Shown: positions 1 to 64,000 of the stretch, piece after piece
Numbering within the stretch: the stretch's first letter is position 1
Layout: the number at the start of each line of letters is the position of its first letter
Assembly: GCA_947585425.1 (NCBI GenBank)
Contig: CANPWZ010000001.1
Span: forward strand, 70,367 to 134,366
Direction of reading: 5' to 3'
Source: an uncultured Oscillospiraceae bacterium
GTDB taxonomy: Bacteria > Bacillota > Clostridia > Oscillospirales > Oscillospiraceae
Length of the DNA stretch: 64,000 nucleotides
Notes under the pieces: model-generated
The model's input: only the letters and a program-made list of their open reading frames with translations
Told to the model about the DNA's origin: nothing
The model's database searches: none
Made by a program: the position numbers and the translations under genes

Positions 1-1247
1 CCGGCGTGTTCCGCAACTATACCCAGAGCAACTACCTCTCCGCCGCCCGGCAGTTCGTCAACCAGTTCGAGGATAAAAACGTCATCGAGGTCCAGTTCCT
101 CAACTCCGGCAGCCGGGTGCTCATGTCCTCCAACATGGTCATCACCGGCGCCGGCGTGGACAGCGCCGATGTGTCCGCCGCCATCGCCACCCAGCGGGTG
201 CAGGCCTCCATCGGCAAGACGGAGAGCGGGGAGAGCGTGGTGTCCGCCTCCGCCCCGGTGGTGTACGGAGGGACCGTGGTGGGCGTGGTGCGCTTTATCA
301 CCTCCCTGCGGGAGGTGGACCGGCAGATGCTTCGGCTTTTGGCCGTCTGCGTCGCCGTGGGCCTGGTGGTGGTGGCCGTCGTGGCCCTGTTCGCCTCCTA
401 CTTTATCAAGTCGGTGCTGGACCCGGTCATCCGGGTCACCGAGACCGCCAAGCGCATCGCCGCCGGCAGCTACGGCGTGCAGATGGAGAAGCGGGCCGAC
501 GACGAGATGGGCGAGCTGGTGGACACCATCAACGATATGTCCATGAAGATCGACCAGGCCGAGCGGGCCCAGTCGGAATTCATCTCCTCCGTGTCCCACG
601 AGCTGCGCACCCCCCTCACCGCCATCAACGGCTGGGCGGAGACCCTCTACAACGGCGAGGTGCGGGACGCCGACGATGTGAAAAAGGGCATGGGCATCAT
701 CGTGTCCGAGGCCCAGCGCCTCACCCGCATGGTGGAGGAGCTGCTGGAGTTTTCCCGGATGGAGACGGGCCGCTTCAGCCTCTCCGTGGAGCCCATCGAC
801 CTCCAGGCCGAGCTGGAGGACGCGGTGTACACCTATCAGGAGTTCTTCCGCCGGAAGGGCCTGGAGCTGGTCTATACCCCCTGCCCGGAGGAGCTGCCCA
901 TCATCAACGGCGACCCGGAGCGGCTGCGGCAGGTGTTCTGCAATCTGCTGGACAACGCCGACAAGCACGGCGGCTCCGGCGGCCGCATCGACGTGTCGGT
1001 GGAGAAGGAGGAGGAGTACGCCGTCATCCGTATCCGGGATTACGGCCGCGGCGTGCCCGAGGACGAGCTGCCCTACATCAAGTATAAGTTCTACAAGGGC
1101 TCCTCCAACGTCCGGGGCTCGGGCATCGGCCTGGCCGTGGTGGACGAGATCGTGGCCTCCCACAACGGCGTCTTCGAGGTGGGCAACGCCGAGGGCGGCG
1201 GCTTCGTGGCCACCATCCGCCTGCCCCTCCACGAGGACACGGTGTAA
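1..1247 (+). CDS. Sensor histidine kinase, 5'-truncated by the window edge (sensor region, TM, HAMP, HisKA, HATPase_c)
   Basis: ORF 6..1247. H-box FISSVSHELRTPLT and ATPase motifs NLLDNADKHG, DYGRGVP, GSGIGLAVV. Only one TM (LLAVCVAVGLVVVAVVALFASYF) and no credible start, so the gene begins upstream of the window. Confidence 0.85.
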   Translation, partial: GVFRNYTQSNYLSAARQFVNQFEDKNVIEVQFLNSGSRVLMSSNMVITGAGVDSADVSAAIATQRVQASIGKTESGESVVSASAPVVYGGTVVGVVRFITSLREVDRQMLRLLAVCVAVGLVVVAVVALFASYFIKSVLDPVIRVTETAKRIAAGSYGVQMEKRADDEMGELVDTINDMSMKIDQAERAQSEFISSVSHELRTPLTAINGWAETLYNGEVRDADDVKKGMGIIVSEAQRLTRMVEELLEFSRMETGRFSLSVEPIDLQAELEDAVYTYQEFFRRKGLELVYTPCPEELPIINGDPERLRQVFCNLLDNADKHGGSGGRIDVSVEKEEEYAVIRIRDYGRGVPEDELPYIKYKFYKGSSNVRGSGIGLAVVDEIVASHNGVFEVGNAEGGGFVATIRLPLHEDTV

Positions 1248-1252
1248 ACATC

Positions 1253-1270
1253 TTAGAACTTTTGTTCTAA
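1253..1270. promoter_or_regulatory. Perfect palindrome TTAGAAC-TTTT-GTTCTAA containing the GAAC-N4-GTTC core of the Firmicute LexA (Cheo) box
   Basis: Read directly from sequence: 7+7 nt inverted repeat, 6 nt after the kinase stop and 7 nt upstream of the -35 of the next promoter. No U-tract follows it, so it is a poor terminator. Confidence 0.45.
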
Positions 1271-1276
1271 AAAAGC

Positions 1277-1305
1277 TTGCAATCAAACGAATGTTCTGAT
1301 ATAAT
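1277..1305 (+). promoter_or_regulatory. Sigma-70/SigA-type promoter (TTGCAA - 17 nt - TATAAT)
   Basis: -35 at 1277-1282, -10 at 1300-1305, exact 17-nt spacer. About 24 nt upstream of the DUF1385 ATG, which has SD GAAGGAG. Confidence 0.6.
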
Positions 1306-1328
1306 CTCAGCGTACGAAGGAGAACTCT

Positions 1329-2300
1329 ATGCCGAAACAAGACGCGCAGACCTGCACACCCTACAAGACCTCCTGCGGCGGGCAGGCGCTGATGGAGGGC
1401 ATCATGATGCGGGGGCCGGAGAAACAGGCCGTGGTGGTCCGCAAGCCCGACGGGGAGCTGGACGTCGAGGTCACCCCCATCCCGCCCAAAAGCGCCTTCG
1501 CCAAGCTGCCCTTCATCCGGGGGATCTTCATTTTTTGTTCCTCTATGGTCAACGGCGTCAGGGCGCTGATGCGCTCCGCCGAGATCTCCGGCATGGAGGA
1601 CCTGGAGGACGAGGAGCCCGGCGCTCTGGATAAGTGGATCGAGGGCCACTTTTCCAGTGAGAAGGCCAGCGCCATCATCGTCACCATAGCGGCCATTCTG
1701 GGCATCGCTATGTCGGTGGGGCTGTTCATCCTGCTGCCCACCGCCGTCACCGGGCTCATCGGCCTCTTTTGGAAGGGGATGCCCCTGTGGTTCCGCTCGG
1801 TGCTGGAGGGCATTCTGAAGGTGGCCATCTTCATGACCTACCTGTTCCTGGTGTCCCGCATGAAGGAGATCCACCGGGTGTTCGAGTACCACGGCGCGGA
1901 GCACAAATCCATCTACTGCTATGAGAACGGCCTGGAGCTCACCGTGGAGAACGTGCGGAAGATGCCCCGGCACCACCCCCGGTGCGGCACCAGCTTCCTG
2001 TTCGTGGTCATCGCGGTGTCCATCTTCCTGTCCATCGTCATCTTCACCCCGCTGAAGATCGAGAACACCTTTCTGCGGATGCTGCTCCATCTGCTGCTGC
2101 TGCCCGTCATCGTGGGGGTCACCTACGAGTTCAACCGCTATGTAGGAGGTCACGACGGCCCGGTCTGCCGTGCCCTCCGGGCGCCTGGGATGTGGATGCA
2201 GAACTTTACCACTTTCGAGCCGGACGACTCCATGATCGAGGTGGGCATCGAGGCGCTGAAACGGGTGCTGCCCGAGGAAAAGGGCGCCGACGCCTGGTGA
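1329..2300 (+). CDS. DUF1385 (YqhQ-like) membrane protein
   Basis: N-terminal GGQALMEGIMMRGP, central HGAEHK and PRCGTSF motifs typical of DUF1385. Classic position immediately upstream of prmC. Confidence 0.8.
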   Translation: MPKQDAQTCTPYKTSCGGQALMEGIMMRGPEKQAVVVRKPDGELDVEVTPIPPKSAFAKLPFIRGIFIFCSSMVNGVRALMRSAEISGMEDLEDEEPGALDKWIEGHFSSEKASAIIVTIAAILGIAMSVGLFILLPTAVTGLIGLFWKGMPLWFRSVLEGILKVAIFMTYLFLVSRMKEIHRVFEYHGAEHKSIYCYENGLELTVENVRKMPRHHPRCGTSFLFVVIAVSIFLSIVIFTPLKIENTFLRMLLHLLLLPVIVGVTYEFNRYVGGHDGPVCRALRAPGMWMQNFTTFEPDDSMIEVGIEALKRVLPEEKGADAW

Positions 2301-2313
2301 GGGGGAAGCGGAC

Positions 2314-3225
2314 GTGGCCACCACCTACAACGAGTTATACCTCAACGCCCGCCGGGCCCTGAAAGCCGCCGGGGTGGAGCAGGCCCAGCTGGAGGCCCGG
2401 GAGCTGCTGTGCCTGGCCTCGGACAAGAGCAGGGAAAAGATGATGAGCGACCTGCCCCTCTACGCCCCCGACCATGTGGAGGCCCGGTTCCTGGAGCTGC
2501 TGGCCCGCCGCCTGGCGGGGGAGCCGGTGGCCTATATCCTGGGGGAGTGGGACTTCTACGGCATGACCCTGGACATCTGCCGGGACGTGCTCATCCCCAG
2601 GCCGGACACCGAGACCCTGGTGGACCGGGGAGTGCTGTTCGTCCGGGACCTGCCCGAGGGGAGCTGGGCCCTGGACCTGTGCGCCGGCAGCGGCTGCGTG
2701 GGGCTGGCCCTGGCCAACTCCTGCGCCAACGTGCGGGTCATCCTGGCCGAGTGGTCGGAGGACGCCCTGCGGGTCTGCCGGCAGAACATCCGCCGCAGCG
2801 GCCTGAGCCGCCAGGTGAGCCAGGTGCGCGTCAACGCCATGGACCCGCCGCCCCGGTTGTTCCGGGATTTTGACGTCATCCTCTGCAACCCGCCCTACAT
2901 CCCCACCGGGGATCTGGACAAGCTGGACCCCTCCGTCCGGGACTACGAGCCCCGGATGGCCCTGGACGGCGGCCCCGACGGGCTGGCCTTTTATCGGGCC
3001 GTGGCCGACCGATGGAAGGCGGTGCTCCGCCCCGGCGGGAAGCTGATCTTCGAGGTGGGCTTCGACCAGGCAGCGGCGGTGACGGCCATCCTGGAGGAAA
3101 ACGGCTACGAGGACATCCGGGTCACCCAGGACCCCGCCGGGCACCAGCGGGTGGTGGAGGGCTCCAAGCCGCGGCCCGACCTGTTCGCCGGCCTGGTGCC
3201 CGACCTGGACGAGTCGGGGGAATAA
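2314..3225 (+). CDS. prmC: Peptide chain release factor N5-glutamine methyltransferase
   Basis: GTG start with SD GAGGGGGAAG. SAM motif LDLCAGSGCVGLA and catalytic NPPY (CNPPYIP). Confidence 0.9.
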   Translation: MATTYNELYLNARRALKAAGVEQAQLEARELLCLASDKSREKMMSDLPLYAPDHVEARFLELLARRLAGEPVAYILGEWDFYGMTLDICRDVLIPRPDTETLVDRGVLFVRDLPEGSWALDLCAGSGCVGLALANSCANVRVILAEWSEDALRVCRQNIRRSGLSRQVSQVRVNAMDPPPRLFRDFDVILCNPPYIPTGDLDKLDPSVRDYEPRMALDGGPDGLAFYRAVADRWKAVLRPGGKLIFEVGFDQAAAVTAILEENGYEDIRVTQDPAGHQRVVEGSKPRPDLFAGLVPDLDESGE

Positions 3226-3327
3226 GTCCGTTTTAACGGACTTCCAATCTGGCAGGATAGCGCTGGAGGCCGGAGCGCGGCCTTGATGAGCGAGCGTATC
3301 GTATTTTACGTGGAAGGATGATCGAAC

Positions 3328-4428
3328 ATGGCTGACAAAAAGAAACTGGTGGAGAGCGCTGCCCCGGCGTCCGACAAGAAGAAGGCCCTGGACACCGCCA
3401 TCGCCCAGATCGAGCGGGACTACGGCAAGGGCTCCATCATGCGGCTGGGGGAGAACTCCCATATCCAGGTGGAGGCCATCCCCACCGGCTCCCTGTCCCT
3501 GGACATCGCTCTGGGGATCGGCGGCGTGCCCAAGGGCCGCATCATCGAGATCTACGGCCCCGAGTCCTCCGGCAAGACCACCCTGGCCCTGCACATCGTG
3601 GCCGAGGCCCAGAAGCGGGGGGGCGAGGTGGCCTTTATCGACGCGGAACACGCCCTGGATCCCACCTACGCCCGGGCCCTGGGAGTGGACATCGACTCCA
3701 TGCTCATCTCCCAGCCGGACACCGGCGAGCAGGGCCTGGAGATCTGCGAGGCCCTGGTGCGCTCCGGCGCCATCGACGTGGTGGTGGTGGACTCGGTGGC
3801 CGCCCTGACCCCCCGGGCCGAGATCGAGGGCGACATGGGCGACAGCCACGTGGGCCTGCTGGCCCGGCTCATGAGCCAGGCCCTCCGCAAGCTGGCGGGC
3901 TCCATCTCCAAGACCAACTGCATCGTGGTGTTTATCAACCAGCTCCGTGAGAAAGTCGGCGTGGTCTACGGCAACCCCGAGGTCACCACCGGCGGCCGCG
4001 CCCTGAAGTTCTATGCCTCCGTCCGCATGGAGGTCCGCCGGATCGAGGCCATCAAGAACGGCAGCGAGGTCATCGGCAGCCGCACCCGTGTGAAGATCGT
4101 GAAGAACAAGGTGGCCCCTCCCTTCCGGGAGGCCGAGTTCGAGATCCTCTACGGCGAGGGCATCTCCAAGTGGGGCGAGCTGGTGGACCTGGCCGTCAGG
4201 CTGGACATCATCCAGAAGTCGGGCTCCTGGTTCGCCATGGGCGAGACCCGGGTGGGCCAGGGCCGGGACGCGGTGAAGGCCTACCTCCAGGCCAACCCGG
4301 AGGTGGCCGAGAAGATCGAGGAGGAGATCCGGGCCAACTCCTTCAAGCTCATGTCCCGCCAGTCCCAGATCGCCGCCCGGGCCGCCGGCCGCGCCGTGGA
4401 CGTGTCCGCCGACGACTTCGAAGGCTAA
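3328..4428 (+). CDS. recA: Recombinase RecA
   Basis: Walker [10 protein letters not shown], plus IDAEHALDP and VVVDSVAAL motifs. Full length, about 366 aa. Confidence 0.98.
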
Positions 4429-4456
4429 CCTACTTTTTCTCGAGAGAAAAAGTAGG
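4429..4456 (+). promoter_or_regulatory. Intercistronic recA-recX stem-loop (13-nt arms CCTACTTTTTCTC / GAGAAAAAGTAGG)
   Basis: Perfect palindrome starting 1 nt after the recA TAA. Followed by CAAAAAG, with no U-tract. Confidence 0.6.
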
Positions 4457-4491
4457 CAAAAAGAGCTTTAAACCACCTTATCGGAACGAAT

Positions 4492-5190
4492 ATGGTCATT
4501 GAAAAACTGGAGCCTTCCAAGCATAAGGAGGGCCGCTGGCTGGTCTGGTTCGAGGACGGCTCCCTGGTCCGGGTGGGGGAGGGGGACGTGGTGTCCCTGT
4601 CCCTCTACGCAGGCAAGGAGCTGACCGAGGACGAGGCCGCCGCCCTCGCTGCCGCCGCAGAGCGGGGGAAGCTCATGGAGCGGGCGGTGGGGCTGCTGGC
4701 CCTGCGGCCCATGTCCCGGAAGGAGCTGCTGGACAAGCTCACCGAGCCCCCTCGCCGCCGGCGGAAGCCGAACGCCAAAACCGTGGAGCCCCCCGAGCCC
4801 GACCCGGATACCCTCTATCGGCAGTCGGAGGCCCTCAGGGAGAGCGCGGAGGCGGCGGCGGACCGGCTGGAGGAGCTGGGCCTCCTGAACGACGGGGAGT
4901 ACGCCAAAACGGTGGTCCGGCACTACGCCGGCAAGGGCTACGGCGTCCGTAAACTGCGGGACGAGCTGTACCGCCGGGGGGTGCCCCGGGAGTACTGGGA
5001 GGACGCGCTTTCCGAGGCGGAGCCCGACCGGGACGAGGTGTACGGCCTGGCCCGGAAGAAGCTCCGGGACGGGGAGCCCACCCGGGAGAATCTGAAAAAG
5101 GTGTCCGACTACCTGGCCCGGAGGGGGTTCGGGTGGGAGGAGATCACCGCCGCGCTGGACCGGCTGCGGAGCGAGGAGGAAACAGAGTGA
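4492..5190 (+). CDS. recX: Recombination regulator RecX
   Basis: Position directly after recA. Repeated three-helix RecX-type segments (YAKTVVRHYAGKGYGVRKLRDELYRRGV; KKVSDYLARRGFGWEEI). Confidence 0.8.
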   Translation: MVIEKLEPSKHKEGRWLVWFEDGSLVRVGEGDVVSLSLYAGKELTEDEAAALAAAAERGKLMERAVGLLALRPMSRKELLDKLTEPPRRRRKPNAKTVEPPEPDPDTLYRQSEALRESAEAAADRLEELGLLNDGEYAKTVVRHYAGKGYGVRKLRDELYRRGVPREYWEDALSEAEPDRDEVYGLARKKLRDGEPTRENLKKVSDYLARRGFGWEEITAALDRLRSEEETE

Positions 5191-6515
5191 AACCCTATAC
5201 CGTGGCCTTTGTCTCTCTGGGCTGCGCCAAAAACCTCATCAACACCGAGCAGATGATGGCCCTCTGCCGGGACGCGGGCTTTACCGTCACCGGGGACCCG
5301 GAGGGGGCGGACGTGGCGGTGCTGAACACCTGCGGCTTCATCGAGGCCGCCAAGAGCGAGGCCATCGACAACATCCTGGAGCTGGCGGAGCTGAAAGCCC
5401 GGGGAAAGCTGAAAAAGCTGCTGGTGGCGGGCTGCCTGTCCCAGCGCTACCGGGAGGAGATCAAGGCCGAGCTGCCCGAGGTGGACGGCCTGCTGGGCAC
5501 CGGCAGCTATAACGACGTGGTGCCCGCCGTCGAGGCGCTGATGGCGGGGGAGAGGCCGGAGCGGTTCGGCGACATCCACCGCACCTGGGACGGCGGGGAC
5601 CGCTGGGTCACCACGCCCCCCTGGACTGCCTATCTCAAGATCGCCGAGGGCTGCTCCAACGGCTGCGCCTTCTGTGTCATCCCCCGCATCCGGGGGAAGT
5701 ACCGCAGCCGCCCCATGGCCGAGCTGCTCTCCGAGGCGGAGGGCCTTGCCCGCCGGGGGGTGAAGGAGCTCATCGTCATCGCCCAGGACATCACCCGGTA
5801 TGGCGAGGATTTCAGGGACGGCACCACTTTGGCGGGGCTGCTCCGTGAATTATGTAAACTGGACTTCCACTGGATCCGGCTCCACTACCTGTACCCGGAG
5901 GCGGTCACCGACGAGCTGATCGGCGTCATCGCGTCGGAGAAGAAGATCGTCCACTACCTGGACATCCCCATCCAGCACGCCAACGACGGCATTTTGAAGG
6001 CCATGCGCCGGCGCACCTCCAAGGAGGAGCTGCGCTCTCTGTTTGCCAGGCTCCGCTCCGCCATGCCCGACGTGGTCATCCGCACCTCCCTCATCTGCGG
6101 GCTCCCCGGCGAGGGAGAGGCGGAGTTCGAGGAGCTGTGCGATTTTCTCCGGGAGCAGAAGCTCCAGCGGGTGGGGGCTTTCCAGTTCTCCCCGGAGGAG
6201 GGCACCCTGGCCGCCGCCATGGAGGACCAGGTGGACCCGGAGACCGCCGCCCGCCGGGTGGAGCTGGTCACCGACCTCCAGTCCCGGATCATGGACGAGT
6301 ACAACGAGGCCCGGCTGGGGACCTGCATGGAGGTGCTGTGCGAGGGCTTTGACGCCAGCGGCGGCTGCTATGTGGGCCGCACCTACGCCGATTCGGTGGA
6401 GATCGACGGCAGGGTGCTCTTTACCGCCGCGGGGCTGGCGCCCGCCGGGGAGTTCGTGTGGGTGCGGATCACCGGCGTGTCCGACGGCGATCTCATGGGA
6501 GAAATCGAGGAGTGA
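5187..6515 (+). CDS. rimO: Ribosomal protein S12 methylthiotransferase RimO (radical SAM)
   Basis: GTG at 5187 overlaps the recX stop (GTGA). N-terminal VSLGCAKN, radical-SAM CSNGCAFC, C-terminal TRAM-like domain. Confidence 0.9.
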   Translation: MKPYTVAFVSLGCAKNLINTEQMMALCRDAGFTVTGDPEGADVAVLNTCGFIEAAKSEAIDNILELAELKARGKLKKLLVAGCLSQRYREEIKAELPEVDGLLGTGSYNDVVPAVEALMAGERPERFGDIHRTWDGGDRWVTTPPWTAYLKIAEGCSNGCAFCVIPRIRGKYRSRPMAELLSEAEGLARRGVKELIVIAQDITRYGEDFRDGTTLAGLLRELCKLDFHWIRLHYLYPEAVTDELIGVIASEKKIVHYLDIPIQHANDGILKAMRRRTSKEELRSLFARLRSAMPDVVIRTSLICGLPGEGEAEFEELCDFLREQKLQRVGAFQFSPEEGTLAAAMEDQVDPETAARRVELVTDLQSRIMDEYNEARLGTCMEVLCEGFDASGGCYVGRTYADSVEIDGRVLFTAAGLAPAGEFVWVRITGVSDGDLMGEIEE

Positions 6516-6521
6516 ACGCGT

Positions 6522-7046
6522 ATGAATACCGCCAACAAACTGACCATGCTGCGGGTGATCCTGATCCCCGTGTATGTGATCCTGTGGTACTGTGATTTCC
6601 CGGGACATGTCTACGCCGCCCTGGCGGTGTTCGTCATCGCCAGCGTCACCGACTTTGTGGACGGCTACGTGGCCCGGCACTATAACCAGATCACCGACTT
6701 CGGCAAGTTCATGGACCCCCTGGCCGACAAGGTGCTGGTGGTCACCGCCATGATCTGCTTCTGCGCCCGGGGCCGGATGCCCGACTGGGCGGTGGCCATC
6801 GTCATCCTGCGGGAGTTCGCCGTGTCCGGCCTGCGGCTGGTGGCGGTGGACAACGGCCGGGTGGTGGCCGCCGGCTGGTCCGGCAAGGTCAAAACCGCCT
6901 CCACCATGGTGTGCCTGATCCTCATGCACTTTCCCATCCCCGCGGCCCTGAACTGGGTGTGCGTGGCGGTCATCGCCGCCACCACCCTGTACTCCGGGGT
7001 GGAGTATTTCGTCAAAAACCGGGACGTGCTGAACTGGAACAAGTGA
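6522..7046 (+). CDS. pgsA: CDP-diacylglycerol--glycerol-3-phosphate 3-phosphatidyltransferase
   Basis: CDP-alcohol phosphotransferase motif [27 protein letters not shown]. Four or more TM segments. Confidence 0.9.
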
Positions 7047-7047
7047 T

Positions 7048-7770
7048 ATGCTGGACTTTTCCAAGACGCTGAAGGCGGAGAAGCCCCTGATCCACCCCAC
7101 CTGCGTGGTGAAAAACTGCGTGTTCGGGCGGTATGTGGAGCTGGGCGACCACTGCATCGCCGAGGAGACCGCCTTCGGCGACTACACCTATCTCTTTGGC
7201 TCCAACGACGTGATCTACACCGAATTGGGCAAGTTCAACTCCGTCGCCACCGGGGTGCGGATCAACCCGGTGCAGCACCCCATGCGGGAGCGGGCGGCGG
7301 CCCACCACCTGACCTACCGCGCCTCCCACTACGGTCTGGGGGAGGACGACACGGCGCTCATCGACTGGCGGCGGCAGCGCCGGGTGACCACCGGGAACGA
7401 CGTGTGGATCGGCCACAACGCGGTCATCATGGGGGGCGTCGCCCTGGGGGACGGGGCCGTCGTCGGCGCCGGCGCGGTGGTGACCCACGACGTGCGCCCC
7501 TACGAGATCGTGGGGGGCGTCCCCGCCCGGCACATGGGCTGGCGGTACGGCGAGGACACCGTCGCCGCCCTGCTCCGCATCCGCTGGTGGGACTGGTCCC
7601 ACCAGGAGCTGCGGGAGCGGCTCAGGGACTTCAACGACGTGCCCGCCTTTGTGAAAAAGTACGATACGATATGGAAAAGGCCCGCCGTAAGGCGGGCCTT
7701 TTCCTGCGCAAATTCAGCTTACACGAGGCAACGGAGGATATACATCCCGTCGTGCCAGGTGTCGATGTAG
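7048..7770 (+). CDS. Hexapeptide-repeat acyl/acetyltransferase (xenobiotic acetyltransferase-like) with an apparent C-terminal extension
   Basis: Left-handed beta-helix repeats ([25 protein letters not shown]) and WWDW motif. The last 30 or so codons run through a terminator hairpin and the 3' end of the convergent gene. Confidence 0.75.
7675..7704. terminator. Bidirectional intrinsic terminator (AAAAGGCCCGCC-GTAA-GGCGGGCCTTTT)
   Basis: 8-bp GC stem flanked by an A-run and a T-run. Lies downstream of the minus-strand gene ending at 7719 and inside the tail of ORF 7048..7770. Confidence 0.8.
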
Positions 7771-9080
7771 ATGTAGCCGCGGTCGTCCACCACGCAGTCC
7801 TCGGTGGTGGCGATCATGGGGCCGGGGATGGGGATGGGGAACAGCAGCTTCTCGGGGTTCGGGGGGATGAAGTAGGCCAGCTCCTTGATGTAGTAGGGGT
7901 CGGTCACGTCGAACACCCGGAGGCCGGCGTGGAAGTAGCAGTTGTAGATGCGGTTGGGGTTGTCCTCCAGCCAGGGCTTGCCCATGGGCTCGTGGATGTT
8001 GTGGGGGCCGAAGGGGCCGGGGGCGCCGATGCCGCAGTCGTTGAAGTTGGGGTAGGGGAAGTCCTCGGGCACCTCGGGATAGGGGAACTCGGCCACCAGG
8101 GTGGGGTCGGCGGGATCGGATACGTCGATCATGTGCAGGTTGTTCATGGGCTGGGCGCCCTTGTGGACGCCGTTGAGGATCTTGTCCCGGTTGAAGAAGG
8201 GGAACCGCTCGCCCTCGTTGGTCAGCACGGCGAAGTTCCGGCCGGTGAGGCGCATATAGGTGTGGCACTGGGCCCCGTCGAACTTGCCGGCGAAGGGGGG
8301 CTGCACCATCAGCTGGGAGATGAGCTTGGGCCGGGTGGGGTCGGAGATGTCCAGGATGATGGCGCCGCCGCCGAAGTAGCCCAGGTACAGCTCATTGGGC
8401 CGGTCGGCGCAGATGTTGCAGGCGTGGCACATGCCCCAGAACTTCTCGGCGTCGTGCCCCACGGCGTAGGTGCCCTCCACCATGCCGTCCTTGAACTGCT
8501 TGGGGAGCCACCAGCGGCCGGCCTCCACCGGGTTGCTGGGGTCGGCGATGTCCAGGATGCGGACGATGAAGCCGATGAAGCCCGGGCACTCGGCGGGCAT
8601 ATAGACGTACCTGCCGCCGTTGTAGGCGAAGCGGTGGACGCCCATGCCGTTGGGCAGGCCGGTGTGCCAGTGGGACAGCAGCTTGGGGTGGATGGGGTCC
8701 TCTTTCAGACTGTAAATTTGCAGGCCGTCGTCGGCGGGATCGCCGGGCTTGATGCCGTGGAGGAAGGGCACGCCGCCGCCCAGAGCCACGATGAGCAGGT
8801 CGTTGGCCACTTGGACCTTGGGGGTGGACTGGGCGAAGTAGATCTTGGGGTCGCTGACGTAGACGCAGCCCACCACCGTGGGCTTGGCGGGGTCAGTGAC
8901 GTCCACGATGTTGACCTCCGCGCCCTTGAAGGAGCCGCAGTACATCAGATACCGATCGCCGGTCTTGTACAGGGCCATCTGGAAAGCGTTGATGCCGTTC
9001 AGATTGCAGAAGCCCACCACCTCCATGTTCTTGATGTAGCCCTGGTTCGTCTCGCTCTTCGCGTAGAAGGGAATGGACAT
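7719..9080 (-). CDS. LVIVD-repeat / beta-propeller protein, no signal peptide seen
   Basis: Start moved to the ATG at 9080 (SD AAAGGAGG). Repeated hydrophobic-strand plus D motifs ([38 protein letters not shown]) typical of LVIVD propeller blades. Confidence 0.65.
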
Positions 9081-9220
9081 AAGGTTGCCTCCTTTGTAGG
9101 AATTTTCCTGTTTATAGGTTACTCCCCGCAAACCGGTTTGTCAAATTTTTTTGCGCCAAAAAACGGGCCGTTTTTTTGGGGGATTTTCATAATCCGGGGG
9201 CGGGCCGCCGCGAAAATGCC

Positions 9221-10159
9221 TCAGATCATCAGCTTCGTGAACAGCCAGGCCAGGGCCCCGCATACGGGGAAGGTGAGGATCCAGGCCCCCGCCATCTCTC
9301 CCATGATCTTGGGGTCCGCCTTCCGGCCCGCGCCGCACACGGCGGCCACCTTGGCGTGGGTGGTGGACACCGGCAGCCCCAGCAGGGAGCAGGCTAGCAG
9401 CACCGCCCCGGCCCCCAGATCGGCGCACAGCCCGTCGGCGGGGGAGAGAGAGGCCAGCTCCGAGCCCACCTTCTCCACGATGGGCTTTCCCCCGCAGGCG
9501 GTGCCCAGGGCCATCACGGAGGCGATGAGCAGGGCCAGGGGGAGGACGCCGCCTTTGTCCTCCATCGACCCGCCCCCGGCCAGCAGGAGCAGGGCCAGGA
9601 ATTTCTGCCCGTCCTGGGCCCCGTGGAGGAGGGCCGTCAGCGCGGCGGAGAGCCGCTGCCACCGCTCAGGGCGACGGAGCCGGCCTCCCACCAGGCGGCG
9701 GAACAGCCGGGCGCAGGCCGCTCCCGCCGGCAGGGACAGGACCAGCGCAGCCAGCGTTTTCCTCCACGCCCCGCCGTTAAGGACCGTCAAACCTCCCCCC
9801 AGGGCGATCGCCCCGCCGGACAGCCCCGCCAGCAGGGCGTGGCTCTCGCTGGTGGGCAGGCCGAACCGCCAGGCCAGCGCTGCCCACAGCACGATGGCAA
9901 GCATGGCCGCCGCCAGGACGGCGGGCCCGTCCGTTTGGGAGGGGAGGGAGGCCAGCTCCTCCACGGTGGCGGCCACGGCGGGGAACAGCAGGCAGGAGGC
10001 GGCCGCGCCGACAAAATTGCAGACCGCCGCCATCCACACCGCCCGCCGGAAGGGCATGGCCCCCGAGCCCACGGCGGTGGCGATGGCGTTGGGCGCGTCG
10101 GTCCAGCCGTTGACAAAGACCACCGCCAGCGCCAGCAGGCGGGGCAGAGCGCTCTCCAT
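9221..10159 (-). CDS. Inorganic phosphate transporter, PiT (PHO4) family
   Basis: NGWTDAPNAIATAVGSGAM signature and a second repeat, GLPVSTTHAKVAAVCGAG. ATG at 10159 sits 7 nt from SD GAGGGGG. Confidence 0.85.
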   Translation of the reverse strand: MESALPRLLALAVVFVNGWTDAPNAIATAVGSGAMPFRRAVWMAAVCNFVGAAASCLLFPAVAATVEELASLPSQTDGPAVLAAAMLAIVLWAALAWRFGLPTSESHALLAGLSGGAIALGGGLTVLNGGAWRKTLAALVLSLPAGAACARLFRRLVGGRLRRPERWQRLSAALTALLHGAQDGQKFLALLLLAGGGSMEDKGGVLPLALLIASVMALGTACGGKPIVEKVGSELASLSPADGLCADLGAGAVLLACSLLGLPVSTTHAKVAAVCGAGRKADPKIMGEMAGAWILTFPVCGALAWLFTKLMI

Positions 10160-10314
10160 GGGCACACCCCCTCGGCCAAGGGTATGGCCCGCCTGTCCCC
10201 TTTAGAACGGACGGGCGTTTTTTCACGAAAATTTTTGAAAAAATAAAGGGTTTTTGCCCCCGGACGGTGTAATAGTAAACGTGAAACATCTTGCACGTTG
10301 AAGGAGGTCATGTG

Positions 10315-11319
10315 ATGAACATTCGTGAACGCACGGAGGAGCTGGAGCGGCAGACCCTGTCGCCCCGGGCCTGCCTGTCGGAGAACTCAAAGGGCCGGGC
10401 GGCGCCTATCCCCGACGATCCCATGCGCACCTGCTTCCAGCGGGACGTGGACCGGGTGGTCCACAGCAAGGCCTTCCGCCGGTTGAAGCATAAGACCCAG
10501 GTGTTCCTCCAGCCCGAGGGGGACCACTACCGCACCCGCATGACCCACACCCTGGAGGTCTCCCGCATCGCCCGGACCATGGCGAGGGGCCTGCGGCTCA
10601 ACGAGGATCTCGCCGAGGCGGCCGCCCTGGGCCACGACCTGGGCCACACCCCATTCGGCCACGCCGGGGAGCGGGCCCTGTCCCGGATGGTGTCCGGGGG
10701 ATTCAGGCACTATGAGCAGTCCCTGCGGGCGGTGGACCGGCTGGAGAACGACGGGGCCGGCCTGAATCTGTGCCAGGAGGTCCGCAGCGGCATCCTCTGC
10801 CATACGAAAGGTCCCGCGGCCGACACCCTGGAGGGGCAGCTGGTGCGGTTTGCCGACAAGATCGCCTATATCAACCACGACATCGACGACGCCCTCCGGG
10901 GCGGGGTCATCTACCCCACCGACATCCCGGTGGCCATCTCGCAGGTGCTGGGCTACACCCACGGGGAGCGCATCGCCACGCTGGTGCAGGATGTGGTGGA
11001 CGCCAGCGCCGACGGCGATACCATCCGCCAGTCCGACCAGGTGGGCGGGGCCATGGCCGACCTGGAGGACTTCATGTTCAAGGCCGTCTATACCAATCCC
11101 CTGGCCAAGGGAGAGGAGGGCAAGGCGGAGCACATGATCTGCCTGCTGTTCGAGTACTACAACAAGCACACGGACGAGCTCCCCCCGGAATATCAGGAGA
11201 TCCTGATGGCGGAGGGCACCGAGCGGGCGGTGACCGATTACATCGCCGGCATGACCGACACCTACGCGGTGGAGACCTTTGGCCGGCTGTTCGTCCCCAT
11301 GGGCTGGATGGTGAAGTGA
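10315..11319 (+). CDS. dGTP triphosphohydrolase-like HD-domain protein
   Basis: FQRDVDRVVHSKAFRRLKHKTQVF, RMTHTLEV and GHDLGHTPFGH motifs. SD AGGAGG upstream of the ATG at 10315. Confidence 0.85.
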   Translation: MNIRERTEELERQTLSPRACLSENSKGRAAPIPDDPMRTCFQRDVDRVVHSKAFRRLKHKTQVFLQPEGDHYRTRMTHTLEVSRIARTMARGLRLNEDLAEAAALGHDLGHTPFGHAGERALSRMVSGGFRHYEQSLRAVDRLENDGAGLNLCQEVRSGILCHTKGPAADTLEGQLVRFADKIAYINHDIDDALRGGVIYPTDIPVAISQVLGYTHGERIATLVQDVVDASADGDTIRQSDQVGGAMADLEDFMFKAVYTNPLAKGEEGKAEHMICLLFEYYNKHTDELPPEYQEILMAEGTERAVTDYIAGMTDTYAVETFGRLFVPMGWMVK

Positions 11320-11320
11320 C

Positions 11321-11950
11321 GTGACGGAGTATCTCGTCCCCACGAAGGCGGCCTCGGCGGAGTTCACCGAAAAGCGCTCCACCTTCATCGGCCAGGTGTG
11401 GCCGGTGGACAGCGAGGAGGAGGCCCGGGCCCGGATCGAGGAGACCAAAAAGAAATACCACGACGCCCGGCACAACTGCTGGTGCTATCTGGTGAAGGAC
11501 GGCCCGGTGCGCTATTCCGACGACGGCGAGCCCCAGGGCACCGCCGGCCAGCCCATGCTGGCGGTGTTCCAGAAGGAGGGGGTCACGAACGTGTGCTGCG
11601 TGGTGACCCGGTACTTCGGCGGGGTGCTGCTGGGGGCGGGGGGGCTGGTCCGGGCCTACACCCAGGCCGCCAAGGACGCCCTGGACGCCGCCGGCATCTC
11701 CGTGGTGCGCCGGTGGGTGGAATTGTCGGTGGACTGCCCGTACAACCTTCTGGAGCGGGTAAAGAACGAGTGCGCCGCCCACGGGGGCGTTGTGGGGGAC
11801 GTGGAGTACGCCGCCGCCGTCACGGTCCGCGCCCTGCTGCCGGAGGAGCGGGCGGGGGAGTTTGCCGCCGCCCTCACCGAGCTGTCCGCCGGGGCGCTTG
11901 CCGCCGTGGAGCTGGGGGAGACCTTCAAAGCCGTCCCAATTTCCGGGTAA
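11321..11950 (+). CDS. yigZ: YigZ / IMPACT family protein (UPF0029)
   Basis: EKRSTFIG and HNCWCY, DDGEPQGTAGQPML motifs. Confidence 0.8.
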   Translation: MTEYLVPTKAASAEFTEKRSTFIGQVWPVDSEEEARARIEETKKKYHDARHNCWCYLVKDGPVRYSDDGEPQGTAGQPMLAVFQKEGVTNVCCVVTRYFGGVLLGAGGLVRAYTQAAKDALDAAGISVVRRWVELSVDCPYNLLERVKNECAAHGGVVGDVEYAAAVTVRALLPEERAGEFAAALTELSAGALAAVELGETFKAVPISG

Positions 11951-12007
11951 ATGCGGAAAATTGTGATAAAACGGGCCTGTTTTGGCTAATATGCAGGGGG
12001 TGAGACC

Positions 12008-13789
12008 GTGCCCATCTCAGACAGATACCTGGACGAACTGAACGACCGGCTGGACATCGTGGAGGTGGTCTCGGCCTATGTGCCCCTGACGAAGAAGGGA
12101 TCCAACCACTGGGGGCTGTGCCCCTTCCACCATGAAAAGACCCCCTCTTTCTCCGTCAACGAGTCCAGGCAGATCTTCCATTGCTTCGGCTGCGGCAAGG
12201 GGGGCGGCGCCATCCGCTTCGTCATGGAGATGGAGAACCTGTCCTTTCCCGACGCGGTGCGGAAGCTGGCCGAGCAGACGGGGATGCCCCCGCCGGAGGA
12301 GAACGCCGCCGACGGCCGGAGGCAGGAGCGGCGCAGGCGCATCCTGGAGTTGAACAAGGAGGCCGCCCGGTTCTACCGGGATATGCTCTCCAGGCCGGAG
12401 GGGGCGGCGGTGTGCGCCTATATCCGGGACAAGCGGCGGATCAGCCCGAAATTCTCCGCCCGGTTCGGCCTGGGGGCCGCTCCCGACGCCTGGGATTCCC
12501 TCATCAGGGCCATGGCGGAGAAGGGGTACGACAAGGCGGATCTCATCGACGCGGGCCTTGCCGTGGCGGGCAAGAACGGCGGGATCTACGACAAGTTCCG
12601 CAACCGGCTCATGCTCCCCGTCATCGACGTGCGGGGGGACGTGATCGGCTTCACCAGCCGGGTGATGGACGACTCCACGCCCAAGTATCTGAACACCCCG
12701 GAGACCGCCATCTTCAAAAAGCGGTCCATCCTCTACGGGCTGAACTACGCCAAAAGCACCAAGCGGCCCAACCTGATCCTGGTGGAGGGCAACATCGACG
12801 TGATCACCATGCACCAGGCGGGCTTCGACAACACCGTGGCCACCATGGGTACCGCCCTCACCGAGGAACACATCCGCATCCTGGGCAAGTATACCAAGGA
12901 GCTGGTGCTCTGCCTGGACAACGACGCCGCCGGCGAGGACGCCACCCAGCGGGCCATCGCCCTGCTGAAAAACGCGGATATATCTGTAAAGGTTTTGCGC
13001 CTGCCACGCCGCAGGACAGAGAGCGGGGAGCTGGTAAAACAGGACCCGGACGACTACATCAAGAACCACGGCGCCGAGGCCTTCGAGGGCCTGCTGACCC
13101 GGAGCGCCAACTCGGTGGAGTACCGGCTGGCCGCCCTGGAGGGACAGTTCGACCTGAAGCGGGATGACCAGCGGGCCCAGTTCCTCCAGGCGGCGGCGGA
13201 GGTGGTGGCGTCCCTGGCAAGCCCGGTGGAGCGGGAGATCTACGCGGGCCGCGCCGCCGAGACCGCCGGCGTCAGCCGGGAGGCGGTGGCCCAGGAGGTG
13301 GAACGCCTCCGCAGGCGGAAAAACTGGCAGGCCAAAAAGGACGAGGAGCGCCGCAGCATGACCCCCGCCCGCCAGCTCCAGCCCAAGGAGCGGGAGCTGC
13401 GCTACGCCGACGTCCGCTCCGCCCGGGCGGAGGAGGGGGTGCTCCGGGTGGTGCTGCTGGACGGCGACTTCTTCACCCGGCTGGACGACCTGGCCCCGGA
13501 GGACTTCTCCTCGCCCCTGCTGGGGAAGGCCTACGGCATCCTGAAACGGCGGTGGCAGGAGGGACGGCGGCTGTCCCTCTCCGCCCTGGAGGGGGAGTGC
13601 TCCCCGGCGGAGCTGGACCAGCTCTCCGCCATCCTCCAGGAGCCGCAGCCCCGGAACACCGCCCAGGCCGCCCTGGAGGACTTCAAGAGCGCCATTTTGG
13701 AGCGGAAAAGCAGCAAAAACATCACCGGCGCCCAGGGGCTGAACGCCCTGAAGGACGCGCTGAAGCAGAAAAAAGGATTGGGAGGATAA
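12008..13789 (+). CDS. dnaG: DNA primase
   Basis: Zn-ribbon [13 protein letters not shown]...[30 protein letters not shown] and LDNDAAG motifs. Position upstream of rpoD. Confidence 0.95.
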
Positions 13790-13794
13790 CGACC

Positions 13795-15099
13795 ATGAGC
13801 GAAAAGAAAAAGAACGGCAAAAAGCCGGAGACGGTGGCCATCCAGGTGAGCCCCGAGAAGCTGGAGGCGGCCAAACAGGAGCTCTCCAGGATGGTGGAGG
13901 GGGTGGCCGGCGGCGAGAAGCTGCTGGAGCTGGTGGACGCCGGCTACAAGAAGGGCAAGCTGTCCTCCGGCGAGCTGATGGAGGCCATGGACTCCCTGAA
14001 CCTGGAGACCGAGCAGTTCGACAAGATCTACGACGTGCTGGAGAACCTGGGCGTGGACACCGCGGAGGAGGAGGACTTCCCCACCGCTCTGGACGACGAT
14101 CTGGCCCCGCCCGTGGACGAGCTGGAGGAGCTGCCCGAGGAGGAGATCGTGGACCCCAACGCCATGCTGGACGCCTTCGCCATCGACGACCCGGTGCGGA
14201 TGTACCTGAAAGAGATCGGCAAGGTGGACCTGCTCACCCCGGAGCGGGAGGTGGAGCTGGCCCAGGTGATGGACGCGGGCAACGCCGCCAGAGAGCAGCT
14301 GGAGGAGCTGACCGCCGGGGGCGAGGAGGCGCCCGAGGAGGTCAGGGCCGAGCTGGACAAGGCCATCCGGGCCGGCGAGCGGGCCAAGCAGCAGCTGGCC
14401 GAGGCCAACCTCCGGCTGGTGGTGTCCATCGCCAAGCGGTATGTGGGCCGGGGGATGCTGTTCCTGGACCTGATCCAGGAGGGCAATCTGGGGCTCATCA
14501 AGGCGGTGGAGAAATTCGACTACACCAAGGGCTACAAGTTTTCCACCTACGCCACCTGGTGGATCCGGCAGGCCATCACCCGGGCCATCGCCGACCAGGC
14601 CCGGACCATCCGCATCCCGGTGCACATGGTGGAGACCATCAACAAGGTCATCCGGGTGAACCGGCAGCTTTTGCAGGAGCTGGGCCACGATCCCACCCCC
14701 GAGGAGACCGCCGCCGAGATGAATATGCCGGTGGAGAAGGTCCGGGAGATCCTGAAGATCGCCCAGGAGCCGGTGTCCATGGAGACCCCCATCGGCGAGG
14801 AGGAGGACTCCCACCTGGGCGACTTCATCGAGGACGAGAGCGCCTCCGAGCCCTCCGAGGTGGCCTCCTTCACCCTTTTGAAGGAGCAGCTGGTGGAGGT
14901 GCTGTCCACTCTGACCCCCCGGGAGGAGAAGGTATTGAAGCTCCGCTTCGGCATCGAGGACGGCCGCACCAGGACGCTGGAAGAGGTGGGCCGGGAGTTC
15001 AACGTCACCCGGGAGCGCATCCGCCAGATCGAGGCCAAGGCCCTGCGGAAGCTCCGCCACCCCAGCCGCTCCAAAAAGCTGAAGGACTTTTTGAACTGA
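13795..15099 (+). CDS. rpoD: Primary RNA polymerase sigma factor (SigA/RpoD)
   Basis: ATG at 13795 after SD GGAGGA. Region 2 ([51 protein letters not shown]) and region 4 ([20 protein letters not shown]). Confidence 0.97.
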
Positions 15100-15108
15100 G
15101 AGGACAGG

Positions 15109-15140
15109 AAAGAGCCGCCTGCGGAAGCAGGCGGCTCTTT
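15109..15140. terminator. Bidirectional terminator AAAGAGCCGCCTGC-GGAA-GCAGGCGGCTCTTT
   Basis: 14-bp stem between the convergent rpoD (stop at 15099) and the MBL gene (stop at 15143). Confidence 0.85.
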
Positions 15141-15142
15141 CG

Positions 15143-15958
15143 TTATTTCCGCTTTTTCGCGGGCGGCTGGCCGGCGTCGGACTCCTTGACGAAGATACCC
15201 ACCAGTTCCCCGGCGTCGGGATCGGCCAGGTCCAGCACGAACAGCCGCCCTTTCAGGGTGGGGATGGGGTAGAACACATATTCCTGGCTGCGCTTTTTGC
15301 CGATGAGGTCCAGACACTGGGCGAAGCGGTCCAGCTTGGATTTGGGGAACAGGTAGTCGAAGTGGGCCAGCAGGAAGTGGTCGAAGGGCACGTCTTTCAG
15401 CCTCTCCAGGGTCTTTTTGTAGTCCTCCAGGGAGCTCTCCGGGAAGAACAGGCAGGCCTGGGGGGAGACGGCGTCCCCGGCCAGCAGGAGGCCGCGCTCC
15501 CGGACGAGCAGGCCCAGGCTGCCGGGGGTGTGGCCGGGCAGGGCGATGACCTCGGCGGTGAGGCCGCCCAGGTCGATGACCGTGCCGGGAGCGATGGGGC
15601 GGACCCGGCTTTTGTCGGCGAAGTTGGGCACCATGTAGGAGAAGTCCATCCCCTGGGTCTCCTCCAGGATGGGCAGCTCGCTGAGGCCCACGTCCATCAG
15701 GGGGAAGTCGGCCTCCGACAGATAGACTCGGTCGAACTGGCAGTTGCCGCCCACGTGATCGAAGTGGCAGTGGCTGTTGATGACCATGGGCGCATGATCG
15801 GTGAGCCCGGCCACATAGGAGCGCAGGTCCCCGATCCCCATCATGGTGTCGTACAGGATGGCGCCGGTGGCCCCCGCCAGCAGGGTGCAGAAATTGCCCC
15901 GCCCGTCCCCGATGTGGAACACGCCCTCCATGACCTCTCTGTGGCTCAGCCCTTCCAT
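15143..15958 (-). CDS. MBL-fold metallo-hydrolase
   Basis: HCHFDHVGG zinc motif and LPGHTPGS. ATG at 15958 preceded by GGAGGG. Confidence 0.8.
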   Translation of the reverse strand: MEGLSHREVMEGVFHIGDGRGNFCTLLAGATGAILYDTMMGIGDLRSYVAGLTDHAPMVINSHCHFDHVGGNCQFDRVYLSEADFPLMDVGLSELPILEETQGMDFSYMVPNFADKSRVRPIAPGTVIDLGGLTAEVIALPGHTPGSLGLLVRERGLLLAGDAVSPQACLFFPESSLEDYKKTLERLKDVPFDHFLLAHFDYLFPKSKLDRFAQCLDLIGKKRSQEYVFYPIPTLKGRLFVLDLADPDAGELVGIFVKESDAGQPPAKKRK

Positions 15959-16035
15959 GCCGGTCCCTCCCCGCGTTTTGGGAAATGGTAGCACGGAAGA
16001 GGGGCGGCTGTCAAGCGGGAAGAGACGGGAAAGGC

Positions 16036-16064
16036 TTGAAACCGCCGGGGATCCGTGATAAACT
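16036..16064 (+). promoter_or_regulatory. Candidate promoter of the PucR-type regulator (TTGAAA - 17 nt - TAAACT, TGn extended -10)
   Basis: Hexamers and spacing read directly from sequence. 32 nt upstream of the ATG at 16096. Confidence 0.4.
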
Positions 16065-16095
16065 AAACGGAAAGACAGAGAGAGGAGCGAGGCGG

Positions 16096-17337
16096 ATGGA
16101 GCGGATGACCCCCGAGCGGCTGGGGCGGGCCAGGGACGAGATGTTCCGGGCCCTTCAGACCAAGACCCCCCTGCGGCAGTTTTTACAGATCGCCCACGAG
16201 GCCACCGGCCTCCAGTTCAGCCTGTGCAGCGCCAGCTTCGCGGTGCTGGCCGCCTGCCCCGACATGGACGACGAGACCAACCTGGTCACCTCCGGCGGCC
16301 GGCAGTTCGTGCGCTTCGGCGTGACCCTGGAGATGGACGAGAAGCGGCACGTGAAGCGCCTTTTGGAGAGCACCCGGCCCAGCGTGTCCAACGACCCCCG
16401 CTTCCCCTATCCCATCCTGTTCCAGGCCATCCGCATCAACCAGGCCATGGTGGCCTATCTTTTCTCCCCCGGCCGGCCGGAGGGCTTTTTCCCGGAGGAG
16501 CTGGAGCTGGTGGAGTACCTGGCCCAGGTGCTGTCCATCGAGATGCAGAAGCAGGACTTTTTTGCCTCCGAGAGCGGCGTGAAATACGAGTACTTCCTGC
16601 TGGAGCTGCTGGAGAGCCGTCTGAAGAGCGAGACCTCCGCCGTCCAGCGGCTGCACCAGCTGGGCCGCAGGCCCCAGCCCTATTACTACCTGGCGGAGTT
16701 CACCTTTGACGACGTGAGCTCCCGCCCCTCGGGCAGCTATTTCTTCGACCAGCTGCTCTCCCTGTTCCCCGACAGCCTGGTGGGGCTCATCAAGGGCCGG
16801 ATGTGCATGCTGCTGCCCAGGGGCCAGATCGGCGCCCTCACCCCCTGGGAGGAGGAGGCGCTGAAGAGCTTTTTGGAGTTCAACCATATGCGGGTCAGCT
16901 TCAGCGACCGATTCACCTCCCTGCTGGCCGCCCCCTATGCCTGGGAGCAGGCCCGCCGGACCGCGGCGGAGGGCTCCGGCGAGGAGCGGGTGCGGTACTA
17001 TGAGCAGGTCCGCCTCTACCACCTGCTGGACCGGGTGGGGGACAGCGAGCTGCTGCGCTCCATGATCCACCCGGACGTGGAGCTGCTCCGCCGGTACGAC
17101 GGGGAGCATAACACCCACTATCTGGACACCCTCTGGGCCTATCTCGACGCCAACCGCAGCGCCGCCCAGGCGGCCTCCGCCCTGTTCATCCACAAGAGCA
17201 CCTTCTTCTTCCGCATGGGCAAGATCGCCGAGCTGGTGGGGGACGACGTGATGCGGGACGGGGAGCGGCTGTTCGACTATGAGCTGTCCCTGCGGCTGCT
17301 GGAATACCTCCACCGGGGGAGCGACCAGGAACATTAG
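16096..17337 (+). CDS. PucR-family transcriptional regulator (uncharacterised N-terminal sensor region plus C-terminal HTH)
   Basis: C-terminal PucR-type HTH YLDTLWAYLDANRSAAQAASALFIHKSTFFFRMGKIAELVG. Start at MERMTPERL after SD GAGGAG. Confidence 0.75.
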   Translation: MERMTPERLGRARDEMFRALQTKTPLRQFLQIAHEATGLQFSLCSASFAVLAACPDMDDETNLVTSGGRQFVRFGVTLEMDEKRHVKRLLESTRPSVSNDPRFPYPILFQAIRINQAMVAYLFSPGRPEGFFPEELELVEYLAQVLSIEMQKQDFFASESGVKYEYFLLELLESRLKSETSAVQRLHQLGRRPQPYYYLAEFTFDDVSSRPSGSYFFDQLLSLFPDSLVGLIKGRMCMLLPRGQIGALTPWEEEALKSFLEFNHMRVSFSDRFTSLLAAPYAWEQARRTAAEGSGEERVRYYEQVRLYHLLDRVGDSELLRSMIHPDVELLRRYDGEHNTHYLDTLWAYLDANRSAAQAASALFIHKSTFFFRMGKIAELVGDDVMRDGERLFDYELSLRLLEYLHRGSDQEH

Positions 17338-17390
17338 ACAAATGTCTGAAAAGAGGCCGTATTTTATATAAAGCATTTGACTGCTGTCGG

Positions 17391-17426
17391 ATGACGAAAC
17401 GGGCAAAGAGAATTATAATCATAATT
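17391..17426 (+). promoter_or_regulatory. Candidate operon promoter (ATGACG - 17 nt - TATAAT) overlapped by inverted repeat AATTAT-AATC-ATAATT
   Basis: -10 TATAAT at 17414-17419. The 6-4-6 palindrome at 17411-17426 overlaps it. Lies in the only AT-rich stretch upstream of the operon. Confidence 0.4.
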
Positions 17427-17526
17427 GAATAGATTGCACAAAGGAGCGCGGCAAAACTCTGGTGTTTATGGGGACAACTCACGATTTTACCGGCGCTCCC
17501 GTGTGAGCGGGCCGCCGGAGGCCGGA

Positions 17527-17569
17527 GCGGGGGAGACCCGCCCGGAGCCCCCGGCGCTTTGCGTTTTTT
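17527..17569 (+). terminator. Terminator-like element inside the operon leader (GC hairpin then TTTGCGTTTTTT)
   Basis: GCGGGGG (17527-33) pairs with CCCCC(G)GC (17548-55), followed by a T6 run at 17564-69. Two more GC hairpins follow at 17601-17618 and 17628-17642. Confidence 0.35.
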
Positions 17570-17673
17570 CAGACGGCAGTCTCGGTTCGTTCGTAATTTG
17601 GCCGCGCGGGCGGCCGCAAACATAGAGGGTCCGGCGGACCCGGGCCCTCAAGGAGAAAACAGGAGGTAATGTT

Positions 17674-18621
17674 ATGGCATTCAAAGTGATGGGCGTCTGC
17701 GGCGGACGCAGAGACGGAAACAGCGAGATCCTGACGAAAGAGGCTTTGCTGGCCTGCCAGGAGCTGGGCGCGGAGATCACCTACGTCAACCTGAACGACT
17801 ACAAGATCCTGGACTGCACCGGCTGCACCCACTGCACCCAGGGGATGTTCATGAAGGGCGAGAACGTGGGCTGTGTGCTGAAGAACGCGGACGACAAGGA
17901 CAAGCTGATGCAGGCCATGTTCGAGAACGACGCCTTCATCTTCGCCGCCCCCACCTACGATCTGCAGGTGTCGGCCAACTTCACCCGGTTCATGCAGCGC
18001 TCCCTGGCCTATGAGACCGCCTTCCTGGAGAAGATCGGCGCCATCAAGCCCAAGCACCGCATCGCCGGCCTGATCACCACCGGCGGTTCCACCCGGGCGT
18101 GGATGTCCATGTCCCTGGAGAACATGCAGGCCGCCATGTTCACCTGCGACTTCAACGTGATCGACATGATCCTGGCCACCCGGGTCCCCGCCAAGGGCCA
18201 CGTGCTCACCCGGCCCGAGCTCATTGAGCGGGCCCACAAGATGGGCGAGAACATCATGCGCTCCCTGAGCAAGGATCCCAAGGACCGGGGCTGGGAGGGC
18301 GACCCCGACTTCGGCTGGTGCCCCCACTGCCACTCCAACTCCCTGTCCCTGGGCGAGCCCCAGTGGGACGGCACCTACTACAAGGTGGAGTGCCAGGTGT
18401 GCGGCTGCGGCGGCGTGCTGAAGGAAGAGGACGGCAAGTGGAAGTTCGTCATCGACCCGGAGAACGGCCACCTGAAGGACCGCACCACCGTGGCGGGCCG
18501 CGGCCTCCATCTGGACGAGATCGGCACCACCGAGGGCGGCTTCTACCGCGATCCCCACAACTTCGAGATCGTCAAGGAGAAGATGCCCCGCTACAAGGAA
18601 ATGAAGTACAAGACCGTGTAA
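17674..18621 (+). CDS. Iron-sulfur-flavoprotein-like FMN reductase (flavodoxin fold) with a Cys-rich C-terminal zinc-ribbon-like domain; candidate flavonoid ene-reductase
   Basis: SD AGGAGG. N-terminal KVMGVCGGRRDGNSE flavodoxin-like start, compact Cys motif C48-x2-C51-x2-C54-x12-C67, C-terminal WCPHCH...ECQVCGCGG. Confidence 0.6.
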   Translation: MAFKVMGVCGGRRDGNSEILTKEALLACQELGAEITYVNLNDYKILDCTGCTHCTQGMFMKGENVGCVLKNADDKDKLMQAMFENDAFIFAAPTYDLQVSANFTRFMQRSLAYETAFLEKIGAIKPKHRIAGLITTGGSTRAWMSMSLENMQAAMFTCDFNVIDMILATRVPAKGHVLTRPELIERAHKMGENIMRSLSKDPKDRGWEGDPDFGWCPHCHSNSLSLGEPQWDGTYYKVECQVCGCGGVLKEEDGKWKFVIDPENGHLKDRTTVAGRGLHLDEIGTTEGGFYRDPHNFEIVKEKMPRYKEMKYKTV

Positions 18622-18664
18622 GTCATCAGGCACAAGTTTACATAATCTTTTAGGAGGTAACACC

Positions 18665-20143
18665 ATGAAGCAACTGGAAACCGATGTCATCGTCGTGGCC
18701 GCGGGTCTGAGCGGTCTGGCCGCCTGCTGCGCCGCCGCCGAGGGAGGCGCCCGGGTCGTCTGCTTTGAAAAAGCCAGCACCACCGGCGGCGCCGCCAACA
18801 TGGGCATGGGCCCCCTGGGCGTGGGCTCCCGCATCCAGCGCGAGCACATGATCCCCCTGAGCCCCATCGAGGCCTTCCGTAAGCATATGTATTTCACCCA
18901 CTACCATGTGGACCCCCGCCTGGTGCGCGACTACTACTTCAAGTCCGGCGACACCATCGACTGGCTGTGCAACATGGGCGTGGAGTTCGTGGGCGTGCAG
19001 CGGGCCTTCGGCGCAGACGAGGCCACCCGCCCCTATTCCGACGGCGAGTTCACCTGGCACGTCTGCAAGCCCGAGGGCGGCGGCGTTCCCGGCCCCCGCG
19101 CCGCCTCCGGCATGATGAAGAAGATGACCGAGTACGCCCAGAGCCTGGGCGTGGAGTTCTACCTGGAGACCCCCGTGAAGAAGCTCATCCAGGAGGACGG
19201 CGCCGTGGTGGGCGTCATCGCCGTGGACAAGAACGGCGAGGAGATCGAGTGCCGCGCGCCCTCCACCATCGTGGCCACCGGCGGCTTCGGCGACAACCCG
19301 GAGATGATCAAGGAGTACACCGGCTTCGAGTTCGGCAAGACCATCTTCAACTTCGCCGTGCCCGGCATGAAGGGCGACGGCATGAAGATGTGCTGGGAGG
19401 CGGGCGCCGCCAAGACCCCCATCATCATGGAGATCATGTACCAGCTGCCCGACAACATGAACCACTTTATCATCGAGGGCGCCTTCCGTCAGCCCTGCCT
19501 GTGGGTGGACCGCAACGGCAACCGCTTCATGCCCGAGGATCAGATCGGCAACACCACCTTCACCGGCAACGCCATCTCCCACCTCCCCGGCAAAGTGGCC
19601 TTCTCCATTTTCGACAGCAAGGCCCTCAAGCGCTATAAGAAGCACGGGCCCGACATCATCTCCCACGTCCATCCCCACGACCTGTACGACCACTTCGACG
19701 AGCAGTGGGAGCGGGATTTGGCCGCCGGCTACGAGCCCATCGCCCAGGGCGACACCATCGAGGAGCTGGCCAAAAACGCCGGCATCGACGTGGACGGCCT
19801 GGTGGCCCAGGTGGAGGAGTACAACGCCATGTGCGACGCCGGCTACGACGAGCTGTTCGAGAAGAACCGCGCCTATATGCAGAAGATCGAGAAGGGCCCC
19901 TTCTACTGCTGCCGCCAGACCGTGGGCGCTTACGGCTCCCTGGGCGGCGTGAAGATCAACCACAAGATGGAGGCCGTGAACGAGGACGCCCGTCCCATCC
20001 CCGGCCTGTACTGCGTGGGCACCGACGCCTGCTCCATCTACGGCGACTCCTATCCCTTCGTGCTGTCCGGCAACACCATGGGCTTCTGCCTGAACTCCGG
20101 CCGCATCGCCGGTGAGAACGCCGCGGCAAAGGTGGGCTTCTGA
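18665..20143 (+). CDS. FAD-dependent oxidoreductase, fumarate reductase/succinate dehydrogenase flavoprotein-like (FAD_binding_2), soluble
   Basis: SD AGGAGG. Dinucleotide fold DVIVVAAGLSGLAACCAAAEGG...EKASTTGGAA and C-terminal IPGLYCVGTDA...GNTMGFCLNSGRIAGENAA. Confidence 0.8.
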   Translation: MKQLETDVIVVAAGLSGLAACCAAAEGGARVVCFEKASTTGGAANMGMGPLGVGSRIQREHMIPLSPIEAFRKHMYFTHYHVDPRLVRDYYFKSGDTIDWLCNMGVEFVGVQRAFGADEATRPYSDGEFTWHVCKPEGGGVPGPRAASGMMKKMTEYAQSLGVEFYLETPVKKLIQEDGAVVGVIAVDKNGEEIECRAPSTIVATGGFGDNPEMIKEYTGFEFGKTIFNFAVPGMKGDGMKMCWEAGAAKTPIIMEIMYQLPDNMNHFIIEGAFRQPCLWVDRNGNRFMPEDQIGNTTFTGNAISHLPGKVAFSIFDSKALKRYKKHGPDIISHVHPHDLYDHFDEQWERDLAAGYEPIAQGDTIEELAKNAGIDVDGLVAQVEEYNAMCDAGYDELFEKNRAYMQKIEKGPFYCCRQTVGAYGSLGGVKINHKMEAVNEDARPIPGLYCVGTDACSIYGDSYPFVLSGNTMGFCLNSGRIAGENAAAKVGF

Positions 20144-20144
20144 T

Positions 20145-22277
20145 ATGGTGACGCTGACTGTCAACGGCCAGGTCATCCAGGCCGCCGAGGGGCAGTCGGT
20201 CCTCCACGCGGCGCTGGCGGCGGGGGTGTACATCCCCCATCTGTGCGACCACCCTGACCTGGAGGCCAAGGGCGGCTGCCGCCTGTGCAGCGTGACGGTG
20301 GACGGCGGGGACGTGCCTGTCCCCGCCTGCACCACCACCGTGGCTGAAGGCATGGTGGTGGACAGCAGGACCGAGGCCGCGGAGCTGACCCGCCGCACCT
20401 CCATGGAGCTGATGCTGGCCACCCATCCCGCCGACTGCACCGGCTGCCCCAAATACGGCAAGTGCGAGCTGCAGAGCCTCTATCAGTACATGGGGGTCAA
20501 CGGACAGGACTGGCGCATGAAGTCCCGCCCCGTCCCCAACAACGACTCCAACCCCCTGATCTCCCACCTGTTCACCCGCTGCATCCGCTGCGGCCGGTGC
20601 ATCCGCGCCTGCCAGGACCTGCGGGGCGTGAAGGTGCTGGACTACGTCCGGGACGGCGTGGGCGTCCACGCCGGGGTGCCCGGGGGCAAGAGCCTGGTGG
20701 AGGCGGGCTGCCGCTTCTGCGGGGCCTGCATCGAGGTGTGTCCCACCGGCTCCATCGTGGACGCGGTAGGCGTGATGGAGAAACACCCCGCCTACGCCGA
20801 CAACGTGGTGCCCTGCCGGGCCGAGTGCCCCGCCCACACCAATATCCCGGAGTACATCCGGGCGGTCCGGGAGGGGAGACCCGGCGACGCGGTGGCCATC
20901 ATGCGGGAGAAGCTGACCTTCCCGCTGACTTTGGGCTACATCTGCAACCACCTGTGCGAGACGGGCTGCAAGCGCACCGACGTGAACGACCCCCTGTCCA
21001 TCCGCAACCTGAAACGCTTTGCCGTGGAGAACGACAAGGAGCAGGCTTGGAAGGACAAGGGATTTCGGAAACCCCGCACCGGCAAGCGGGTGGCGGTGGT
21101 GGGTTCCGGGCCCTGCGGCCTGACGGCGGCCTACTACCTGAACAAGCTGGGCCACGACGTGACCGTTTTCGAGAAGCGGCCCCAGCTGGGCGGCCCCATG
21201 ACCAGCGGCATCCCGGCCTACCGGCTGCCCATCGAGGGGGTCAACGCCGAGATCCAGTACATCATCGACTCCGGCGTGAAGTACGAGGTCAACCACGAGG
21301 TGTCCGATGCGGCGGCCCTGAAGAAGGACTACGACGCCGTGCTGGTGGCGGTGGGCGTGTCCAAGGGCAAGAAGTTGGGCTTCCTGCCGGGGGCCGATTT
21401 CGACCAGGTGTACACCGCCATCGACGTGCTGGCCGACCTGCGGGCGAACAAGGACATTTCCTATCTGGGCCAGACGGTGTGCGTGATCGGCGGCGGCTCG
21501 GTGGGGTTCGACGCGGCCCGGTCCCTGGTGCGGAAGGGCCTGACGGTGAACCTGGCCTGCATCGAGCCGGCGGACAAGATATTGGCGGACAAGGAGGACC
21601 AGGTGGAGGGCGCCGAGGAGGGCGTGAACATTCTGCCGGGGCGGTCCTTCGAGGAGATCGAGGGCAGCCAGAAGCAGGTCACGGGTCTGCGGGTCCACAC
21701 GGTGAAGTCCTCCACCTATGACCGGGCCACGGGCAAGGTGACGGAGGTGGCCGTGGAGGGGAGCCAGACGGTGATCCCCTGCGACAGCGTGATCTTCGCC
21801 ACGGGGCAGTACACCGGGCTCCAGGACTTTGAGAACTTCGGCATCGAGCTGAACCGGATGGGCTATCCCATCGACCCGGAGACGGGGAAAAGCGGCTTCA
21901 GGACCAGCGTGGAGGGCATCTTCGCGGCGGGCGACGCCATCACGGGGATCAGCTTCGTGATCAAGGCCATCGCGTCGGGCCGGGAGGTGACGTCGGTCAT
22001 CGACAAGTACCTGGGCGGCGACGGGGACATCGAGGAGACCCTGGTGGAGCGTACGGCCGATCCCCACATCGGGGAGTTCCCTGGGTTCGGGACGCTGCCG
22101 CGCATCGAGATGGACGTGGTGGACCCCGCGACCCGTGTCAAGAACGGGGACGAGAACGTCTACAAGACCTATACCTGCGAGCAGGCCCGCTGCGAGGCCC
22201 AGCGCTGCCTCCAGTGCGATCTGCGGCTCCAGCTGGAGACGGTGAAGCTCTGGAACGAATACGGAGGTGGCGAGTGA
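20145..22277 (+). CDS. Fusion oxidoreductase: NuoG/HydA-type N-terminus ([2Fe-2S], His-ligated [4Fe-4S], 2x[4Fe-4S]) plus GltD/NfnB-like NAD(P)H-FAD module
   Basis: ATG 1 nt after the upstream stop. Motifs CDHPDLEAKGGCRLC, HPADCTGCPKYGKCELQ, CIRCGRCIRAC, CRFCGACIEVCP, then CRAECPAHTNIPEY, LCETGCKR, VAVVGSGPCGLTAAYYL and GIPAYRLP. Confidence 0.8.
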   Translation: MVTLTVNGQVIQAAEGQSVLHAALAAGVYIPHLCDHPDLEAKGGCRLCSVTVDGGDVPVPACTTTVAEGMVVDSRTEAAELTRRTSMELMLATHPADCTGCPKYGKCELQSLYQYMGVNGQDWRMKSRPVPNNDSNPLISHLFTRCIRCGRCIRACQDLRGVKVLDYVRDGVGVHAGVPGGKSLVEAGCRFCGACIEVCPTGSIVDAVGVMEKHPAYADNVVPCRAECPAHTNIPEYIRAVREGRPGDAVAIMREKLTFPLTLGYICNHLCETGCKRTDVNDPLSIRNLKRFAVENDKEQAWKDKGFRKPRTGKRVAVVGSGPCGLTAAYYLNKLGHDVTVFEKRPQLGGPMTSGIPAYRLPIEGVNAEIQYIIDSGVKYEVNHEVSDAAALKKDYDAVLVAVGVSKGKKLGFLPGADFDQVYTAIDVLADLRANKDISYLGQTVCVIGGGSVGFDAARSLVRKGLTVNLACIEPADKILADKEDQVEGAEEGVNILPGRSFEEIEGSQKQVTGLRVHTVKSSTYDRATGKVTEVAVEGSQTVIPCDSVIFATGQYTGLQDFENFGIELNRMGYPIDPETGKSGFRTSVEGIFAAGDAITGISFVIKAIASGREVTSVIDKYLGGDGDIEETLVERTADPHIGEFPGFGTLPRIEMDVVDPATRVKNGDENVYKTYTCEQARCEAQRCLQCDLRLQLETVKLWNEYGGGE

Positions 22278-22843
22278 TGGAGGAGAGACTGTTGGACCTG
22301 CCGGAGACCTGCTGCCCTGTGGACGAGCTGCTGAAATACGTCCGGGGCCACAAATGCCTGGACTGCGGCAAGTGCGTCTTTGGCTATGAGGGCGCCGCCC
22401 AGCTGGAGATGACCCTGAACGACATCACCATGAAGAAAAGCCGCGGCTCCGACATGGACCAGCTCCGCAAGCTGTGCGGCCTGATGAAGACCCAGGCGCT
22501 GTGCGAGGACGGCGTGGAGCTGGCCGATACCGCCCTGGCGGTGATGGAGAAATACGCCGACGAGTTCGCCCAGCATGTGGCCAAGCGGAGCTGCAAGGCC
22601 GGCGTGTGCAAGCGGTTCGTCACCTACCACATCCTGGCCGACAAGTGCGTCGGCTGCGGCGACTGCATGGACGCCTGCGAGGACGATGCCATCCAGGGCC
22701 GCGCCAAATTCATCCATGTCATCGACCAGGATGAGTGCACCCAGTGCGGCAAGTGCAAGGAGGCCTGCGAGGAGGACGCCATCGTGGTGGCCGGCGCCAT
22801 CAAGCCCCGGTGCCCGCCCAGGCCCATCCCCTGCCGCCGCTGA
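22277..22843 (+). CDS. Fe-S protein: NuoF-type [4Fe-4S] binding region plus 2x[4Fe-4S] ferredoxin domain, without an NADH/FMN domain
   Basis: ATGA start/stop overlap at 22275-22279. Motifs CLDCGKC...C, then CVGCGDCMDAC and CTQCGKCKEAC. Confidence 0.7.
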   Translation: MEERLLDLPETCCPVDELLKYVRGHKCLDCGKCVFGYEGAAQLEMTLNDITMKKSRGSDMDQLRKLCGLMKTQALCEDGVELADTALAVMEKYADEFAQHVAKRSCKAGVCKRFVTYHILADKCVGCGDCMDACEDDAIQGRAKFIHVIDQDECTQCGKCKEACEEDAIVVAGAIKPRCPPRPIPCRR

Positions 22844-22860
22844 CGGCGGCCCACATTCCT

Positions 22861-22888
22861 TTGGGATCTGATTTAAGATCAATATAAA
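22861..22888 (+). promoter_or_regulatory. Weak candidate internal promoter (TTGGGA - 16 nt - TATAAA) ahead of the carrier-protein module
   Basis: Sits in the only AT-rich gap inside the operon (22844-22919) and follows a GC hairpin that overlaps the upstream stop codon. Confidence 0.3.
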
Positions 22889-22919
22889 ACCAACAAATTT
22901 TTTAAGGAGGTCATTTATC

Positions 22920-23159
22920 ATGGAAGAGCGTACCAATGTTTATGAGAAGATCGTGGAGCGGCTGACCGCCATGCTGGGCGCGAAGGACTACACCGAGGCC
23001 ACCGCCTTTGCCGACCTGGGCATGAAGTCCGTGAACTATTCCTCTATGATCAACGTGCTGGAGGACGAGTTCGACGTGGAGATCCCCTTCATGGATTTCC
23101 GCCGCAAGGCCACCATCGGCGAGGCTGTCGATTTTGTTTGCAATCTGATCGACGGCTGA
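22920..23159 (+). CDS. Acyl/peptidyl carrier protein (79 aa) with a non-canonical attachment motif
   Basis: SD AAGGAGG. ACP/DltC-like helix pattern ADLGMKS(37)VNYSSMINVLEDEFDVEIPFMDF. The Ser is in the canonical position but is preceded by K rather than D. Confidence 0.7.
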   Translation: MEERTNVYEKIVERLTAMLGAKDYTEATAFADLGMKSVNYSSMINVLEDEFDVEIPFMDFRRKATIGEAVDFVCNLIDG

Positions 23160-23174
23160 GAAAGGAGTACCTGA

Positions 23175-24941
23175 ATGGAATCCAAAGGTATGTCCAACGG
23201 CCATGAGATCTTCTCTGAGAAGAGGGTCATGAAGGGGGAGGAGATCGAGGTCTTCTACCGCCAGGCCCGCACTCCCGTGGACCCCGAGGAGGGGCTGGAC
23301 CTCTCCAAACTGGAGGGCATCGCCTCCACCGCCCACGGCTTCTGCGCCAAGTTCAACCAGCGCACCTATATGACCGAGGACGGCCTCATCTGCGAGCAGG
23401 ACGTCCCCGTCATCCTCCGGGACGGCACCAAGATCTACACCGACATCTACCGCCCCAACACCACCGAGAAGGTCCCCGTGCTGATCTCCTGGAGCTACTA
23501 CGGCAAGCGCCCCGGCGACGGCATGAGCGAGTGGCAGGTGATGGGCGTGGCCCCCGGCACCATCTCCACCATGGCCAAGTTCGAGTCCCCCGACCCCGGC
23601 TTCTGGTGCCACAACGGCTATGCCATCGCCAACGTTGACCCCCGCGGCACCGGCCACTCCGAGGGCGACATCGACATGTTCGGCTCCATCGACGCCCAGG
23701 ACGGCTACGACTTCATCGAGTGGGTCGCCCAGCAGCCCTGGTGTTCCGGCAAGGTGGGCATGGGCGGCAACTCCTGCGTGGCCATGACCCAGGTCCGCAT
23801 CGCCGCCACCCAGCCCCCCCATCTGGCCTGCATCGCCCCCTGGGAGGCCACCTGCGACATCTACCGCGAGTCCATCTACGAGGGCGGCATCCCGGCCCTG
23901 AGCTTCAACGAGTTCATCGTGGCCTCCCTCACCGGCCCCAACAAGATCGACGACCAGGTGGAGAACGGCCGCCGCTATCCCCTGATGAACGGCTACTGGG
24001 AGGACAAGATCCCCGACTTCAAGAAGATCCGCATCCCCGTGTACGCCTGCGCGTCCTGGCAGCATTTCCATCTCCACGGCTCCTTCAACTTCTTCCGCAA
24101 GATCCGCTCCACCAAGAAGTGGATGCGGGCCCACCGGGAGCAGGAGTGGCCCGATCTGTACAACACCGCCCACGCCATGGACCTCAAGAACTTCTACGAT
24201 CGGTTCCTGAAGGACGTCCACAACTGCTTCGAGATGACCCCCCGCTATCGGATCGAGGTCATGGACGCCTACGACTACGACTATCAGACCGACCGGCCTG
24301 AAAAGGAGTTCCCCCTGGCCCGGACCCAGTACAAGAAGCTGTACCTCAACGCCGCCGACGGCTCCCTCAACTGGGAGAATCCCGCGGTGGAGAGCAAGGT
24401 CAGCTATGAGTCCAACACCGAGCAGGTCAACTTCGACATCAAGTTCGAGGAGGACACCGAGATCACCGGCTACATGAAGCTCCGCATGTGGGTGGAGGCC
24501 GACGGTCACGACGACATGGACCTGTTCATCACCATCAAGAAGCTGGACGAGGACGGCAACTGGCTGCCCACCAGCATCCTGGGCGAGCCGCACCCCGGCA
24601 CTTGGGGCAAGCTGCGCGTGTCCCACCGGGAGCTGGATCCCAAGCTGTCCACCGACTTTGAGCCCGTCCTGTCCCACAAGCGGGAGCTGAAGCTGAAGAA
24701 GGGCGAGATCGTCCCCGTGGACATCGCCCTGGTGCCCACCAGCTGGATCTGGCACAAGGGCCAGCAGCTCCGGGTGGAGGTGGCCGGCCGCTACATCCGC
24801 GAGGGCTGGTTCGAGCCGCTGACCTGGGAGACCGACAACCACGGCCAGCACATCATCCACACCGGCGGGCAGTATGAGAGCTATCTCCAGATCCCCGTCA
24901 TCCCGCCCAAGTATAAGGCGGGCGACTACACTTATCGCTGA
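23175..24941 (+). CDS. CocE/NonD-family alpha/beta serine hydrolase (Peptidase_S15-like plus C-terminal jelly-roll), cytoplasmic
   Basis: SD AAAGGAG. Motifs YGKRPGD, NVDPRGTGHSEGD and nucleophile elbow VGMGGNSCVAMTQ (compare CocE GVSYLGVTQ). About 588 aa, no signal peptide. Confidence 0.75.
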   Translation: MESKGMSNGHEIFSEKRVMKGEEIEVFYRQARTPVDPEEGLDLSKLEGIASTAHGFCAKFNQRTYMTEDGLICEQDVPVILRDGTKIYTDIYRPNTTEKVPVLISWSYYGKRPGDGMSEWQVMGVAPGTISTMAKFESPDPGFWCHNGYAIANVDPRGTGHSEGDIDMFGSIDAQDGYDFIEWVAQQPWCSGKVGMGGNSCVAMTQVRIAATQPPHLACIAPWEATCDIYRESIYEGGIPALSFNEFIVASLTGPNKIDDQVENGRRYPLMNGYWEDKIPDFKKIRIPVYACASWQHFHLHGSFNFFRKIRSTKKWMRAHREQEWPDLYNTAHAMDLKNFYDRFLKDVHNCFEMTPRYRIEVMDAYDYDYQTDRPEKEFPLARTQYKKLYLNAADGSLNWENPAVESKVSYESNTEQVNFDIKFEEDTEITGYMKLRMWVEADGHDDMDLFITIKKLDEDGNWLPTSILGEPHPGTWGKLRVSHRELDPKLSTDFEPVLSHKRELKLKKGEIVPVDIALVPTSWIWHKGQQLRVEVAGRYIREGWFEPLTWETDNHGQHIIHTGGQYESYLQIPVIPPKYKAGDYTYR

Positions 24942-24956
24942 TAGGAGGAATGTGCC

Positions 24957-25955
24957 ATGGGTATGATGGATGAGATCCTGCGGAAGGCCAAGGCCGATCC
25001 GCAGATCGTGGCGTTCCCCGAGATCGGCGAGGAGAAGATCCTGAAGGCGGCGCAGGAATGCGCCGCCCAGGGGATCTGCAAGCCCATGCTGGTGGGCAAG
25101 GGCGAGGAGATCAAGGCCGCCGTGGCCCAGTTCGGCATCGATATGACCGGCATCTCCGTGTTCGACACCACCGATGAACACGCCTGCGAGGAGGTCTTCA
25201 ACGCCTACGGCGCGGTGAATACCGAGATGAGCGCCAAGGCCATCCGCCGCAAGGCCAAGGACGATATGTATGTTGCCCTGATGATGCTGGCCATCGGCAA
25301 GGTGGACGTGATGTTCGCCGGCATGAGCCACACCACCGGCGAGGTCATCTGGGGCGGCCAGTCCATCGTGGGCCTGAAAGAAGGCGTCACCACCGTGTCC
25401 AGCATCGGCGTGTCCCAGATCCCCGGCTGGAACGGCAGCGAGGGCGACCTGCTCATCATCGGCGACAGCGCCGTGTGCGTCAATCCCGACCCCGCCGATC
25501 TGGCCTCCATCGCCGTGTCCGCCTGCGACACCGCCCGGGACCTGCTGGGCTGGGAGCCCCGCTGCGCCATGGTGTCCTACTCCACCGACGGCAGCGCCGA
25601 GAGCGAGCTGGTGGACAAGGTGCGCAAGGGCGTGGAGATCGCCCGGCAGATGCGGCCCACCTACGCCATCGACGGCGAGTTCCAGCTGGACGCCGCCATC
25701 GTCCCCGCCGTGGCCGCCAAGAAGGTCAAGCGGGAGAGCCCGGTGGCCGGCAAGGCCAACATCATCATCTGGCCCGACCTGAACGTGGGCAACATCGGCG
25801 TGAAGCTGCTGCAGATCTTCGGCCATGCCGACGCCTATGGCCCCGTGCTCCAGGGCTTCAAGAAGATCGTGTGCGACTGCTCCCGCAGCGCCCCCGTGTC
25901 CGAGATCGTGGGCAATGTGGCCATCGCCGGCGTCCGCGCCCAGAACAATAAGTGA
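24957..25955 (+). CDS. Phosphate acyltransferase of the Pta/Ptb family
   Basis: SD AGGAGG. Motifs IVAFPEIGEEKILKAA, DGEFQLDAAIVPAVAAKK, VAGKANIIIWPDLNVGNIGVKLLQ, GPVLQGF. Confidence 0.85.
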   Translation: MGMMDEILRKAKADPQIVAFPEIGEEKILKAAQECAAQGICKPMLVGKGEEIKAAVAQFGIDMTGISVFDTTDEHACEEVFNAYGAVNTEMSAKAIRRKAKDDMYVALMMLAIGKVDVMFAGMSHTTGEVIWGGQSIVGLKEGVTTVSSIGVSQIPGWNGSEGDLLIIGDSAVCVNPDPADLASIAVSACDTARDLLGWEPRCAMVSYSTDGSAESELVDKVRKGVEIARQMRPTYAIDGEFQLDAAIVPAVAAKKVKRESPVAGKANIIIWPDLNVGNIGVKLLQIFGHADAYGPVLQGFKKIVCDCSRSAPVSEIVGNVAIAGVRAQNNK

Positions 25956-25958
25956 CCC

Positions 25959-27059
25959 GTGAAGGTATTTGCCATCAATCCCGGCTCCACCTCCACCAAG
26001 ATCGCCCTGTTCGAGGACGATCAGAAGCTGTTTCAAAAGAACGTGGACCACGACGCCGGGGAACTCAAAAAGTTTAAAGAGATCGCCGACCAGCTCCCCT
26101 TCCGCATGGAGACCATCCTGGCGGAGGTGGAGGCGGCGGGGATCGACCTGTCCCAGGTGGACGCCTGGGCCGCCAGGGGCGGCGGACTGGTGGGCCTGGT
26201 CAGCGGCGTGTACGCCATCAACGACGTGATGCTGCGGGACGCCCGGGCCTGCGTCACCCGGCACCCCAACACCCTGGGGGTGCAGATCGCCCTGGAGCTG
26301 CAAAAGCGGTACGGCGGGGAGATGTTCTGCGTCAATCCCCCCGACGTGGACGAGCTGGACGACGTGGAGCGGATCACCGGCTTCCACGAGGTCTTTCGCC
26401 AGAGCAAGGGCCACCCCCTGAACCAGAAGGAGAACTGCATCCGCTACGCCGCCGCCCAGGGCAGACAGTATGAGGACATGAACCTCATCTGCTGCCACAT
26501 CGGCGGGGGCGTGTCGGTGGCGGCCCATCGGAAGGGGCAGCTCTGCTGCTGCAACGACGCCCTCAACGGCGACGGCCCCATGGCCCCCACCCGGGCCGGC
26601 TGGGTCCCCGCCACCGACGTGATCCGCATGAGCTTTTCCGGCAAATTCACCGAGAAGGAGCTCATCGACCGGGTGATGAAGCACGGCGGCCTGGTGGACC
26701 ACCTGGGCACCGCCGACGCCCGGGAGATCGTGGAGCGCATCCAAAAGGGCGATAAGTACGCCAAGCTGGTGTACGACGCGTTCATCCGCCAGCTGGCCAA
26801 GGCGGTGGGCGGCTGCGCCGCCGTCCTGGAGGGCAAAGTGGACGCCATCATCTTCACCGGCGGCATCGCCCACGACAAATACCTGGTGGACGAGTTGAGC
26901 CGGTACGTGGGCTGGATCGCCCCCATCTCCGTCCAGGCGGGCGAGTTCGAGATGGAGGCCCTGGCCGCCGGCGCCATCCGCGCCCTGAAGGGCGAGGAGC
27001 GCGTCAGGCAGTACACCGGGGTGCCCGTTTTCGAGAACTTCGACCACTTGAAAAGCTGA
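25959..27059 (+). CDS. Butyrate-kinase-family acyl kinase (ASKHA)
   Basis: GTG start 3 nt after the Pta/Ptb stop. Motifs KVFAINPGSTSTKIALFED, CCHIGGGVSVAAH, IIFTGGIAHDKYLV. Confidence 0.85.
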   Translation: MKVFAINPGSTSTKIALFEDDQKLFQKNVDHDAGELKKFKEIADQLPFRMETILAEVEAAGIDLSQVDAWAARGGGLVGLVSGVYAINDVMLRDARACVTRHPNTLGVQIALELQKRYGGEMFCVNPPDVDELDDVERITGFHEVFRQSKGHPLNQKENCIRYAAAQGRQYEDMNLICCHIGGGVSVAAHRKGQLCCCNDALNGDGPMAPTRAGWVPATDVIRMSFSGKFTEKELIDRVMKHGGLVDHLGTADAREIVERIQKGDKYAKLVYDAFIRQLAKAVGGCAAVLEGKVDAIIFTGGIAHDKYLVDELSRYVGWIAPISVQAGEFEMEALAAGAIRALKGEERVRQYTGVPVFENFDHLKS

Positions 27060-27097
27060 AAAAAGCGCGGGAGCCGCGAGGCTCCCGCGCTTTCATT
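27060..27097. terminator. Operon terminator AGCGCGGGAGCC-GCGA-GGCTCCCGCGCT
   Basis: 12-bp GC stem directly after the kinase stop, with an A-run upstream and TTCATT downstream. Confidence 0.8.
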
Positions 27098-27139
27098 GAA
27101 AAAATCGCTAATTCCGCGGGAATTATTAACGATTTTTTG

Positions 27140-27168
27140 TTGCATTTTCCAAACTGATATGTTACAAT
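27140..27168 (+). promoter_or_regulatory. Promoter TTGCAT - 17 nt - TACAAT for the transporter gene
   Basis: Hexamers and spacer counted directly from sequence. Confidence 0.6.
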
Positions 27169-27174
27169 GTACCC

Positions 27175-27349
27175 AGCGTATCCTGATGTCCCGGAGTTGA
27201 GAAAGAGAGCCGCGCCCCTTTGCGGCGGGTTTTCGGGAGTGAGGAGCGAAAAAAGGAGAGGAGAGCGCAAACAGTCCGGGGCGGCTCTGCCGCCGGTCCT
27301 TGGAGAGGGACCTGAAAAACTACTACACTACTTATCAGAGGTGTTATTC
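27175..27349 (+). promoter_or_regulatory. Structured 5' leader of about 175 nt of the MFS transporter (class unknown)
   Basis: Nested helices: TCCCG (27198-27202) / CGGGA (27233-27237) enclosing CCGC/GCGG; CCGG(G)GCGGC/GCCGCCGG hairpin at 27275-27295; GGTCC-N8-GGACC hairpin at 27295-27312. Purine-rich tract at 27235-27266. No ATG-initiated ORF after the predicted TSS. Confidence 0.35.
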
Positions 27350-28696
27350 ATGCAGCAAAAGACCAAACTTGGCATCAACTTTGGCTTCCGCGGCTGGATG
27401 CTGATGATCTTTGAGATCTCGGCGTTCCTGGTGTTCCAGGCGTTCACCAACTTCCCGATGAACATGCTGGCGGGCTATTACACCCACCTGGATGACGCGG
27501 TGGCCGGCCAGCAGCTGGCTCCCATCATGACCATCGGTACCCTGGTGGGCATCGTGATCCAGCTGGTGCTGTCCAACTTCCTGGGCAAGATGAAGAGCGT
27601 GAAGCCCATGGTCCTGGGCTTCGGCGTGCTCACCCTGCTGTCCGCCCTGGGCGTGGCCGCCCTGCCCTACGGCACCCCCTGGAAGATCTGCTACTTCCTG
27701 GTGTCCGTGTTCTCCAACATCTACGGCATGTTCGGCATCGGCATCCTGATCGGCCAGTGGTTCCCCACCCGCAAGGGCGTGTTCATGGGCATCGCCACCT
27801 TCGCGTTCCCCGTGTGCAACGGTCTGATGGGCCCCTTCGCCGCTCTGGTGTTCCCCGCCAACGCCGCCCCCAACCCCTTCATGGGCTTCCTGCCCTTCCT
27901 GATCGTGGGCGTCATCGGCTGGGTCCTGGGCCTCATCTTCATCTCCGACTATCCTGAGCAGGTCGGCTGCTTCCGCGACAACGACAAGTCCTTCACCAAG
28001 GAGAAGGCCGACGCCATGCTGGCCGAGGAGATCGAGAACAAGAAGACCACCGTGTGGAAGCTCCCCAACACCCTGAAGTGCAGCCAGTTCTGGCTGATCA
28101 CCATCCCCATGGGCACCCTGCTGATGTGCTCCGTGGGTATGATGACCCAGACCCAGGCCATCATCGGCGCTTATGAGCTGAACTTCGGCCAGGTCATGGG
28201 CATGGTCATGATCTTCGCCCTCATCGGCTCCTATGTCCTGGGCCTGATCGACGGCAAGTTCGGCACCAAGACCGCCATCCTGATCTCCGAGATCATCATG
28301 CTGCTCTCCGGCATCCTGGGCGGCATCGGCAAGCCCGCCACCGCCATGATCTCCATCATCCTGCTGGCCATCTTCATGGGCGCCGGCTCCAACTTCACCG
28401 TGTCCGGCGCGGCCCAGTACTGGCGCCGTGAGGACTTCTCCACCGTGTTCGGCATCGTGAACCCCATCGCCAACATCCTGCAGTGCGTGGGTCCCACCGT
28501 GGTGGCCATGACCATCGCCATCGGCTCTCAGAACGGCCTGGGCGTGACCCTGCCCTTCTGGGTGACCGCCGTCATCGCCCTGATCTCCGTCATCCTGGTC
28601 GCCGCGTTCCAGCCCAGCAAGGTCAAGGCCGCTGACGACAAGTACCGTCAGGCCGCCGGCAAGCCCCTGGACGACGCTCTGGTGGGCCGCAAGTAA
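27350..28696 (+). CDS. MFS transporter (about 448 aa, about 12 TM; oxalate/formate-antiporter-like organisation)
   Basis: Start at MQQKTKLGINFGFRGW after SD GAGGTG. Uniformly hydrophobic with two 6-TM halves separated by a charged loop (DKSFTKEKADAMLAEEIENKK). Confidence 0.75.
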   Translation: MQQKTKLGINFGFRGWMLMIFEISAFLVFQAFTNFPMNMLAGYYTHLDDAVAGQQLAPIMTIGTLVGIVIQLVLSNFLGKMKSVKPMVLGFGVLTLLSALGVAALPYGTPWKICYFLVSVFSNIYGMFGIGILIGQWFPTRKGVFMGIATFAFPVCNGLMGPFAALVFPANAAPNPFMGFLPFLIVGVIGWVLGLIFISDYPEQVGCFRDNDKSFTKEKADAMLAEEIENKKTTVWKLPNTLKCSQFWLITIPMGTLLMCSVGMMTQTQAIIGAYELNFGQVMGMVMIFALIGSYVLGLIDGKFGTKTAILISEIIMLLSGILGGIGKPATAMISIILLAIFMGAGSNFTVSGAAQYWRREDFSTVFGIVNPIANILQCVGPTVVAMTIAIGSQNGLGVTLPFWVTAVIALISVILVAAFQPSKVKAADDKYRQAAGKPLDDALVGRK

Positions 28697-28730
28697 GACC
28701 TGCCCTACGTTTGCCTGTCATCTCTTTACA

Positions 28731-28765
28731 AGAGGCGCCGCCCGGCCGGGCGGCGCCTCTTTGTG
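28731..28765 (+). terminator. Intrinsic terminator AGAGGCGCCGCCCGG/CCGGGCGGCGCCTCT followed by TTTGTG
   Basis: 15-nt perfect inverted repeat, 35 nt after the transporter stop. Confidence 0.75.
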
Positions 28766-28796
28766 CCCGGAAGGCGCAAAAATATCCAAACGGCAG

Positions 28797-28825
28797 TTGA
28801 CATGAGGGGGACAAATTTGTATAAT
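28797..28825 (+). promoter_or_regulatory. Perfect consensus promoter TTGACA - 17 nt - TATAAT with TG immediately upstream of the -10
   Basis: Read directly from sequence. 36 nt upstream of the chalcone isomerase ATG. Confidence 0.75.
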
Positions 28826-28860
28826 TGTATCAGCACTACCATACGAAAGGAGTTTATATT

Positions 28861-29694
28861 ATGGCTTTTGAGTATCGCCCCATGCGCAGCGTCATCTTCG
28901 TGGACGTGGTCCGCGAGGAGTACCGTCACCGCCTCCAGCACTGGCTGTATTCTGTCCATGTGCCCGACAGCATCAGCAAGTTTGCCCCCTACTGCAACAA
29001 GTACACCTTCTACACCGCTCTGCCCACTCCTCCCGAGGGGGAGCGCTTCGGCACCCGCCGGATGCAGATGACCGAGCACTACTGGATGGTCAACGAGCTG
29101 ACCCCCGAGATGAGCGTCAACTCCTTCACCGAGCGGATGCCGCCCCACGTCCTCCGCTGGCAGGGCATGATCCCCGATGTGGACGGCCTGGACGACACCA
29201 ACATGGACGGCGACGAGCACCGCAGGTCCGGCGGCGGCGACACCGGCATGCCTCCCTTCGTGTTTGCCCATGTGCCCATCAACTGGCAGTATGACTACAA
29301 GGGCAAGGGCCGCACCATCGACGACGGGCCCAACTACCGCTGGCAGTTCGTGGTCCGCTGGCCCGACAAGGAGGCCGGCGAAAAGTGGTTCAACGAGGTG
29401 TTCGTGCCCTACTTCGTGGGCCGTCCCGAGGTCAACCGCTTCGTCTCCAGCGACATCTATCAGGATGTGGCCGGCTGCGCCTTCAACCGCCTGGTGGAGA
29501 TGTGGTTCGACGGGCCCGACGAGTGGTACGCCGCCGCGGTGGAGGGCACCAAGGGCATGGAAAAGCCCGCCTGGGCCCAGCAGGACCAGTTCCCCTTCCT
29601 GAAGCCCAACTTCTACATCGTCAGCATGTTCCTGTCCGACATGGCCACCAGCGACAACCTGACCCAGTACCGGGGCTATCTCCAGATGCGCTGA
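28861..29694 (+). CDS. chi: Bacterial-type chalcone isomerase (Eubacterium ramulus / Flavonifractor CHI family)
   Basis: SD GAAAGGAG. About 277 aa. Recognised from memory of the E. ramulus enzyme: N-terminal PMRSVIFVDVV...Y..RLQHWLY.VH(I/V)PDSIS.F.PY, RMQMTEHYW, and C-terminal KPAWAQQDQFPFLKP...NLTQYRGYLQMR. Needs BLAST confirmation. Confidence 0.75.
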   Translation: MAFEYRPMRSVIFVDVVREEYRHRLQHWLYSVHVPDSISKFAPYCNKYTFYTALPTPPEGERFGTRRMQMTEHYWMVNELTPEMSVNSFTERMPPHVLRWQGMIPDVDGLDDTNMDGDEHRRSGGGDTGMPPFVFAHVPINWQYDYKGKGRTIDDGPNYRWQFVVRWPDKEAGEKWFNEVFVPYFVGRPEVNRFVSSDIYQDVAGCAFNRLVEMWFDGPDEWYAAAVEGTKGMEKPAWAQQDQFPFLKPNFYIVSMFLSDMATSDNLTQYRGYLQMR

Positions 29695-29714
29695 CGCGTT
29701 TCAAAACATCCGTC

Positions 29715-29748
29715 AAAGAGCCGCCTGTCTATCGACAGGCGGCTCTTT
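29715..29748. terminator. Bidirectional terminator AAAGAGCCGCCTGTC-TATC-GACAGGCGGCTCTTT
   Basis: 15-bp stem between the convergent chi (stop at 29694) and the pseudouridine synthase gene (stop at 29754). Confidence 0.85.
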
Positions 29749-29753
29749 CGCGC

Positions 29754-30638
29754 TCATTTGAACACCCGGTTGAAGTCCCGGGGCATTTTGGCGGTGAAGG
29801 TGACGGGCTCCCCGGTGGCGGGGTGGAGGAAGGACAGCTCGTTTGCGTGGAGGCACAGCCGCCCGATGGGGTTGGTCCGGGCGCCATACTGCTTGTCCCC
29901 GGCGATGGGGCAGCCCTTCTCCTTCATGTGGACCCGGATCTGGTTCTTGCGCCCCGTGTCGATGGAGATGTCCAGCAGGGAGTACCCGTTGCCGGACTTT
30001 TTGATCTCGTAGTTGGTGATGGCCTCTTTGGCGTTGGGCCCCGGCCGGCCGGAGAAGGACAGGTGGGTCTCCGTCTCGATGAGCCAGCTATGGATGGTAT
30101 CCCGCTCCGGCTTAGGGACCCCCTCCACCACCGCCAAATAGCCCCGGCGGGTGACGATGTCGTTCCACTTGGACTGGAACAGCTCCTTGGTCTCCGGGTC
30201 CTTGGCGAACATCATCACGCCGGAGGTGTCCCGGTCCAGCCGGTGGACCACGTAGATCCGATTTTTCACGTGCCGGGTCTTGACATAGTCGGTGACGATG
30301 TGGTAGGCGGTGCGCTCCTTCTCCCGCTCATTGGCCACGGACAGCAGCTTGGCGGGCTTGTCCACCACGATCAGATGCTCGTCCTCATACAGCAGGGGGA
30401 AGGGCAGCACGTCCGTCCTGGGGGCGGAGAAGGCCAAAATGGTCACCGTCTGGCCGGGGGAGAGGGGGGCGTCGAACTGGGAGACGGGCCTGCCGTCCAC
30501 CGCCACCAGCCGCCTGGACAGCAGGGACTTGATATTGTTGCGGCTCTTGCCCTTTACGTGCTCCAGCAGGAAGGGGAGCAGGGTGGAGGGCTCCTCCACC
30601 GGGTAGTTCACGGCCTCGTGTCTGGGGTTATATTCCAT
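29754..30638 (-). CDS. RluA-family pseudouridine synthase with N-terminal S4 domain
   Basis: Catalytic HRLDRDTSGVMMFAK and an S4-like IKSLLSRRLVAVDGRPV. SD GGAGG sits 8 nt from the ATG. Confidence 0.9.
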   Translation of the reverse strand: MEYNPRHEAVNYPVEEPSTLLPFLLEHVKGKSRNNIKSLLSRRLVAVDGRPVSQFDAPLSPGQTVTILAFSAPRTDVLPFPLLYEDEHLIVVDKPAKLLSVANEREKERTAYHIVTDYVKTRHVKNRIYVVHRLDRDTSGVMMFAKDPETKELFQSKWNDIVTRRGYLAVVEGVPKPERDTIHSWLIETETHLSFSGRPGPNAKEAITNYEIKKSGNGYSLLDISIDTGRKNQIRVHMKEKGCPIAGDKQYGARTNPIGRLCLHANELSFLHPATGEPVTFTAKMPRDFNRVFK

Positions 30639-30757
30639 GCGGGGGGCCTCCTGTTCATGGTTTCGCCCCCATTATACACGAAACGGTCCGGCTTGTCATC
30701 CTTTTTTCGTGGGACAGGCAAGGGCGCGTCCCCCGCCGCATATCCTTGCCAGAGGTG

Positions 30758-31039
30758 ATGTGTGTGTCGGACAAGGAGAGCCTGCTGGAACGGGCGGCGC
30801 GGGCGTTCGACCTGCCCGCCGACGCGGTGGCGGGGGTGCCCCGCATCGAGCTTGTGGGGGACGGCGAGCTGCGCATGAGCCCCCACCGGGGCATCCTGGC
30901 CTATGGCGCGGAGGAGATCCACATCTCCGGCGGCAGGCTGGTGGTGCGGGTGGTGGGGGAGAAGCTGGAGCTGCGGGCCATGACGCCGGCGGAACTGCTG
31001 ATCACGGGGCGCATCCGGGCGGTGGAATTCGTGGGGTGA
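30758..31039 (+). CDS. yqfC: Sporulation protein YqfC
   Basis: LPADAVAGVPRIELVGDGELRMSPHRGILAYGAEEIHIS pattern and position before yqfD. Exact start uncertain (TTG 30746, ATG 30758 or GTG 30764). Confidence 0.75.
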   Translation: MCVSDKESLLERAARAFDLPADAVAGVPRIELVGDGELRMSPHRGILAYGAEEIHISGGRLVVRVVGEKLELRAMTPAELLITGRIRAVEFVG

Positions 31040-31043
31040 GGGC

Positions 31044-32291
31044 ATGGGAAAGCTGGTCAATCTGCTGCGGGGCTATGTGGAGCTGGAGGTAAACGGCGCC
31101 TTCCCGGAGCGGCTGCTGAACCTGTTTGCTCAGACGCAGACAAGGTTTTGGCGTTTACAGTGGCTGGACGATACCTCCTTTGTGTTCCGCGTTTATTATC
31201 AGGATCTGGACAAGGCGCGGGGGCTGGCGGAGCGGGCCATGTGCAGCCTCACCGAGCGGAGCCGGGGCGGCGGCGGGGTGACGGCGGTCAACCTGCTGAA
31301 GCGGTGGGGCTTCGTGGCGGGACTGTGCCTGTGCCTGCTGGCGGCCACGGTGCTGTCCCAGTTCATCTGGGTCATCGAGGTCACCGGCAACGAGACGGTG
31401 TCCACCGCCGCCATCCTGTCCCAGCTGCGGCGGGTGGGGGTATGCCCGGGGGCCTTCGGCCCCGGCATCCGCCAGCGGGAGGCCGCCAACGACGCCTTGA
31501 TGGGGCTGCCGGGGCTGTCGTACCTGGCCATCAACGTGTACGGCGCCCGGGCCGAGATCATCGTTCGGGAGGTGAACGAGCCCCCGGAGGTGACGGACGA
31601 GTCGGTCCCGGCCAATGTGGTGGCGGCGGCGGACGGCATCCTTGAGGAGATCCAGCCGGAGAGCGGCCGGGCCCTGTTTGCCGACGGGGACGTGGTGTCC
31701 CGGGGGGAGGTGCTGATCACTGGGGATATGGAGCTGTTCGAGACCGGCAGCCCCGAGTCCAAGGGCCGGCTGCTGGTGCGGGCGGCGGGGCTGGCGCGGG
31801 CCCGGACCTGGCGCACCCTGGAGGAGACCATCCCCCTCACCGCCCAGGTGAAGGAGTACACCGGGGAGGAGGTCCATCGGTACGCCCTGGAGTGTCTGGG
31901 CGGCAGATGGGAAATTTTCAAAAACAGTAGCATTTCTGACACCAGATATGATAAAATAACGGAGACGGCCCCGGTGACCCTGTTCGGGGCGGAGCTGCCG
32001 GCCCGGACGGTCATCACCACCCTGCGGGGCTACACCCTGAAAGAGGAGCCCATCGACCGGGCGGCGGCGGAGGCGGCGCTGCGGGAGCTGCTGGCATGGC
32101 GGCTGGACCGGCTCATGGCCGCCGGACAGGGCGAGGTGCTCCACACCGATTTCCTCACGCGGGTGGAGGACGGACGGCTCACCGTCACCCTGCTGGCGGA
32201 GTGCCGGGAGGACATCGGCCGCACGGTGGAGCTGCCGGGGCAGACCGGCCACCTGGAGAACGCCGCGCCATCCCCGGAGGGGACGGAATAG
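31044..32291 (+). CDS. yqfD: Sporulation protein YqfD (stage IV)
   Basis: N-terminal LLRGYVELEVNG.FPERLLN, a single TM, IEVTGNE motif, and synteny with yqfC/phoH. Confidence 0.85.
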   Translation: MGKLVNLLRGYVELEVNGAFPERLLNLFAQTQTRFWRLQWLDDTSFVFRVYYQDLDKARGLAERAMCSLTERSRGGGGVTAVNLLKRWGFVAGLCLCLLAATVLSQFIWVIEVTGNETVSTAAILSQLRRVGVCPGAFGPGIRQREAANDALMGLPGLSYLAINVYGARAEIIVREVNEPPEVTDESVPANVVAAADGILEEIQPESGRALFADGDVVSRGEVLITGDMELFETGSPESKGRLLVRAAGLARARTWRTLEETIPLTAQVKEYTGEEVHRYALECLGGRWEIFKNSSISDTRYDKITETAPVTLFGAELPARTVITTLRGYTLKEEPIDRAAAEAALRELLAWRLDRLMAAGQGEVLHTDFLTRVEDGRLTVTLLAECREDIGRTVELPGQTGHLENAAPSPEGTE

Positions 32292-32310
32292 AGAAACGAG
32301 GGATCTACCA

Positions 32311-33288
32311 ATGATAGAGCAGAGCATCAGCATCGAGCGGATGGAGCAGGCGGTGAACCTGTTCGGCGCCTTTGACGAGAACATCCGCATCATCGAGCAG
32401 GAGCTGGACGTGACGGTGGTCAACCGGGAGTCCAGCCTGAAGATCTCCGGCGAGGGCGAAAACGTCATGCTGGCGGTGAAGGCCATCCAGGGCCTGCTGT
32501 CCCTGTCCGCCAAGGGGGAGGCCATCGGCCAGCAGAACGTACGGTATATCATCGAGCTGGTCCGCACCGGCAACGAGGAGAAGATCGCCCGGCTGGCGGG
32601 GGACGTAATCTGCGTCACCGCCAAGGGCAGGCCTGTGAAGGCCAAGACCATCGGCCAGCAGAAATACGTGGACTCCATTTTGAAGAACACGGTGACCATC
32701 GGCGTGGGCCCCGCCGGCACGGGCAAGACCTATCTGGCGGTGGCCGCCGCCGTGGCCGCCTTCCGGGACAAGCAGGTGAACCGCATCATCCTCACCCGGC
32801 CCGCCGTGGAGGCGGGGGAGCGGCTGGGCTTCCTTCCCGGCGATTTGCAGAGCAAAGTGGACCCCTACCTGCGGCCTCTGTACGATGCGCTGTTCGATAT
32901 GCTGGGGGCAGAGACCTACCAGAAATACGTGGAGCGGGGGAACATCGAGGTGGCCCCTCTGGCCTATATGCGCGGGCGCACGCTGGACGACTCCTTCATC
33001 ATCCTGGACGAGGCCCAGAACACGTCAAGGGAGCAGATGAAGATGTTTTTGACCCGCATGGGGTTCAACTCCAAGGCGGTCATCACCGGCGACGTGACCC
33101 AGATCGACCTGCCCGCCGACAAGGCCAGCGGCCTGAAGGAGGCCATGCGGGTGCTGCGGGACGTGGAGGACATCGAGATCTGCCGGCTGGGGGAGGCCGA
33201 CGTGGTGCGCCACGTCATCGTCCAGCGGATCATTAAGGCCTACGAGGACTACGAGAACGCCAAGACAGGCGGGAAGGGGAAAAAATAA
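32311..33288 (+). CDS. phoH: PhoH-family ATPase
   Basis: Walker A GPAGTGKTYLAVA, plus ILTRPAVEAGERLGFLPGD and ILDEAQN. Confidence 0.92.
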   Translation: MIEQSISIERMEQAVNLFGAFDENIRIIEQELDVTVVNRESSLKISGEGENVMLAVKAIQGLLSLSAKGEAIGQQNVRYIIELVRTGNEEKIARLAGDVICVTAKGRPVKAKTIGQQKYVDSILKNTVTIGVGPAGTGKTYLAVAAAVAAFRDKQVNRIILTRPAVEAGERLGFLPGDLQSKVDPYLRPLYDALFDMLGAETYQKYVERGNIEVAPLAYMRGRTLDDSFIILDEAQNTSREQMKMFLTRMGFNSKAVITGDVTQIDLPADKASGLKEAMRVLRDVEDIEICRLGEADVVRHVIVQRIIKAYEDYENAKTGGKGKK

Positions 33289-33782
33289 TGGCAAAGCGGC
33301 ATTACATCCCCGTCACTGCCGACGTGCCGGGGGCCAGCGACAGTTTGCGCGCCCTTCTCCGCAGGGCCATCCGCGCGGTCCTGGCCGCCGAGGGGGTGGA
33401 CTTCCCCTGCGAGGTGGACGTGTCTCTCACCGATGACGCGGGCATCCACGAGATCAACCGGGAGATGCGGAATGTGGACGCCCCCACCGACGTACTGTCT
33501 TTCCCCGCCTTCGACCTGGCCCCCGGCGTCCTGCCCGACCCGGCGGAGGACGCCGACCCGGGCTCCGGCTTGGTGCCCCTGGGGGACATGGTCATCTCCC
33601 TGGAGCGGGCGAGGGCCCAGGCGGCGGAGTACGGCCACTCCCAGCGCCGGGAGCTGGCCTATCTGGCGGTCCACTCCACCCTCCATCTGCTGGGGTACGA
33701 CCACCTGGACGAGGGGCCCCAAAAGGCCCAAATGCGGGCCAGGGAAGAGGCGATCATGGCCGAATTGGGCCTGGCCCGGTAA
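33288..33782 (+). CDS. ybeY: rRNA maturation endoribonuclease YbeY
   Basis: HSTLHLLGYDH zinc motif. TAATG overlap with phoH. Confidence 0.92.
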   Translation: MAKRHYIPVTADVPGASDSLRALLRRAIRAVLAAEGVDFPCEVDVSLTDDAGIHEINREMRNVDAPTDVLSFPAFDLAPGVLPDPAEDADPGSGLVPLGDMVISLERARAQAAEYGHSQRRELAYLAVHSTLHLLGYDHLDEGPQKAQMRAREEAIMAELGLAR

Positions 33783-33794
33783 GGGGGATTCACG

Positions 33795-34835
33795 ATGCGA
33801 GAGCGGGACTTTGGACTGGACGCGGTCCGGGCGGCCGCGGCGGTGCTGGTGCTTTCCGTCCACTTTTTTATGAACAGCGGTTTTTATGATCTGCCCATCG
33901 ACGGCCCCGCCATGGCGCTGGCCGCCGTGCTGCGGATGGTCTGCATGGCCTGTGTGCCCTTGTTTCTCCTGCTGAGCGGCTGCCTGTGCGTTGACCACCG
34001 CTGGAGCCTGGGGTATTACCGGAAGCTGCTGCCGGTGCTGTTCACCTATCTGCTGTCGGGGCTTGCGTGTATGGCGTATCAGAGGGCCTGCCTGGGGACG
34101 GAGATCACCCCGCTGGGGTATATCCGCCGCCTGCTGGACTTCAGCGCCGCGCCCTACGCCTGGTATGTGGAGATGTACATCGGCCTGTTCCTGCTGATCC
34201 CCTTTGTGAACGCGGCGTGGCGCGCCCTGGACGAGCGGGGGCGGCTGGCGCTGGTGATGACCCTGCTGGCGGTCACCGCCCTGCCCACCGTGTCTAACGT
34301 CCTGTGGCATCTGCTGCCCGGCTGGTGGACAGGCTTCTACCCGCTGACCTACTACGTGCTGGGGGCCTGGCTGCGGGATCACCCCATCCGGCTGGCGGGG
34401 TGGAAGCTGGCCCTGGGCTGGCTGGGGCTGGCGGCGGCGGCCGCCCTGCTGACGGCGAAGCTCCAGCGGGGGGCGCCCTTTTCCTACGCCGAGTTCAACT
34501 ACTGGGGCAGCCTGTTCGTGACCGGGGAGGCGGTGTGCGCCTTCTCCCTGCTGCGCCGGGCCGATGGAGCGCGTGCCCCCGCGCCGGCGCGCTGGTGCGT
34601 GAGGCAGATCGCCCGGCTGTCGCTGCCCATCTATCTGGTATCTTACATCGCCGACACGCTGGCCTACCCTCTGCTGACCGCCCGTGTCTCCACGATGGCG
34701 GGGCGGCTGCCCTGGATGCCGGTCATGGTGCTGATCGTGCTGATATGCTCCTCGCTGCTGGCGGTGCCGGTGGAGCTGGCGGCGGGCGCCCTGACCCGCC
34801 TGGTCCCGGGGGCGAAAAAGGATACGGGGCGCTGA
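33795..34835 (+). CDS. Acyltransferase family 3 (membrane O-acyltransferase)
   Basis: N-terminal FGLDAVRAAAAVLVLSVHFF and about 10 TM segments. Confidence 0.7.
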   Translation: MRERDFGLDAVRAAAAVLVLSVHFFMNSGFYDLPIDGPAMALAAVLRMVCMACVPLFLLLSGCLCVDHRWSLGYYRKLLPVLFTYLLSGLACMAYQRACLGTEITPLGYIRRLLDFSAAPYAWYVEMYIGLFLLIPFVNAAWRALDERGRLALVMTLLAVTALPTVSNVLWHLLPGWWTGFYPLTYYVLGAWLRDHPIRLAGWKLALGWLGLAAAAALLTAKLQRGAPFSYAEFNYWGSLFVTGEAVCAFSLLRRADGARAPAPARWCVRQIARLSLPIYLVSYIADTLAYPLLTARVSTMAGRLPWMPVMVLIVLICSSLLAVPVELAAGALTRLVPGAKKDTGR

Positions 34836-34893
34836 AACGCGCGGCAATGCTCAACGCCGCATAAAATCACAGAAAGTTGAGGATCATCTTCAT

Positions 34894-35802
34894 ATGAGCG
34901 ACATCAAAAGATCGGGATTCATCACCCTCTGCGGCCGGCCCAACGTGGGCAAATCCACCCTGGCCAACGCCCTGGCGGGGGAGAAGGTGGCCATCGTCTC
35001 CCCCAAGCCCCAGACCACCCGGAACCGCATCTGCGCGGTGGCGGTCCGTGGGGACTGCCAGTTCGTGTTCGTGGACACGCCGGGCCTCCACAAAGCCCGC
35101 ACCCGGCTGGGGGATTACATGGTCAGAGAGGTGGGCCAGTCGGTGGCCGATGTGGACGGCATCCTGCTGGTGGTGGAGCCCGTCCCCCACATCGGCAGCC
35201 CCGAGGAGGAGCTGATCGGGCGCATCCGGCAGCAGAAAAAGCTGGGCGTCAAGGCGGGCCTCGTCATCAACAAGGTGGACACGGTGGGGGAGAAGGAGAA
35301 GCTGCTCTCGGTCATCGCCGCCTACTCCGCCGAGCTGGACTGGGACCTGGTCATACCCATCTCCGCCCGGACCGGCGACGGGGTGGAGGAGCTGCTCTCC
35401 GAGCTGTCCGGCTGGCTGCCCGAGGGCCCCAGGCTCTTCCCCGACGGCATGACCTCCGACCAGAGCGAGCGGCAGATGATGTCCGAGATCGTCCGGGAGC
35501 ATCTGCTGACCGCCCTGGACAAGGAGGTGCCCCACGGCGTGGCCGTGGAGGTGACCAGGTTCTCCCAGCGGGACGACGGCATCATCGACTGCTCGGTGAC
35601 CATCTACTGCGAAAAGGAATCCCACAAGGGGATCATCATCGGGAAAAAGGGCGCGATGCTGAAAAAAATTTCCACCGGCGCCCGGGAGGACATGGAGCGC
35701 TTCATGGGCGAAAAGGTGTACCTCCAGACCTGGGTGAAGGTAAAGGAGAACTGGCGGGACAACCCGGCGGCCATCCAGAATTTCGGCTATACCGGGGACT
35801 GA
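34894..35802 (+). CDS. era: GTPase Era
   Basis: G1 GRPNVGKST, G3 DTPG, G4 NKVD, and a C-terminal KH domain (GIIIGKKGAMLKKI). Confidence 0.95.
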   Translation: MSDIKRSGFITLCGRPNVGKSTLANALAGEKVAIVSPKPQTTRNRICAVAVRGDCQFVFVDTPGLHKARTRLGDYMVREVGQSVADVDGILLVVEPVPHIGSPEEELIGRIRQQKKLGVKAGLVINKVDTVGEKEKLLSVIAAYSAELDWDLVIPISARTGDGVEELLSELSGWLPEGPRLFPDGMTSDQSERQMMSEIVREHLLTALDKEVPHGVAVEVTRFSQRDDGIIDCSVTIYCEKESHKGIIIGKKGAMLKKISTGAREDMERFMGEKVYLQTWVKVKENWRDNPAAIQNFGYTGD

Positions 35803-35868
35803 ACCCCACAACTTACCGCACATACCCGCCCATCCCTCCGCCAAACTAAGGGCAGGAGGGATGCGGAG

Positions 35869-36069
35869 ATGAATGAATATTGGAACCTGTTTCTGGCCAC
35901 CGGCATGCCGGAGGCCTGGGTGATGAGCCGGAAGATGGCAGACAGGCCCGGCGGCGGCGAGCAGCTCTGGCCGATGGCCAAGGCCGGCGACCCGGTGCGC
36001 CCCTGCGCGGTGGCGGCGGCGGGGGAGGCCTCTCTGGCGGCCCACCGGGAGGCGCTGAGCGCCCATTGA
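35869..36069 (+). CDS. yqzL: YqzL-family small protein with an extended C-terminus
   Basis: N-terminal YWNLFLATGMPEAWVMSRK resembles the YqzL motif, and it occupies the conserved era-yqzL-recO position. Confidence 0.55.
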   Translation: MNEYWNLFLATGMPEAWVMSRKMADRPGGGEQLWPMAKAGDPVRPCAVAAAGEASLAAHREALSAH

Positions 36070-36109
36070 CTTTGGGGCGGCCCGCGCCGCCCCTACATAG
36101 GAGACCATC

Positions 36110-36877
36110 ATGCACATGACCACAAAGGCCCTCGTTCTGCGGGAGGTCAACTACAAGGAATCGGATAAGATCCTGACCGTCCTCACCGAGCGGGAGGGCA
36201 GGATGACCCTGTCCGCCCGGGGGTGCCGGAGGAAAAACAGCCCCATCGCCGCGGGCTGCCAGCTTCTGTGCTGGGGGGAGTTCACCCTCTACGAGTACCA
36301 GGGCCGCTGGTCGGTGAAGGAGACCGCCGCCGAGCGGCTGTTCGAAGGGGTCCGGGCGGACCTGGACAAGCTGGCCCTGGCAAGCTATATGGCCGAGGCG
36401 GCGGAGACCCTCTCCGAGGAGGGCCAGCCGGAGCCGGAGCTGCTGGCCCTGACCCTGAACTGCATCCACGCCCTGGATAAGCTGGACCTGCCCCTGGCCC
36501 AGGTGAAGGCCGCCTTCGAGTGGCGGTGTATGTCCCTGGCGGGGTATGAGCCCCAGCTGGAAGGCTGTGCCGTCTGCGGCAGGGAGGAGCCGGAGGAGCC
36601 CCGCATCCACCTGGGGGAGGGGCTGCTCTGCTGCGCCGCCTGCCGGGAGAAGCTGGGCGAGGGGGTTTCCATGCCCCTGACCCCGGCGGCCCTGGCCGCC
36701 CTGCGGCACATCGTGTGGAGCGACCGGAAGCGCATCCTCTCCTTCCGGCTGGAGACCGAGGGTCTCCGCCTGCTGGGGGACGCCTCCGAAGCCTATCTGC
36801 TGACCCGGCTGGAGCGGGGGTTCCGCACCCTGGACTTTTACAAGAGCCTGTCCTCGCCGGCGGGGAAGGGGAACTGA
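36110..36877 (+). CDS. recO: DNA repair protein RecO
   Basis: OB-fold N-terminus ALVLREVNYKESDKILTVLT and zinc motif CAVCG...CCAAC. Confidence 0.9.
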   Translation: MHMTTKALVLREVNYKESDKILTVLTEREGRMTLSARGCRRKNSPIAAGCQLLCWGEFTLYEYQGRWSVKETAAERLFEGVRADLDKLALASYMAEAAETLSEEGQPEPELLALTLNCIHALDKLDLPLAQVKAAFEWRCMSLAGYEPQLEGCAVCGREEPEEPRIHLGEGLLCCAACREKLGEGVSMPLTPAALAALRHIVWSDRKRILSFRLETEGLRLLGDASEAYLLTRLERGFRTLDFYKSLSSPAGKGN

Positions 36878-36878
36878 G

Positions 36879-38417
36879 ATGGAACAGTTGAAACGCAAAG
36901 GCGCCTGGGGCGGCGCGGGCGGGGCTTTGTCTGCCGCCGCGCTGATCTGCGGCGGTATCATGTGCCTTGTCATCGTGATGGCCAGCGCGTGGAATCTGTT
37001 TGAGCAGACCACGCCGGTCGCCTTTGCGCTGCTCTATCTGGCCGCGGGGCTGGCGCTGACGCTGGGGACAGCCGCCCTGTGCCGGCTCGTTCCCGCGAAA
37101 AGCGAGGCGCGGTTCTGCGTCTGCCTTGCCGCCGCGGTTTTCGCGCTGCGGTGGCTGATGGTGCTCCTTGCCCCCACCCGGCCGGAGAGCGATTTCGCCG
37201 TCCTGTTTTCCGCGGCGCGGGAGCTTGCCGGGGGAAACAACGTGATGAACGGCACGCCCTATTTCCAGTGGTGGGCGTATCAGAGCGGCTTTGTGGCGTG
37301 GATGGCCGTTTGGATCAGGCTGTTCCATGCGGATGTGTTCTTCTTCCAGATGATGAACTGCCTGTGCGGCGCGGTGAGCGCGGTGCTGGTCTATGGACTG
37401 GCCCGGCGGTTCGCCTCGTCCCGGGGGGCCCGGGCGGCCGGGATGCTGTATCTGCTCTATCCGGGCAGCCTCCTGCTGACGCCGGTGCTCACCAACCAGC
37501 ACCTGTCCGAGGTCCTGCTGCTGGCGGGGCTATACATCGCCTCCGGCGGGGAGGGCCGGCTGAAGGACCGTCTGCTCCGGGGCCTGGGCGCGGGGGCGCT
37601 GCTGGCGCTGAGCGATGTGATCCGCCCCGCGGCCGTCGTGGCCGTGCTGGGGGCGCTGGCCGTGCTGCTTTTGAGTATGCTTCGCTGGAGGGAGCTGGGC
37701 CGGGACGGGGTGGCCGCCGCGGCGGCGGGGACGCTGTGTCTGCTGGCGGCGTATTTCGCGGTGACCCGGGGGCTGTCGTGGCTGACGGCTGTCAGCGGGC
37801 TCAATCAGTACGGCCTGACCAATCAGGTGCCTTCCTGGAAGTTCGCGCTGGGGCTCAACATGGACACCGGCGGGGCATATAGCCAGGCGGACGCCGATCT
37901 GGTGTTTGCCTCTCCAGACCCCGCGGCCGCGGAACAGGCCGCCTGGGCTCTGCTGTCGGAGCGGCTGGCCGGATCGACGCTCTTAAGCCTGCCAGACCTG
38001 TTTTCCCGGAAGATCGACAATATGTGGGGCGGCTTTGAGCCCACGCTGTGGACGTTTACGTCCGGCGTCACCGGGGCATACGCGGCCCGGGGACTGGGGG
38101 AGGCGCTCCAATGGTGGCTGGACAAGGCCGTGCGGCTGGCCTCCGGAATCTATATCGGGGAAAACCTGCTCATCGCCGCCGGGTGCGTCCGGGCGGCGTG
38201 GAGACAGGAGCGGGGCCGGGGGACCGCCCTGCTGCTGACCCTGACGGCGCTGGCCTATTTCTGCGCCCATCTGCTCATCGAGATCCAGTCCCGTTACCGC
38301 ACCCTGCTGTTCGCCGTGTGCCTGCCGCTGGCGGCCCTCGGCGCGGACTGGCTGGCGGAGCTGTTTTCCGCCGCCGGAAAGAGGAGAAAGGAACCTTCCG
38401 ATGACCGAACTGTTTGA
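36879..38417 (+). CDS. Polytopic membrane protein, GT-C / glycosyltransferase family 39 (ArnT/PMT)-like
   Basis: About 512 aa and more than 10 TM segments. The first periplasmic-loop region and overall layout resemble PMT_2/ArnT proteins. Weak call made by eye. Confidence 0.5.
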   Translation: MEQLKRKGAWGGAGGALSAAALICGGIMCLVIVMASAWNLFEQTTPVAFALLYLAAGLALTLGTAALCRLVPAKSEARFCVCLAAAVFALRWLMVLLAPTRPESDFAVLFSAARELAGGNNVMNGTPYFQWWAYQSGFVAWMAVWIRLFHADVFFFQMMNCLCGAVSAVLVYGLARRFASSRGARAAGMLYLLYPGSLLLTPVLTNQHLSEVLLLAGLYIASGGEGRLKDRLLRGLGAGALLALSDVIRPAAVVAVLGALAVLLLSMLRWRELGRDGVAAAAAGTLCLLAAYFAVTRGLSWLTAVSGLNQYGLTNQVPSWKFALGLNMDTGGAYSQADADLVFASPDPAAAEQAAWALLSERLAGSTLLSLPDLFSRKIDNMWGGFEPTLWTFTSGVTGAYAARGLGEALQWWLDKAVRLASGIYIGENLLIAAGCVRAAWRQERGRGTALLLTLTALAYFCAHLLIEIQSRYRTLLFAVCLPLAALGADWLAELFSAAGKRRKEPSDDRTV

Positions 38418-40776
38418 AAAATCCGTCGAGACGCTGGAGCTGCCCAAGGTGCTGGCCATGCTGGCCGACGAGGCCGCCACCGAGGAGGGGAGGGAGGCCT
38501 GCCTTGCCCTCCGCCCCGCCGTGGTGAGAAGCGACGTCCAGCGCCTCCAGAAGCAGACCTCCGCCGCCTTCGATCTGCTGGTGAAGCACGGCACGCCGGG
38601 GCTGGCCGGCATCAGGCCGGTGGAGCTGCCCCTGAGCCGGGCGGACCGGGGGGGCTCCCTGAACACCAGGGAGCTGCTGGACGTGGCCCTGGTGCTCCGC
38701 TGCGCCCGGAATGTGAGGGAGTACGGGGCGGGGAGCGGCACCGTGCTGGACGGTTACTTCGACTCCCTCACCGCCAACCGCTTTCTGGAGGACAAGATCA
38801 CGAACTCCATCCTCAGCGAGGAGGAGATCGCCGACGCCGCCTCCCCGGAGCTGGCCGACATCCGCCGCCACATCCGGGCCGCCGCCGGCAAGGTGCGGGA
38901 CGTGCTGAACCGCCTCATCTCCTCCAGCCAGGCAAAATACCTGCGGGAGGCCATCATCACCATGCGGGGGGGCCGGTTCGTGGTCCCCGTGAAGAGCGAG
39001 CATAAGAACGACATCCCAGGGCTCGTCCACGACGTGTCCGGCTCCGGCTCCACCTTCTTCATCGAGCCCATGGGGGTGGTCAACGCCAACAACGAGCTGA
39101 GGGAGCTCCAGGCCAAGGAGCAGAAGGAGATCGAGCGCATTTTGGCGGAGCTGTCCGCCGACTGCGCCTCCTTCCGGGCGGACATCGAGGACGACTACCG
39201 TACCCTCATCGCCCTGGACTGCGTCTTTGCCCGTGCCAAGCTGTCCTCGGTGATGGGCTGCATGGAGCCGGCCCTGGGGGATCACATCGAGCTCATTAAG
39301 GCCCGGCACCCCCTGCTGGACCCCAAGACGGCGGTGCGCAACGACCTGACCCTGGGCAAGACCTTCGACACCCTGGTGATCACCGGCCCCAACACCGGCG
39401 GCAAGACGGTGACGCTCAAGACCCTGGGCCTGCTGACCCTCATGGCCCAGTGTGGATTACACATCCCCGCCGCCGACGGCTCCACCGTGAAGGTGTGCAG
39501 CAAGGTGCTGGCCGACATCGGCGACGAGCAGTCCATCGACCAGTCCCTGTCCACCTTCTCCTCCCACATGACCAACATCGTGGCCATCCTGGAGCAGGCG
39601 GACGACGGCGCCCTCATCCTGTTCGACGAGCTGGGGGCGGGCACCGACCCGGTGGAGGGGGCCGCCCTGGCCGCCGCCATCATCGAGTCCGCCCGGGGCC
39701 TGGGGGCCGCCGTGGCCGCCACCACCCACTACGCCGAGCTGAAGGTCTACGCCATGACCACCCCCGGCGTCCAGAACGCCTCCTGCGAGTTCGACGTGGA
39801 GACCCTGGCCCCCACCTACCGGGTACTGACCGGCGTCCCCGGCAAGTCCAACGCCTTTGCCATCTCCAAACGGCTGGGGCTGCCAGACTATATCATCCAG
39901 AAGGCCGCCGACCGGGTGGACGCGGAGAACATCCGCTTCGAGGACGTGCTGAGCCAGCTGGAGCGCCAGCGCCAGCAGATGGAGAAGGAGAAGGAGGCCG
40001 CCGCCCGCCTCCGCCGGGAGATGGAGGAGGCCCGGGCCCAGGCGGAGGAGTACCGGGCAAAGATCGAGGAGGAGCGGCGGAAGGCCACCGAGCGGGCCCA
40101 GGCGGAGGCCAGGGCCATCCTCAACGAGGCCAGGGACACCGCCGACCGCGTGTTCAAAGAGCTGAATGAGATGCGCCGCCGCCAGGAGCAGGCCCGGACC
40201 TGGGTGGACGATAACGACCAGCGGGCGGAGCTCCGCCACCGGCTCAACCAGGCGGAGGACAGCCTGGGCATCAGGCCGGAGGAACTGCCCGCCCCGCCCC
40301 CCACCCGGGACGCCGTTGTGGGCGACACGGTGGAGCTGGTGAAGATGGGCACCCAGGCGGAGGTGACAGCCGTCAACAAGGACGGCACCCTCCAGCTCCA
40401 GGCGGGCATATTGAAGATGAAGGCGAAGCAGGACGAGGTGCGGGTGCTGGAGGACGTCACCGCACGGAAGAAGCAGAGCCAGCGGGACAAAGCCAGAGCG
40501 GCCTCGGTGCGGCACGAGTTCCGGGCGGCCGCCGCCAAGGCGGAGCTGGACATCCGGGGGATGACCGCCGGGGAGGCCCTGGCGGAGGTGGACAATTTCC
40601 TGGACGCCGCCCTCATGGGCAAGCTGGAGACCGCCCGGATCATCCACGGCAAGGGCACCGGCGCCCTGCGCAAGGCGGTGCGGGAGCACCTGAAAAAGAG
40701 CCGCTATGTAAAGGAGTTCCGCCCCGGCGTCTACGGCGAGGGGGAGGACGGCGTGACCATCGTAACGCTGAAATAG
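38401..40776 (+). CDS. mutS2: Endonuclease MutS2 (MutS domain V ATPase plus C-terminal Smr)
   Basis: Walker A ITGPNTGGKT, plus LFDELGAGTDP, a coiled-coil linker and the Smr domain LDIRGMTAGEAL...IIHGKGTGALR. Confidence 0.95.
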   Translation: MTELFEKSVETLELPKVLAMLADEAATEEGREACLALRPAVVRSDVQRLQKQTSAAFDLLVKHGTPGLAGIRPVELPLSRADRGGSLNTRELLDVALVLRCARNVREYGAGSGTVLDGYFDSLTANRFLEDKITNSILSEEEIADAASPELADIRRHIRAAAGKVRDVLNRLISSSQAKYLREAIITMRGGRFVVPVKSEHKNDIPGLVHDVSGSGSTFFIEPMGVVNANNELRELQAKEQKEIERILAELSADCASFRADIEDDYRTLIALDCVFARAKLSSVMGCMEPALGDHIELIKARHPLLDPKTAVRNDLTLGKTFDTLVITGPNTGGKTVTLKTLGLLTLMAQCGLHIPAADGSTVKVCSKVLADIGDEQSIDQSLSTFSSHMTNIVAILEQADDGALILFDELGAGTDPVEGAALAAAIIESARGLGAAVAATTHYAELKVYAMTTPGVQNASCEFDVETLAPTYRVLTGVPGKSNAFAISKRLGLPDYIIQKAADRVDAENIRFEDVLSQLERQRQQMEKEKEAAARLRREMEEARAQAEEYRAKIEEERRKATERAQAEARAILNEARDTADRVFKELNEMRRRQEQARTWVDDNDQRAELRHRLNQAEDSLGIRPEELPAPPPTRDAVVGDTVELVKMGTQAEVTAVNKDGTLQLQAGILKMKAKQDEVRVLEDVTARKKQSQRDKARAASVRHEFRAAAAKAELDIRGMTAGEALAEVDNFLDAALMGKLETARIIHGKGTGALRKAVREHLKKSRYVKEFRPGVYGEGEDGVTIVTLK

Positions 40777-40946
40777 GGGAAAAAGGTGTCCTGGTGTCCC
40801 AATTCTTAGCGGAATAATCAACAAACTTGTCCTTTATATTTGTGCAAACTGCCGTTGACGGTGCGCCCTGAAATCTGTTATGCTTACGTTGCGAAGTTCA
40901 GTGTGGGGCCCCGCATCGCCCCAATGAGAGTATGGAGGGTAGCGCC

Positions 40947-41210
40947 ATGTTTATGAAAGAGACTACGGTCAGCAACCAGGTCGGTCTCCACGCCCGCCCC
41001 GCCACCTTCTTTATCCAGAAGGCCAACGAGTACAAAAGCTCCATCTGGGTGGAGAAAGACGAGCGCCGGGTGAACGCCAAGAGCCTCCTGGGCGTCCTTT
41101 CCCTGGGGATCGTGAAGGGGACCGTCATCAACCTCATCGCCGACGGGCCTGACGAGGAGGCCGCCATCAACGCGCTGGTGGAGCTCATCAATTCCGATTT
41201 TTCCGAGTGA
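40947..41210 (+). CDS. ptsH: Phosphocarrier protein HPr
   Basis: His15 motif GLHARPA and Ser46 motif NAKSLLGVLSLG. ATG at 40947 sits 7 nt from GGAGGG. Confidence 0.9.
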   Translation: MFMKETTVSNQVGLHARPATFFIQKANEYKSSIWVEKDERRVNAKSLLGVLSLGIVKGTVINLIADGPDEEAAINALVELINSDFSE

Positions 41211-41224
41211 TCGACCGACAACCG

Positions 41225-41259
41225 AGCGGGACTTGGGTATTCCAGGTCCCGCTTTTTTT
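41225..41259 (+). terminator. Intrinsic terminator after ptsH
   Basis: AGCGGGACTTGG / CCAGGTCCCGCT stem followed by T7. Confidence 0.85.
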
Positions 41260-41340
41260 CGTTCCCATTGATTTACATAAAAATGTTGACGGGACCGGGC
41301 CCCATCTGGTATCCTGTAAAAGAGAAAAGGGGGGAGGACG

Positions 41341-43170
41341 GTGACCTTTGAGGAGCTGCGGGACAAGGCCCACGCCCTGCCCCTGAAACCGGGCGTCTAC
41401 ATCATGCAGAACGCCAGGAGCGAAGTCATCTACGTGGGCAAGGCCAAGGCCCTGAAAAACCGGGTGAGCCAGTATTTCCAGGACCAGGACCGGCACAACG
41501 CCAAGACCCGGATGATGGTCAGCCAGATCGACCATTTCGACGTGATCGTGGTGAGCTCGGAGTTCGAGGCGCTGGTGCTGGAGTGCTCCCTCATCAAGCG
41601 GCATATGCCCCGGTACAATATCCTCCTGAAGGACAGCAAGGGTTTCCCCTTCATCCGCCTGTCCGTCCAGGAGGAGTACCCCAGGTTCTCCCTGGCCGCC
41701 AAAGAGGCCCGGGACGGGGCCCGCTACTTCGGCCCCTACGGCAGCCGCAGCGCCAGCCACGACGTGATCGACGCCCTCCGCACCGCCTTGAAGCTGCCCT
41801 CCTGCGCCCGGAAGTTCCCCAGGGACATCGGAAAGGAGCGGCCCTGCCTCAACTACCACATGGGAGTGTGCGACGGCTACTGCCGCCCCCAGATGGACCA
41901 GAGCCAGTACCAGGCGGCCATCGGCCAGGCCATCCGGCTGCTGGAGGGCCGGCTGGACGAGGTGGTGGGGGAGCTCACCGCCCAGATGGAGGCGGCCGCC
42001 GAGGAATTGCAATTTGAGAAGGCCGCCCAGCTCCGGGACCGCATCCGGGACTTGCAGGTGCTGTCCACCAAACAGAAGGCGGTGGCCGGGGCCTTTGCCG
42101 ACACCGACGTGGTGGGGTATCACCGGGGAGAGGCCAAGAGCTGCTTCGTGGTGCTCCACTACCTCCGGGGGGAGCTGGCCGCCAAGGACTGGGAGCTGCT
42201 GTCCGTCCCGCTGGAGGAGGACGAGGGGGAGACGGCGGCCGCCCTCACCGCCCAGTACTACACCGCCCGGGGCCATCTGCCCCGGCAGATCTTATTGCCC
42301 CTGGAGTTTGAGGGCAGGGAGGACCTGGCCCGGCTCCTCGCCGAAAACGCGGGCCATAAAGTGGAGCTCCTTGTCCCCCAGCGGGGGGAGAAGGCGGAGC
42401 TCACCCGCATGGCCTGCGAGAACGCCCGGGAGGAGGTCCTCCGGGCCACCACCGCCGAGGAGCGCCGCTCCAAGCTCACCGAGGCGCTGGGGAATCTCCT
42501 GGGGCTGGAGGATCCGCCCCACAGGATCGAGGCCTTCGACATCTCCAACACCGGCAGCGCCGACATCGTGGCCTCCATGACCGTCCACATCGACGGAAAG
42601 CCCCTGAAGCGGGACTACCGGCTGTTCATCCTGAAGGACATGGCCCACGCCGACGACTACGCCTCCATGAAGCAGGTGGTGGAGCGCCGGTTCCGCCGGT
42701 ATCTGGACGGGGACGAGAAGTTTTTCGCCCTGCCCGACCTGCTGCTGATGGACGGCGGCGCGGGCCAGGTGGCCGTGGCGGAGGAGGCCCTGGCGGAGCT
42801 GGGCGTCCGCGTGCCGGTGTTCGGCATGGTGAAGGACGACCGCCACCGCACGAGAGCCCTGGTGGCCGGGGACGGCCGGGAGATCGGCATCCAGCAGAAC
42901 CAGGCCATCTTCGCCATGGTGGGCCGCATCCAGGAGGAGACCCACCGGGCGGCCATCGAGTTCCACCGCAAGCGGCAGCAGGGCCATATGAAGGGCTCCG
43001 CCCTGGACGGCATCCCCGGCGTGGGGCCGAAAAAGAAGGCCGCGCTGCTGAAGGCTTTTAAGAGCGTCAAGGCCATCCGGGCCGCCTCGGCGGAGGAGCT
43101 GGCCGCCGTGGTGGGCCAAAAGACCGCGGAGGCGGTCATCGCCCATTTGAATCCAAAGGCAGAGGAGTGA
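41341..43170 (+). CDS. uvrC: Excinuclease ABC subunit C
   Basis: GIY-YIG (PGVYIMQNARSEVIYVGKAKALKNR), UVR domain (QFEKAAQLRDRI), RNase-H-like domain and C-terminal HhH. GTG start. Confidence 0.95.
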   Translation: MTFEELRDKAHALPLKPGVYIMQNARSEVIYVGKAKALKNRVSQYFQDQDRHNAKTRMMVSQIDHFDVIVVSSEFEALVLECSLIKRHMPRYNILLKDSKGFPFIRLSVQEEYPRFSLAAKEARDGARYFGPYGSRSASHDVIDALRTALKLPSCARKFPRDIGKERPCLNYHMGVCDGYCRPQMDQSQYQAAIGQAIRLLEGRLDEVVGELTAQMEAAAEELQFEKAAQLRDRIRDLQVLSTKQKAVAGAFADTDVVGYHRGEAKSCFVVLHYLRGELAAKDWELLSVPLEEDEGETAAALTAQYYTARGHLPRQILLPLEFEGREDLARLLAENAGHKVELLVPQRGEKAELTRMACENAREEVLRATTAEERRSKLTEALGNLLGLEDPPHRIEAFDISNTGSADIVASMTVHIDGKPLKRDYRLFILKDMAHADDYASMKQVVERRFRRYLDGDEKFFALPDLLLMDGGAGQVAVAEEALAELGVRVPVFGMVKDDRHRTRALVAGDGREIGIQQNQAIFAMVGRIQEETHRAAIEFHRKRQQGHMKGSALDGIPGVGPKKKAALLKAFKSVKAIRAASAEELAAVVGQKTAEAVIAHLNPKAEE

Positions 43171-43176
43171 ACCGCC

Positions 43177-43722
43177 ATGCGCGTCATCACAGGGACCGCC
43201 CGGGGCCGGAGGCTGGAGGAGCTGCCCGGTCTGGACACCCGCCCCACCACCTCCAAGGTGAAGGAGGGGCTGTTCAGCGCCATCCAGTTCGACATCGAGG
43301 GCCGGCGGGTGCTGGACCTGTTCGCCGGCACCGGCCAGCTGGGCATCGAGGCCCTGTCCCGGGGGGCGGCCTGGTGCGACTTTGTGGACAGCAGTCCCGC
43401 CGCCATGAAGATCGTCCGGCGGAACGTGGAAAACTGCGGTCTCTCCGACCGGGCCGGGTTTTATCAGAGGGACTTTTCCGCCTTTCTGGACCGGGCGGGG
43501 AAGGGGTACGGCCTCGTCTTCCTGGACCCGCCCTACGCCTCCGGGGCGCTGGAAAAGGCGCTGGAGCGCATCGCGGCGATTGACATTGTGGCGGGGAATG
43601 GTATAATAGTGTGTGAAAGTCCGGCGGAGAGCACCCTCCCCGAGCTTCCCGATCCCTACGAGAGAGGCCGGGAGTACCGCTACGGAAAGACCAGGGTGAC
43701 ATTGTACCGCAGGAGGGCGTGA
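43177..43722 (+). CDS. rsmD: 16S rRNA (guanine966-N2)-methyltransferase RsmD
   Basis: MRVITGTARGRRL, LDLFAGTGQLGIEALSRGA and FLDPPY motifs. Confidence 0.9.
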   Translation: MRVITGTARGRRLEELPGLDTRPTTSKVKEGLFSAIQFDIEGRRVLDLFAGTGQLGIEALSRGAAWCDFVDSSPAAMKIVRRNVENCGLSDRAGFYQRDFSAFLDRAGKGYGLVFLDPPYASGALEKALERIAAIDIVAGNGIIVCESPAESTLPELPDPYERGREYRYGKTRVTLYRRRA

Positions 43723-43725
43723 GCC

Positions 43726-44220
43726 ATGAAGAGAGCCATTTATCCCGGCAGCTTCGACCCGGTGACTTTGGGGCACCTGAACGTCATCAAGCGGGCCGCC
43801 GCCATGTTCGACGAGCTCATCGTCTGCGTGTGCGTCAACTCCGCCAAGGACCGGGGCCTGTTTTCCGCGGAGGAGCGGGTAGACCTCATCCGCCGGGTCA
43901 CCGAGGAGCTGCCCAACGTGAAGGTGGACTACACCTTCGGCCTGGTGGCCGACTACGCCAAAAAGCACCGGGCCAAAGTGCTGGTGAAGGGGCTGCGGGC
44001 GGTGTCCGACTACGAGTCCGAGATCCAGATGGCCATGATCAACGCCAAGCTCTATAATAAACTGGACACCGTTTTCCTGTACACCAGCCCCAAATACGCC
44101 TACCTGTCCTCCACCGTGGTGAAGGAGATGGCCCGGTACGGCGCCGACCTGTCCGACTTCGTGCCCCGGCAGATCATCGGCGATGTGGAGCGCAAGGTGC
44201 GCAGCAGCCAGGACCCCTGA
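43726..44220 (+). CDS. coaD: Phosphopantetheine adenylyltransferase
   Basis: YPGSFDPVTLGHLNVIKRA, GLRAVSDYE and ISSTVVKE-like (LSSTVVKEM) motifs. Confidence 0.93.
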   Translation: MKRAIYPGSFDPVTLGHLNVIKRAAAMFDELIVCVCVNSAKDRGLFSAEERVDLIRRVTEELPNVKVDYTFGLVADYAKKHRAKVLVKGLRAVSDYESEIQMAMINAKLYNKLDTVFLYTSPKYAYLSSTVVKEMARYGADLSDFVPRQIIGDVERKVRSSQDP

Positions 44221-44262
44221 GCAAACGATTATACATACATTCTATTTAAGGAGAGATGACAA

Positions 44263-44796
44263 ATGGCGACCGGCGTGGATGAATTGATGGATATGCTGTT
44301 CGATATGATCGACGAGGCGAAGAACGCCCCCCTGAGCAGCGGCAAGTGCGTCATCGAGCGGGACAAGGCCCTGGACATCATCGAGGATGTGAAGGCCCAG
44401 TTCCCGGTGGAGCTGGCCGAGGCCAGGAAGATCCTCAACGCCAGGGCCGAGTTCGTGGCCGCCGCCAAGCGGGAGGCCGAGGACATCAAGAAGCGAGCCG
44501 AGCAGGAGGCCACCCAGATGGTCAGCGAGACCGAGGTGGTCAAGCAGGCCCGGCAGAAGGCAAACGAGATCCTCAAGCAGGCGGAGGCCCAGGCCTGGGA
44601 GGTCAAGGACCGGGCCAACAACTACTGCGACAACCTGCTCCTCCGCACCGAGGAGGCCCTGGCCGATGCCCACGCCGAGATGCGCAAGGTCCACAGCGAC
44701 TTCCGCACCGCCATGGACAGCCTGACCCCGCCCGCCCATGTGCAGCAGCAGAGCCAGTCCGGCAGGAAGATCTACGACGCCGAGGCCGACCAGTGA
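44263..44796 (+). CDS. Coiled-coil protein of unknown function (often annotated as ATPase subunit H/b-like in Clostridia)
   Basis: SD AAGGAGAG. Long heptad-rich A/E/K-rich central region. No enzymatic motif. Confidence 0.5.
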   Translation: MATGVDELMDMLFDMIDEAKNAPLSSGKCVIERDKALDIIEDVKAQFPVELAEARKILNARAEFVAAAKREAEDIKKRAEQEATQMVSETEVVKQARQKANEILKQAEAQAWEVKDRANNYCDNLLLRTEEALADAHAEMRKVHSDFRTAMDSLTPPAHVQQQSQSGRKIYDAEADQ

Positions 44797-44826
44797 GCGT
44801 TTCCGCCCCTGTTTGAACGCAGACTG

Positions 44827-44864
44827 GCGCCGCCGCGAAAAATTTTTTCGCGGCGGCGTTTTTT
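44827..44864. terminator. Bidirectional terminator GCGCCGCCGCGAAAAA/TTTTTCGCGGCGGCG followed by a T-run
   Basis: Long perfect inverted repeat, 31 nt after the stop at 44796. Confidence 0.85.
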
Positions 44865-44960
44865 GCGCTTTTACTACATCTTGTGGTGTCCTTGATATGG
44901 GACACAAGACCGTGTATACCAGCCGGGAAAAACGATGAAACATCCGTTTGAATTTATGAA

Positions 44961-44996
44961 ATGCCGGGGTTTTTGAGCAAAACCCCGGCATTTTTG
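44961..44996 (+). terminator. Second intrinsic terminator ATGCCGGGGTTTT-TGAGC-AAAACCCCGGCAT followed by TTTT
   Basis: 13-bp stem and U-tract, about 100 nt after the first terminator and just upstream of the mra promoter. Confidence 0.8.
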
Positions 44997-45009
44997 CGAA
45001 AAAAAGTTC

Positions 45010-45038
45010 TTGCAATTCCCGGCGGGGCAGTGTATACT
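45010..45038 (+). promoter_or_regulatory. Pmra-type promoter TTGCAA - 17 nt - TATACT
   Basis: Hexamers and spacer counted directly. 65 nt upstream of the mraZ ATG. Confidence 0.6.
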
Positions 45039-45048
45039 GAGAGCAGAT

Positions 45049-45094
45049 TGGAGTGAAATGGAGTAATCTCACTGTATTTTGGAGTAGATTGGAG
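45049..45094 (+). promoter_or_regulatory. Four phased direct repeats of TGGAG (spacings 10, 21 and 10 bp): candidate MraZ operator
   Basis: TGGAG at 45049, 45059, 45080 and 45090, each in a (A/T)TTGGAGT-like context, between the -10 and the mraZ SD. Confidence 0.5.
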
Positions 45095-45102
45095 GGAGCG
45101 GT

Positions 45103-45519
45103 ATGACAGGGACATATGAACACAGCCTGGATACCGCCGGCCGTCTGATCGTGCCCTCCAAGCTCCGGGACAAGCTGGGCAAGGTGTTTTACCTGTCCGT
45201 GGGCGTGAAAAAAAACCTGACTCTCTACCCCATGGAGGCGTGGGACAGGCTCCGGGCCCGGGTGTCCGAGCTGTCCACCACCGACGCCGCCAAGATGGAC
45301 GTGTTCTTTGCCTCCGCCCAGCTGTGCGAGGTGGACAAGCAGTGGCGGTTCCAGGTGCCCTCCTATCTGAAGGACTACGCCGGCATCGACCGGGACGTGG
45401 TCATCACCGGCAACAACGACCGGGCCCAGATCTGGAACGCGGAGAGCTGGAGGGAAAAGACCCGCGAGCAGCTCAACCCGGAGAACATCGCCAGCCTGCT
45501 GGAGACCCTGGGGATCTGA
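45103..45519 (+). CDS. mraZ: Transcriptional regulator MraZ
   Basis: Two SpoVT/AbrB-like halves with DTAGRLIVPSKLR and DKQWRFQVPSYL motifs. Confidence 0.93.
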   Translation: MTGTYEHSLDTAGRLIVPSKLRDKLGKVFYLSVGVKKNLTLYPMEAWDRLRARVSELSTTDAAKMDVFFASAQLCEVDKQWRFQVPSYLKDYAGIDRDVVITGNNDRAQIWNAESWREKTREQLNPENIASLLETLGI

Positions 45520-45520
45520 G

Positions 45521-46453
45521 ATGGAATACACCCACAAGCCCGTTTTGCTGGACGAGTGCCTGGAGGGGCTGGACATCCGGCCCGGCGGCGTCTATGTGGA
45601 CGGCACCCTGGGCAGGGCGGGCCATTCCCGGGAGATCGTGAAGCGGCTCACCACCGGGCGGCTCATCGCCGTGGACCGGGACCAGGCCGCCATCGACGCC
45701 GCCCCCGCCCTCTTCGGCCCCCTGATGGACCGGGTCACCCTGGTCCGGGGCAATTTCGGGGGCATCGCCGCCATCCTGGAGCGGCTGGGCGTCCCCCCCG
45801 TGGACGGGATGCTGTTCGACCTGGGGGTTTCCTCCCCCCAGCTGGACGAGGCGGCCCGGGGCTTCTCCTATTTGCAGGACGCCCCGCTGGATATGCGGAT
45901 GGATCGGTCCGCCCCCCTCACGGCTTGGGACGTGGTGAACGGCTGGAGCCGGGAGGAGCTGAGACGCATCCTCTGGGACTACGGGGAGGAGCGGTATGCG
46001 GGACCTGTCGCCGCCGCCATCGTTAAGGCCCGTGAAGGGAAGCCCATTGACACCACTTTGGAGCTGGCGGAGCTCATCAGGAGCGCCATGCCCTCCAAGG
46101 CCAGGAGGGAAAAGCAGCACCCCGCCAAGCGGTCCTTCCAGGCCATCCGCATCGCCGTCAACGACGAGCTGGGCGAGGTGGAGCGGCTGCTGGCCTCCGC
46201 CCTGGATCTGCTGGCCCCCGGCGGGCGGATCGCCGTCATCTCCTTCCATTCCCTGGAGGACCGGCTGGTCAAGACCGCCTTCACCTCCTGGACCCAGGGC
46301 TGCACCTGTCCGCCGGACTTCCCGGTGTGCGTGTGCGGCAAAAAGCCCAGGGCGAAGCTCATCGGCAGAAAGCCCGTCACCGCGGGCGAGGCCGAACTGA
46401 TTGATAATCCCCGCGCCAGAAGCGCGAAGCTGCGCATCGCGGAAAAGCTGTAA
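45521..46453 (+). CDS. rsmH: 16S rRNA (cytosine1402-N4)-methyltransferase RsmH
   Basis: HKPVLLDE, VDGTLGRAGHS, FDLGVSSPQLD and SFHSLEDR motifs. Confidence 0.95.
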   Translation: MEYTHKPVLLDECLEGLDIRPGGVYVDGTLGRAGHSREIVKRLTTGRLIAVDRDQAAIDAAPALFGPLMDRVTLVRGNFGGIAAILERLGVPPVDGMLFDLGVSSPQLDEAARGFSYLQDAPLDMRMDRSAPLTAWDVVNGWSREELRRILWDYGEERYAGPVAAAIVKAREGKPIDTTLELAELIRSAMPSKARREKQHPAKRSFQAIRIAVNDELGEVERLLASALDLLAPGGRIAVISFHSLEDRLVKTAFTSWTQGCTCPPDFPVCVCGKKPRAKLIGRKPVTAGEAELIDNPRARSAKLRIAEKL

Positions 46454-46474
46454 CGAAAAGGAGCGCGCATTCCC

Positions 46475-47062
46475 ATGGCTGACGAGAGAAGGACCCGGAC
46501 CGATCGGGCGGACAGAAGATACCGCACCTATGGCAACGTGGCCTATCAGGCGGAATATGAGCGGGACAATACCGTCCGCCGCGGCGCCGCGCGGCCCGCG
46601 GAGGCCCCTCAGCGCAGGCCGGAGATCGAGCGCCGGCCCCGCATCCAGCCCCGCGAGCGGGTGGCGGCCCGCCCCCTTGTCCGGGTACGGGCGCAGGACG
46701 CCATCGCCCCCTTCTCCGTGGTTGGCTTCGCGGTGGTGCTGGTGTGCGCGCTGCTGCTGGTGGCGGCCACCGCCCAGCTGGCCGTGGTCAACAACGACAT
46801 CGTGGACCTGCGCGCCCAGATGTCCGACCTGCAGGAGGAGGAGCGGCAGCTCCAGGCCCAGTATGAGACGGCCTTCGACCTGGAGGCCATCGAGGAGATG
46901 TTCACCGCCGACGGTTCCATGGTGCGGCCCGGGGCGGGACAGATCGTCTATCTGGATATGTCCGCCGGGGACTCCGTGGTCTACTATGACGGAGCGGGGA
47001 CGGGCCTGTCCGCTCTGATACAGCAGGCGGAGGATCTGCTGGACGGGCTGCTGCCCTGGTGA
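46475..47062 (+). CDS. ftsL: FtsL-like cell division protein (long Arg-rich N-terminus, one TM, coiled coil)
   Basis: TM FSVVGFAVVLVCALLLVAATAQL followed by a leucine-zipper-like segment LRAQMSDLQEEERQLQAQYE. Position after rsmH. Confidence 0.7.
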   Translation: MADERRTRTDRADRRYRTYGNVAYQAEYERDNTVRRGAARPAEAPQRRPEIERRPRIQPRERVAARPLVRVRAQDAIAPFSVVGFAVVLVCALLLVAATAQLAVVNNDIVDLRAQMSDLQEEERQLQAQYETAFDLEAIEEMFTADGSMVRPGAGQIVYLDMSAGDSVVYYDGAGTGLSALIQQAEDLLDGLLPW

Positions 47063-47205
47063 CGCGTTTCAGGCGCATAAACGCCGGGACGGGACCATAG
47101 ACTTAAGACACAACATGAAACGGACAGGAGGGGCGTAAGGAGACTGCGAGGGTTTCTTGCGCCCTTCCGTGCTGGTTTACGGACTTTTTTGCAGGGGGGA
47201 GAGAC

Positions 47206-49665
47206 ATGGAACAGCGGGAGCGGAAGCCCCGGGGCGACCACGGCAGGAGCAACCGAAGCCTGCTGCGGCGCACCATCGTGCTCATGGCCGTGATGGGTGT
47301 GGCGGTGTTCGTCCCCCTGGTGGTGCAGCTTGTGCGGCTGCAGATCGTGCAGTACGACACCTGGAAGCAGCGGGCGGCCAACCAGCAGACCCAGAGCGTG
47401 GCCATCTCCGCCAACCGGGGCACCATTTACGACAGCGAGGGCCGCGCTATGGCCATGTCCGCCACGGTGTACCAGCTCATCCTGTCCCCCCGGGACGTGA
47501 CCGCCCTGGTCAACAAGGACAGCAAGGATTTCAAGGACGCCGAGGGCAATTTCAACGAGGCCGCCTATAACGCCGCCGTCCAGGCAAAGCGGACCACCAT
47601 CGTCAACTGGCTGGTCAGCAATCTCGGCATGGACGAGGAGCGGCTGTGGAAGCGCGTGGAGAAGACCAGCTCCGCCTATGAGGTGCTGGCCACCGAGCTG
47701 GAGGAGGAACAGGCCGAGCTGGTGCGGCAGTTCGTCAGCGACGAAAAACTGGCCAACTCCCTGTACCTGGTCAATTCCAGCAAGCGGTACTACCCCTTTG
47801 CATCCGTGGCCTCCCACGTGCTGGGCTTTATGAACCAGAACGAGACCAGCGGCGACCGAAAGGTGGGCGCCATGGGCATCGAGGCCATCTATGAGGACGC
47901 CCTGTCCGGCGAGCTGGGCCGCCAGGTGTATTCCAAGAACGGCGCCGGCCATGAGATGATGTCCGGCTACGAGATGTATTTCGACGCCGAGAACGGCTAC
48001 GACCTGACCCTCACCATAGACGAGCGGGTGCAGTCCCTGCTGGAGCAGGCGCTGACCGAGGGCATCCAGACCTATGACGTGCAGGCCGGGGCCTTTGCCA
48101 TTGCCATCGACCCCCAGACCGGGGCGGTGTTGGGGATGGCCTCCTCCCCGGAGTTCGACCCCAACGATTATGACGCGATCATCGACCAGGATCTGCTGGA
48201 TCAGATGGCGGCGGCAGCCGAGCAGTACGGCACCGACAGCGAGGAATACAGCGCGGCGTACAAGGCCGCCTATGACGCCCAGATGCGCAACAAGGCCCTG
48301 TCCGACACCTATGAGCCCGGCTCCACCTTCAAGCCCCTGACCGTGGCCATGGCGCTGGAGCAGGGGATCATCTCCCTGGATGACCACTACTACTGCGGCG
48401 GCTCCTACACCGTGGCGGGCCGGTCCATTGCCTGCAGCAAGCGCACCGGCCACGGTGAGCAGACCCTCACCGAGGCGGTGGGAAACTCCTGCAACGTGGC
48501 TATGATGCAGATCGCGGAGAAGATCGGCGCCTCCACCTTCTACGACTATCTGGAGGGCTACGGGCTGAAGGACACCACCGGCATCGACCTGGCGGGGGAG
48601 GGCAAGAGCCTGTTCTGGAGCAGGAGCGATTTTACCGGGCCCTACGGCGCCCAGTCCCTGGCGGTGGCCTCCTTCGGCCAGACCTTCAAGGTCACCCCTG
48701 TCCAAATGATCAGCGCCTTTGCCTCCGTCATCAACGGCGGCCATCTGCTGGAGCCCTATGTGGTGCAGTCCATCCGGGACGACGAGGGCAGGACCGTCTA
48801 CTACCATGAGACCACCGAGGTGCGCCAGACCATCAGCGAGTCGGTGTCGGAGAAGATCCGGGGCATCCTGGAGTACGTGGTGGAGGGCGGCGGCGGCAAA
48901 AACGCCTACCAGGCGGGCTACCGCATCGCCGGAAAGACGGGCACCTCCGAAAAGATCGAGCTGAAGGCCACCGACCCGGACAACGACGACGTGATCTGCT
49001 CCTTCATGGGCTACGCCCCGGCGGACGATCCCAAGGTGCTGGTGCTGCTGGCCTATGACACCCCAAAGCGGTCCTCCCCCCACTCCAACTACACCAAGAA
49101 CGGCACCTACATCAGCGGCGGCAACCTGGCCGCTCCCATGGCGGGCAAGCTGATCGCCAGCATCCTGGACTACATGGGCGTGGAGAAGGAGTACACCGCC
49201 GAGGAGCTGCCCGGCGCGGACGTATCGGTCCGCAATGTCACCGGGATCGAGCTGACCTCAGCCATGAGCCGCCTGAGCGGGCAGGGCCTCACATGGCGCA
49301 CCGTAGGCAGCGGCGCCACCGTGGTGCGGCAGGTGCCCGCGGCCGGCGTGTCCATTCCCGGGGGCTCCGCCGTGGTGCTCTACCTGGGGGACGAGGCCCC
49401 GCCGGAGCAGGTGGAGGTGCCCAGTCTCGCCGGACTGACCCTCGCCGCCGCCAAGACCAGGCTGGAGGAGCTGGGGCTATTTCTGCGGCCCTCGGGCGCG
49501 TCCGGCCTCACCGACCCCGCCGTCAGGGCCATCACCCAGTCCATCGAGGCGGGGACGCCGGTGGCTCCCGGCACGGTGATCGACGTACAGTTTGCCGACA
49601 ATGTGGACGACTACGATGTGGAGAACAACAATGGTACAGCAGGGATCCAGGCCCCAAGTGAATGA
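47206..49665 (+). CDS. Class B penicillin-binding protein (FtsI/SpoVD/PBP2B-like) with two C-terminal PASTA domains
   Basis: N-terminal TM, then transpeptidase motifs STFK (PGSTFKPLT), SxN (SCN) and KTGT (AGKTGTSE). Two PASTA-like repeats after about residue 650. Confidence 0.92.
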   Translation: MEQRERKPRGDHGRSNRSLLRRTIVLMAVMGVAVFVPLVVQLVRLQIVQYDTWKQRAANQQTQSVAISANRGTIYDSEGRAMAMSATVYQLILSPRDVTALVNKDSKDFKDAEGNFNEAAYNAAVQAKRTTIVNWLVSNLGMDEERLWKRVEKTSSAYEVLATELEEEQAELVRQFVSDEKLANSLYLVNSSKRYYPFASVASHVLGFMNQNETSGDRKVGAMGIEAIYEDALSGELGRQVYSKNGAGHEMMSGYEMYFDAENGYDLTLTIDERVQSLLEQALTEGIQTYDVQAGAFAIAIDPQTGAVLGMASSPEFDPNDYDAIIDQDLLDQMAAAAEQYGTDSEEYSAAYKAAYDAQMRNKALSDTYEPGSTFKPLTVAMALEQGIISLDDHYYCGGSYTVAGRSIACSKRTGHGEQTLTEAVGNSCNVAMMQIAEKIGASTFYDYLEGYGLKDTTGIDLAGEGKSLFWSRSDFTGPYGAQSLAVASFGQTFKVTPVQMISAFASVINGGHLLEPYVVQSIRDDEGRTVYYHETTEVRQTISESVSEKIRGILEYVVEGGGGKNAYQAGYRIAGKTGTSEKIELKATDPDNDDVICSFMGYAPADDPKVLVLLAYDTPKRSSPHSNYTKNGTYISGGNLAAPMAGKLIASILDYMGVEKEYTAEELPGADVSVRNVTGIELTSAMSRLSGQGLTWRTVGSGATVVRQVPAAGVSIPGGSAVVLYLGDEAPPEQVEVPSLAGLTLAAAKTRLEELGLFLRPSGASGLTDPAVRAITQSIEAGTPVAPGTVIDVQFADNVDDYDVENNNGTAGIQAPSE

Positions 49666-50203
49666 CGATACGCCCCTGGCGGTGGTGGGACGCGGGGACA
49701 CGCTCACCGCGGAGCTGCTCCGCCGGCTCACCGGGCTGCCGGTGGTGAAGATGACCCCCTGCCAGGCCGCCCGCTCCCAGCGGGAGTGGCGGGCGGTGGT
49801 GGTGGAGAACTACGACCCGCCCGCCTCCCGGGGGCTGTCCGCCTGCGCCGCCGCCCGGTGGCAGCTTGCCCTCCACACGGGGGTCATCGTGGTGGGGCTG
49901 GACGATGCGGAGGGGAGGCGGCTGGCCGCCGCCAGGCGGGGAATGGTATTCACCTATTCCGATGGGCGGCCTCAGGCCGGCCTCACCGCAAAGAACGTCC
50001 GTGTCCGGGACGGGTGGATGGAGTTCGAGGCCCTCACCGACGGGGAGCTGACCCGGGTGCGGGTGCCCTGGACAGGAGAGCCCCGGCTGTACGATCATCT
50101 GGCCGCCCTGGCCGGGGCGCTGGCCCTGGACGTGCCGCTGGAGGAGGCCGCGGCCGTCCTGTCCGAAGCGGGGACGCTCCGGCCCGCGGGCTCCATCGCG
50201 TGA
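49658..50203 (+). CDS. Degenerate Mur-ligase-like protein (about 181 aa) at the murE/murF position; possible pseudogene or pseudoenzyme
   Basis: GTG at 49658 overlaps the PBP stop. LAVVGRGDTLTAELL aligns with the Mur P-loop (xxVTGTNGKTTT) but lacks the Lys. FTYS...AGLTAKNVRV...MEFEA...RVRVPWTGEPRLYDHLAALAGALALDVPLEEAA matches the end of the Mur central domain. No C-terminal domain. Confidence 0.5.
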   Translation: MNDDTPLAVVGRGDTLTAELLRRLTGLPVVKMTPCQAARSQREWRAVVVENYDPPASRGLSACAAARWQLALHTGVIVVGLDDAEGRRLAAARRGMVFTYSDGRPQAGLTAKNVRVRDGWMEFEALTDGELTRVRVPWTGEPRLYDHLAALAGALALDVPLEEAAAVLSEAGTLRPAGSIA

Positions 50204-50260
50204 CCGCGCAGAAGTTTTGAGAGAGAAGAGAAACACAAAGGAAGGCTGTGAAGGTTTGAC

Positions 50261-51247
50261 ATGAGGATACTGTTTGCGGCCCTGACCGCGTTCATCATCT
50301 CGCTGGCCCTGGGACGGGTCCTGATCCCCGCCCTGCGGGCCCTCCACGCGGGCCAGTCCATCAAGGAGATCGGCCCCAACTGGCACAAGGCCAAGGAGGG
50401 TACCCCCACCATGGGCGGGCTGATGTTCATCACGGCGGCGGCGGGGGCTGTCGTCGCCTTCGGCTGGCGGGACTTTGCCGCCGGCGACTGGACCGCCCTG
50501 ATGGTGCTGGGCTTTGCCCTGATTTTCGCCTGCATCGGCTTTGCCGACGACTACGCCAAGGTGAAGGGCCACCACAACGACGGCATCTCCGCCGGGCTGC
50601 GCCTGCTGCTGGAGCTGGCCGCCGCCATCGCGTTCCTGGCCCTGCTGCGGCTGGCGGGCGGGCTGTCCCCCAACCTGTACGTCCCCTTCGTGAACCTGTA
50701 TCTGCCCCTGCCCTGGCCGGTGTACCTGGCCTTCGCCGCCTTTGTGATCGTGGGGTGCGTCAACGCGGTGAACATCACCGACGGGCTGGACGGTCTGGCG
50801 GGCTCGGTGACCCTGGCGGTGATGGTGTTCTTCACCGTGCTGTCCCTGTGGTGGGACAAGGGTCCCGCGGGCATCTTCGCCGGGGCGCTGGCGGGGGGCA
50901 TTCTGGGCTTCCTGGTCTATAATTTCCACCCGGCCAAGGTGTTCATGGGGGACACCGGCTCCCTGTTCCTGGGGGGCGCGGTGTGCGGGCTGGCCTTTGC
51001 CCTGGACGCGCCTCTGGTGCTGGTCCCGGTGGGCATCGTCTACATCGCCGAGACCCTCAGCGACATCATCCAGGTAGTGTACTTCAAGGCCACCCACGGC
51101 AAGCGGATCTTCCGCATGGCCCCCCTCCACCACCATCTGGAGCTGGGCGGCTGGAGCGAGGTGCGCATCGTGCTCACCTTCACCGGCATCACGGTGGCTT
51201 TCTGCCTGCTGGCCTTTGTAGGCGTGATGTATCGGTATTCTATTTGA
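50261..51247 (+). CDS. mraY: Phospho-N-acetylmuramoyl-pentapeptide transferase
   Basis: GTPTMGG, NAVNITDGLDGLA, FMGDTGSLFLGG and APLHHH motifs. Confidence 0.96.
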   Translation: MRILFAALTAFIISLALGRVLIPALRALHAGQSIKEIGPNWHKAKEGTPTMGGLMFITAAAGAVVAFGWRDFAAGDWTALMVLGFALIFACIGFADDYAKVKGHHNDGISAGLRLLLELAAAIAFLALLRLAGGLSPNLYVPFVNLYLPLPWPVYLAFAAFVIVGCVNAVNITDGLDGLAGSVTLAVMVFFTVLSLWWDKGPAGIFAGALAGGILGFLVYNFHPAKVFMGDTGSLFLGGAVCGLAFALDAPLVLVPVGIVYIAETLSDIIQVVYFKATHGKRIFRMAPLHHHLELGGWSEVRIVLTFTGITVAFCLLAFVGVMYRYSI

Positions 51248-51285
51248 CCTGAATTCGAGAGTTCAAAAGGGAGGAGGGAACAGCC

Positions 51286-52518
51286 ATGGCCTTTCGCGGA
51301 CGTGCCCGCCGGGATCTGACCACGGAACAGCAGCTGGCAAGGGGACCCATGGATCTGCCTTTCCTGGCGCTGGTGCTGATGCTGACGGCGGTGGGCCTCA
51401 TCGTACTGCTGTCCGCCTCCTTCGCCATCGCCATGTACAACTCCTACCCCGGCGTGGACACCGGCGGCGACCCCTACTACTACTTCATCCGCCAGCTCCG
51501 TTTCGCCGTGGTGGGGATCGTGCTCATGTACGTGATCACAAAAATCGACTACCAGCGGCTCCGGCTGCTGTCCGTGCCCGCCATCATCGGCGCCGTCATC
51601 CTGCTGCTGCTGATCTTCACCCCTTTGGGGCGGTCCAGCAACGGCGCCCGGCGCTGGCTGTGGCTGGGGGTCCGATTCCAGCCCTCGGAGATCGCCAAGG
51701 TGGCGGTGATCATGTTCTTCGCCACCCGGCTGTCCAAGCGGAACGACGAGCTGCGGGCCCCCCCGAAAAGGTGGAGCAAACGCACCATCACCGGCCGGAT
51801 CGGCGCTTTTCTGGACAGGATCGGTTTTCTGGAGCTGGTGCCCTACGGGGCCATCGTCCTGGTCATCCTGTTCCTGCTGTATAAAGAGCCCCATATGTCG
51901 GGCATGATCCTGGTGCTGGTGGGGGCGGCGTCGGTGCTGTTCGCCTCCGGCATCCGGCTGTACTGGTTCGTGGGCGCGGGGGCCCTGGTGGGCGGCGCGC
52001 TGTGGTTCATCATCACCCAGACCGGGTACATGACCGCCCGCATCAACGCGTGGCTGAACCCCATGAGCGACCTGAAGGGGGACGGCTTCCAGCTCTGGCA
52101 GTCCCAGATCGCCATCGGCTCCGGCGGCCTGCTGGGCAAGGGGCTGGGCAACAGCATCCAAAAGTACCGCTTCCTGCCGGAGATGCAGAACGACTTTGTC
52201 TTTGCCATCGCCTGTGAGGAGCTGGGCCTCATCGGGGCCTGTATCATCATCGCCCTGTTCATGCTGCTCATCATCCGGGGATACTGGCTGGCCATCCACG
52301 CCAGGGACCGATTTGGCACCCTGCTGATCGTGGGCATCAACACTCTGCTGGCGGCCCAGACCTTCCTGAACATCGGCGTGGTCACCGGCGCCATCCCCAC
52401 CACCGGCATCTCGCTGCCCTTCTTCAGCTATGGGGGCACGGCGCTGGTGATCCAGCTGGCGGAGATGGGCATTGTGCTGAGCGTGTCGCGGCAGATCGCC
52501 GCGCCCAAAGTTGAGTAA
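51286..52518 (+). CDS. ftsW: SEDS protein FtsW / SpoVE
   Basis: RWLWLGVRFQPSEIAKV, LPEMQNDFVFAI and LPFFSYGGTAL motifs. Confidence 0.93.
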   Translation: MAFRGRARRDLTTEQQLARGPMDLPFLALVLMLTAVGLIVLLSASFAIAMYNSYPGVDTGGDPYYYFIRQLRFAVVGIVLMYVITKIDYQRLRLLSVPAIIGAVILLLLIFTPLGRSSNGARRWLWLGVRFQPSEIAKVAVIMFFATRLSKRNDELRAPPKRWSKRTITGRIGAFLDRIGFLELVPYGAIVLVILFLLYKEPHMSGMILVLVGAASVLFASGIRLYWFVGAGALVGGALWFIITQTGYMTARINAWLNPMSDLKGDGFQLWQSQIAIGSGGLLGKGLGNSIQKYRFLPEMQNDFVFAIACEELGLIGACIIIALFMLLIIRGYWLAIHARDRFGTLLIVGINTLLAAQTFLNIGVVTGAIPTTGISLPFFSYGGTALVIQLAEMGIVLSVSRQIAAPKVE

Positions 52519-52534
52519 AGGGCGGTGAAAGCCT

Positions 52535-53650
52535 GTGAGGATCATATTCACCTGCGGCGGCTCGGCGGGCCATATCAATCCGGCGCTGTCCGTGGCAAAG
52601 CAGTTTGAGCGCCATCACCCCGGCTGCGAGATCCTGTTCGTGGGCGCGGAGGGCGGGATGGAGCGGCGCCTGGTGGAGCAGGCGGGCTATCCCATAAAAA
52701 CGGTGAAGGTGTCCACCTTCGAGCGGCAGATGAGCTGGAAGGTCATCAAGCACAACATCGCCAGCGCCTTCAAAGTGCCCATCGGCCAGCGCCAGGCCGC
52801 CGGGATCGTCAAAGAGTTCAAGCCCGACCTGGTGGTTGGCACCGGCGGTTATGCCTCCTTCCCCGCCGTGCGGGAGGCCGCCCGGCGGCACATCCCCACC
52901 GCCATCCATGAGTCCAACGCCTATCCCGGCCTCACCACCCGCACCCTGGCGGGCAAGGTGGATCTGGTGATGGTGGGCTTCCCCGAGGCCGCCGCCTATT
53001 ACGAGGGGCTGGCAAAGCGGGTAGCCGTCACCGGCACGCCGGTGCGGGAGGAGTTCTTCACCCTCACCAAAGAGCAGGCCCGGCTGGAGCTGGGTATGAC
53101 CGACAGCCAGCCCCTGGTGGTGTCCTTCTGGGGCTCCCTGGGGGCCCGGTATATGAACCGGCACACCGTGGACCTGGTGGAGCGATGGGCGGGCGAGGGC
53201 CGCAGGTTCCACTACATCCATTCCGCCGGCCGGGACTATGACGGGATGGCCGGGGAGCTGGCGAAGCGGGGCGTGGCCGTCACCGGCGGCGAGGTGCGCC
53301 CCTATATCGACGATATGCCCCGCGTGATGGTTGCCGCCGACCTGGTGCTGTGCCGGGCGGGGGCGTCCACCATCGGGGAGCTGACGGTGCTGGGCAAGCC
53401 GGCCATCCTGGTGCCCTCTCCGTTCGTGGCAGAAAACCACCAGTATAAAAACGCCAAGGTGCTGGCCGACCGTGGAGGCGTGGCCCTCATCGAGGAGGAG
53501 GGATGTACCGGCGCCAGGCTGTACGACGCCATTTCGGAGCTGCTGGCCGACGGCGCCCGCCGCGCCGCCATGGGGAAGGCCATGAAGGAGCTGGCCGCCC
53601 CCCACGCGGCGGAGGACATCTACCGGGAGCTGATGACCCTTCTGAAATGA
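52535..53650 (+). CDS. murG: UDP-GlcNAc:lipid I N-acetylglucosaminyltransferase MurG
   Basis: GTG start. Motifs CGGSAGHINPA, GTGGYASFP and CRAGASTIGELTVLGKPAILVPSP. Confidence 0.95.
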   Translation: MRIIFTCGGSAGHINPALSVAKQFERHHPGCEILFVGAEGGMERRLVEQAGYPIKTVKVSTFERQMSWKVIKHNIASAFKVPIGQRQAAGIVKEFKPDLVVGTGGYASFPAVREAARRHIPTAIHESNAYPGLTTRTLAGKVDLVMVGFPEAAAYYEGLAKRVAVTGTPVREEFFTLTKEQARLELGMTDSQPLVVSFWGSLGARYMNRHTVDLVERWAGEGRRFHYIHSAGRDYDGMAGELAKRGVAVTGGEVRPYIDDMPRVMVAADLVLCRAGASTIGELTVLGKPAILVPSPFVAENHQYKNAKVLADRGGVALIEEEGCTGARLYDAISELLADGARRAAMGKAMKELAAPHAAEDIYRELMTLLK

Positions 53651-53658
53651 CGGAGGAC

Positions 53659-53687
53659 TTGCAAAGTCCGTCAACATACTGTATAAT
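53659..53687 (+). promoter_or_regulatory. Promoter TTGCAA - 17 nt - TATAAT upstream of murA
   Basis: Hexamers and spacer counted directly from sequence. Confidence 0.6.
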
Positions 53688-53707
53688 ATCCTCCCAACGC
53701 GCTTCCG

Positions 53708-53735
53708 CATAGGATGGATGGAAATCCATCCTATG
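53708..53735 (+). promoter_or_regulatory. Perfect 12-bp hairpin CATAGGATGGAT-GGAA-ATCCATCCTATG in the murA 5' UTR, abutting the SD
   Basis: Read directly from sequence. The last base of the 3' arm is the first G of the SD GGGGAGG (53735-53741). Confidence 0.6.
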
Positions 53736-53748
53736 GGGAGGCTTTGCC

Positions 53749-55005
53749 ATGAGCGTCATATATATCCGGGGCGGCGCGCCCCTGGAGGGGGAGCTCACCG
53801 TCCACGGGGCCAAGAACAGCGTACTGCCCCTGCTGGCGGCCTGCCTGCTGGCGGGCGGCCCGGTGACCCTCCACAACTGTCCCCGCCTCACCGACGTGGA
53901 CGCCGCCCTGGCCATCCTGCGCCACCTGGGCTGTGAGACAAAGCGGGAGGGCCGTGACCTGACCGTGGATCCCACCGGGGCGGCGGGCAGCGCCGTGTCG
54001 GAGGAACAGATGCGCTCCATGCGCTCCTCCATCATTTTTTTGGGGCCGCTGCTGGCCCGGACGGGGGAGGCCCACCTGACCTATCCCGGCGGGTGCGAGC
54101 TGGGCCCCCGGCCCATCGATCTGCACCTGGCGGCCATTCGGGCCCTGGGGTGCGAGGTGACGGAGGACTGCGGCATCCACTGCCAGGGGAGGCCCCGGGG
54201 CGGCGAGGTGTACCTGTCCATCCCCAGCGTGGGGGCCACCGAGAACGCCATGCTGTGCGCCGTGGGCGGCGCGGGGGCCACCACCATCCACAACGCCGCC
54301 CGGGAGCCCGAGATCTATGATCTGCAATGCTTTTTGAACGCCCTGGGGGCCGACGTCCGGGGGGCGGGGGGCTCCTCCGTCACGGTCCGGGGAGGGCTGC
54401 CGCTTCACGGCGGGGAGTTCACCGTGATGGGGGACCGTATCGTGGCGGCCACCCTGCTGTCTGCTGCTGCCGCCGCCGGCGGCCGGGTGAGGCTCCGGGG
54501 GGTGGACTGGCGGCACCTGTCCACGGTGCTGTCGGTACTGTCCCAGGCGGGCTGTCATGTGATCAGCCGGACGGACTGCGTGGAGCTCCGCCGGGATGCG
54601 TCGAAGCCCCTCCGGGCGGTGCCCACGGTGCGCACCGCCCCCTATCCCGGTTTTCCCACCGACGCCCAGGCCCCCGTCATGGCGGCGCTGTGCGCGTCGG
54701 AGGGCTGCACCCTCTTTGTGGAGACCATGTTCGACAGCCGCTACCGCCACGTGGCGGAGCTTCAGCGGATGGGCGCGGACATCACCACCGAGGGCCGGGT
54801 GGCCCTGGTCCGGGGGGTGGAGCGGCTCCACGGCGCCAACGTGGAGGCCCCCGATCTTCGGGGCGGCGGGGCGCTGGCCGCCGCGGCCCTGGGAGCGGAG
54901 GGGGTCACCGCCCTGAGGGGGCTGAAACACATCGACCGGGGATATGAAGACCTGGAGGGTATGCTCGCCTCCCTGGGGGGCGGCGCCGTCCGCCGGGAGG
55001 AATAG
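53749..55005 (+). CDS. murA: UDP-N-acetylglucosamine 1-carboxyvinyltransferase
   Basis: [25 protein letters not shown] (catalytic Cys loop) and [13 protein letters not shown] motifs. Confidence 0.95.
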
Positions 55006-55044
55006 GCCCCGGCCAAGTACGACAGAGAGAGGAGGGAGGATGCC

Positions 55045-55812
55045 ATGGCAGCCCCGCGTCAGCGCAGGCACAAGCCCTATCGGAGCCGGCGGAGCCGTTT
55101 TGGGCCGCTGTCCAAGCTGCTGTCCGCGGCCGCGGTGATCGCGGCGGTGGCGGTGGCCTGCGTGGTATTCTTTCGGGTGAACCATATCGAGGTGGAGGGC
55201 AACCAGCGCTACTCCGCCCAGGAGATCATCGACGCCTCCGGCATCCAGATGGGCGACAATCTGGTGGCCCTGCCCAGGGGGCGCATCGCCAGCAATATCC
55301 TCTCCAAGCTGCCCTACGTGGAGGGCGTGGTGCCCCGGCGGGCGCTGCCGGACGGGGTGGTGCTGGTGGTCACCGAGCGGACGGCGGCGGCCAGCGTGGA
55401 CACCGGGGAGGGCCGCTGGCTCATCTCCGCCCAGGGCAGGCTGCTGGAGCCGGACCCCGGGGAGCCGGTGACCGCCATCACCGGGCTCACGGCCCTGGCC
55501 CCCATGCCGGGGACCTCCATCCAGGTGAGCGAGGAGGAGCAGGCCGCCCTCCGCTATGTGCTGGAGCTGATGGCCGCCGCCCAGGAGAGCGGGACCCTGA
55601 AGGACTACTCCTCCATCGACTGCACCCCCACCGCCTACATCGGGGCGGAGCGGGGCGTCTACCACGTCCGCTTTCCCAGGGGCGGCGATTATGGTTACTA
55701 TCTGCGCCTGCTGAACTCGGCCCTGTCCAGCGCCCAGCTGCCCCAGGATGTGCCGGGCACGCTGGATCTGACCATCGAGGAGGGCAGGGTGCATTTCATC
55801 CGGGACAAGTAG
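55045..55812 (+). CDS. ftsQ: Cell division protein FtsQ/DivIB (TM plus POTRA)
   Basis: Arg-rich N-terminus, a single TM, and POTRA-like [19 protein letters not shown]. Confidence 0.8.
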
Positions 55813-55813
55813 G

Positions 55814-55856
55814 TCTGCCGATACCCATAAGCGGGGATCGGCAGATTCTTTTTTTA
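55814..55856 (+). terminator. Intrinsic terminator TCTGCCGAT...ATCGGCAGA followed by TTCTTTTTTT
   Basis: 9-bp stem and a long U-tract directly after the ftsQ stop. Confidence 0.8.
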
Positions 55857-55880
55857 TTTGTAAAAAAACTGAAATATCTA

Positions 55881-55909
55881 TTGACCGCGGCTGGAAAAAA
55901 GGCTACAAT
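55881..55909 (+). promoter_or_regulatory. Promoter TTGACC - 17 nt - TACAAT upstream of ftsZ
   Basis: Hexamers and spacer counted directly from sequence. Confidence 0.6.
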
Positions 55910-55988
55910 GATACAAGATATAGCAGAGCATTGTCGGACAGACGACTATCGCTTGTTTTCACATACGATTTTACAGGAGGGTATGGGC

Positions 55989-57122
55989 ATGGCATTTATG
56001 ATGGACGCCAGCACGGAGCATGTGGACGTTTTAAAGGTCATCGGCGTGGGCGGCGGCGGCACCAACGTGGTCAACCGCATGGTCCGCTCCGGGATGAGCG
56101 GTGTGGAATTTATCGCGGTGAACACCGATAAACAGTGTCTCAACGCCTCTGAGGCCACCCAGAAGCTGGCCATCGGCGAGAAGCTCACCGGCGGCAAGGG
56201 CGCCGGGGCCAATCCCGAGGTGGGCCGGGAGTCCGCCAAGGAGAGCAAGGACCAGATCAGCGCCCTGCTGGACGGCACCGACATGGTGTTCGTCACCGCC
56301 GGCATGGGCGGCGGCACCGGCACCGGCGCGGCCCCCGTGGTGGCCGAGATCGCCAAGGAGCGGGGCATCCTCACCGTGGGCGTGGTCACCAAGCCCTTCA
56401 AGTTCGAGGGCCGCCGCCGTATGGAGCAGGCCATGAAGGGCATCGAGGAGCTCCGCCAGAAGGTGGACTCCCTGGTCATCATCCCCAACGACCGGCTCCA
56501 GTACGCCACCGACGAGAAGATCACCTTCGCCAACGCCTTCGCCATCGCGGACGACGTGCTGCGCCAGGCGGTGCAGTCCATCTCCGATCTGATCACCACC
56601 ACCGGGCTCATCAACCTGGACTTCGCCGACGTGACCGCCGTCATGAAGGACGCGGGCCTCGCCCACATGGGCGTGGGCCGGGCCGCCGGCAAGAACAAGG
56701 CCGAGGAGGCCACCCGCATCGCCATCAACAGCCCCCTGCTGGAGACCTCTATCCAGGGCGCCAAGGGCATCATCGTCAACATCACCGGCCCCATGGACAT
56801 GGGCCTGGACGAGGTGGAGCTGGCCGCAGACATGGTCAAGGAGGTGGCCGACCCCGACGCCCTGTTCATGATGGGCACCGCTTTCGACGAGACCATGGAG
56901 GACGAGCTGCGGGTCACCGTCATCGCCACCGGCTTCGGCGAGGTGGCCAACCCCGTGCCCGCTGGCAGGGAGGAGCCCGCCGCGGCCGCGTCCGCTCCCG
57001 CCCCCACCCCCGCGGACAGCGCGGTGAAGCCCCCCATGCCCGCCGCGTCGGAGCCCGCCTCCCCGGAGTCCCCGGAGGGCGACCCCTTCGATGACATCTT
57101 CCGCATTTTCAACAAGAAATAA
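55989..57122 (+). CDS. ftsZ: Cell division GTPase FtsZ
   Basis: [26 protein letters not shown] and NLDFADV motifs. ATG at 55989 sits 8 nt from GGAGG; the ATG at 55983 is also possible. Confidence 0.96.
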
Positions 57123-57206
57123 TCGGTCATTTCGTACGTACAGAGACCCCCGGCTCGAACACAAGGCCGGGGGCCTTTCAATCACTGGAGGAAGGGGGAC
57201 AGGCCC

Positions 57207-58133
57207 ATGGAGGCGGTGGGCCGATTCGCGCCCAGCCCCAGCGGACGGATGCACCTGGGCAATCTGCTGTCCGCCCTGCTGGCCTGGCTGGACGCCCGGA
57301 GCGCCGGGGGCAGGCTCATCCTCCGCGTCGAGGATCTGGACCCGGACCGATGCGATTTGAAAAAGGCCGCCCAGCTGATCGACGACCTCCGCTGGCTGGG
57401 CCTGGACTGGGACGAGGGCGGCCTGGAGCCGGCGTACTGCCAGTCCCGTCGCTCCCGATACTACGAGGCCGCCTTTCAAAAGCTGAGGGAGATGGGGCTG
57501 GTCTACCCCTGCTACTGCACCAGGGCGGAGCGGCTGGCCGCCTCCGCCCCCCACAGCGGGGAGGGAGAGCCGGTCTACTCCGGGAAGTGCGCCCATCTCA
57601 CCGAAACAGAGCGGCTGGCCTGTGAGCGGGCGGGCCGCCGGCCCGCCTGGCGGGTGCGCGTGCCGGACGCAACTCTGTCCGTGGACGACGGACACTTTGG
57701 CCCCTATGCGCAAGATCTGCGCCGGGACTGCGGGGACTTCATCGTCCGGCGGTCCGACGGGGTGTGGGCCTATCAGCTGGCGGTGGTGGTGGACGACGCC
57801 CTCATGGGGGTGACCCGGGTGGTCCGGGGGAGGGATCTGCTGCCCTCCGCGCCCCGGCAGGCGTGGCTCTGCCGCACCCTGGGCTTTGAGCCGCCGGAAT
57901 ACTTCCATCTGCCGCTTTTGACGGATGAAGCGGGCCGCCGGCTTTCCAAGCGGGACAGGGATCTGGACATGGGGGCCCTCCGGGAGAGATACACGCCGGG
58001 GGAGCTCACCGGCCTGCTGGGGTGGTACGCCGGGCTGCTTTCGGAGCCGAAAAGTGTCGAACCAAAAGACCTCATCCCCGCCTTCGCATGGGCAAAAGTG
58101 CCGAAAAACGACATCCCTGTGGGTTGTCCTTGA
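57207..58133 (+). CDS. gluQ: Glutamyl-Q tRNA(Asp) synthetase (GluQRS, truncated GluRS paralogue)
   Basis: [15 protein letters not shown] (HIGH), RVEDLD and KLSKR-like (RLSKRD) motifs. About 308 aa with no anticodon-binding domain. Confidence 0.8.
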
Positions 58134-58155
58134 CAGCCGGACACTTATATCATAA

Positions 58156-59667
<1,512 letters not shown>

Positions 59668-59720
59668 TTTTTGCAGACAAAAACCGAAAAACTTTCACTC
59701 CGACAGAGGAGCGGCACGAA

Positions 59721-59759
59721 ACGGCCCCGGACTGGGATCACCAGCCCGGGGCCGTTTTT
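59721..59759 (+). terminator. Intrinsic terminator after guaB
   Basis: ACGGCCCCGG(A)CTGG-GATCA-CCAG(C)CCGGGGCCGT followed by TTTT. Confidence 0.85.
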
Positions 59760-59771
59760 ACAGATACTGGG

Positions 59772-59800
59772 TTGACAAGCTGATTTGCAGAGGGTATAAT
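59772..59800 (+). promoter_or_regulatory. Perfect consensus promoter TTGACA - 17 nt - TATAAT
   Basis: Read directly from sequence. 32 nt upstream of a 94-codon ORF with SD AAAGGAGGG. Confidence 0.7.
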
Positions 59801-59832
59801 ATACATATCTCACAAAAAAGGAGGGTTGAACT

Positions 59833-60117
59833 ATGAAGAAAGTTGTCAAAAAAGAGGAAATCAGCGCGCTGATGTGCATGAGCGCCTATGAGCGCGGCAG
59901 ATGCAGGATGGATTTCTACTCCCGGCAGGGGCAGGGGGGACAATGGCAGGACTGGAAATTCATGGGTCATTCCCTGCCTCCCGCTTCTGACTACGAGGTG
60001 GAAATGACCGACAAAGGCGTCTTTCTTGTGAGAGAAGCACAGAACGGCGAGGAGGGGGAGCGGATGGAACGCTACCGCCTGACTCTGCCCTGCAACGAGG
60101 TCCTGCATGTGATCTGA
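59833..60117 (+). CDS. Hypothetical small protein (94 aa), no recognisable domain
   Basis: Strong promoter, strong SD and a terminator-like hairpin at 60141-60172. Coding assignment rests on these signals only. Confidence 0.5.
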   Translation: MKKVVKKEEISALMCMSAYERGRCRMDFYSRQGQGGQWQDWKFMGHSLPPASDYEVEMTDKGVFLVREAQNGEEGERMERYRLTLPCNEVLHVI

Positions 60118-60194
60118 CGTTGCCCGCATACATATTCGGAGGCCGCCCGGTGCGAAGATGCGCCGGACGGCCATTTTGTATGCGCAGTGATCGG

Positions 60195-60734
60195 TCACAG
60201 CTCCAGCCGGACGGCCTCCTTCTCCGGGTGGGCGGGGTCCAGCAGCCAGATCTCCTTCTCCTTGCCCACGGCGTAGGTGAGGGTGTAGTGGGTGCCGCCG
60301 GTGGTGCCGTCGAATACGGCCAAAATGGCGGCGGAACGGTCCACCAGATAGCGATCCCTTCGGAGCATACAGAACTTGCCGTACTCCCGCTGGACCACCG
60401 TCTCCAGGTCGCAGGCGTCCAGGATGGCCCGCCAGCGGCGGCGGTCCTCCTCGGGCCAGCGGTCCGCCTGGGTGGGGCAGGGGACCGCACCCTCCACCGT
60501 CACGCCGGGATATTTGTCCCGCAGGGCAAGGGCGGCCTCGGCGAAGTACAGATCGCACCCCTGGGCCATGCCGGAGATGAAGTGCCGGTAGCCTTTCTCG
60601 TACAGCTTTTCCAGCTCCCGGGCGATGCTGGCCTTCAGCGCCGCGCACCGGGGGTCGCTCTCGTCAAAGCCCCAGGGGAGCTTGTCCGGGCGGTGGCCGG
60701 TGAAGCAGCAGCTGGTCTCCCGCCGGATGTCCAC
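60195..60734 (-). CDS. SLOG-fold DUF1273 (YpsA-like) protein
   Basis: CCFTGHRP, ISGMAQGCD and GGTHYT-type motifs. GTG start sits 8 nt from GGAGG. Confidence 0.75.
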   Translation of the reverse strand: MDIRRETSCCFTGHRPDKLPWGFDESDPRCAALKASIARELEKLYEKGYRHFISGMAQGCDLYFAEAALALRDKYPGVTVEGAVPCPTQADRWPEEDRRRWRAILDACDLETVVQREYGKFCMLRRDRYLVDRSAAILAVFDGTTGGTHYTLTYAVGKEKEIWLLDPAHPEKEAVRLEL

Positions 60735-60860
60735 AGCCGTCGCCTCCTTTTCTCACCCGCATTTTACCTGACTTTCGCCCCTAAGTCAAGAGAGGGATGA
60801 AACATTTGTTTGAAAAACCGCCGCCGGGGGTCCCAAATATGACCCGGATGAAATTGGGGG

Positions 60861-60888
60861 TTGCATTTCCGCTTCAGCGTGCTATAAT
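60861..60888 (+). promoter_or_regulatory. Promoter TTGCAT - 16 nt - TATAAT with TGn extended -10
   Basis: Hexamers and spacer counted directly. Immediately upstream of the FMN riboswitch. Confidence 0.6.
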
Positions 60889-60894
60889 GTGGGC

Positions 60895-61030
60895 AAGACA
60901 ACTGGATAACTGTCTTCAGGGCGGGGTGAGATTCCCCACTGGCGGTACAGTCCGCGAACCATGTTGCACATGGCCGACCCGGTGAAACTCCGGGACCAAC
61001 GGTATAGTCCGGATGGAAGAAGATGTGTTG
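60895..61030 (+). ncRNA. FMN riboswitch (RFN element)
   Basis: Conserved cores CTTCAGGGCGGGGTGAGATTCCCCACTGGCGGTA...GTCCGCGA and CCGGTGAAACTCCGGGACCAACGGTATAGTCCGGATGGAAGAAG. Followed by ribU. Confidence 0.92.
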
Positions 61031-61100
61031 CGCAGCTCCTTTTGATCGACACCTGAGAAGGCAATTTTTCAGGCGTCTGCATCGGAAAGGAGTGTTTTTT

Positions 61101-61796
61101 ATGTCCAATGTTCCTGAGAACGCCGCCGCCCCCCGTGTTGACAGCGCCCAGCGCGTCCGCACCGTGGTCACCCTGGGTATGCTGGTGGCCATTGCCTACG
61201 CAGTGATGTGGGTCTGCAAGCCCATCCCCAAGGTGATGGGCATCCTCCAGTTCGATTTGAAGGACTGCGTCATCGTCATCGGCGGGCTGCTGTTCGGCCC
61301 GGTGGCCGCCGCCGTGTCCTCCCTGGTGGTGGCCCTCATCGAGATGGTCACCGCCAGCGGCACCGGCCCCATCGGGATGTTGATGAACTTCCTGTCCACC
61401 GCCAGCTTCTGCGTCACCGCGTCCATCATCTACAAGCGCCGCCGCACCCAGATGGGGGCGGTCATCGGCCTGGCCTCCGGCGTGGTGGTGATGGTGGCGG
61501 TCATGCTGCTGTGGAACTGGCTCATCACTCCCATCTATCAGGAGGTGCCCCGGGAGGTGGTGGTCTCCATGCTGCCCACCGTGTTTCTGCCCTTCAACCT
61601 GGTCAAGGGCGGGCTGAACATGGCCGCCGCCCTGCTGCTGTACAAGCCGGTGGTGAGCGCCCTCCGGGCCGCTCATCTGGCCCCTCCCTCCGCCAGCGGC
61701 AAGACGGGGAAGATCAACGCGGGATTCGTCCTGTTCGCTCTGCTCCTGTTGGCCACCTTTGTGGTGCTCATGCTGGTGCTGACCGGCCTCATCTGA
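61101..61796 (+). CDS. ribU: ECF-transporter S component for riboflavin (RibU)
   Basis: Downstream of the FMN riboswitch. About 231 aa with 5-6 TM segments, typical of ECF S components (DLKDCVIVIGGLLFGP...). Confidence 0.85.
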   Translation: MSNVPENAAAPRVDSAQRVRTVVTLGMLVAIAYAVMWVCKPIPKVMGILQFDLKDCVIVIGGLLFGPVAAAVSSLVVALIEMVTASGTGPIGMLMNFLSTASFCVTASIIYKRRRTQMGAVIGLASGVVVMVAVMLLWNWLITPIYQEVPREVVVSMLPTVFLPFNLVKGGLNMAAALLLYKPVVSALRAAHLAPPSASGKTGKINAGFVLFALLLLATFVVLMLVLTGLI

Positions 61797-61803
61797 CAAC
61801 ATG

Positions 61804-61840
61804 AAAACCGCCCCGCCGGTCCTCCCGGCGGGGCGGTTTT
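61804..61840. terminator. Bidirectional terminator AAAACCGCCCCGCCGG-N5-CCGGCGGGGCGGTTTT
   Basis: 16-nt arms between the convergent ribU and the GNAT gene. Confidence 0.88.
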
Positions 61841-61863
61841 GCGTCCGTGGGGCGGGGGAGGGC

Positions 61864-62418
61864 TCACAGGGCCCGCACATACCGCAGATCGACGCACACG
61901 GTGTCGTGGGGGAATGTGATCTCGGCGAAGGTACCGTCCCAGGCGAAGCCGTGGCGGGCGTAGAACCGCCGGGCCCCCTCGTTCTCCCGGAGGACGAACA
62001 CGAAGCAGTTGGAAAACCCGTCCGCTTTCAGCCGTCCCAGCGCCTCCTCCATGAGGATGGAGCCGTAACCCTTGCCCTGCTCCCCCGGCAGGGTGTAGAA
62101 GGTGGCAAGCTCCCCCCAGTCCTCGTACCCCTCGTTGGGGAATTGACACTCGGCGGAGTTGAAGTTGTCCTTCCGGGCCCGGCAGTAGTTGAGGCAGGCC
62201 ACCGGCGCGTCCCCCCGGTATAGCAGGAGCCCCTTGATGCCGTTCCTGCTCTCGTAGTTGGAGCGGAAGGCCTCCAGCCAGTGGCCGTCATCGATGGCGT
62301 CCAGAAAGTCGTCCGGCACCGCGCCCCGGTAGCTGATTTTCCACGCCCGGGCGTGGATCATGGACATGGCCCGGAAGTGTTCCTCCGCGCGGGCGTCCAC
62401 GATGTGCAGTTCCTCCAC
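61864..62418 (-). CDS. GNAT-family N-acetyltransferase
   Basis: Acetyl-CoA motif GEQGKGYGSILMEEAL and RFYARHGF. Start reassigned to the GTG at 62418, 8 nt from SD AGGAG; the ORF-track TTG at 62436 lies inside the terminator U-tract. Confidence 0.8.
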   Translation of the reverse strand: MEELHIVDARAEEHFRAMSMIHARAWKISYRGAVPDDFLDAIDDGHWLEAFRSNYESRNGIKGLLLYRGDAPVACLNYCRARKDNFNSAECQFPNEGYEDWGELATFYTLPGEQGKGYGSILMEEALGRLKADGFSNCFVFVLRENEGARRFYARHGFAWDGTFAEITFPHDTVCVDLRYVRAL

Positions 62419-62434
62419 AGGATCATCTCCTAAC

Positions 62435-62460
62435 AAAAGACCCGCCCGGTCGGGCGGGTC
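62435..62460 (-). terminator. Intrinsic terminator GACCCGCCCG-AC-CGGGCGGGTC followed by TTTTGTT, 3 nt upstream of the GNAT SD
   Basis: Read on the minus strand: stem of 9-10 bp, then a U-tract running straight into AGGAG. Confidence 0.8.
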
Positions 62461-62462
62461 AA

Positions 62463-62685
62463 ACCGGCAGGCGTCCCCGTTCCCGCCCTCGCCTCAGGTC
62501 AATGCGTGGTAGTACAGAATAAAGGCCGAAGCCCGATAACGATGCGCTCGTACCCGATCGGGGCTACATGATACAGAGGACTCGAACCCCGCGCGGCCCT
62601 GCGCGTTCCACCTATTCCGGCGGTTTATCCTCTTGCCGGAGCCGAGGCCGCATTACGCCCCCGAGGTTACCAACGATCTGCCGGT
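62463..62685 (-). ncRNA. Structured RNA of about 225 nt of unrecognised class (riboswitch-like attenuator or leader)
   Basis: 8-bp closing helix ACCGGCAG (62685-62678) / CTGCCGGT (62470-62463). Nested helices CCUCGG/CUGAGG and AAUGCG/CGCAUU. Inner junction AGAGGA/UCCUCU encloses hairpins CCGCC-GGAAUA-GGUGG and CGCGC-AGGGCC-GCGCG. Also a UUCG-capped hairpin and a T-loop-like GGUUCGAGUCC. Confidence 0.55.
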
Positions 62686-62687
62686 CC

Positions 62688-63137
62688 TTATAAATCGACG
62701 GTCCAGTTGGTCTGCTGGATGGTGTTGTCCAGCAGGCGGAGCTCCTTGGAGATCTGGTCGGCTTTCTTCTGGAGGGCTTGGACGTCCACGGCGCTCATGA
62801 TCTTGATCTCGCTGCGGGTGGCCCGCTGATAGGTGCGGCTGGCGGTCTGGGCCAGGTCCCGGAGGGTGCCCGCCTGCTGGGTCAGGGCGTCCCGCCTGGC
62901 GATGAGCTCGGTGAGGGTCCTGCCCTCCACCACCGTCCTGCAGTTGGTCAGGTTGATCCTGGCGGCGATGGCCTCCAGGGCGGCCAGGGCGCCCTCGTAG
63001 TCCTTCAGCAGGGCGGCGGGGTCCTCGGCGGTCTTTTCGCCCTCCTGCACCAGGGCGTTGTCCATCAGACGGCTCCTGAGCTGCTGGACCTTCCGATTCA
63101 GGTCGGCCCGCTCCTGCAATGCCTCTGCCAGTTTCAT
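62688..63137 (-). CDS. DIP1984-family (septicolysin-like) coiled-coil protein
   Basis: MKLAEALQERADLNRKVQQLRSRL N-terminus and about 149 aa of all-helical protein, typical of this family. Confidence 0.7.
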   Translation of the reverse strand: MKLAEALQERADLNRKVQQLRSRLMDNALVQEGEKTAEDPAALLKDYEGALAALEAIAARINLTNCRTVVEGRTLTELIARRDALTQQAGTLRDLAQTASRTYQRATRSEIKIMSAVDVQALQKKADQISKELRLLDNTIQQTNWTVDL

Positions 63138-63164
63138 GGTGATCTCTCCCTTATATGATGGTTT

Positions 63165-64000
63165 TTACGCGTGGATCAGCTCTTTTTCCTCCTCCGCGGC
63201 GGCCTGCTTGGCCAGCTGCCGGGCGTTGGCCAGCATCAGCTTGATGCGGTTCTCCTGGTTGATCTTCGTCGCGCCGGGGTCGTAGTCGATGGCCACGATG
63301 TTGGAGTTGGGGTAGTCGTCCTTCAGCCGGCGGATCATCCCCTTGCCCACGATGTGGTTGGGCAGGCAGCCGAAGGGCTGGGTACAGACGATGTTGGGCA
63401 CCCCGGAGTGGATGAGCTCCAGCATCTCGCCGGTGAGCAGCCACCCCTCGCCCATCTTGTTGCCGTCCCCCAGGTAGCCGTGGACCAGCTTGTGCATCTC
63501 CTCGAAGGTGCCGGGGGCCCGGAAGCGGCTCTTTTTCAGGGCGGCGATCATGTCCTTCTGGCAGTTCTCGATGAAGCCTTTGAGGATCTGGCACGCCTTC
63601 TTCTTCACCCACAGCCCGCCGTAGATGTCCACGTCCACGATGCGGTTATAGACCTTGAAGATGATGAAGTCGGTGAGGCCGGGCACCACCGGCTCCGCCC
63701 CCTCGGACAGGAGGAAGTCCTCCAGGTTGTTGTTGCCCAGGGGGGAGAACTTCACATAGATCTCGCCGACCACGCCGACGCGGACCTTCTCCTCGTCCTT
63801 CACGGGGATGGAGGCAAACTCCGCGATGATTTGGTCAAAGAGGGCCAGCATCTCCTTGCGGACCATGCCCCTGCCCTTCTGGAAGCCCTGGGTGATCTTC
63901 TCCTCCCAGTGTTCCACCATGGCGTCGGCGTCCCCGCGGTTGAGCTCATAGGGCCGCACCTGGTTGGCCACGTTGACGATCAGATCCCCGTACATCATGG
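63165..64000 (-). CDS. C-terminal part of a large acyl-CoA dehydratase activase-related protein, 5' end beyond the window
   Basis: VGEIYVKFSP, GWLLTGEM and TQPFGCLPNH motifs, characteristic of the C-terminal domain of BcrAD/BadFG-fusion 'CoA enzyme activase' proteins. The ORF is open at 64000. Confidence 0.7.
   Translation of the reverse strand, partial: MMYGDLIVNVANQVRPYELNRGDADAMVEHWEEKITQGFQKGRGMVRKEMLALFDQIIAEFASIPVKDEEKVRVGVVGEIYVKFSPLGNNNLEDFLLSEGAEPVVPGLTDFIIFKVYNRIVDVDIYGGLWVKKKACQILKGFIENCQKDMIAALKKSRFRAPGTFEEMHKLVHGYLGDGNKMGEGWLLTGEMLELIHSGVPNIVCTQPFGCLPNHIVGKGMIRRLKDDYPNSNIVAIDYDPGATKINQENRIKLMLANARQLAKQAAAEEEKELIHA

Follow-up and report, generated by a model that had tools for sequence, protein, structure and literature searches.

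What is encoded by an operon that joins a set of reductases to an acyl carrier protein (ACP), a CocE/NonD-family serine enzyme, a phosphotransacylase (Pta) and a butyrate-kinase-type enzyme (Buk)? Judging by its genes, the block at 17674-27059, from a gut bacterium, most likely serves the breakdown of plant flavonoids. With slightly better than even confidence we read it more specifically as an alternative, energy-conserving anaerobic flavonoid route, in which two modules are fused in one operon. In the known pathway the key C-C bond is hydrolysed by phloretin hydrolase, whereas here the released acyl group appears to be handed to ACP and turned into ATP. According to full-text literature searches, which gave no description of an ACP, CocE/NonD, Pta and Buk gene set, the initial annotation was right that this is not a known characterised operon. 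A full-text search likewise found no literature joining flavone reductase (FLR) with a carrier protein, and specialist papers of 2024-2025 give only FLR, chalcone isomerase (CHI), Fcr, and Phy as flavonoid enzymes.

Extent and flanks of the gene block

The block consists of eight same-strand ORFs, A to H, with very high third-position GC (0.87-0.94). All coordinates given here refer to the + strand of the window, i.e., the whole 64-kb stretch of DNA analysed. The initial annotation counted nine genes, although its own product list also names eight; the position of the block and its junctions were re-read as it had given them, except between C and D. The gaps are 43 nt for A/B (18621/18665), 1 nt for B/C (20143/20145), 76 nt for D/E, 15 nt for both E/F and F/G, and 3 nt for G/H (25955/25959). 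As for C and D, the overlap is GTGATG rather than the ATGA reported at 22277: the TGA stop of C occupies 22275-22277, and D starts either at ATG 22277 (public gene call, 188 aa) or at GTG 22274. A, B, D, E, F, and G each have a Shine-Dalgarno site of the GGAGG type; H, with a GTG start, lacks one and is thus probably translationally coupled.

The families predicted earlier for all eight products were each matched in the Pfam search, and the predicted flanking genes are confirmed by Pfam and public gene calls. Upstream lies a PucR-family transcriptional regulator (15985-17337; HTH_30 1.9e-13 plus GGDEF_2), which probably starts further 3' than 15985, since the ORF overlaps the 5' end of a divergent MBL-fold gene. 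It shares only 74% identity with its copy in locus L002, compared with 95-99% for the operon proteins. Of the 50 informative loci, 29 have a PucR gene next to the E-H cassette, mostly in divergent orientation. Downstream are an MFS transporter (27350-28696; Pfam MFS_1 and public gene call), which forms a separate transcription unit and is a candidate flavonoid importer, and a bacterial CHI (28861-29694; Chalcone_N 6.6e-55; 277 aa in the public call). The metagenome loci L086 and L087 have MFS genes of 48-52% identity next to those for CHI and an FLR homologue. The CHI is 67% identical to a human-gut CHI that adjoins a gene 100% identical to FLR, and the consensus scan places a perfect sigma-70-type promoter, TTGACA-17-TATAAT, ahead of it (28797-28825). 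Because the MFS and CHI genes have promoter-like sites of their own, they are regarded as neighbours of the operon and not as members.

Upstream of A, the consensus scan reports a promoter-like ATGACG-17-TATAAT (17391-17419), which is a consensus match only, with 10 of 12 positions agreeing. It is followed by a long 5' leader of ~250 nt (17420-17673) with an internal hairpin and a U-run at 17543-17571, a possible attenuator. A structured leader had been noted upstream of the operon before; its folding exceeds that of shuffled sequences only modestly (MFE −110 kcal/mol, z = −2.24). Compared with Rfam families the leader gave no match. It shares 78% nucleotide identity over 263 nt with L002, and in L003 and L004 its position is occupied by a holo-ACP synthase (AcpS) gene. 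At the operon end, the 12-bp GC terminator formerly assigned to 27060-27097 was read directly from the sequence as the G+C-rich hairpin AGCGCGGGAGCC-gcga-GGCTCCCGCGCT at 27064-27091. Its T tail (TTTCATT) is weak, which explains its absence from the + strand list of the consensus scan; the scan gives the complementary hairpin on the − strand.

Reductase module

A (17674-18621; Pfam FMN_red) is an FMN flavoprotein and FLR paralogue, and a candidate flavonoid ene-reductase acting on the flavone C2=C3 bond. Its sole PDB match is FLR of Flavonifractor plautii (7D38/39/3A/3B; E 1.2e-29, residues 4-288). In the alignment A retains the FLR substrate-contact residues G146, S147, W149, H271, and I275, of which the last 3 matter according to FLR mutagenesis; it also carries the motifs CX2CX2C...C and, C-terminally, CxxC...CxxC. 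Identity to FLR, however, is only ~30%, which counts against a flavonoid reading and falls below the 50% threshold used in the FLR authors' gut-metagenome homologue search. The former label "Isf-like" is correct as to FMN_red but too narrow, since A shares its family with the published flavone reductase. Similarly, the claim that the published flavonoid route uses other enzyme families holds for C-C cleavage and for the second reduction, but not for the first.

B (18665-20143; FAD_binding_2 4.6e-53) is an FAD-dependent ene-reductase with the flavocytochrome-c/urocanate-reductase fold, and a candidate chalcone (or hydroxycinnamoyl) C=C reductase. The best NCBIfam match is vinyl phenol reductase VprA, at 304 bits and hence under the cutoff of 600. 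Fumarate-site residues are exchanged in 19-20 of 20 family members (H365 to Y, R381 to F, R402 to T, H504 to Y, and R544/545 to Y). The initial annotation as a fumarate-reductase-type enzyme thus applies to the fold but not to the active site, where every fumarate-binding or catalytic residue is absent and Tyr, Phe, and Thr are found instead.

The remaining two subunits were assigned from their families, C as the putative electron-input and D as the putative electron-transfer subunit. In C (20145-22277; Fer2_4, NADH-G_4Fe-4S_3, Fer4_Nqo3, Fer4_20, Pyr_redox_2; 392 bits against PRK12771) a NuoG N-terminus with 2Fe-2S and 4Fe-4S clusters is fused to a GltD/NfnB-like FAD/NAD(P)H oxidoreductase; 19-20 of 50 loci have C and B together. 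D (22277-22843; NADH_4Fe-4S 7e-13, 2x Fer4) combines the NuoF C-terminal [4Fe-4S] domain with a 2x[4Fe-4S] ferredoxin domain, being a truncated NuoF-type Fe-S protein that lacks the NADH/FMN domain. In most other loci D is longer (364-368 aa), with an additional N-terminal domain that matches nothing in Pfam.

Cassette proteins and their conservation

E (22920-23159) is a dedicated ACP (PP-binding 29.2 bits, cutoff 20.8) that scores under every FAS-ACP equivalog cutoff. In 45 of 50 loci the ACP gene immediately precedes CocE. In 28 homologues, without exception, a Ser stands at the position of E. coli AcpP Ser36; the residue before it is Lys or Arg instead of Asp, which fits the dedicated AcpS found inside the cassette in 28 loci.

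F (23175-24941; Peptidase_S15 plus PepX_C) is a CocE/NonD-family alpha/beta serine enzyme, proposed here as a C-C-cleaving acyltransferase that would load the ACP. It reaches 232 bits against TIGR00976 (cutoff 66), matches the uncharacterised PDB entry 3ib3 (6.6e-102), and keeps 59-100% identity across phyla. Ser200, aligned to cocaine-esterase Ser117, is invariant (34/34), and three His residues are conserved (His297 in 33, His299 in 34, and His320 in 33 of 34). The family, however, has a His at the position equivalent to cocaine-esterase Asp259, so that the catalytic residues depart from the textbook triad. This counts against flavonoid C-C cleavage, as does the fact that we know of no CocE/NonD member that cleaves C-C bonds.

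G (24957-25955; PTA_PTB 3.7e-86) is a Pta-type phosphotransacylase, proposed to convert acyl-S-ACP and Pi to acyl-phosphate, and stays under the Pta equivalog cutoff (250 vs 311). With residue roles taken from PMC6461089, the cassette Ptas keep the equivalents of catalytic Ser309 (45/45) and Arg310 (44/45), whereas the position of CoA-site Arg133 is hydrophobic in 45/45 and that of Arg87 is not Arg in 44/45. Loss of the CoA-site arginines with retention of the catalytic pair fits a non-CoA thiol, namely ACP-pantetheine. H (25959-27059; Acetate_kinase; butyrate-kinase equivalog TIGR02707 409 bits, cutoff 289) is a butyrate-kinase-family acyl kinase that would turn acyl-phosphate and ADP into acid and ATP. 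Its pairing with a Pta-type enzyme is atypical, the usual pairs being Pta-Ack and Ptb-Buk.

The genome scan covered 67 genomes with 50 informative loci; since it used peptide patterns from the query, the sample is biased to close relatives. The co-conservation that the initial annotation proposed to check was observed: ACP, CocE/NonD, Pta, and Buk genes occur together in 41/50 loci from several phyla, taxa including Clostridia, Erysipelotrichaceae, Slackia, Acidobacteriaceae, Anaerolineae, Desulfobacterota, and Leptospirales. An AcpS gene is found inserted between CocE and Pta. A minimal unit, PucR next to ACP-CocE-AcpS-Pta-Buk-MFS, is found with an identical CocE protein in three genomic contexts, 2 of which adjoin transposase or integrase genes. 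The A/B/C/D reductase set adjoins the cassette in ~20 loci, and over half of the cassette loci lack it. Most other genomes carry the two modules as separate units, and frequently each unit has a PucR gene of its own; their fusion into one eight-gene operon is specific to the present lineage.

As for the neighbours, true FLR orthologues (56-74% identity) are present in 13 cassette loci. Known degraders carry flr-fcr-phy in a row, to which the order FLR or A, then B/C/D, then cassette is analogous slot by slot. Phloroglucinol-degradation genes adjoin the cassette in 8 loci (L003, L004, L007, L010, L028, L054, L058, and L065). They encode an SDR (E 1.5e-97 to PDB 5g4k), a cyclase-family protein, a 3-hydroxyacyl-CoA-dehydrogenase-like protein, BKACE, CtfAB, and thiolase, i.e., the gene set of the published phloroglucinol cluster; in L003, with CocE 90% identical, SDR and cyclase directly follow Buk. 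DUF1097 and DUF2798 membrane proteins are common to gut CHI loci and cassette loci. Two further results count against the flavonoid reading: the 64-kb window holds no AcpS and no phloroglucinol genes, and none of 80 metagenome CHI loci has the cassette.

Proposed route and competing readings

The polyphenol link suggested earlier from CHI adjacency is now stronger. A flavonoid substrate is supported by the similarity of A to FLR with its retained residues, the FLR orthologues, the CHI gene downstream, and the phloroglucinol genes adjacent to the cassette. From gene families, conserved or lost residues, and gene linkage we infer the substrates, the direction of flux, the acyl transfer to ACP, and the steps assigned to A and B. 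The overall order would be flavone, flavanone, chalcone, and dihydrochalcone, followed by C-C cleavage, with both C=C reductions carried out by A-D. Electrons would enter from NAD(P)H at the GltD-like FAD site of C and be relayed by the Fe-S clusters of C and D to two terminal ene-reductases, A and B. A would reduce the flavone/flavonol C2=C3 bond to give a flavanone, which the neighbouring CHI would open to a chalcone, and B, with its VprA-like aromatic, non-carboxylate pocket, would reduce the chalcone double bond to a dihydrochalcone, e.g., phloretin, in place of the known Fcr/enoate reductase. E-H would replace phloretin hydrolase: Ser200 of CocE/NonD may attack the aryl-ketone carbonyl of the acyl-phloroglucinol in a retro-Claisen type C-C cleavage with phloroglucinol as the leaving group, and the acyl-enzyme would be resolved by the ACP phosphopantetheine thiol, not by water. 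Phosphorolysis of acyl-S-ACP by G would give acyl-phosphate, from which H would make ATP and release the arylpropionate. Phloroglucinol would enter the known reductive pathway, whose genes lie elsewhere in this genome and, in relatives, directly downstream. Alternatively, cleavage may precede chalcone reduction, B then acting on the hydroxycinnamoyl product.

The chemistry of this flavonoid route is supported step by step by precedents. Thiolytic cleavage of beta-dicarbonyls by thiolase is exergonic, BphD and MhpC are alpha/beta-fold C-C hydrolases using a Ser acyl-enzyme, alpha-amino-acid ester hydrolases of the CocE/NonD family use nucleophiles besides water as acyl acceptors, and PlsX interconverts acyl-ACP and acyl-phosphate.

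The same cassette logic, from ACP via acyl-phosphate to ATP, might also serve an activated oxygen ester or lactone of a phenolic acid (aryl/enol esters, depsides, chlorogenic-type hydroxycinnamoyl esters, galloyl esters, or dihydrocoumarin-type lactones), with B as a hydroxycinnamate/vinylphenol-type reductase of the released acid. We consider this unlikely, yet the best of the alternatives. Characterised CocE/NonD members are all esterases, amidases, or acyl-transferases, VprA is the best curated match of B, and in L023, L024, and L060 the upstream genes include a Car-like acyl-CoA ligase and an EtfA-ferredoxin cluster. An Abhydrolase_3/BD-FAE esterase follows the cassette in 18/50 loci, which hints at ester substrates, and for 13 of the 41 complete cassettes the fetched flank shows no gene recognisable as belonging to flavonoid or phloroglucinol metabolism, so that the cassette substrate could be broader or different. 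However, ordinary alkyl esters have too little group-transfer potential for a thioester and then ATP, which leaves only aryl or enol esters energetically workable. Furthermore, quinate, gallate-decarboxylase, and transhydroxylase genes were not seen among recurrent neighbours, and the repeated linkage to FLR orthologues, CHI, and the complete phloroglucinol pathway goes unexplained.

An ATP-consuming direction is improbable in our view. Buk and Pta would then activate a free aromatic acid to acyl-ACP, as established for Gram-positive fatty-acid uptake (FakAB/PlsX), for reduction by B or CocE-type transfer onto an acceptor; alternatively, CocE would be a product-releasing thioesterase. Both the Pta and Buk reactions are reversible, and many enoate reductions require a thioester, e.g., that of caffeyl-CoA reductase. 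The relatives of B (VprA, urocanate reductase, and fumarate reductase), however, use free substrates, not thioesters, and the reductase set is lacking in over half of the loci with the cassette. Where the cassette stands alone beside a regulator and a transporter only, this direction would amount to a futile ATP-burning cycle. The genes around the cassette are catabolic ones (phloroglucinol fermentation), none being biosynthetic or acceptor-forming.

Least probable of all is that Pta and Buk are ordinary CoA-dependent enzymes harvesting acetyl-/butyryl-CoA from phloroglucinol fermentation, with ACP, AcpS, and CocE as unrelated hydrolytic or lipid-related travelling companions: although published phloroglucinol clusters contain Pta/Ack or Ptb/Buk genes and G and H have good scores for the general Pta and Buk families, the pairing is of the atypical kind, the CoA-site arginines are lost, AcpS is inserted within the cassette, and 33 of the 41 loci with all four genes have no phloroglucinol gene nearby.

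Operon layout and genomic setting

The block at 17674-27059 consists of eight genes on the + strand, one fewer than the initial annotation had counted; no ninth gene emerges from the D-E gap or the leader, where the sole ORF has 12 codons and lacks an SD site. The products are an FMN flavoprotein (A, 17674-18621), a putative FAD ene-reductase (B, 18665-20143), a NuoG-N::GltD-like protein (C, 20145-22277), an Fe-S protein (D, starting at 22277 or 22274 and ending at 22843), an ACP (E, 22920-23159), a CocE/NonD enzyme (F, 23175-24941), a Pta-type enzyme (G, 24957-25955), and a butyrate-kinase-type enzyme, Buk (H, 25959-27059). E to H, with a holo-ACP synthase (AcpS) where present, form the cassette ACP-CocE-(AcpS)-Pta-Buk; L-numbers denote the other genome and metagenome loci compared. 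From A to H, the intergenic spacings are 43 nt, 1 nt, an overlap, 76, 15, 15, and 3 nt, and GGAGG-type ribosome-binding sites precede 6 of the 8 genes. The sequence at the C/D overlap is GTGATG, not the ATGA read there earlier. Third-position GC of real genes amounts to 0.85-0.97, with window G+C of 63-69%. Long antisense ORFs, such as the one at 22911-27047 (-) with 1378 aa, have no elevated third-position GC and are rejected as high-GC artefacts.

Downstream of a promoter-like site (17391-17419) comes a leader of ~250 nt, whose folding barely beats shuffled sequences (z = -2.24). The Rfam search of the leader gives no match even at E <= 1, and given this and the low z a riboswitch is not called and remains a lead. 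The leader (stretch 17338-17673) contains a hairpin and a U-run. At the 3' end, the expected 12-bp G+C hairpin is found at 27064-27091 and, with a weak T tail, closes the block. The MFS gene (27350-28696) and the chalcone isomerase (CHI) gene (28861-29694) have promoter-like sites of their own, that of CHI being a perfect consensus.

The remainder of the 64 kb is occupied by housekeeping genes, with recA, dnaG, and rpoD upstream, and yabP/yqfD, phoH, ybeY, era, mutS2, uvrC, the dcw cluster, and guaB downstream, so the ~15-kb stretch at 15.1-29.7 kb is an accessory island within a core region. Among the few minus-strand genes of the co-directional housekeeping region is one for a 470-aa LVIVD-repeat protein (7719-9131, -). 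Related public contigs belong to uncultured Oscillospiraceae of rabbit gut, and the exact F protein is present on two ENA contigs. The rabbit-gut MAG contig L002 is a distinct sequence with ~92% nucleotide identity to the window. Between L002 and the window, the operon proteins share 95-99% identity, compared with only 74% for the PucR regulator and 88% for the divergent gene of the metallo-beta-lactamase (MBL) fold, and this drop suggests a recombination boundary immediately upstream of the operon. With the starts as called, PucR and MBL have a head-to-head overlap of 10 nt, and hence at least one start is mis-set. The MBL-fold gene (15143-15994, -) is divergent from PucR, and its homologues lie near the cassette in L006, L039, and L067.

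The cassette and its proteins

A scan with one genome per species yields 67 loci, of which the 50 with enough flank are used for the counts; since the scan patterns are peptides of the query, distant relatives and classic degraders may be missed. ACP stands beside F in 45 of the 50 loci, Pta in 43, Buk in 43, and all four genes occur together in 41, in line with the co-occurrence suspected from the window. AcpS accompanies F in 28/50 loci, mostly between F and Pta, and a PucR regulator stands beside F in 29/50. Gut, rumen, soil, and sediment are the habitats of the hosts, which belong to Oscillospiraceae, Lachnospiraceae, Vallitaleaceae, Christensenellaceae, Erysipelotrichaceae, Slackia/Eggerthellaceae, Acidobacteriaceae, Anaerolineae, Desulfobacterota, and Leptospirales. 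Konateibacter massiliensis Marseille-P3773 carries two cassettes.

A six-gene unit (PucR / ACP-CocE-AcpS-Pta-Buk-MFS) with an identical CocE protein is found in three genomic contexts (L068, L069, and L070; ~8000-15600 in L068), two of which adjoin a DDE transposase, or a phage-type integrase and IS605 OrfB. Recurrence of this minimal unit, with its identical CocE, in three contexts, two of them with transposase or integrase, points to an autonomous, mobile cassette. The same CocE protein is indexed in 256 blocks of the genome collection, and the cassette looks both mobile and common. The reductase set (A-type, B, C, and D) adjoins it in ~20 loci, where it mostly stands apart as a unit under a PucR or LysR regulator of its own. 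The eight-gene operon of the window is a fusion of two modules. Of the complete cassettes, 13 lack an informative neighbour within 10 kb. No AcpS is detected by tblastn in the 64-kb window; in L003 and L004, the closest distinct relatives, an AcpS gene lies at 3940-4335 between PucR and A, the place taken by the leader in the window.

In ~10 loci (L035, L037, L039-L043, L047, L052, and L066), from Lachnospiraceae, Ruminococcaceae, Anaerolineae, and rumen MAGs, a tandem pair of carrier-protein genes stands just upstream of CocE, and in 7 of 10 such loci a 398-aa polytopic membrane protein without Pfam match precedes the pair. Natural-product biosynthesis (ACP plus thioesterase) is rejected, since none of the 67 loci contains KS, AT, A, or C domains.

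F scores 232 bits with TIGR00976 (cutoff 66.3) and matches only PF02129 (Peptidase_S15, 6e-42) and PF08530 (PepX_C jelly-roll, 3e-33), which leaves it outside the Phy/PhlG family; the DAPG-hydrolase model has no match among the operon and flanking proteins scanned. The N-terminus, read directly, carries no signal peptide. Conservation is very strong, the best 120 database clusters all being at least 65% identical, with generic source names only. Cocaine esterase and E. coli AcpP serve below as approximate reference sequences. Ser200 of F aligns with cocaine-esterase Ser117 in the G-x-S-x-x motif (hhalign probability 99.9%, 458 columns), and G198 and S200 are invariant in 34/34 homologues. The column of cocaine-esterase Asp259, however, holds His297 in the F family (33/34). 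His320 (33/34) probably corresponds to cocaine-esterase His287, the alignment being gapped at that spot, His299 is also conserved, and the invariant Asp228 and Asp260 are alternatives for the acid. Judged by these residues, F is predicted to be a serine enzyme with a non-textbook triad.

E matches PF00550 (PP-binding) with 29.2 bits against a cutoff of 20.8, and its Ser aligned to Ser36 of AcpP, the phosphopantetheine-attachment position, is invariant. With TIGR00517, the AcpP equivalog, E reaches 32 bits of the 70 demanded, and its motif is K/R-S-V/G instead of D-S-L, with Lys/Arg at the FAS-ACP Asp position and a basic FMEFRRK segment at the acidic region of AcpP. The altered motif and the basic segment fit a private AcpS and private partners.

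As for G, PF01515 (PTA_PTB) gives 290 bits, and the Pta equivalog TIGR00651 gives 250, below its cutoff of 311. Cassette Ptas keep Ser309 (45/45), Arg310 (44/45), and Asp or Glu at position 316 (45/45; M. thermophila numbering). The CoA-site arginines are lost family-wide, the Arg133 column holding L/M/I/V/W in 45/45 and the Arg87 column a residue other than Arg in 44/45, whereas Arg occupies both positions in each of the four solved Ptas compared. Arg87 and Arg133 lie in the CoA-binding site and mainly influence Km, while Ser309 and Arg310 affect kcat (PMC6461089). Loss of the former with retention of Ser and Arg is as expected for a thiol substrate without the nucleotide portion of CoA, for example ACP-bound pantetheine. 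H exceeds the butyrate-kinase equivalog cutoff (TIGR02707, 408.9 versus 289.1 bits).

Reductases and the flavonoid and phloroglucinol neighbours

All families predicted by the initial annotation are borne out by profile matches, and its "Isf-like" label for A can be sharpened: A is a paralogous member of the flavone reductase (FLR) family. Its sole relative of solved structure is 7D38/7D39/7D3A/7D3B (versus 7D38, E 1.2e-29, residues 4-288 versus 2-280), with homology covering both the flavodoxin-like domain and the C-terminal extension. These entries represent FLR of Flavonifractor plautii, in which residues G106, W149, H271, and I275 matter according to mutagenesis, the Trp149, His271, and Ile275 mutants being crippled (PMC7862272). 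W149, H271, I275, and the FMN contacts G146 and S147 are identical in aligned A; G106 falls in an insertion and has no aligned position. A-type proteins are 27-34% identical to FLR, below the orthologue level of >50% that the FLR authors used as a cut-off in their gut-metagenome homologue search, so A, at only ~30%, is a paralogue rather than an orthologue. FLR assays have so far used only an artificial FMNH2-generating system (PMC7862272).

B has the FAD_binding_2 fold (PF00890, 4.6e-53; 1qo8, flavocytochrome-c3 fold, 2e-39). Among curated models, vinyl phenol reductase VprA (NF053717) matches B best, with 303.7 bits against an equivalog threshold of 600. The fumarate-site residues His365, Arg381, Arg402, His504, and Arg545 are replaced by Tyr (or Met), Phe, Thr, Tyr, and Tyr (or Val), respectively, in 19-20 of 20 family members, and the pocket of B is accordingly predicted to be aromatic and non-carboxylate. 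Fumarate, urocanate, and steroid dehydrogenase functions are rejected for B, as active-site residues are gone and equivalog scores are sub-threshold.

D, like its longer 364-aa form elsewhere, has only the C-terminal [4Fe-4S] domain of NuoF and a two-cluster ferredoxin domain. Neither form has the NADH/FMN domain, which leaves the GltD-like domain of C as the sole nucleotide site of C/D; a NuoF-containing (Stn/HydABC-like) NADH module is therefore rejected. In other genomes the partner of C usually has 364-368 aa, with an extra N-terminal domain of ~190 aa without Pfam match (e.g., L011 6702-7796 and L071 19077-20183), which the 188-aa D of the window lacks entirely. A genuine 427-aa NuoF, encoded elsewhere in L020 at a site unrelated to the partner gene, shares a sequence cluster with this partner.

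Thirteen cassette loci contain true FLR orthologues, with 56-74% identity to the crystallised FLR, right after Buk or after B-C-D. In known degraders flr, fcr (enoate reductase), and phy (phloretin hydrolase) are consecutive (PMC11868195); by analogy of gene order, B/C/D would occupy the Fcr slot and the cassette the Phy slot. The window CHI (PF18232, Chalcone_N, 184 bits) is 67-79% identical to gut metagenome CHIs, one group of which adjoins a gene 100% identical to FLR, and the CHI scan of metagenomes also recovers the F. plautii order LysR / FLR-CHI. None of 80 metagenome CHI loci carries the cassette or B/C/D, so the CHI adjacency is specific to the window lineage. Small DUF1097 and DUF2798 membrane proteins and an MFS accompany both CHI and the cassette, and the DUF proteins are candidates for flavonoid transport or tolerance. 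A DUF1097 protein follows CHI in ~15 gut metagenome loci (L137-L152), with 44-51% identical copies in cassette loci; the cassette loci sharing DUF membrane proteins are L008, L009, L017, L024, and L036.

Eight loci have the published phloroglucinol-degradation gene set beside the cassette. In L003, whose F is 90% identical to that of the window, the order on one strand is PucR-AcpS-A-B-C-D-ACP-CocE-Pta-Buk-PGR-DPGC, the last two being phloroglucinol-pathway genes, and in L054 and L058 the cassette continues straight into the full pathway. By tblastn of all cluster members, no pathway genes (PGR, DPGC, dehydrogenase, or TAL/BKACE) are present in the window. The cluster SDR matches PDB 5g4k/5g4l at 1.5e-97, and we take 5g4k to be a Clostridium phloroglucinol reductase. 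A structure of such a reductase exists, and the published set comprises the SDR reductase, a 'cyclase' hydrolase, a 3-hydroxyacyl-CoA-dehydrogenase-like protein, BKACE, a CoA transferase, and a thiolase (PMC10470551).

A 116-aa Cupin_2 protein, which could be a pathway isomerase or tautomerase, is encoded between the cassette and the PGR gene or directly after Buk (L028 16879, L054 13252, and L058 10129; L013 13971, L014 6852, and L056 14326). An NfnA/NfnB-like pair (NAD_binding_1 / DHODB_Fe-S_bind and Fer4_20 / Pyr_redox_2) lies at 934-3170 of L071, where it separates the BKACE gene from the CoA-transferase gene in the phloroglucinol cluster beside the cassette; it may supply NADPH to phloroglucinol reductase. 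EtfA with an N-terminal ferredoxin domain is encoded upstream of the cassette in L023 (375-1577), L024 (2-4585), and L060 (3209-7959), accompanied in the latter two by an AMP-dependent acyl-CoA ligase, which is also found in L045 (2372-3985). The EtfA/ligase cluster resembles the caffeyl-CoA reductase (Car) system and gives a second phenylpropanoid link.

Proposed route, rival readings, and known systems

While families, residues, and linkage are established here, from gene context we infer the substrates, the direction, acyl transfer to ACP, and the assignment of reductases to steps. NAD(P)H would reduce the FAD of C, and the Fe-S clusters of C and D would relay electrons to A and B. A would convert flavone to flavanone, CHI would open the ring to the chalcone, and B would reduce this to the dihydrochalcone. 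F would then cut the aryl-ketone C-C bond and release phloroglucinol, with the acyl group passing from Ser200 to the ACP thiol, to phosphate (G), and to ADP (H). Conversion of phloretin to phloroglucinol and 3-(4-hydroxyphenyl)propionate is thus assigned to F and E by gene context only. As the thiolase reaction shows, cleaving a beta-dicarbonyl with a thiol is exergonic, and a thioester should therefore be obtainable from an acyl-phloroglucinol; an ordinary alkyl ester cannot pay for a thioester plus ATP. The mechanism as a whole is the one we favour, with modest confidence.

A variant in which the chalcone is cleaved first and B then reduces the freed hydroxycinnamoyl unit stays alive, given that B resembles VprA and that a Car-like cluster lies upstream of the cassette in L023, L024, and L060. 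An ester or lactone as the cassette substrate would agree with the known chemistry of the CocE/NonD family and with the Abhydrolase_3 esterase that accompanies the cassette in 18 loci; it appears unlikely, however, as it leaves the linkage to FLR, CHI, and phloroglucinol unexplained. We regard an ATP-consuming activation system of the FakAB/PlsX kind as improbable, since a stand-alone cassette would then be a futile cycle. The least probable reading, an ordinary CoA-dependent Pta/Buk next to an unrelated ACP/CocE pair, is contradicted by the invariant linkage and the lost CoA-site arginines.

The favoured route shares its proposed substrates, intermediates, and end products (phloroglucinol and arylpropionate) with FLR-CHI-Fcr-Phy of F. 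plautii, Eubacterium ramulus, and Clostridium butyricum; the FLR family includes A, the known CHI family includes the window CHI, and FLR orthologues occur in cassette clusters. For the second reduction, however, the OYE-type Fcr would be replaced by an FAD_binding_2 enzyme and its NAD(P)H/Fe-S module, and for C-C cleavage the Phy/PhlG-family hydrolase by CocE/NonD with ACP, AcpS, Pta, and Buk. The proposed route would give ATP, whereas Phy hydrolysis wastes the bond energy. Thiolase-Pta/Ptb-Ack/Buk follows the same logic, in which a thiol cleaves a beta-dicarbonyl and phosphorolysis of the thioester leads to ATP, and G and H belong to the same superfamilies. In contrast, the thiol here would be ACP pantetheine rather than CoA, the cleaving protein an alpha/beta serine enzyme, and the Pta lacks the CoA-site arginines. 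PlsX/FakAB of Gram-positive lipid metabolism handles the same three chemical species (acyl-ACP, acyl-phosphate, and acid plus ATP) and uses a carrier protein. Its proteins, however, come from unrelated families (PlsX lies outside PTA_PTB, and FakA outside the ASKHA acetate/butyrate kinases), and it runs in the opposite physiological direction, being anabolic and ATP-consuming. The window system belongs to none of these three, as F is outside Phy, G falls short of the Pta equivalog and CoA site, E of AcpP, and B of VprA and fumarate reductase. By family assignment, only A (an FLR-family paralogue), H (butyrate-kinase equivalog), and CHI are ordinary members.

Partial precedents exist for single steps. 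BphD and MhpC provide an alpha/beta-fold example of a Ser acyl-enzyme in C-C cleavage, and F keeps the nucleophilic Ser; CocE/NonD alpha-amino-acid ester hydrolases provide a within-family example of acyl transfer to a nucleophile other than water. We know of no member of either group with a carrier protein as acceptor, and, to our knowledge, no CocE/NonD member cleaves a C-C bond. VprA, the best curated match of B, and HcrAB of Lactiplantibacillus plantarum are FAD_binding_2 ene-reductases whose substrates have a double bond in conjugation with a phenol. HcrAB couples the FAD_binding_2 enzyme to a flavin-reductase partner, a pairing to which the A-B pair is likened, but B additionally has the large Fe-S/NAD(P)H proteins C and D beside it. 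Citrate lyase and malonate decarboxylase also have a dedicated small catabolic carrier protein with its own prosthetic-group transferase; there, however, the group is 2'-(5''-phosphoribosyl)-3'-dephospho-CoA, and no acyl-phosphate/kinase step follows.

No description of the cassette is found in 7.7 million PMC papers and 0.34 million preprints, and this agrees with the initial annotation, which knew of no characterised pathway with this gene set. We rate the cassette as new as a system, with a function predicted from context. More tentatively, the cassette may be an unrecognised mobile substrate-level-phosphorylation module, in which hydrolase-fold cleavage of a C-C or other activated acyl bond is followed by capture on a dedicated carrier, acyl-phosphate, and ATP, with C/D as the hitherto missing physiological donors of FLR-type reductases.

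If so, each flavonoid would provide one ATP to anaerobes of gut, rumen, soil, and sediment at a step that textbooks describe as hydrolysis. This would be a new form of fermentation energy conservation, namely carrier-protein-dependent substrate-level phosphorylation via a hydrolase-fold C-C-cleaving enzyme, as well as a second enzyme set for flavonoid ring fission. Gut-microbiome surveys searching only for FLR, CHI, Fcr, and Phy would miss cassette carriers; genomes that have FLR, Fcr, and CHI yet lack Phy have already been reported. C/D would provide a candidate physiological reductant system for FLR, and a biocatalysis route from dihydrochalcones to activated arylpropionyl thioesters or phosphates might become possible. 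The proposal would be directly testable, since cultured strains carry the cassette, namely Konateibacter massiliensis, Slackia equolifaciens DSM 24851, Anaerobacterium chartisolvens DSM 27016, and Lachnoclostridium sp. Marseille-P6806.

Follow-up and report, generated by a model that had tools for sequence, protein, structure and literature searches.

A putative NADH-driven, Fe-S-wired ene-reductase encoded in a chalcone isomerase island of an uncultured Oscillospiraceae bacterium

Which acceptor is reduced by the FAD enzyme encoded in the three-gene block at positions 18665-22843, and from where does it receive its electrons? We analyzed the window (64,000 nucleotides of an uncultured Oscillospiraceae bacterium), in which this block shares a 14.5-kb island, bounded by housekeeping genes, with a chalcone isomerase (CHI) gene (Table 1). 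With moderate confidence, we propose that the block encodes a cytosolic three-protein ene-reductase, driven by NADH through Fe-S clusters, which converts a chalcone or flavanone to the dihydrochalcone and replaces Fcr/EnoR.

Table 1. Features of the island (coordinates refer to the window)
Feature	Position	Strand	Evidence
Metallo-beta-lactamase (MBL)-fold protein, left island edge	15143-15994	-	PF00753, 55 bits
PucR-type transcription regulator	15985-17337	+	PF13556 HTH_30, 50 bits
Promoter-like site ATGACG-17-TATAAT, upstream of operon	17391-17419	+	10/12 match
Terminator-like hairpin and T-run within 5' leader	17543-17561	+	sequence scan of leader
FLR-family (flavone reductase-like) FMN ene-reductase, 315 aa	17674-18621	+	sole PDB match F. 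plautii FLR 7D38, E 1.2e-29
Predicted catalytic FAD ene-reductase (FADred), 492 aa	18665-20143	+	PF00890 FAD_binding_2, 181 bits
Electron-input subunit 1, 710 aa	20145-22277	+	Pfam Fer2_4, NADH-G_4Fe-4S_3, Fer4_Nqo3, Fer4_20, Pyr_redox_2
Electron-input subunit 2, 188 aa, HydB/NuoF C-terminal remnant	22277-22843	+	PF10589 NADH_4Fe-4S, 48 bits; two Fer4 motifs
Acyl carrier protein (ACP), 79 aa	22920-23159	+	PF00550, 29.2 bits (cutoff 20.8); NCBIfam ACP models also match
CocE/NonD-family alpha/beta hydrolase, 588 aa	23175-24941	+	PF02129 and PF08530; PDB 3ib3, 6.6e-102
Phosphate acyltransferase (Pta/Ptb family)	24957-25955	+	PF01515, 290 bits
Butyrate-kinase-family acyl kinase	25959-27059	+	NCBIfam butyrate kinase, 412 bits (cutoff 222)
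MFS transporter	27167-28696	+	PF07690
Sigma-70 promoter TTGACA-17-TATAAT, 5' of CHI gene	28797-28825	+	12/12 consensus match
Bacterial chalcone isomerase (CHI), 277 aa from ATG 28861	28861-29694	+	PF18232 Chalcone_N, 184 bits

All three open reading frames were found on the plus strand as originally predicted. They are not chance frames, since their GC3 of 0.87-0.94 contrasts with a GC2 of 0.42-0.45 and more than 2000 database proteins are close homologues. FADred terminates in a TGA codon whose last base is 20143, and the ATG of the 710-aa frame starts at 20145, leaving the expected 1-nt gap. An ATGA overlap had been reported for the second junction, but the sequence there reads GTGATGG, with the stop codon TGA at 22275-22277. 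The 188-aa frame has a candidate start at ATG 22277 (1-nt overlap, GGAGG 9 nt upstream) and an alternative in-frame GTG at 22274, which would give a 4-nt GTGA overlap. The real starts of the regulator and MFS transporter genes probably lie downstream of 15985 and 27167, respectively.

FADred has neither a signal peptide nor an additional domain. It is 74-99% identical across 79 genome loci, and 50% of its positions are invariant. Its best PDB matches are flavocytochrome c3 fumarate reductases (2e-39) and urocanate reductase (9e-25). However, the alignment with flavocytochrome c fumarate reductase shows that all four substrate-binding or catalytic residues are substituted (His to Tyr259, Arg to Thr297, His to Tyr423 and Arg to Val466), which rules out a fumarate reductase. 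Three of these FADred residues are invariant among 22 aligned homologues and Val466 is conservatively exchanged (consensus Ile); positions 259, 297 and 423 are also near-invariant (≥97%) among 78 locus sequences. Among named families, vinylphenol reductase VprA (NCBIfam NF053717) comes closest; its model gives 303.7 bits against a cutoff of 600, and FADred relatives at 40-53% identity reach the same score. Thus, the description as a fumarate-reductase-type enzyme holds at the superfamily level but not beyond, and FADred does not cluster tightly with bona fide fumarate reductases. The AlphaFold model is poor (pLDDT 58.6), so the active site and docking lack structural support.

The 710-aa subunit has the anticipated fusion architecture. 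Its NuoG/HydA-type N-terminus contains a [2Fe-2S], a His-ligated [4Fe-4S] and a 2x[4Fe-4S] region, and residues 1-219 match HydA (8a6t_A, 8e-40). The C-terminal part is an FAD domain of the StnA/NfnB/GltD type with two [4Fe-4S] clusters and the GIPAYRLP string. PDB matches of the protein include 9bov_A (3e-100), 9n5u_A and 8oh5_C, as well as NfnB/NfnL (4ylf_B, 5jca_L). Among the cluster-ligand cysteines, only C48 (99%) and C683 (81%) fall short of 100% conservation. The original prediction left the donor as NAD(P)H. A nicotinamide input is retained, and NADH is more likely than NADPH because the YRR motif of the NADPH-dependent relatives StnA, NfnA and NfnB is replaced by C472-I-E474, with C-I/L-E invariant among homologues. 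Of NuoF, the 188-aa protein retains no more than the [4Fe-4S] region, joined to a 2x[4Fe-4S] domain, as described before: it can be aligned solely to residues ~419-581 of HydB/StnB/NfnB chains and has no FMN/NADH domain. It contains three [4Fe-4S] sites with conserved cysteines (an N3/B1-type [4Fe-4S] and the 2x[4Fe-4S]) and a probable Zn site. In total, one [2Fe-2S] and eight [4Fe-4S] clusters are predicted over both input subunits.

Comparison of related loci supports a single multi-subunit complex of FADred and its own nicotinamide/poly-Fe-S module, as had been suggested, because the Fe-S/GltD gene lies directly 3' of the FAD gene in 68/68 loci and Rosetta-stone fusions occur. The NuoF-type gene was found in 68 loci. 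In one protein (P0243), the NuoF C-terminus and 2x[4Fe-4S] domain are fused with a FADred homologue (35% and 51% identity); two others (P0255 and P0256) carry an NADH_4Fe-4S domain fused to the FAD enzyme, and in P0361 a GltD-like module is inserted into an FAD enzyme. On the other side, pairs of an Fe-S/GltD homologue (53-65% identity) and a small NuoF-type protein are found by themselves among housekeeping genes, away from any FAD enzyme (L080-L083); the module can therefore evidently work without it. It also counts against our reading that the loci recovered include none from E. ramulus, F. plautii, C. butyricum or C. ljungdahlii, the classical degraders of flavonoids.

The genomic context supports the tentative earlier proposal of a chalcone or enone as acceptor. 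An FLR-family gene is present in 56 of the 66 loci with sufficient upstream sequence and usually precedes the block. In the window, its product has the same substrate and flavin residues as FLR (His271, Ile275, Trp149 and Ser147), and its motifs CxxCxxC..C and CPHC..CxxC are invariant among 61 sequences. Genes of the phloretin hydrolase family (Phy, DAPG_hydrolase) lie immediately next to the core in nine loci and likewise in L084; the four that were scanned score 237-270 bits. In L055, the order is CtfAB-BKACE-3HCDH-regulator-Phy-FADred-FeS/GltD-NuoF-SDR-cyclase-MFS, in which the genes around the block correspond to the phloroglucinol cluster of PMC10470551; in L086, the block is similarly placed among phloroglucinol-pathway genes. 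The flr-fcr-phy operon of C. butyricum shows a parallel gene order. Against this reading, CHI was absent from all 79 related loci examined. Moreover, in four Enterocloster-type loci an Fcr-like OYE gene sits between the FLR-like and FAD genes, and the step of the FAD enzyme may therefore differ from that of Fcr.

The flanking genes include an ACP/CocE/Pta-like/butyrate-kinase module that the original prediction had missed. The ACP gene lies just beyond the endpoint of the original prediction (22843) and was overlooked there. ACP homologues were found in 42 of the 80 sequences searched, with an invariant attachment residue Ser37; the gene is always directly 5' of CocE or flanked by DUF35 and the Pta-like gene, and never attached to the FAD gene. 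The CocE/NonD protein, with a conserved G-N-S nucleophile motif, is proposed to be an acyl-transferring cleavage enzyme; in other loci a thiolase-like and DUF35 pair takes its place. The Pta-like protein scores 267 bits with the NCBIfam phosphotransacetylase model, under the cutoff of 310. Of 39 full-flank loci, 27 combine the block with ACP, PPTase, Pta-like enzyme and kinase, and the remaining 12 have the reductase block without ACP, including all five full-flank loci among the nine Phy loci; counting against the scheme, Phy and the ACP module are both missing from seven full-flank loci. Because ACP, thiolase, CocE and Pta-like genes occur in 0/9 Phy loci, we propose that the ACP module and Phy serve as alternatives to each other, and that the ACP, CocE, Pta-like and butyrate-kinase genes replace phloretin hydrolase in the window. 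PucR-type genes adjoin the block in most related loci, and MBL-fold homologues (33-52% identity) adjoin the module in many other loci. The promoter-like site upstream of the operon falls within an AT-rich 336-nt gap 3' of the regulator gene; the hairpin behind it may be an attenuator, and the leader matches no Rfam family.

Based on these data, NADH would be oxidized at the FAD of the GltD/NfnB-like domain, and single electrons would pass via the six Fe-S clusters of the 710-aa subunit and the three [4Fe-4S] clusters of the 188-aa remnant to the FAD of the VprA-like enzyme, which would saturate the C=C bond of a phenolic enone. Its likeliest reaction would be the conversion of a flavonoid-derived chalcone (or of a flavanone, with ring opening) to the dihydrochalcone, a step carried out in the known pathway by Fcr/EnoR, which is unrelated to FADred. 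Upstream, the FLR-family enzyme would reduce flavone to flavanone, whose ring CHI would open. No physiological electron donor of FLR has been established in the literature, and the Fe-S/FAD module could serve as such. The acyl group of the dihydrochalcone would then be cleaved off with release of phloroglucinol, without phloretin hydrolase; CocE/NonD would move it to ACP, the Pta-like enzyme would hand it to phosphate, and the butyrate-kinase-like enzyme would form ATP. Other acylphloroglucinols, vinylphenols or hydroxycinnamates are possible alternative substrates.

Could the input subunits instead act on their own as an NADH:ferredoxin (or ferredoxin:NAD+) oxidoreductase, whose co-expression serves only to keep the redox pool in balance or to supply a diffusible carrier with electrons, while FADred and FLR are fed by free ferredoxin, flavodoxin or reduced flavin with no physical complex? 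The stand-alone pairs agree with this, as does the reported in vitro activity of FLR with free FMNH2. However, the four fusion proteins join both module types covalently to FAD-enzyme homologues, the FAD and Fe-S/GltD genes are adjacent in 68/68 loci, and the genes are translationally coupled through the 1-nt gap and the overlap, so that we regard loose coupling as unlikely. We are equally doubtful of electron bifurcation, raised in the original prediction, in which the two electrons of NADH would part at the GltD-like FAD as in NfnSL, one going downhill to the enone-reducing enzyme and the other uphill to ferredoxin; like Bcd-Etf or CarCDE, the complex would then conserve energy from double-bond reduction. 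In favor of it, the GltD-like domain has as its homologue NfnB/NfnL with a bifurcating FAD, the clusters are many, and the gap of ~300 mV between NADH and enone/alkane couples would suffice. Nevertheless, the proposal found no support: the island has neither an NfnA/NfnS-like subunit nor a ferredoxin gene, and the 2x[4Fe-4S] domain abuts the FAD enzyme in fusions, an arrangement that points to a wire, not to an exit toward ferredoxin. The bifurcation site of the Bfu family is the B1-FMN-C1 flavobicluster (PMC11829005), of which FMN and the NuoE-type C1 subunit are missing here.

The remaining readings concern the substrate. FADred might act as an enoyl-ACP reductase on an ACP-bound thioester such as p-coumaroyl-ACP, formed from a chalcone or via the kinase and Pta-like enzymes, in a loop resembling caffeate respiration. 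The frequent company of the ACP module and the fit of 4-hydroxycinnamoyl groups to VprA-type chemistry favor this, but the 12 full-flank loci without ACP and the tie of ACP to CocE or thiolase/DUF35 make it very unlikely. It is extremely improbable that FADred is an orthologue of a known fumarate, urocanate or vinylphenol (4-ethylphenol-forming) reductase. Despite the PDB matches and VprA as best NCBIfam match, the fumarate-binding and proton-donor residues are substituted, the score is far from the VprA equivalog cutoff, and flavonoid and phloroglucinol genes rather than a phenolic acid decarboxylase lie nearby.

An Fe-S-wired flavonoid ene-reductase would represent an enzyme design not described before, and the gene block may close gaps in flavonoid breakdown by gut bacteria.

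The reductase block lies within an island enclosed by housekeeping genes on both sides (Table). It comprises the genes for an FAD_binding_2 enzyme (FADred), a 710-aa Fe-S/GltD fusion, and a 188-aa NuoF-type protein, and it appears to encode a candidate NADH-driven, Fe-S-wired ene-reductase acting on chalcones or flavanones. The island is preceded by dnaG-sigA and a strong terminator and followed by genes for a pseudouridine synthase, yqfD, and phoH; the remainder of the window is also housekeeping (mutS2, uvrC, the dcw cluster, ftsZ, and IMPDH). GC content is ~65% in the window and slightly lower in the island than in its flanks. Over 17674-27059, gaps between genes do not exceed 76 nt. The gap of +1 nt expected between the FADred and 710-aa genes was confirmed, and the next junction, previously given as an ATGA overlap, reads GTGATG. 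The original prediction had ended at 22843, and the ACP gene directly after it was missed. A nearly identical copy of FADred (99% identity) was found in an uncultured Oscillospiraceae MAG from rabbit gut (L073).

The gene for chalcone isomerase (CHI) is probably transcribed on its own, with ATG 28861 rather than TTG 28825 of the mechanically called ORF as its start, because a sigma-70 promoter (TTGACA-17-TATAAT) matching 12 of 12 consensus positions lies immediately 5' of it. The main operon has a 5' leader of ~250 nt, in which a terminator-like hairpin and a T-run stand between a promoter-like site and the first gene; comparison of the leader with Rfam gave no family match, and it may be an attenuator or a novel riboswitch. 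Elsewhere in the window, an FMN riboswitch (RF00050, 113.7 bits) is located directly 5' of the gene for the S component of an ECF-type riboflavin transporter. A role in purine or pyrimidine catabolism, hinted at by the PucR-type regulator and the GltD-like domain, was dropped, as no neighbouring genes supported it.

Positions of the features discussed, in the window and in related genome loci
Feature	Sequence	Position	Strand
dnaG-sigA (left flank)	window	12008-15099	
Strong terminator	window	15108-15141	
Island (14.5 kb)	window	15143-29694	
MBL-fold protein	window	15143-15994	-
PucR-type regulator	window	15985-17337	+
Operon 5' leader	window	17420-17673	
Terminator-like hairpin	window	17543-17561	
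FLR-family flavoprotein (predicted)	window	17674-18621	+
FAD_binding_2 enzyme (FADred, 492 aa)	window	18665-20143	+
710-aa Fe-S/GltD fusion	window	20145-22277	+
188-aa NuoF-C-terminal/ferredoxin protein	window	22277-22843	+
79-aa ACP	window	22920-23159	+
CocE/NonD hydrolase	window	23175-24941	+
Pta/Ptb-family acyltransferase	window	24957-25955	+
Butyrate-kinase-family kinase	window	25959-27059	+
MFS transporter	window	27167-28696	+
Sigma-70 promoter of CHI	window	28797-28825	
Bacterial CHI, own perfect consensus promoter	window	28861-29694	+
FMN riboswitch RF00050	window	60908-61028	+
ECF-type riboflavin transporter S component	window	61023-61796	
ACP-centred module	window	22920-27059	
ACP-centred module	L036	14243-18504	
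ACP-centred module	L065	4336-8922	
Block and phloroglucinol genes	L055	3424-18893	
Block and phloroglucinol genes	L086	1-10016	
Fcr-like OYE gene	L074	7879-9957	
Fusion P0361	L087	8001-11099	
Stand-alone pair	L080	9001-11595	
Stand-alone pair	L081	9001-11571	
Stand-alone pair	L082	4309-7125	
Stand-alone pair	L083	9001-12023	

FADred matches PF00890 at 181.3 bits (gathering threshold 20.4) over residues 7-464 of 492, covering the FAD and capping domains, and the domain scan found this single FAD_binding_2 domain with no signal peptide, haem, FMN_bind, or Fe-S domain. Its top sequence matches in PDB are flavocytochrome c3 fumarate reductases (2e-39), with urocanate reductase at 9e-25. In the fumarate reductase Fcc3, two His and one Arg bind fumarate and a further Arg is the proton donor, these residues lying in the motifs QAHPT, TTRDK, VHHTMGG, and NRLGGN. 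Residue-by-residue alignment placed Tyr259, Tyr423, and Val466 of FADred at the fumarate-binding positions and Thr297 at that of the proton donor. Three of these four replacements are invariant among 22 aligned homologues, Val466 being conservatively varied (consensus Ile), and positions 259, 297, and 423 hardly vary (≥97%) across 78 locus sequences. Because all four residues are replaced, FADred is not a fumarate reductase, and urocanate reductase is likewise ruled out by the active-site residues; the earlier description "fumarate-reductase-type" therefore holds for the FAD_binding_2 superfamily but not for the fumarate site.

The best curated family for FADred is the vinylphenol reductase VprA (NF053717), matched end to end at 303.7 bits. 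Since this is about half of the equivalog cutoff of 600, VprA is, on sequence grounds, the nearest characterised relative and not an orthologue; the second-best NCBIfam match is TcuA (173 bits). A search of 1.84 billion cluster representatives revealed a broad radiation of VprA-like proteins at 40-53% identity, and the relatives tested in this range scored 260-320 bits against the VprA model. VprA of Lactiplantibacillus plantarum and FADred are alike in size (~480-490 aa) and in having FAD_binding_2 only, with no haem or FMN_bind. Moreover, VprA reduces a C=C bond conjugated to a 4-hydroxyphenyl ring, a feature that chalcones share, and by analogy such chemistry fits the chalcone Cα=Cβ bond. 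Unlike FADred, VprA is encoded by a stand-alone gene accompanied by a LysR regulator (PMC10295242), with no Fe-S/GltD partners, and the substrate of FADred is probably larger (chalcone or flavanone). An AlphaFold2 model of FADred, based on the 22-sequence alignment, had a mean pLDDT of 58.6, with the capping domain below 50, and was unusable as evidence. FADred is also unusually conserved: its identity to relatives in Lachnospiraceae, Clostridium, and Negativicutes stays at ~78-84%, and 50% of positions are invariant in 78 sequences; in the same distant relatives, its operon partners fall to 50-60% identity, with 21-37% of positions invariant.

Whether the three proteins act together was examined at 79 loci from one-genome-per-species collections, among which FADred is 74-99% identical. 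These loci belong to Lachnospiraceae, Oscillospiraceae, Enterocloster, Butyrivibrio, Clostridium, Proteocatella, Tissierella, an Anaerovibrio, and a Fusobacteriaceae MAG; glycerol genes and ABC transporters beside the Lachnospiraceae loci were judged unrelated. In each of the 68 loci that extend far enough downstream, the FADred gene is followed within 600 nt by an Fe-S/GltD gene on the same strand, and a NuoF-type gene is present in 68 loci. Several homologues are fusions: P0243 (925 aa) joins a NuoF remnant, a B1-type cluster, and 2x[4Fe-4S] to a FADred homologue (35% identity to the 188-aa protein, E 5e-34; 51% to FADred), P0255 and P0256 carry an NADH_4Fe-4S domain fused to the FAD enzyme, and in P0361 a GltD-like module (32% identity, E 2e-65, also with 'ACLE') is inserted into the FAD enzyme. 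The multi-subunit complex put forward originally gains support from this adjacency and these fusions, and a physical complex feeding FADred is likely.

P0361 itself (1032 aa) places a ferredoxin and a GltD-like NAD(H)/FAD module inside an FAD_binding_2 enzyme, and its gene is surrounded by those for MaoC-type hydratases, three SDRs, and CoA-transferase fragments; it may act by itself as an ene-reductase on a CoA-ester or a steroid-like compound. Since other relatives bear FMN_bind instead, input modules can be exchanged within this clade. Homologues of the 710-aa protein (53-65% identity) are also found without an FAD enzyme: paired with a small NADH_4Fe-4S protein (143-298 aa), they make up two-gene units that stand alone among housekeeping genes. 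These pairs appear to constitute a family of two-subunit, NADH-linked Fe-S flavoenzymes, as yet uncharacterised, and therefore the module would be an autonomous redox enzyme family recruited to the FADred block. One of them (L082) adjoins a weak DAPG_hydrolase match. An in-frame stop between the two module genes, present in 9 loci, does not speak for readthrough, being rarer than the chance expectation of ~1/3, with TAG and TAA mixed.

The ligands of a long cluster chain are conserved in the 710-aa subunit: [2Fe-2S] (C34/45/48/62), His-ligated [4Fe-4S] (H94, C98/101/107), two ferredoxin-type [4Fe-4S] (C146-156 and C189-199), and two [4Fe-4S] of the GltD/NfnB domain (C224, 228, 267, 271, 275, 683, 688, and 691), followed by FAD and nicotinamide Rossmann folds. 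Residues 1-219 match HydA1 (8a6t_A, 8e-40), and residues 223-694 match the A subunits of NfnABC/StnABC (9BOV, 9N5U, and 8OH5) with E values of 1e-89 to 1e-100. After the second Rossmann strand, the YRR of StnA/NfnA and NfnB is replaced by an invariant Cys-Ile/Leu-Glu in the 710-aa family. Because YRR is the motif of NADPH-dependent relatives, the classical Rossmann rule points to NADH as the nicotinamide donor. The 188-aa protein corresponds to the last ~160 residues of HydB/StnB/NfnB (residues ~419-581 of the B subunits) and keeps an N3/B1-type cluster (C27/30/33/76) and two [4Fe-4S] clusters (C124-134 and C154-164). H100, C106, C111, and C186 are conserved as well and fit one of the Zn sites reported for NfnB (PMC11829005). 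A longer form of 363 aa in some genomes has a degenerate N-terminal remnant with no Complex1_51K or SLBB match. The 188-aa protein looks like a Bfu-type B subunit minus its nucleotide site.

These resemblances raise the possibility of electron bifurcation. In the Bfu family, the bifurcation site is the B1-FMN-C1 flavobicluster (PMC11829005). The 710-aa protein has the architecture of the A subunit, with NuoG/HydA-type N-terminal clusters and a GltD-like FAD domain, but the 188-aa protein lacks the Complex1_51K domain for FMN and NAD(H) of the B subunit, and no NuoE-like C subunit with [2Fe-2S] C1 was found in the island, where all ORFs were assigned to other families. Since FMN and the C subunit are missing, bifurcation of the Bfu type is excluded as far as the gene content tells. 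The NfnSL mechanism would be an alternative. Of the NfnSL large subunit, the 710-aa protein has the GltD-like domain and the cluster cysteines but C-I-E in place of the NADPH-binding YRR. Its GltD-like FAD corresponds by homology to the FAD at which NfnSL bifurcates, and bifurcation would be energetically feasible. Neither an NfnS-like small subunit (FNR-like, with FAD and [2Fe-2S], for NAD(H)) nor a ferredoxin gene was found in the island, and the position of the 2x[4Fe-4S] domain, which abuts the FAD enzyme in the fusion proteins, suggests an electron wire. Overall, we regard bifurcation by the reductase complex as unlikely.

As to the substrate, convergent contextual evidence points to flavonoids. 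The sole PDB match of the FLR-like protein encoded upstream of FADred is flavone reductase (FLR) of F. plautii (7D38, E 1.2e-29, residues 4-288). His271, Ile275, Trp149, and Ser147, which in FLR contact the flavone A/C rings and the flavin, are aligned and invariant in 61 family members, and Gly106 and Asp103 are not conserved; the protein is a predicted FLR-family member distant from F. plautii FLR. The motifs CxxCxxC...C and CPHC...CxxC are invariant in FLR and the FLR-like family alike, and they look like those of the iron-sulfur flavoprotein cluster and of a zinc ribbon. The main text of the FLR paper mentions no metal site; a lost Fe-S cluster could be the reason why purified FLR needs artificial FMNH2. 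In F. plautii flr adjoins chi, and the window has the FLR family and CHI in one island. C. butyricum and C. ljungdahlii possess flr-fcr-phy operons, and the gene order here is parallel, the FAD/Fe-S block standing at the position of fcr (the OYE-type chalcone/flavanone reductase Fcr/EnoR).

Genes of the phloretin hydrolase (Phy) family are directly beside the block in 9 of 79 loci, and four that were scanned matched DAPG_hydrolase with Pfam scores of 237-270 bits. The order in L084 is FeS/GltD, a NuoF::FADred fusion, Phy, DUF1097, and FLR-like. In Clostridium frigoriphilum (L055), it is CtfAB-BKACE-3HCDH-regulator-Phy-FADred-FeS/GltD-NuoF-SDR-cyclase-MFS, and the phloroglucinol-degradation cluster of C. 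scatologenes consists of SDR, cyclase, BKACE, 3HCDH, and CtfAB (PMC10470551). L086 is similar, and in both loci the block and a Phy-family gene lie in a complete phloroglucinol-degradation cluster (CtfAB, BKACE/TAL, 3HCDH, SDR/PGR, cyclase/DPGC, and MFS). With Phy and phloroglucinol genes around the block, its product would most simply be an acylphloroglucinol, i.e., a dihydrochalcone such as phloretin, which Phy would cleave to phloroglucinol. L055 also has a sigma-54 activator with PAS domains. Since L055 and L058 have no FLR-like gene, FLR alone does not account for the presence of the Fe-S module. The four-family flavone set (FLR, CHI, Fcr/EnoR, and Phy) is incomplete in the window, with FLR-family and CHI genes only: the domain scan found no OYE-type Fcr or DAPG_hydrolase in the island, and tblastn with a Phy-family protein found nothing in the whole window. 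CHI accompanies the block in the window and in none of the 79 other loci, and no textbook flavonoid degrader is among the 79 recovered loci. In four Enterocloster-type loci (L019, L032, L057, and L074), a gene for a 692-aa Fcr/EnoR/DZNR-like protein (OYE + Pyr_redox_2) lies between the FLR-like and FAD genes, and therefore the two reductases may differ in substrate.

Downstream of the block, the window carries an ACP-centred module, which was also observed in L036 and L065 and is often accompanied by an MBL-fold gene, DUF1097, and a phosphopantetheinyl transferase, the last often near the ACP gene. Of the 80 sequences searched, 42 had an ACP homologue, and the serine for attachment is the same in all of them. 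The ACP gene always lies just before CocE/NonD or between a thiolase-like+DUF35 pair and a Pta-like gene; CocE (11 loci) and thiolase+DUF35 (31 loci) are largely alternatives, occurring together in 2. None of the nine Phy-containing loci has an ACP, CocE, thiolase, or Pta-like gene, and 39 loci with full flanks comprise 27 with the ACP module, five with Phy, and seven with neither. Because Phy and ACP-module loci do not overlap, we infer that the ACP module may do the job of Phy and take the acyl group off the phloroglucinol ring. The acyl group would be kept as a thioester and turned into an acyl phosphate, from which ATP would be made; the mutual exclusion thus suggests that C-C cleavage depends on ACP and conserves energy. 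Among thiolase+DUF35 enzymes, PhlC/PhlB (PDB 5M3K), distant relatives only, are known to acylate and deacylate phloroglucinol. Assignment of the thiolase-like partner to PhlC was rejected: its distance to BbsB, to archaeal DUF35-associated thiolases, and to PhlC (E 6e-13) is about the same, and PhlACB is therefore an analogy only. A full-text literature search, with most subscription journals outside its reach, returned no description of ACP-dependent phloretin cleavage.

Taken to its limit, this would lead to a flavonoid C-ring pathway that conserves energy twice. The complex would be an NfnSL-type bifurcating chalcone reductase, with NADH reducing ferredoxin during double-bond saturation, and would also be the physiological reductant of FLR. 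The dihydrochalcone would then be cleaved not by hydrolysis but by acyl transfer to the dedicated ACP, catalysed by CocE/NonD or, in other genomes, by the PhlC/PhlB-like thiolase+DUF35 pair, and phosphorolysis and the kinase step would let this retro-Friedel-Crafts C-C cleavage yield ATP. We consider this combined pathway unlikely, and the non-bifurcating NADH-driven ene-reductase is the preferred reading.

This proposed complex can be compared with several known systems. Fcc3/Ifc3 and UrdA share with FADred the FAD_binding_2 fold, solubility, and a dedicated electron-input module on the flavoprotein; they take their input from tetrahaem or FMN_bind domains and work in the periplasm or in respiration, whereas FADred is predicted to be cytosolic with NADH/Fe-S input. 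Among the Bfu-family transhydrogenases StnABC/NfnABC and HydABC, StnA/NfnA share the GltD-like FAD domain, HydA (like NuoG) the N-terminus, and StnB/NfnB/HydB the C-terminal ~160 residues (B1-type + 2x[4Fe-4S]); the proposed FADred complex lacks the FMN/NADH part of the B subunit, the C subunit, and the formate-dehydrogenase-like domain, and its terminal partner is an organic-substrate reductase. In the tricarballylate dehydrogenase TcuAB, the FAD_binding_2 enzyme TcuA likewise has a separate Fe-S partner, TcuB, but this one sits in the membrane and oxidises its flavoprotein instead of reducing it. In the hydroxycinnamate reductase HcrAB, the flavodoxin-like FMN reductase protein HcrA is paired with an FAD_binding_2 enzyme; unlike FADred, HcrB carries its own NADH/FMN domains. 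The FLR-CHI-Fcr/EnoR-Phy pathway of F. plautii, E. ramulus, and C. butyricum is paralleled by the FLR-family gene in first position, CHI in the window, and Phy beside the block elsewhere; its OYE/4Fe-4S Fcr/EnoR would be replaced by the FAD_binding_2 + Fe-S/GltD complex and, in the window, its Phy by the ACP/CocE/Pta-like/kinase module. The secreted respiratory flavin reductases of Eggerthella, Holdemania, and Sutterella, including resveratrol and cinnamate reductases (Little et al., bioRxiv 10.1101/2022.12.26.521950), belong to the same radiation of gut PF00890 enzymes on dietary phenolics; they mostly have a signal peptide and receive membrane-chain electrons, whereas the FAD-binding fold stands at the very start of FADred, and its NADH/Fe-S partners are cytosolic. 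The equol cluster, whose Etf and glutamate-synthase-like genes have no proven role, offers a parallel in concept and no more.

Each part of the block comes from a known family, and the logic of the pathway is familiar; what is new and uncharacterised is the combination and the role proposed for it. A literature search, which did not reach most subscription journals, turned up neither the gene block nor any FAD_binding_2 enzyme that draws its electrons from an Fe-S module derived from NuoG/GltD/NuoF. To our knowledge, the sole known enzyme converting chalcones or flavanones to dihydrochalcones is the OYE-type Fcr/EnoR. FLR has been assayed with NADH, Fre, and free FMN, and its physiological electron donor is still unknown according to a review of August 2026 (PMC13515148).

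Flavonoid breakdown by gut and rumen Clostridia influences which phenolic metabolites reach the host, and its enzymology is incomplete. The block, found in the genomes of 79 species, is a concrete candidate for both gaps, the donor of FLR and chalcone reduction. If this is true, an NADH/poly-Fe-S module derived from bifurcating Bfu/Nfn enzymes would join the known modes of feeding FAD_binding_2 reductases. Furthermore, the reciprocal replacement of Phy by ACP/Pta/kinase genes suggests an ATP gain from the C-C cleavage step, and metagenomic surveys for FLR, CHI, Fcr, and Phy alone would miss this ACP route.

Follow-up and report, generated by a model that had tools for sequence, protein, structure and literature searches.

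A proposed carrier-protein-dependent, ATP-forming cleavage module in a candidate flavonoid catabolic island of an uncultured Oscillospiraceae bacterium

Described routes of acyl-phloroglucinol cleavage

The known flavone/flavanone pathway proceeds through FLR, CHI, Fcr/ERED and Phy. Phy from Eubacterium ramulus and the DAPG hydrolase PhlG cleave the C-C bond of acyl-phloroglucinols and release phloroglucinol. Both enzymes use water, so the energy of the bond is lost. Cleavage of C-C bonds by alpha/beta-hydrolases through an acyl-enzyme has its precedent in the meta-cleavage-product hydrolases BphD and MhpC. The transfer of phloroglucinol C-acyl groups onto a thiol has its precedent in the Pseudomonas acyltransferase PhlACB, which moves these groups via a cysteine thioester and accepts thioester donors. 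By analogy, these two properties of PhlACB suggest that the acyl-phloroglucinol bond has a transfer potential at the level of a thioester. To our knowledge, PlsX provides the sole well-established case of acyl-ACP phosphorolysis, and no CocE/NonD enzyme is known to us to act on C-C bonds or to work with a carrier protein. Literature searches found no description of a carrier-protein route to ATP in flavonoid breakdown.

The gene island and its four-gene unit

The window, i.e. the whole 64-kb stretch of DNA that was analysed, originates from an uncultured Oscillospiraceae bacterium. A sequence-only reading had pointed to a tight row of genes for an acyl carrier protein (ACP), a CocE/NonD hydrolase (HYD), a Pta/Ptb-type enzyme and a Buk-type kinase. 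This row was recovered at the same positions as four open reading frames on the + strand, separated by gaps of 15, 15 and 3 nt. It is embedded in the following island:

15143..15994, - strand, metallo-beta-lactamase-fold protein (PF00753, E 1.3e-14), left edge of the island
15985..17337, + strand, PucR/CdaR-type transcriptional regulator (PF13556 HTH_30, E 1.9e-13)
17674..18621, + strand, FLR-like FMN ene-reductase, a paralogue of flavone reductase (PF03358)
18665..20143, + strand, soluble FAD ene-reductase (FADred) of the fumarate reductase family (PF00890, E 4.6e-53)
20112..22277, + strand, Fe-S / GltD-like NAD(P)H oxidoreductase (Fer2_4, NADH-G_4Fe-4S_3, Fer4_20, Pyr_redox_2)
22214..22843, + strand, ferredoxin-like subunit with a NuoF C-terminal 4Fe-4S domain and two 4Fe-4S clusters (PF10589, PF00037)
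22920..23159, + strand, dedicated ACP, 79 aa (PF00550, E 1.1e-6; attachment serine S37)
23175..24941, + strand, CocE/NonD alpha/beta serine hydrolase HYD, 588 aa (PF02129 Peptidase_S15, E 6.4e-42; PF08530 PepX_C, E 2.6e-33)
24957..25955, + strand, Pta-like phosphotransacylase, 332 aa (PF01515, E 3.7e-86)
25959..27059, + strand, acyl kinase of the butyrate kinase family (BUK), 366 aa (TIGR02707, 409 bits, equivalog cut-off 289)
27167..28696, + strand, MFS transporter (PF07690, E 4.6e-15), true start probably internal, near residue 62
28825..29694, + strand, bacterial chalcone isomerase CHI (PF18232, E 6.6e-55), likely start at the ATG near 28861

A promoter-like site is located near the FLR-like gene (17391-17419) and a sigma-70 consensus promoter (12/12) precedes CHI (28797-28825). 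As the sequence-only reading had stated for the operon, no CoA-transferase, CoA-ligase or thiolase was found among the genes of the island (15143-29694).

All genomic predictions of that reading held when 80 related loci were compared. These loci come from genomes of several phyla, between which the identity of HYD homologues is 60-90%. Of the 80, 71 contain ACP, 68 PTA and 65 BUK. All four genes occur together in 59, and their arrangement is therefore not due to chance. Co-conservation of the ACP gene, which had been put forward as a test, is borne out by these 71 hydrolase loci, and three of the nine loci without ACP end at a contig edge. A dedicated AcpS-type phosphopantetheinyl transferase (PF01648) is encoded in 45/80 loci, usually between HYD and PTA; no AcpS gene was found in the 64-kb window. 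In-frame ACP-HYD fusions mark one subfamily and were identified in four loci (L075, L077-L079) and in 18 independently called database proteins, four of which are tandem ACP-ACP-HYD fusions. Among the flanking genes, a homologue of the PucR/CdaR-type regulator borders the cluster in 50/80 loci, homologues of the metallo-beta-lactamase-fold protein adjoin PTA/BUK in two (L018 and L006), and MFS transporters of other types come after BUK in 16.

The carrier protein scores above the gathering threshold of PF00550 and combines the PP-binding fold with a serine for cofactor attachment, S37 in DLGMKSVNYS, whose conservation among 71 homologues is at least 90%. It falls below every NCBIfam AcpP cut-off (at best 35 bits for NF002150, cut-off 66, and 32 bits for TIGR00517, cut-off 70.45), which indicates a divergent carrier protein and rules out the AcpP of fatty acid synthesis in favor of a specialised carrier. 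Its phosphopantetheinylation is predicted, indirectly, from the AcpS genes of the related clusters. HYD is a CocE/NonD member (TIGR00976, 232 bits, cut-off 66) whose confident AlphaFold (AF2) model (pLDDT 85.9) retrieves 3III with Foldseek (TM 0.82-0.86). S200 lies in the motif GGNSCVA at the nucleophile elbow, and H320 follows strand 315-320. Both residues are invariant and are likely the nucleophile and the histidine in this model. The canonical CocE acid position is taken by His297, in a WQHFH stretch that follows strand 289-294 and holds no acid residue, which leaves the assignment of the triad incomplete; the likely candidate acid is the invariant E224, after strand 217-223.

The Pta-like enzyme resembles Pta more than Ptb, with scores below both equivalog cut-offs. 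In M. thermophila numbering, the catalytic residues are conserved among the 66 clade members compared (S309 in 65, R310 in 66, E or D at D316). R87 and R133, which are part of the lower-affinity CoA site 2, are arginine in none of them; residue roles follow PMC6461089. The window encodes N88 and W132 at these positions, in contrast to the four PDB Ptas compared residue by residue, all of which have both arginines. The enzyme thus lacks the CoA-binding arginines of the PTA_PTB family, and their loss is suggestive, though not proof, of a non-CoA thiol substrate.

Two members of the known flavonoid pathway, FLR and CHI, have homologues in the cluster. The FLR-like protein has 7D38-7D3B as its only PDB relatives (E 1.2e-29 over residues 4-288); the FLR paper (PMC7862272) refers to 7D38. 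CHI matches E. ramulus CHI over its full length (4D06/3ZPH, E 3.5e-87). FLR-like genes occur in 31/80 loci and FADred genes in 23. The best NCBIfam match of the FAD ene-reductase is the vinyl phenol reductase VprA (304 bits, below cut-off) and its PDB matches are 1QO8 (E 2e-39) and urocanate reductase 6T85, making it a candidate chalcone (or enoyl) reductase. The Fe-S / GltD-like oxidoreductase (28/80 loci) probably supplies the reductases with electrons; the ferredoxin-like subunit is found in 18/80. No Phy-like annotation was found among the annotated genes of the island; Flavonifractor-type genomes may also carry Phy. Phloroglucinol-pathway genes were not found in the 64-kb window either. 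They lie within 8 kb of the cluster in 12/80 loci. In L003 and L004, relatives with a 90% identical hydrolase, the genes run on as BUK-PGR-DPGC-TAL, and L082 carries the single gene string ACP-HYD-AcpS-Cupin-PGR-TfD-DPGC-TAL (gene set compared with PMC10470551). Altogether, 36/80 loci contain a flavonoid- or phloroglucinol-linked gene. In many 'core-only' loci (Slackia, Collinsella, Oscillospiraceae), flavonoid genes are absent from the surrounding 8 kb, so that the module may act on a wider range of substrates or on another one.

Proposed reaction sequence and competing interpretations

The explanation that we favor as a whole, with moderate confidence, is that the island (about 15143-29694) serves flavonoid catabolism and that its final step falls to the four genes, whose products ACP, HYD, Pta and Buk would take the role of phloretin hydrolase. 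From their homologies, the FLR-like reductase would convert flavones or flavonols to flavanones or flavanonols, CHI would open or rearrange the C-ring, and the FAD ene-reductase, fed by the Fe-S NAD(P)H module, would yield a dihydrochalcone-type acyl-phloroglucinol. HYD, as a putative C-C cleaving acyltransferase, would then attack the aryl-ketone carbonyl with Ser200, freeing phloroglucinol and leaving an acyl-enzyme. The dedicated ACP in its holo form, and not water, would accept the acyl group on its phosphopantetheine thiol. The Pta-like enzyme, a putative acyl-ACP:phosphate transacylase, would phosphorolyse acyl-S-ACP to an acyl phosphate, from which the butyrate-type kinase would form ATP and free arylpropionate or a related acid. 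The chemistry proposed in the sequence-only reading is thereby partly supported, as acyl transfer to ACP, acyl-ACP phosphorolysis and ATP formation are steps that we infer from the genes. Among the substrates it named, the acyl-phloroglucinols and dihydrochalcones agree with the FLR homologue, the CHI gene directly downstream and the phloroglucinol genes of related loci, none of which that reading had cited; a chlorogenic-type ester is not favored.

The same machinery and energy logic could serve another flavonoid-derived substrate, which we regard as unlikely although worth considering: an alphitonin-derived alpha-diketone or alpha-hydroxy-dihydrochalcone from the flavonol route, an acyl-resorcinol derived from isoflavones, or an unreduced chalcone giving cinnamoyl-ACP that the FAD reductase would reduce afterwards. 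CHI also turns taxifolin into alphitonin, for which the cleaving enzyme is still missing, and the FADred family mostly reduces alpha,beta-unsaturated acids. Several genomes contain two or three paralogous HYD clusters (e.g. L021/L022/L047, L015/L039, L006/L080) and the FLR-like and FADred genes each form two subfamilies, suggesting several specificities; Slackia equolifaciens has a core-only cluster. These data do not, however, discriminate among the candidate substrates, and the absence of the reductase from core-only loci implies that the module can do without reducing an ACP-bound enoyl group.

Two further interpretations depart from the energy-conserving scheme itself. The reversibility of Pta and Buk reactions would allow kinase and Pta to spend ATP on charging ACP with an aromatic acid, HYD acting as acyltransferase or thioesterase, either for acylation of an acceptor or for a thioester-dependent reduction by the flavoprotein. 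The fold match to CocE/NonD relatives that catalyse acyl transfer (alpha-amino acid ester hydrolases) and the likeness of the FAD reductase and its Fe-S partners to thioester-dependent enoate respiration fit such a direction. It is nevertheless very unlikely given the catabolic context, with CHI, FLR and the phloroglucinol pathway sharing operons, and the core loci devoid of any reductase; an ATP-consuming loop ending in hydrolysis would moreover be futile. The least probable interpretation is that HYD is an ordinary esterase or peptidase that frees the acid next to unrelated ACP, Pta and Buk genes, cleavage conserving no energy. All characterised family members are indeed plain hydrolases and sources list the protein as 'predicted acyl esterase', but the ACP-HYD and ACP-ACP-HYD fusions, the dedicated AcpS of related loci, the near-universal co-occurrence across phyla and the lost CoA arginines of the Pta clade all speak against it.

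If the favored carrier-protein route is correct, one ATP would be gained per flavonoid, compared with none with phloretin hydrolase, and the module might also supply the enzyme that is still missing for the cleavage of alphitonin in the flavonol route. The chances are about even that it represents a mode of substrate-level phosphorylation not described before, in which a 'thiolytic' acyl-phloroglucinol C-C cleavage onto ACP is followed by a CoA-independent Pta-family transacylase and a Buk-family kinase forming ATP, and which occurs widely among gut, rumen, sediment and groundwater anaerobes from at least four phyla.

Comparison with known systems

The module resembles Phy and PhlG in the cleavage and the phloroglucinol release proposed for it, and would occupy the pathway position of Phy, after FLR, CHI and the ene-reductase. 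In place of these water-using enzymes, which are unrelated to HYD in fold, the module would employ an alpha/beta serine hydrolase assisted by carrier protein, phosphotransacylase and kinase. BphD, MhpC and PhlACB belong to other families than the module's and operate without carrier protein and without ATP-forming steps. HYD shares its fold and nucleophile elbow with CocE/NonD hydrolases (S. aureus SACOL2612 3IB3/3III, cocaine esterase, alpha-amino acid ester hydrolases) and differs from them by about 70 additional, highly conserved N-terminal residues, the missing Asp at the CocE acid position, a linked or fused carrier protein and a proposed C-C rather than ester substrate.

With the Pta-Ack and Ptb-Buk systems of substrate-level phosphorylation, the module has in common two enzyme families and the final chemistry from thioester to acyl phosphate to ATP. 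Its thiol carrier would be protein-bound phosphopantetheine instead of CoA, its Pta lacks the CoA-binding arginines and its thioester would stem from C-C cleavage, in contrast to the 2-oxoacid or beta-oxidation origin in those systems. The interconversion of acyl-ACP, acyl phosphate and free acid is shared with PlsX and the fatty acid kinase FakAB. PlsX, however, belongs to another Pfam family and handles long-chain acyl groups in lipid synthesis, whereas the present module, encoded in a catabolic operon, pairs a Pta-type member of PF01515 with a kinase of the Buk family and would generate ATP.

The four-gene core and its distribution

The sequence-only reading had placed a carrier protein, a hydrolase, a phosphotransacylase and an acyl kinase in tandem. 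All four ORFs are indeed present on the + strand, separated by gaps of 15, 15 and 3 nt in a window of about 65% G+C, which matches a 64-kb contig (L002) from an uncultured Oscillospiraceae MAG of rabbit gut:

22920-23159, + strand: acyl carrier protein (ACP)-like ORF; PF00550 match, below all AcpP equivalog cut-offs
23175-24941, + strand: CocE/NonD hydrolase (HYD) ORF; PF02129, PF08530, TIGR00976
24957-25955, + strand: Pta-like (PTA) ORF; PF01515, below the pta and ptb equivalog cut-offs
25959-27059, + strand: kinase (BUK) ORF; above the butyrate-kinase equivalog cut-off

These family assignments are solid on sequence grounds. The comparison set consisted of 80 genome loci encoding HYD homologues at 60-100% identity (handles of the L003 type), from Clostridia, Coriobacteriia, Deltaproteobacteria/Thermodesulfobacteriota and Chloroflexi/Dehalococcoidia. 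A homologous ACP is encoded in 71 of the 80 loci, almost always immediately 5' of the hydrolase gene, and three of the nine ACP-less loci are truncated where their contig starts. Of the same 80 loci, 68 have Pta, 65 have Buk and 59 have the complete set of four, which bears out the co-conservation of the carrier gene with the other three that the sequence-only reading required. Many loci hold the core set alone (regulator, ACP, HYD, AcpS, PTA, BUK and MFS transporter). Among cultured bacteria, carriers of the cluster include Flavonifractor sp. AGMB03687, Slackia equolifaciens DSM 24851, Konateibacter massiliensis and Anaerobacterium chartisolvens. In a collection of 185,579 species genomes, 393 of 465 pattern-matched stretches encode a HYD relative. 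The family is very conserved and is named in the sources only as 'CocE/NonD hydrolase' or 'predicted acyl esterase'.

Two to three paralogous hydrolase clusters occur in single genomes (L021/L022/L047, L015/L039, L006/L080, L011/L028, L013/L031 and L041/L042). Compared with the window enzyme, their hydrolases show identities of about 77% and 65%, and some copies lack an ACP of their own, which suggests several substrate specificities with shared carrier components.

Flavonoid and phloroglucinol genes around the core

The first two genes of the operon encode a regulator of the PucR type and an FMN_red protein whose sole PDB relative is 7D38-7D3B (E 1.2e-29); 7D38 is FLR, a flavone reductase from Flavonifractor plautii (PMC7862272). 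They are followed by genes for a flavoprotein of the fumarate/urocanate reductase family and for two Fe-S/NAD(P)H subunits. As listed, the Fe-S/GltD-like ORF (20112-22277) and the ferredoxin-like ORF (22214-22843) overlap by 64 nt; the true start of the latter, whose product is longer in relatives (368 aa in L081), probably lies downstream. The kinase gene is followed by an MFS transporter and then by chalcone isomerase (CHI), preceded by a promoter:

28797-28825, + strand: sigma-70 promoter of the CHI gene, perfect TTGACA-17-TATAAT
28825-29694, + strand: full-length chalcone isomerase of the Eubacterium ramulus type; PF18232 E 6.6e-55, PDB 4D06 E 3.5e-87

The listed TTG start of CHI overlaps the -10 box, so that the real start is probably an ATG near 28861. 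The MFS ORF (27167-28696) is listed with a start about 60 codons before the first hydrophobic segment; its leading residues (MYPAYPDVPELRKRAAP...) look non-coding and the likely start is therefore the internal Met in ...FMQQKTKLG. The island (about 15143-29694) is flanked by rpoD, with a strong terminator, and by a RluD-like gene, and the window outside it looks like housekeeping genes. At its edge, the island encodes a protein of the metallo-beta-lactamase fold (15143-15994, - strand), which may be an accessory pathway enzyme; homologues lie directly 3' of PTA/BUK in two distant loci (L018, 10755-11603; L006, 12003-12857).

No phloroglucinol-pathway genes were found in the 64-kb window. In L003 and L004, whose hydrolases are 90% identical to that of the window, the operon runs on as BUK-PGR-DPGC-TAL, and the termite-gut locus L082 carries the string PTA-BUK-FLR-like-transporter-ACP-HYD-AcpS-Cupin-SDR-3HCDH-Cyclase-BKACE. 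SDR, 3HCDH, Cyclase and BKACE are the families of the Clostridium scatologenes phloroglucinol degradation enzymes PGR, TfD, DPGC and TAL, respectively (PMC10470551). A phloroglucinol-pathway gene lies at most 8 kb away in 12 of the 80 loci, an FLR-like gene is present in 31, and 36 have one or more genes linked to flavonoids or phloroglucinol. This gene context gives the predicted substrate class of the module. In Vallitaleaceae (L081, 1-4473; L010), the cluster stands beside a BKACE enzyme, an NfnAB-like pair and a two-subunit CoA-transferase, which look like a variant downstream route for phloroglucinol-derived beta-keto acids.

Carrier protein, hydrolase and Pta-like enzyme

The ACP serine (S37 in the window) is conserved in at least 90% of homologues. 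A PF01648 protein of about 130 aa, by its family an AcpS-type phosphopantetheinyl transferase (PPTase), is encoded in 45 of the 80 loci, mostly between the hydrolase and Pta genes. L003 carries its AcpS gene (1940-2335) in the space that separates the regulator gene from the FLR-like one. No AcpS gene was found in the window, nor in particular in the 336-nt spacer at the matching place (17338-17673), so that a PPTase from another part of the genome must modify its ACP.

Four Lachnospiraceae loci (L075, L077-L079) have the ACP joined in frame to the N-terminus of the hydrolase; they belong with the database proteins P0182, P0185, P0200 and P0208 to a Lachnospiraceae/Roseburia-type subfamily with such fusions. 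A second protein search returned 18 proteins, each called independently and 700 aa or longer; every one is an ACP-hydrolase fusion, and four have a tandem ACP-ACP-hydrolase arrangement. Elsewhere, tandem carrier domains typify high-throughput PKS and PUFA synthases. Co-conservation, the AcpS of the clusters, the fusions and the kept ACP serine together argue for direct interplay between ACP and hydrolase.

Computed from 58 sequences, the AlphaFold model of HYD has good confidence (pLDDT 85.9, pTM 0.88). It places S200 in a nucleophile elbow after strand 190-199 and the invariant H320 at the end of strand 315-320. WQHFH occupies the stretch after strand 289-294 where the acid usually lies, and the likely candidate for the triad acid in this model is E224, which is invariant and follows strand 217-223. 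The closest structure is the uncharacterised Staphylococcus aureus SACOL2612 (3III, TM 0.82-0.86), with cocaine esterase and alpha-amino acid ester hydrolases ranking next; in a PDB profile search, the CocE alignment stops short of the Asp/His region. HYD also has about 70 extra, highly conserved N-terminal residues.

The Pta-like protein was aligned to Methanosarcina thermophila Pta, whose numbering is used here, and 66 cluster Ptas were compared. The catalytic R310 is present in all 66 and S309 in at least 65, and position 316 is Glu or Asp. The R87 position is never Arg (N, S, Y, H, E or P), nor is the R133 position (M, L, W, I, Y or V); at these two positions the window protein carries N88 and W132 in its own numbering. 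All four PDB Ptas compared residue by residue have both arginines, whereas the cluster Ptas have neither. R87 and R133 form CoA site 2 of Pta, their mutation raises the Km, and the Porphyromonas gingivalis enzyme binds acetyl-CoA there (PMC6461089). Their systematic loss fits, without proving, a thiol substrate without the nucleotide part of CoA.

Predicted route and its alternatives

In the proposed route, the FLR-like enzyme would reduce a flavone or flavonol to a flavanone or flavanonol, CHI would convert this product to a chalcone, and the FAD ene-reductase, with Fe-S electron input, would yield a dihydrochalcone. HYD would then cut the acyl-phloroglucinol via acyl-Ser200 and hand the acyl group to holo-ACP, Pta would phosphorolyse acyl-ACP and the kinase would form ATP. 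Of this carrier-protein-dependent substrate-level phosphorylation, already proposed by the sequence-only reading, the gene coupling stands by co-conservation, AcpS and fusions, and every chemical step is one that we infer. In the PhlACB acyltransferase, acyl groups pass between acyl-phloroglucinols and thiols, which makes it seem feasible to keep the bond as a thioester.

The CocE/NonD enzyme most likely yields phloroglucinol. A ring-cleaving role on dihydrophloroglucinol or 1,3-cyclohexanedione (resorcinol pathway) was rejected since the cyclase-type ring hydrolase DPGC adjoins HYD in the same operons; HYD thus would not open the reduced ring and would act upstream of phloroglucinol. The substrate may instead be a chalcone, an acyl-resorcinol or a flavonol/alphitonin-derived intermediate, the enzyme cleaving the last being still missing from the known pathway; the paralogous clusters found within one genome and the split of the reductases into two subfamilies point to several specificities. 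The chlorogenic-type esters of the sequence-only reading found no support, and acetyl esters were likewise discarded: flavonoid and phloroglucinol genes prevail in the neighbourhoods, which hold no esterase-substrate context. The catabolic context and the ACP-HYD fusions make it less likely that HYD is a plain esterase, or that the module runs in the reverse, ATP-consuming direction. The PucR regulator and the GltD-like subunit hinted at a purine, pyrimidine, nicotinate or glycine-reductase-type pathway, which was set aside for want of matching enzymes.

A review dated August 2026 names only FLR, CHI, Fcr and phloretin hydrolase (Phy) as flavonoid pathway enzymes, and no description of a carrier-protein system for flavonoid cleavage was found in full-text searches of openly accessible literature. 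If true, the ACP-dependent phosphorolytic route would be a new type of substrate-level phosphorylation, in which carrier proteins and a CoA-independent Pta enzyme would serve catabolism. It would assign a function to the hydrolase family, supply a candidate for the alphitonin-cleaving step in quercetin degradation and offer a genomic marker of flavonoid-fermenting bacteria for microbiome data. Of the plant polyphenols that arrive at anaerobes in gut and soil, flavonoids rank among the most abundant, and the one ATP per molecule that the proposed route would give would help explain fermenters living on them. The four-gene module would occupy the place of phloretin hydrolase in the known route (FLR, CHI, Fcr, Phy), in which no energy is gained at the inter-ring cleavage.
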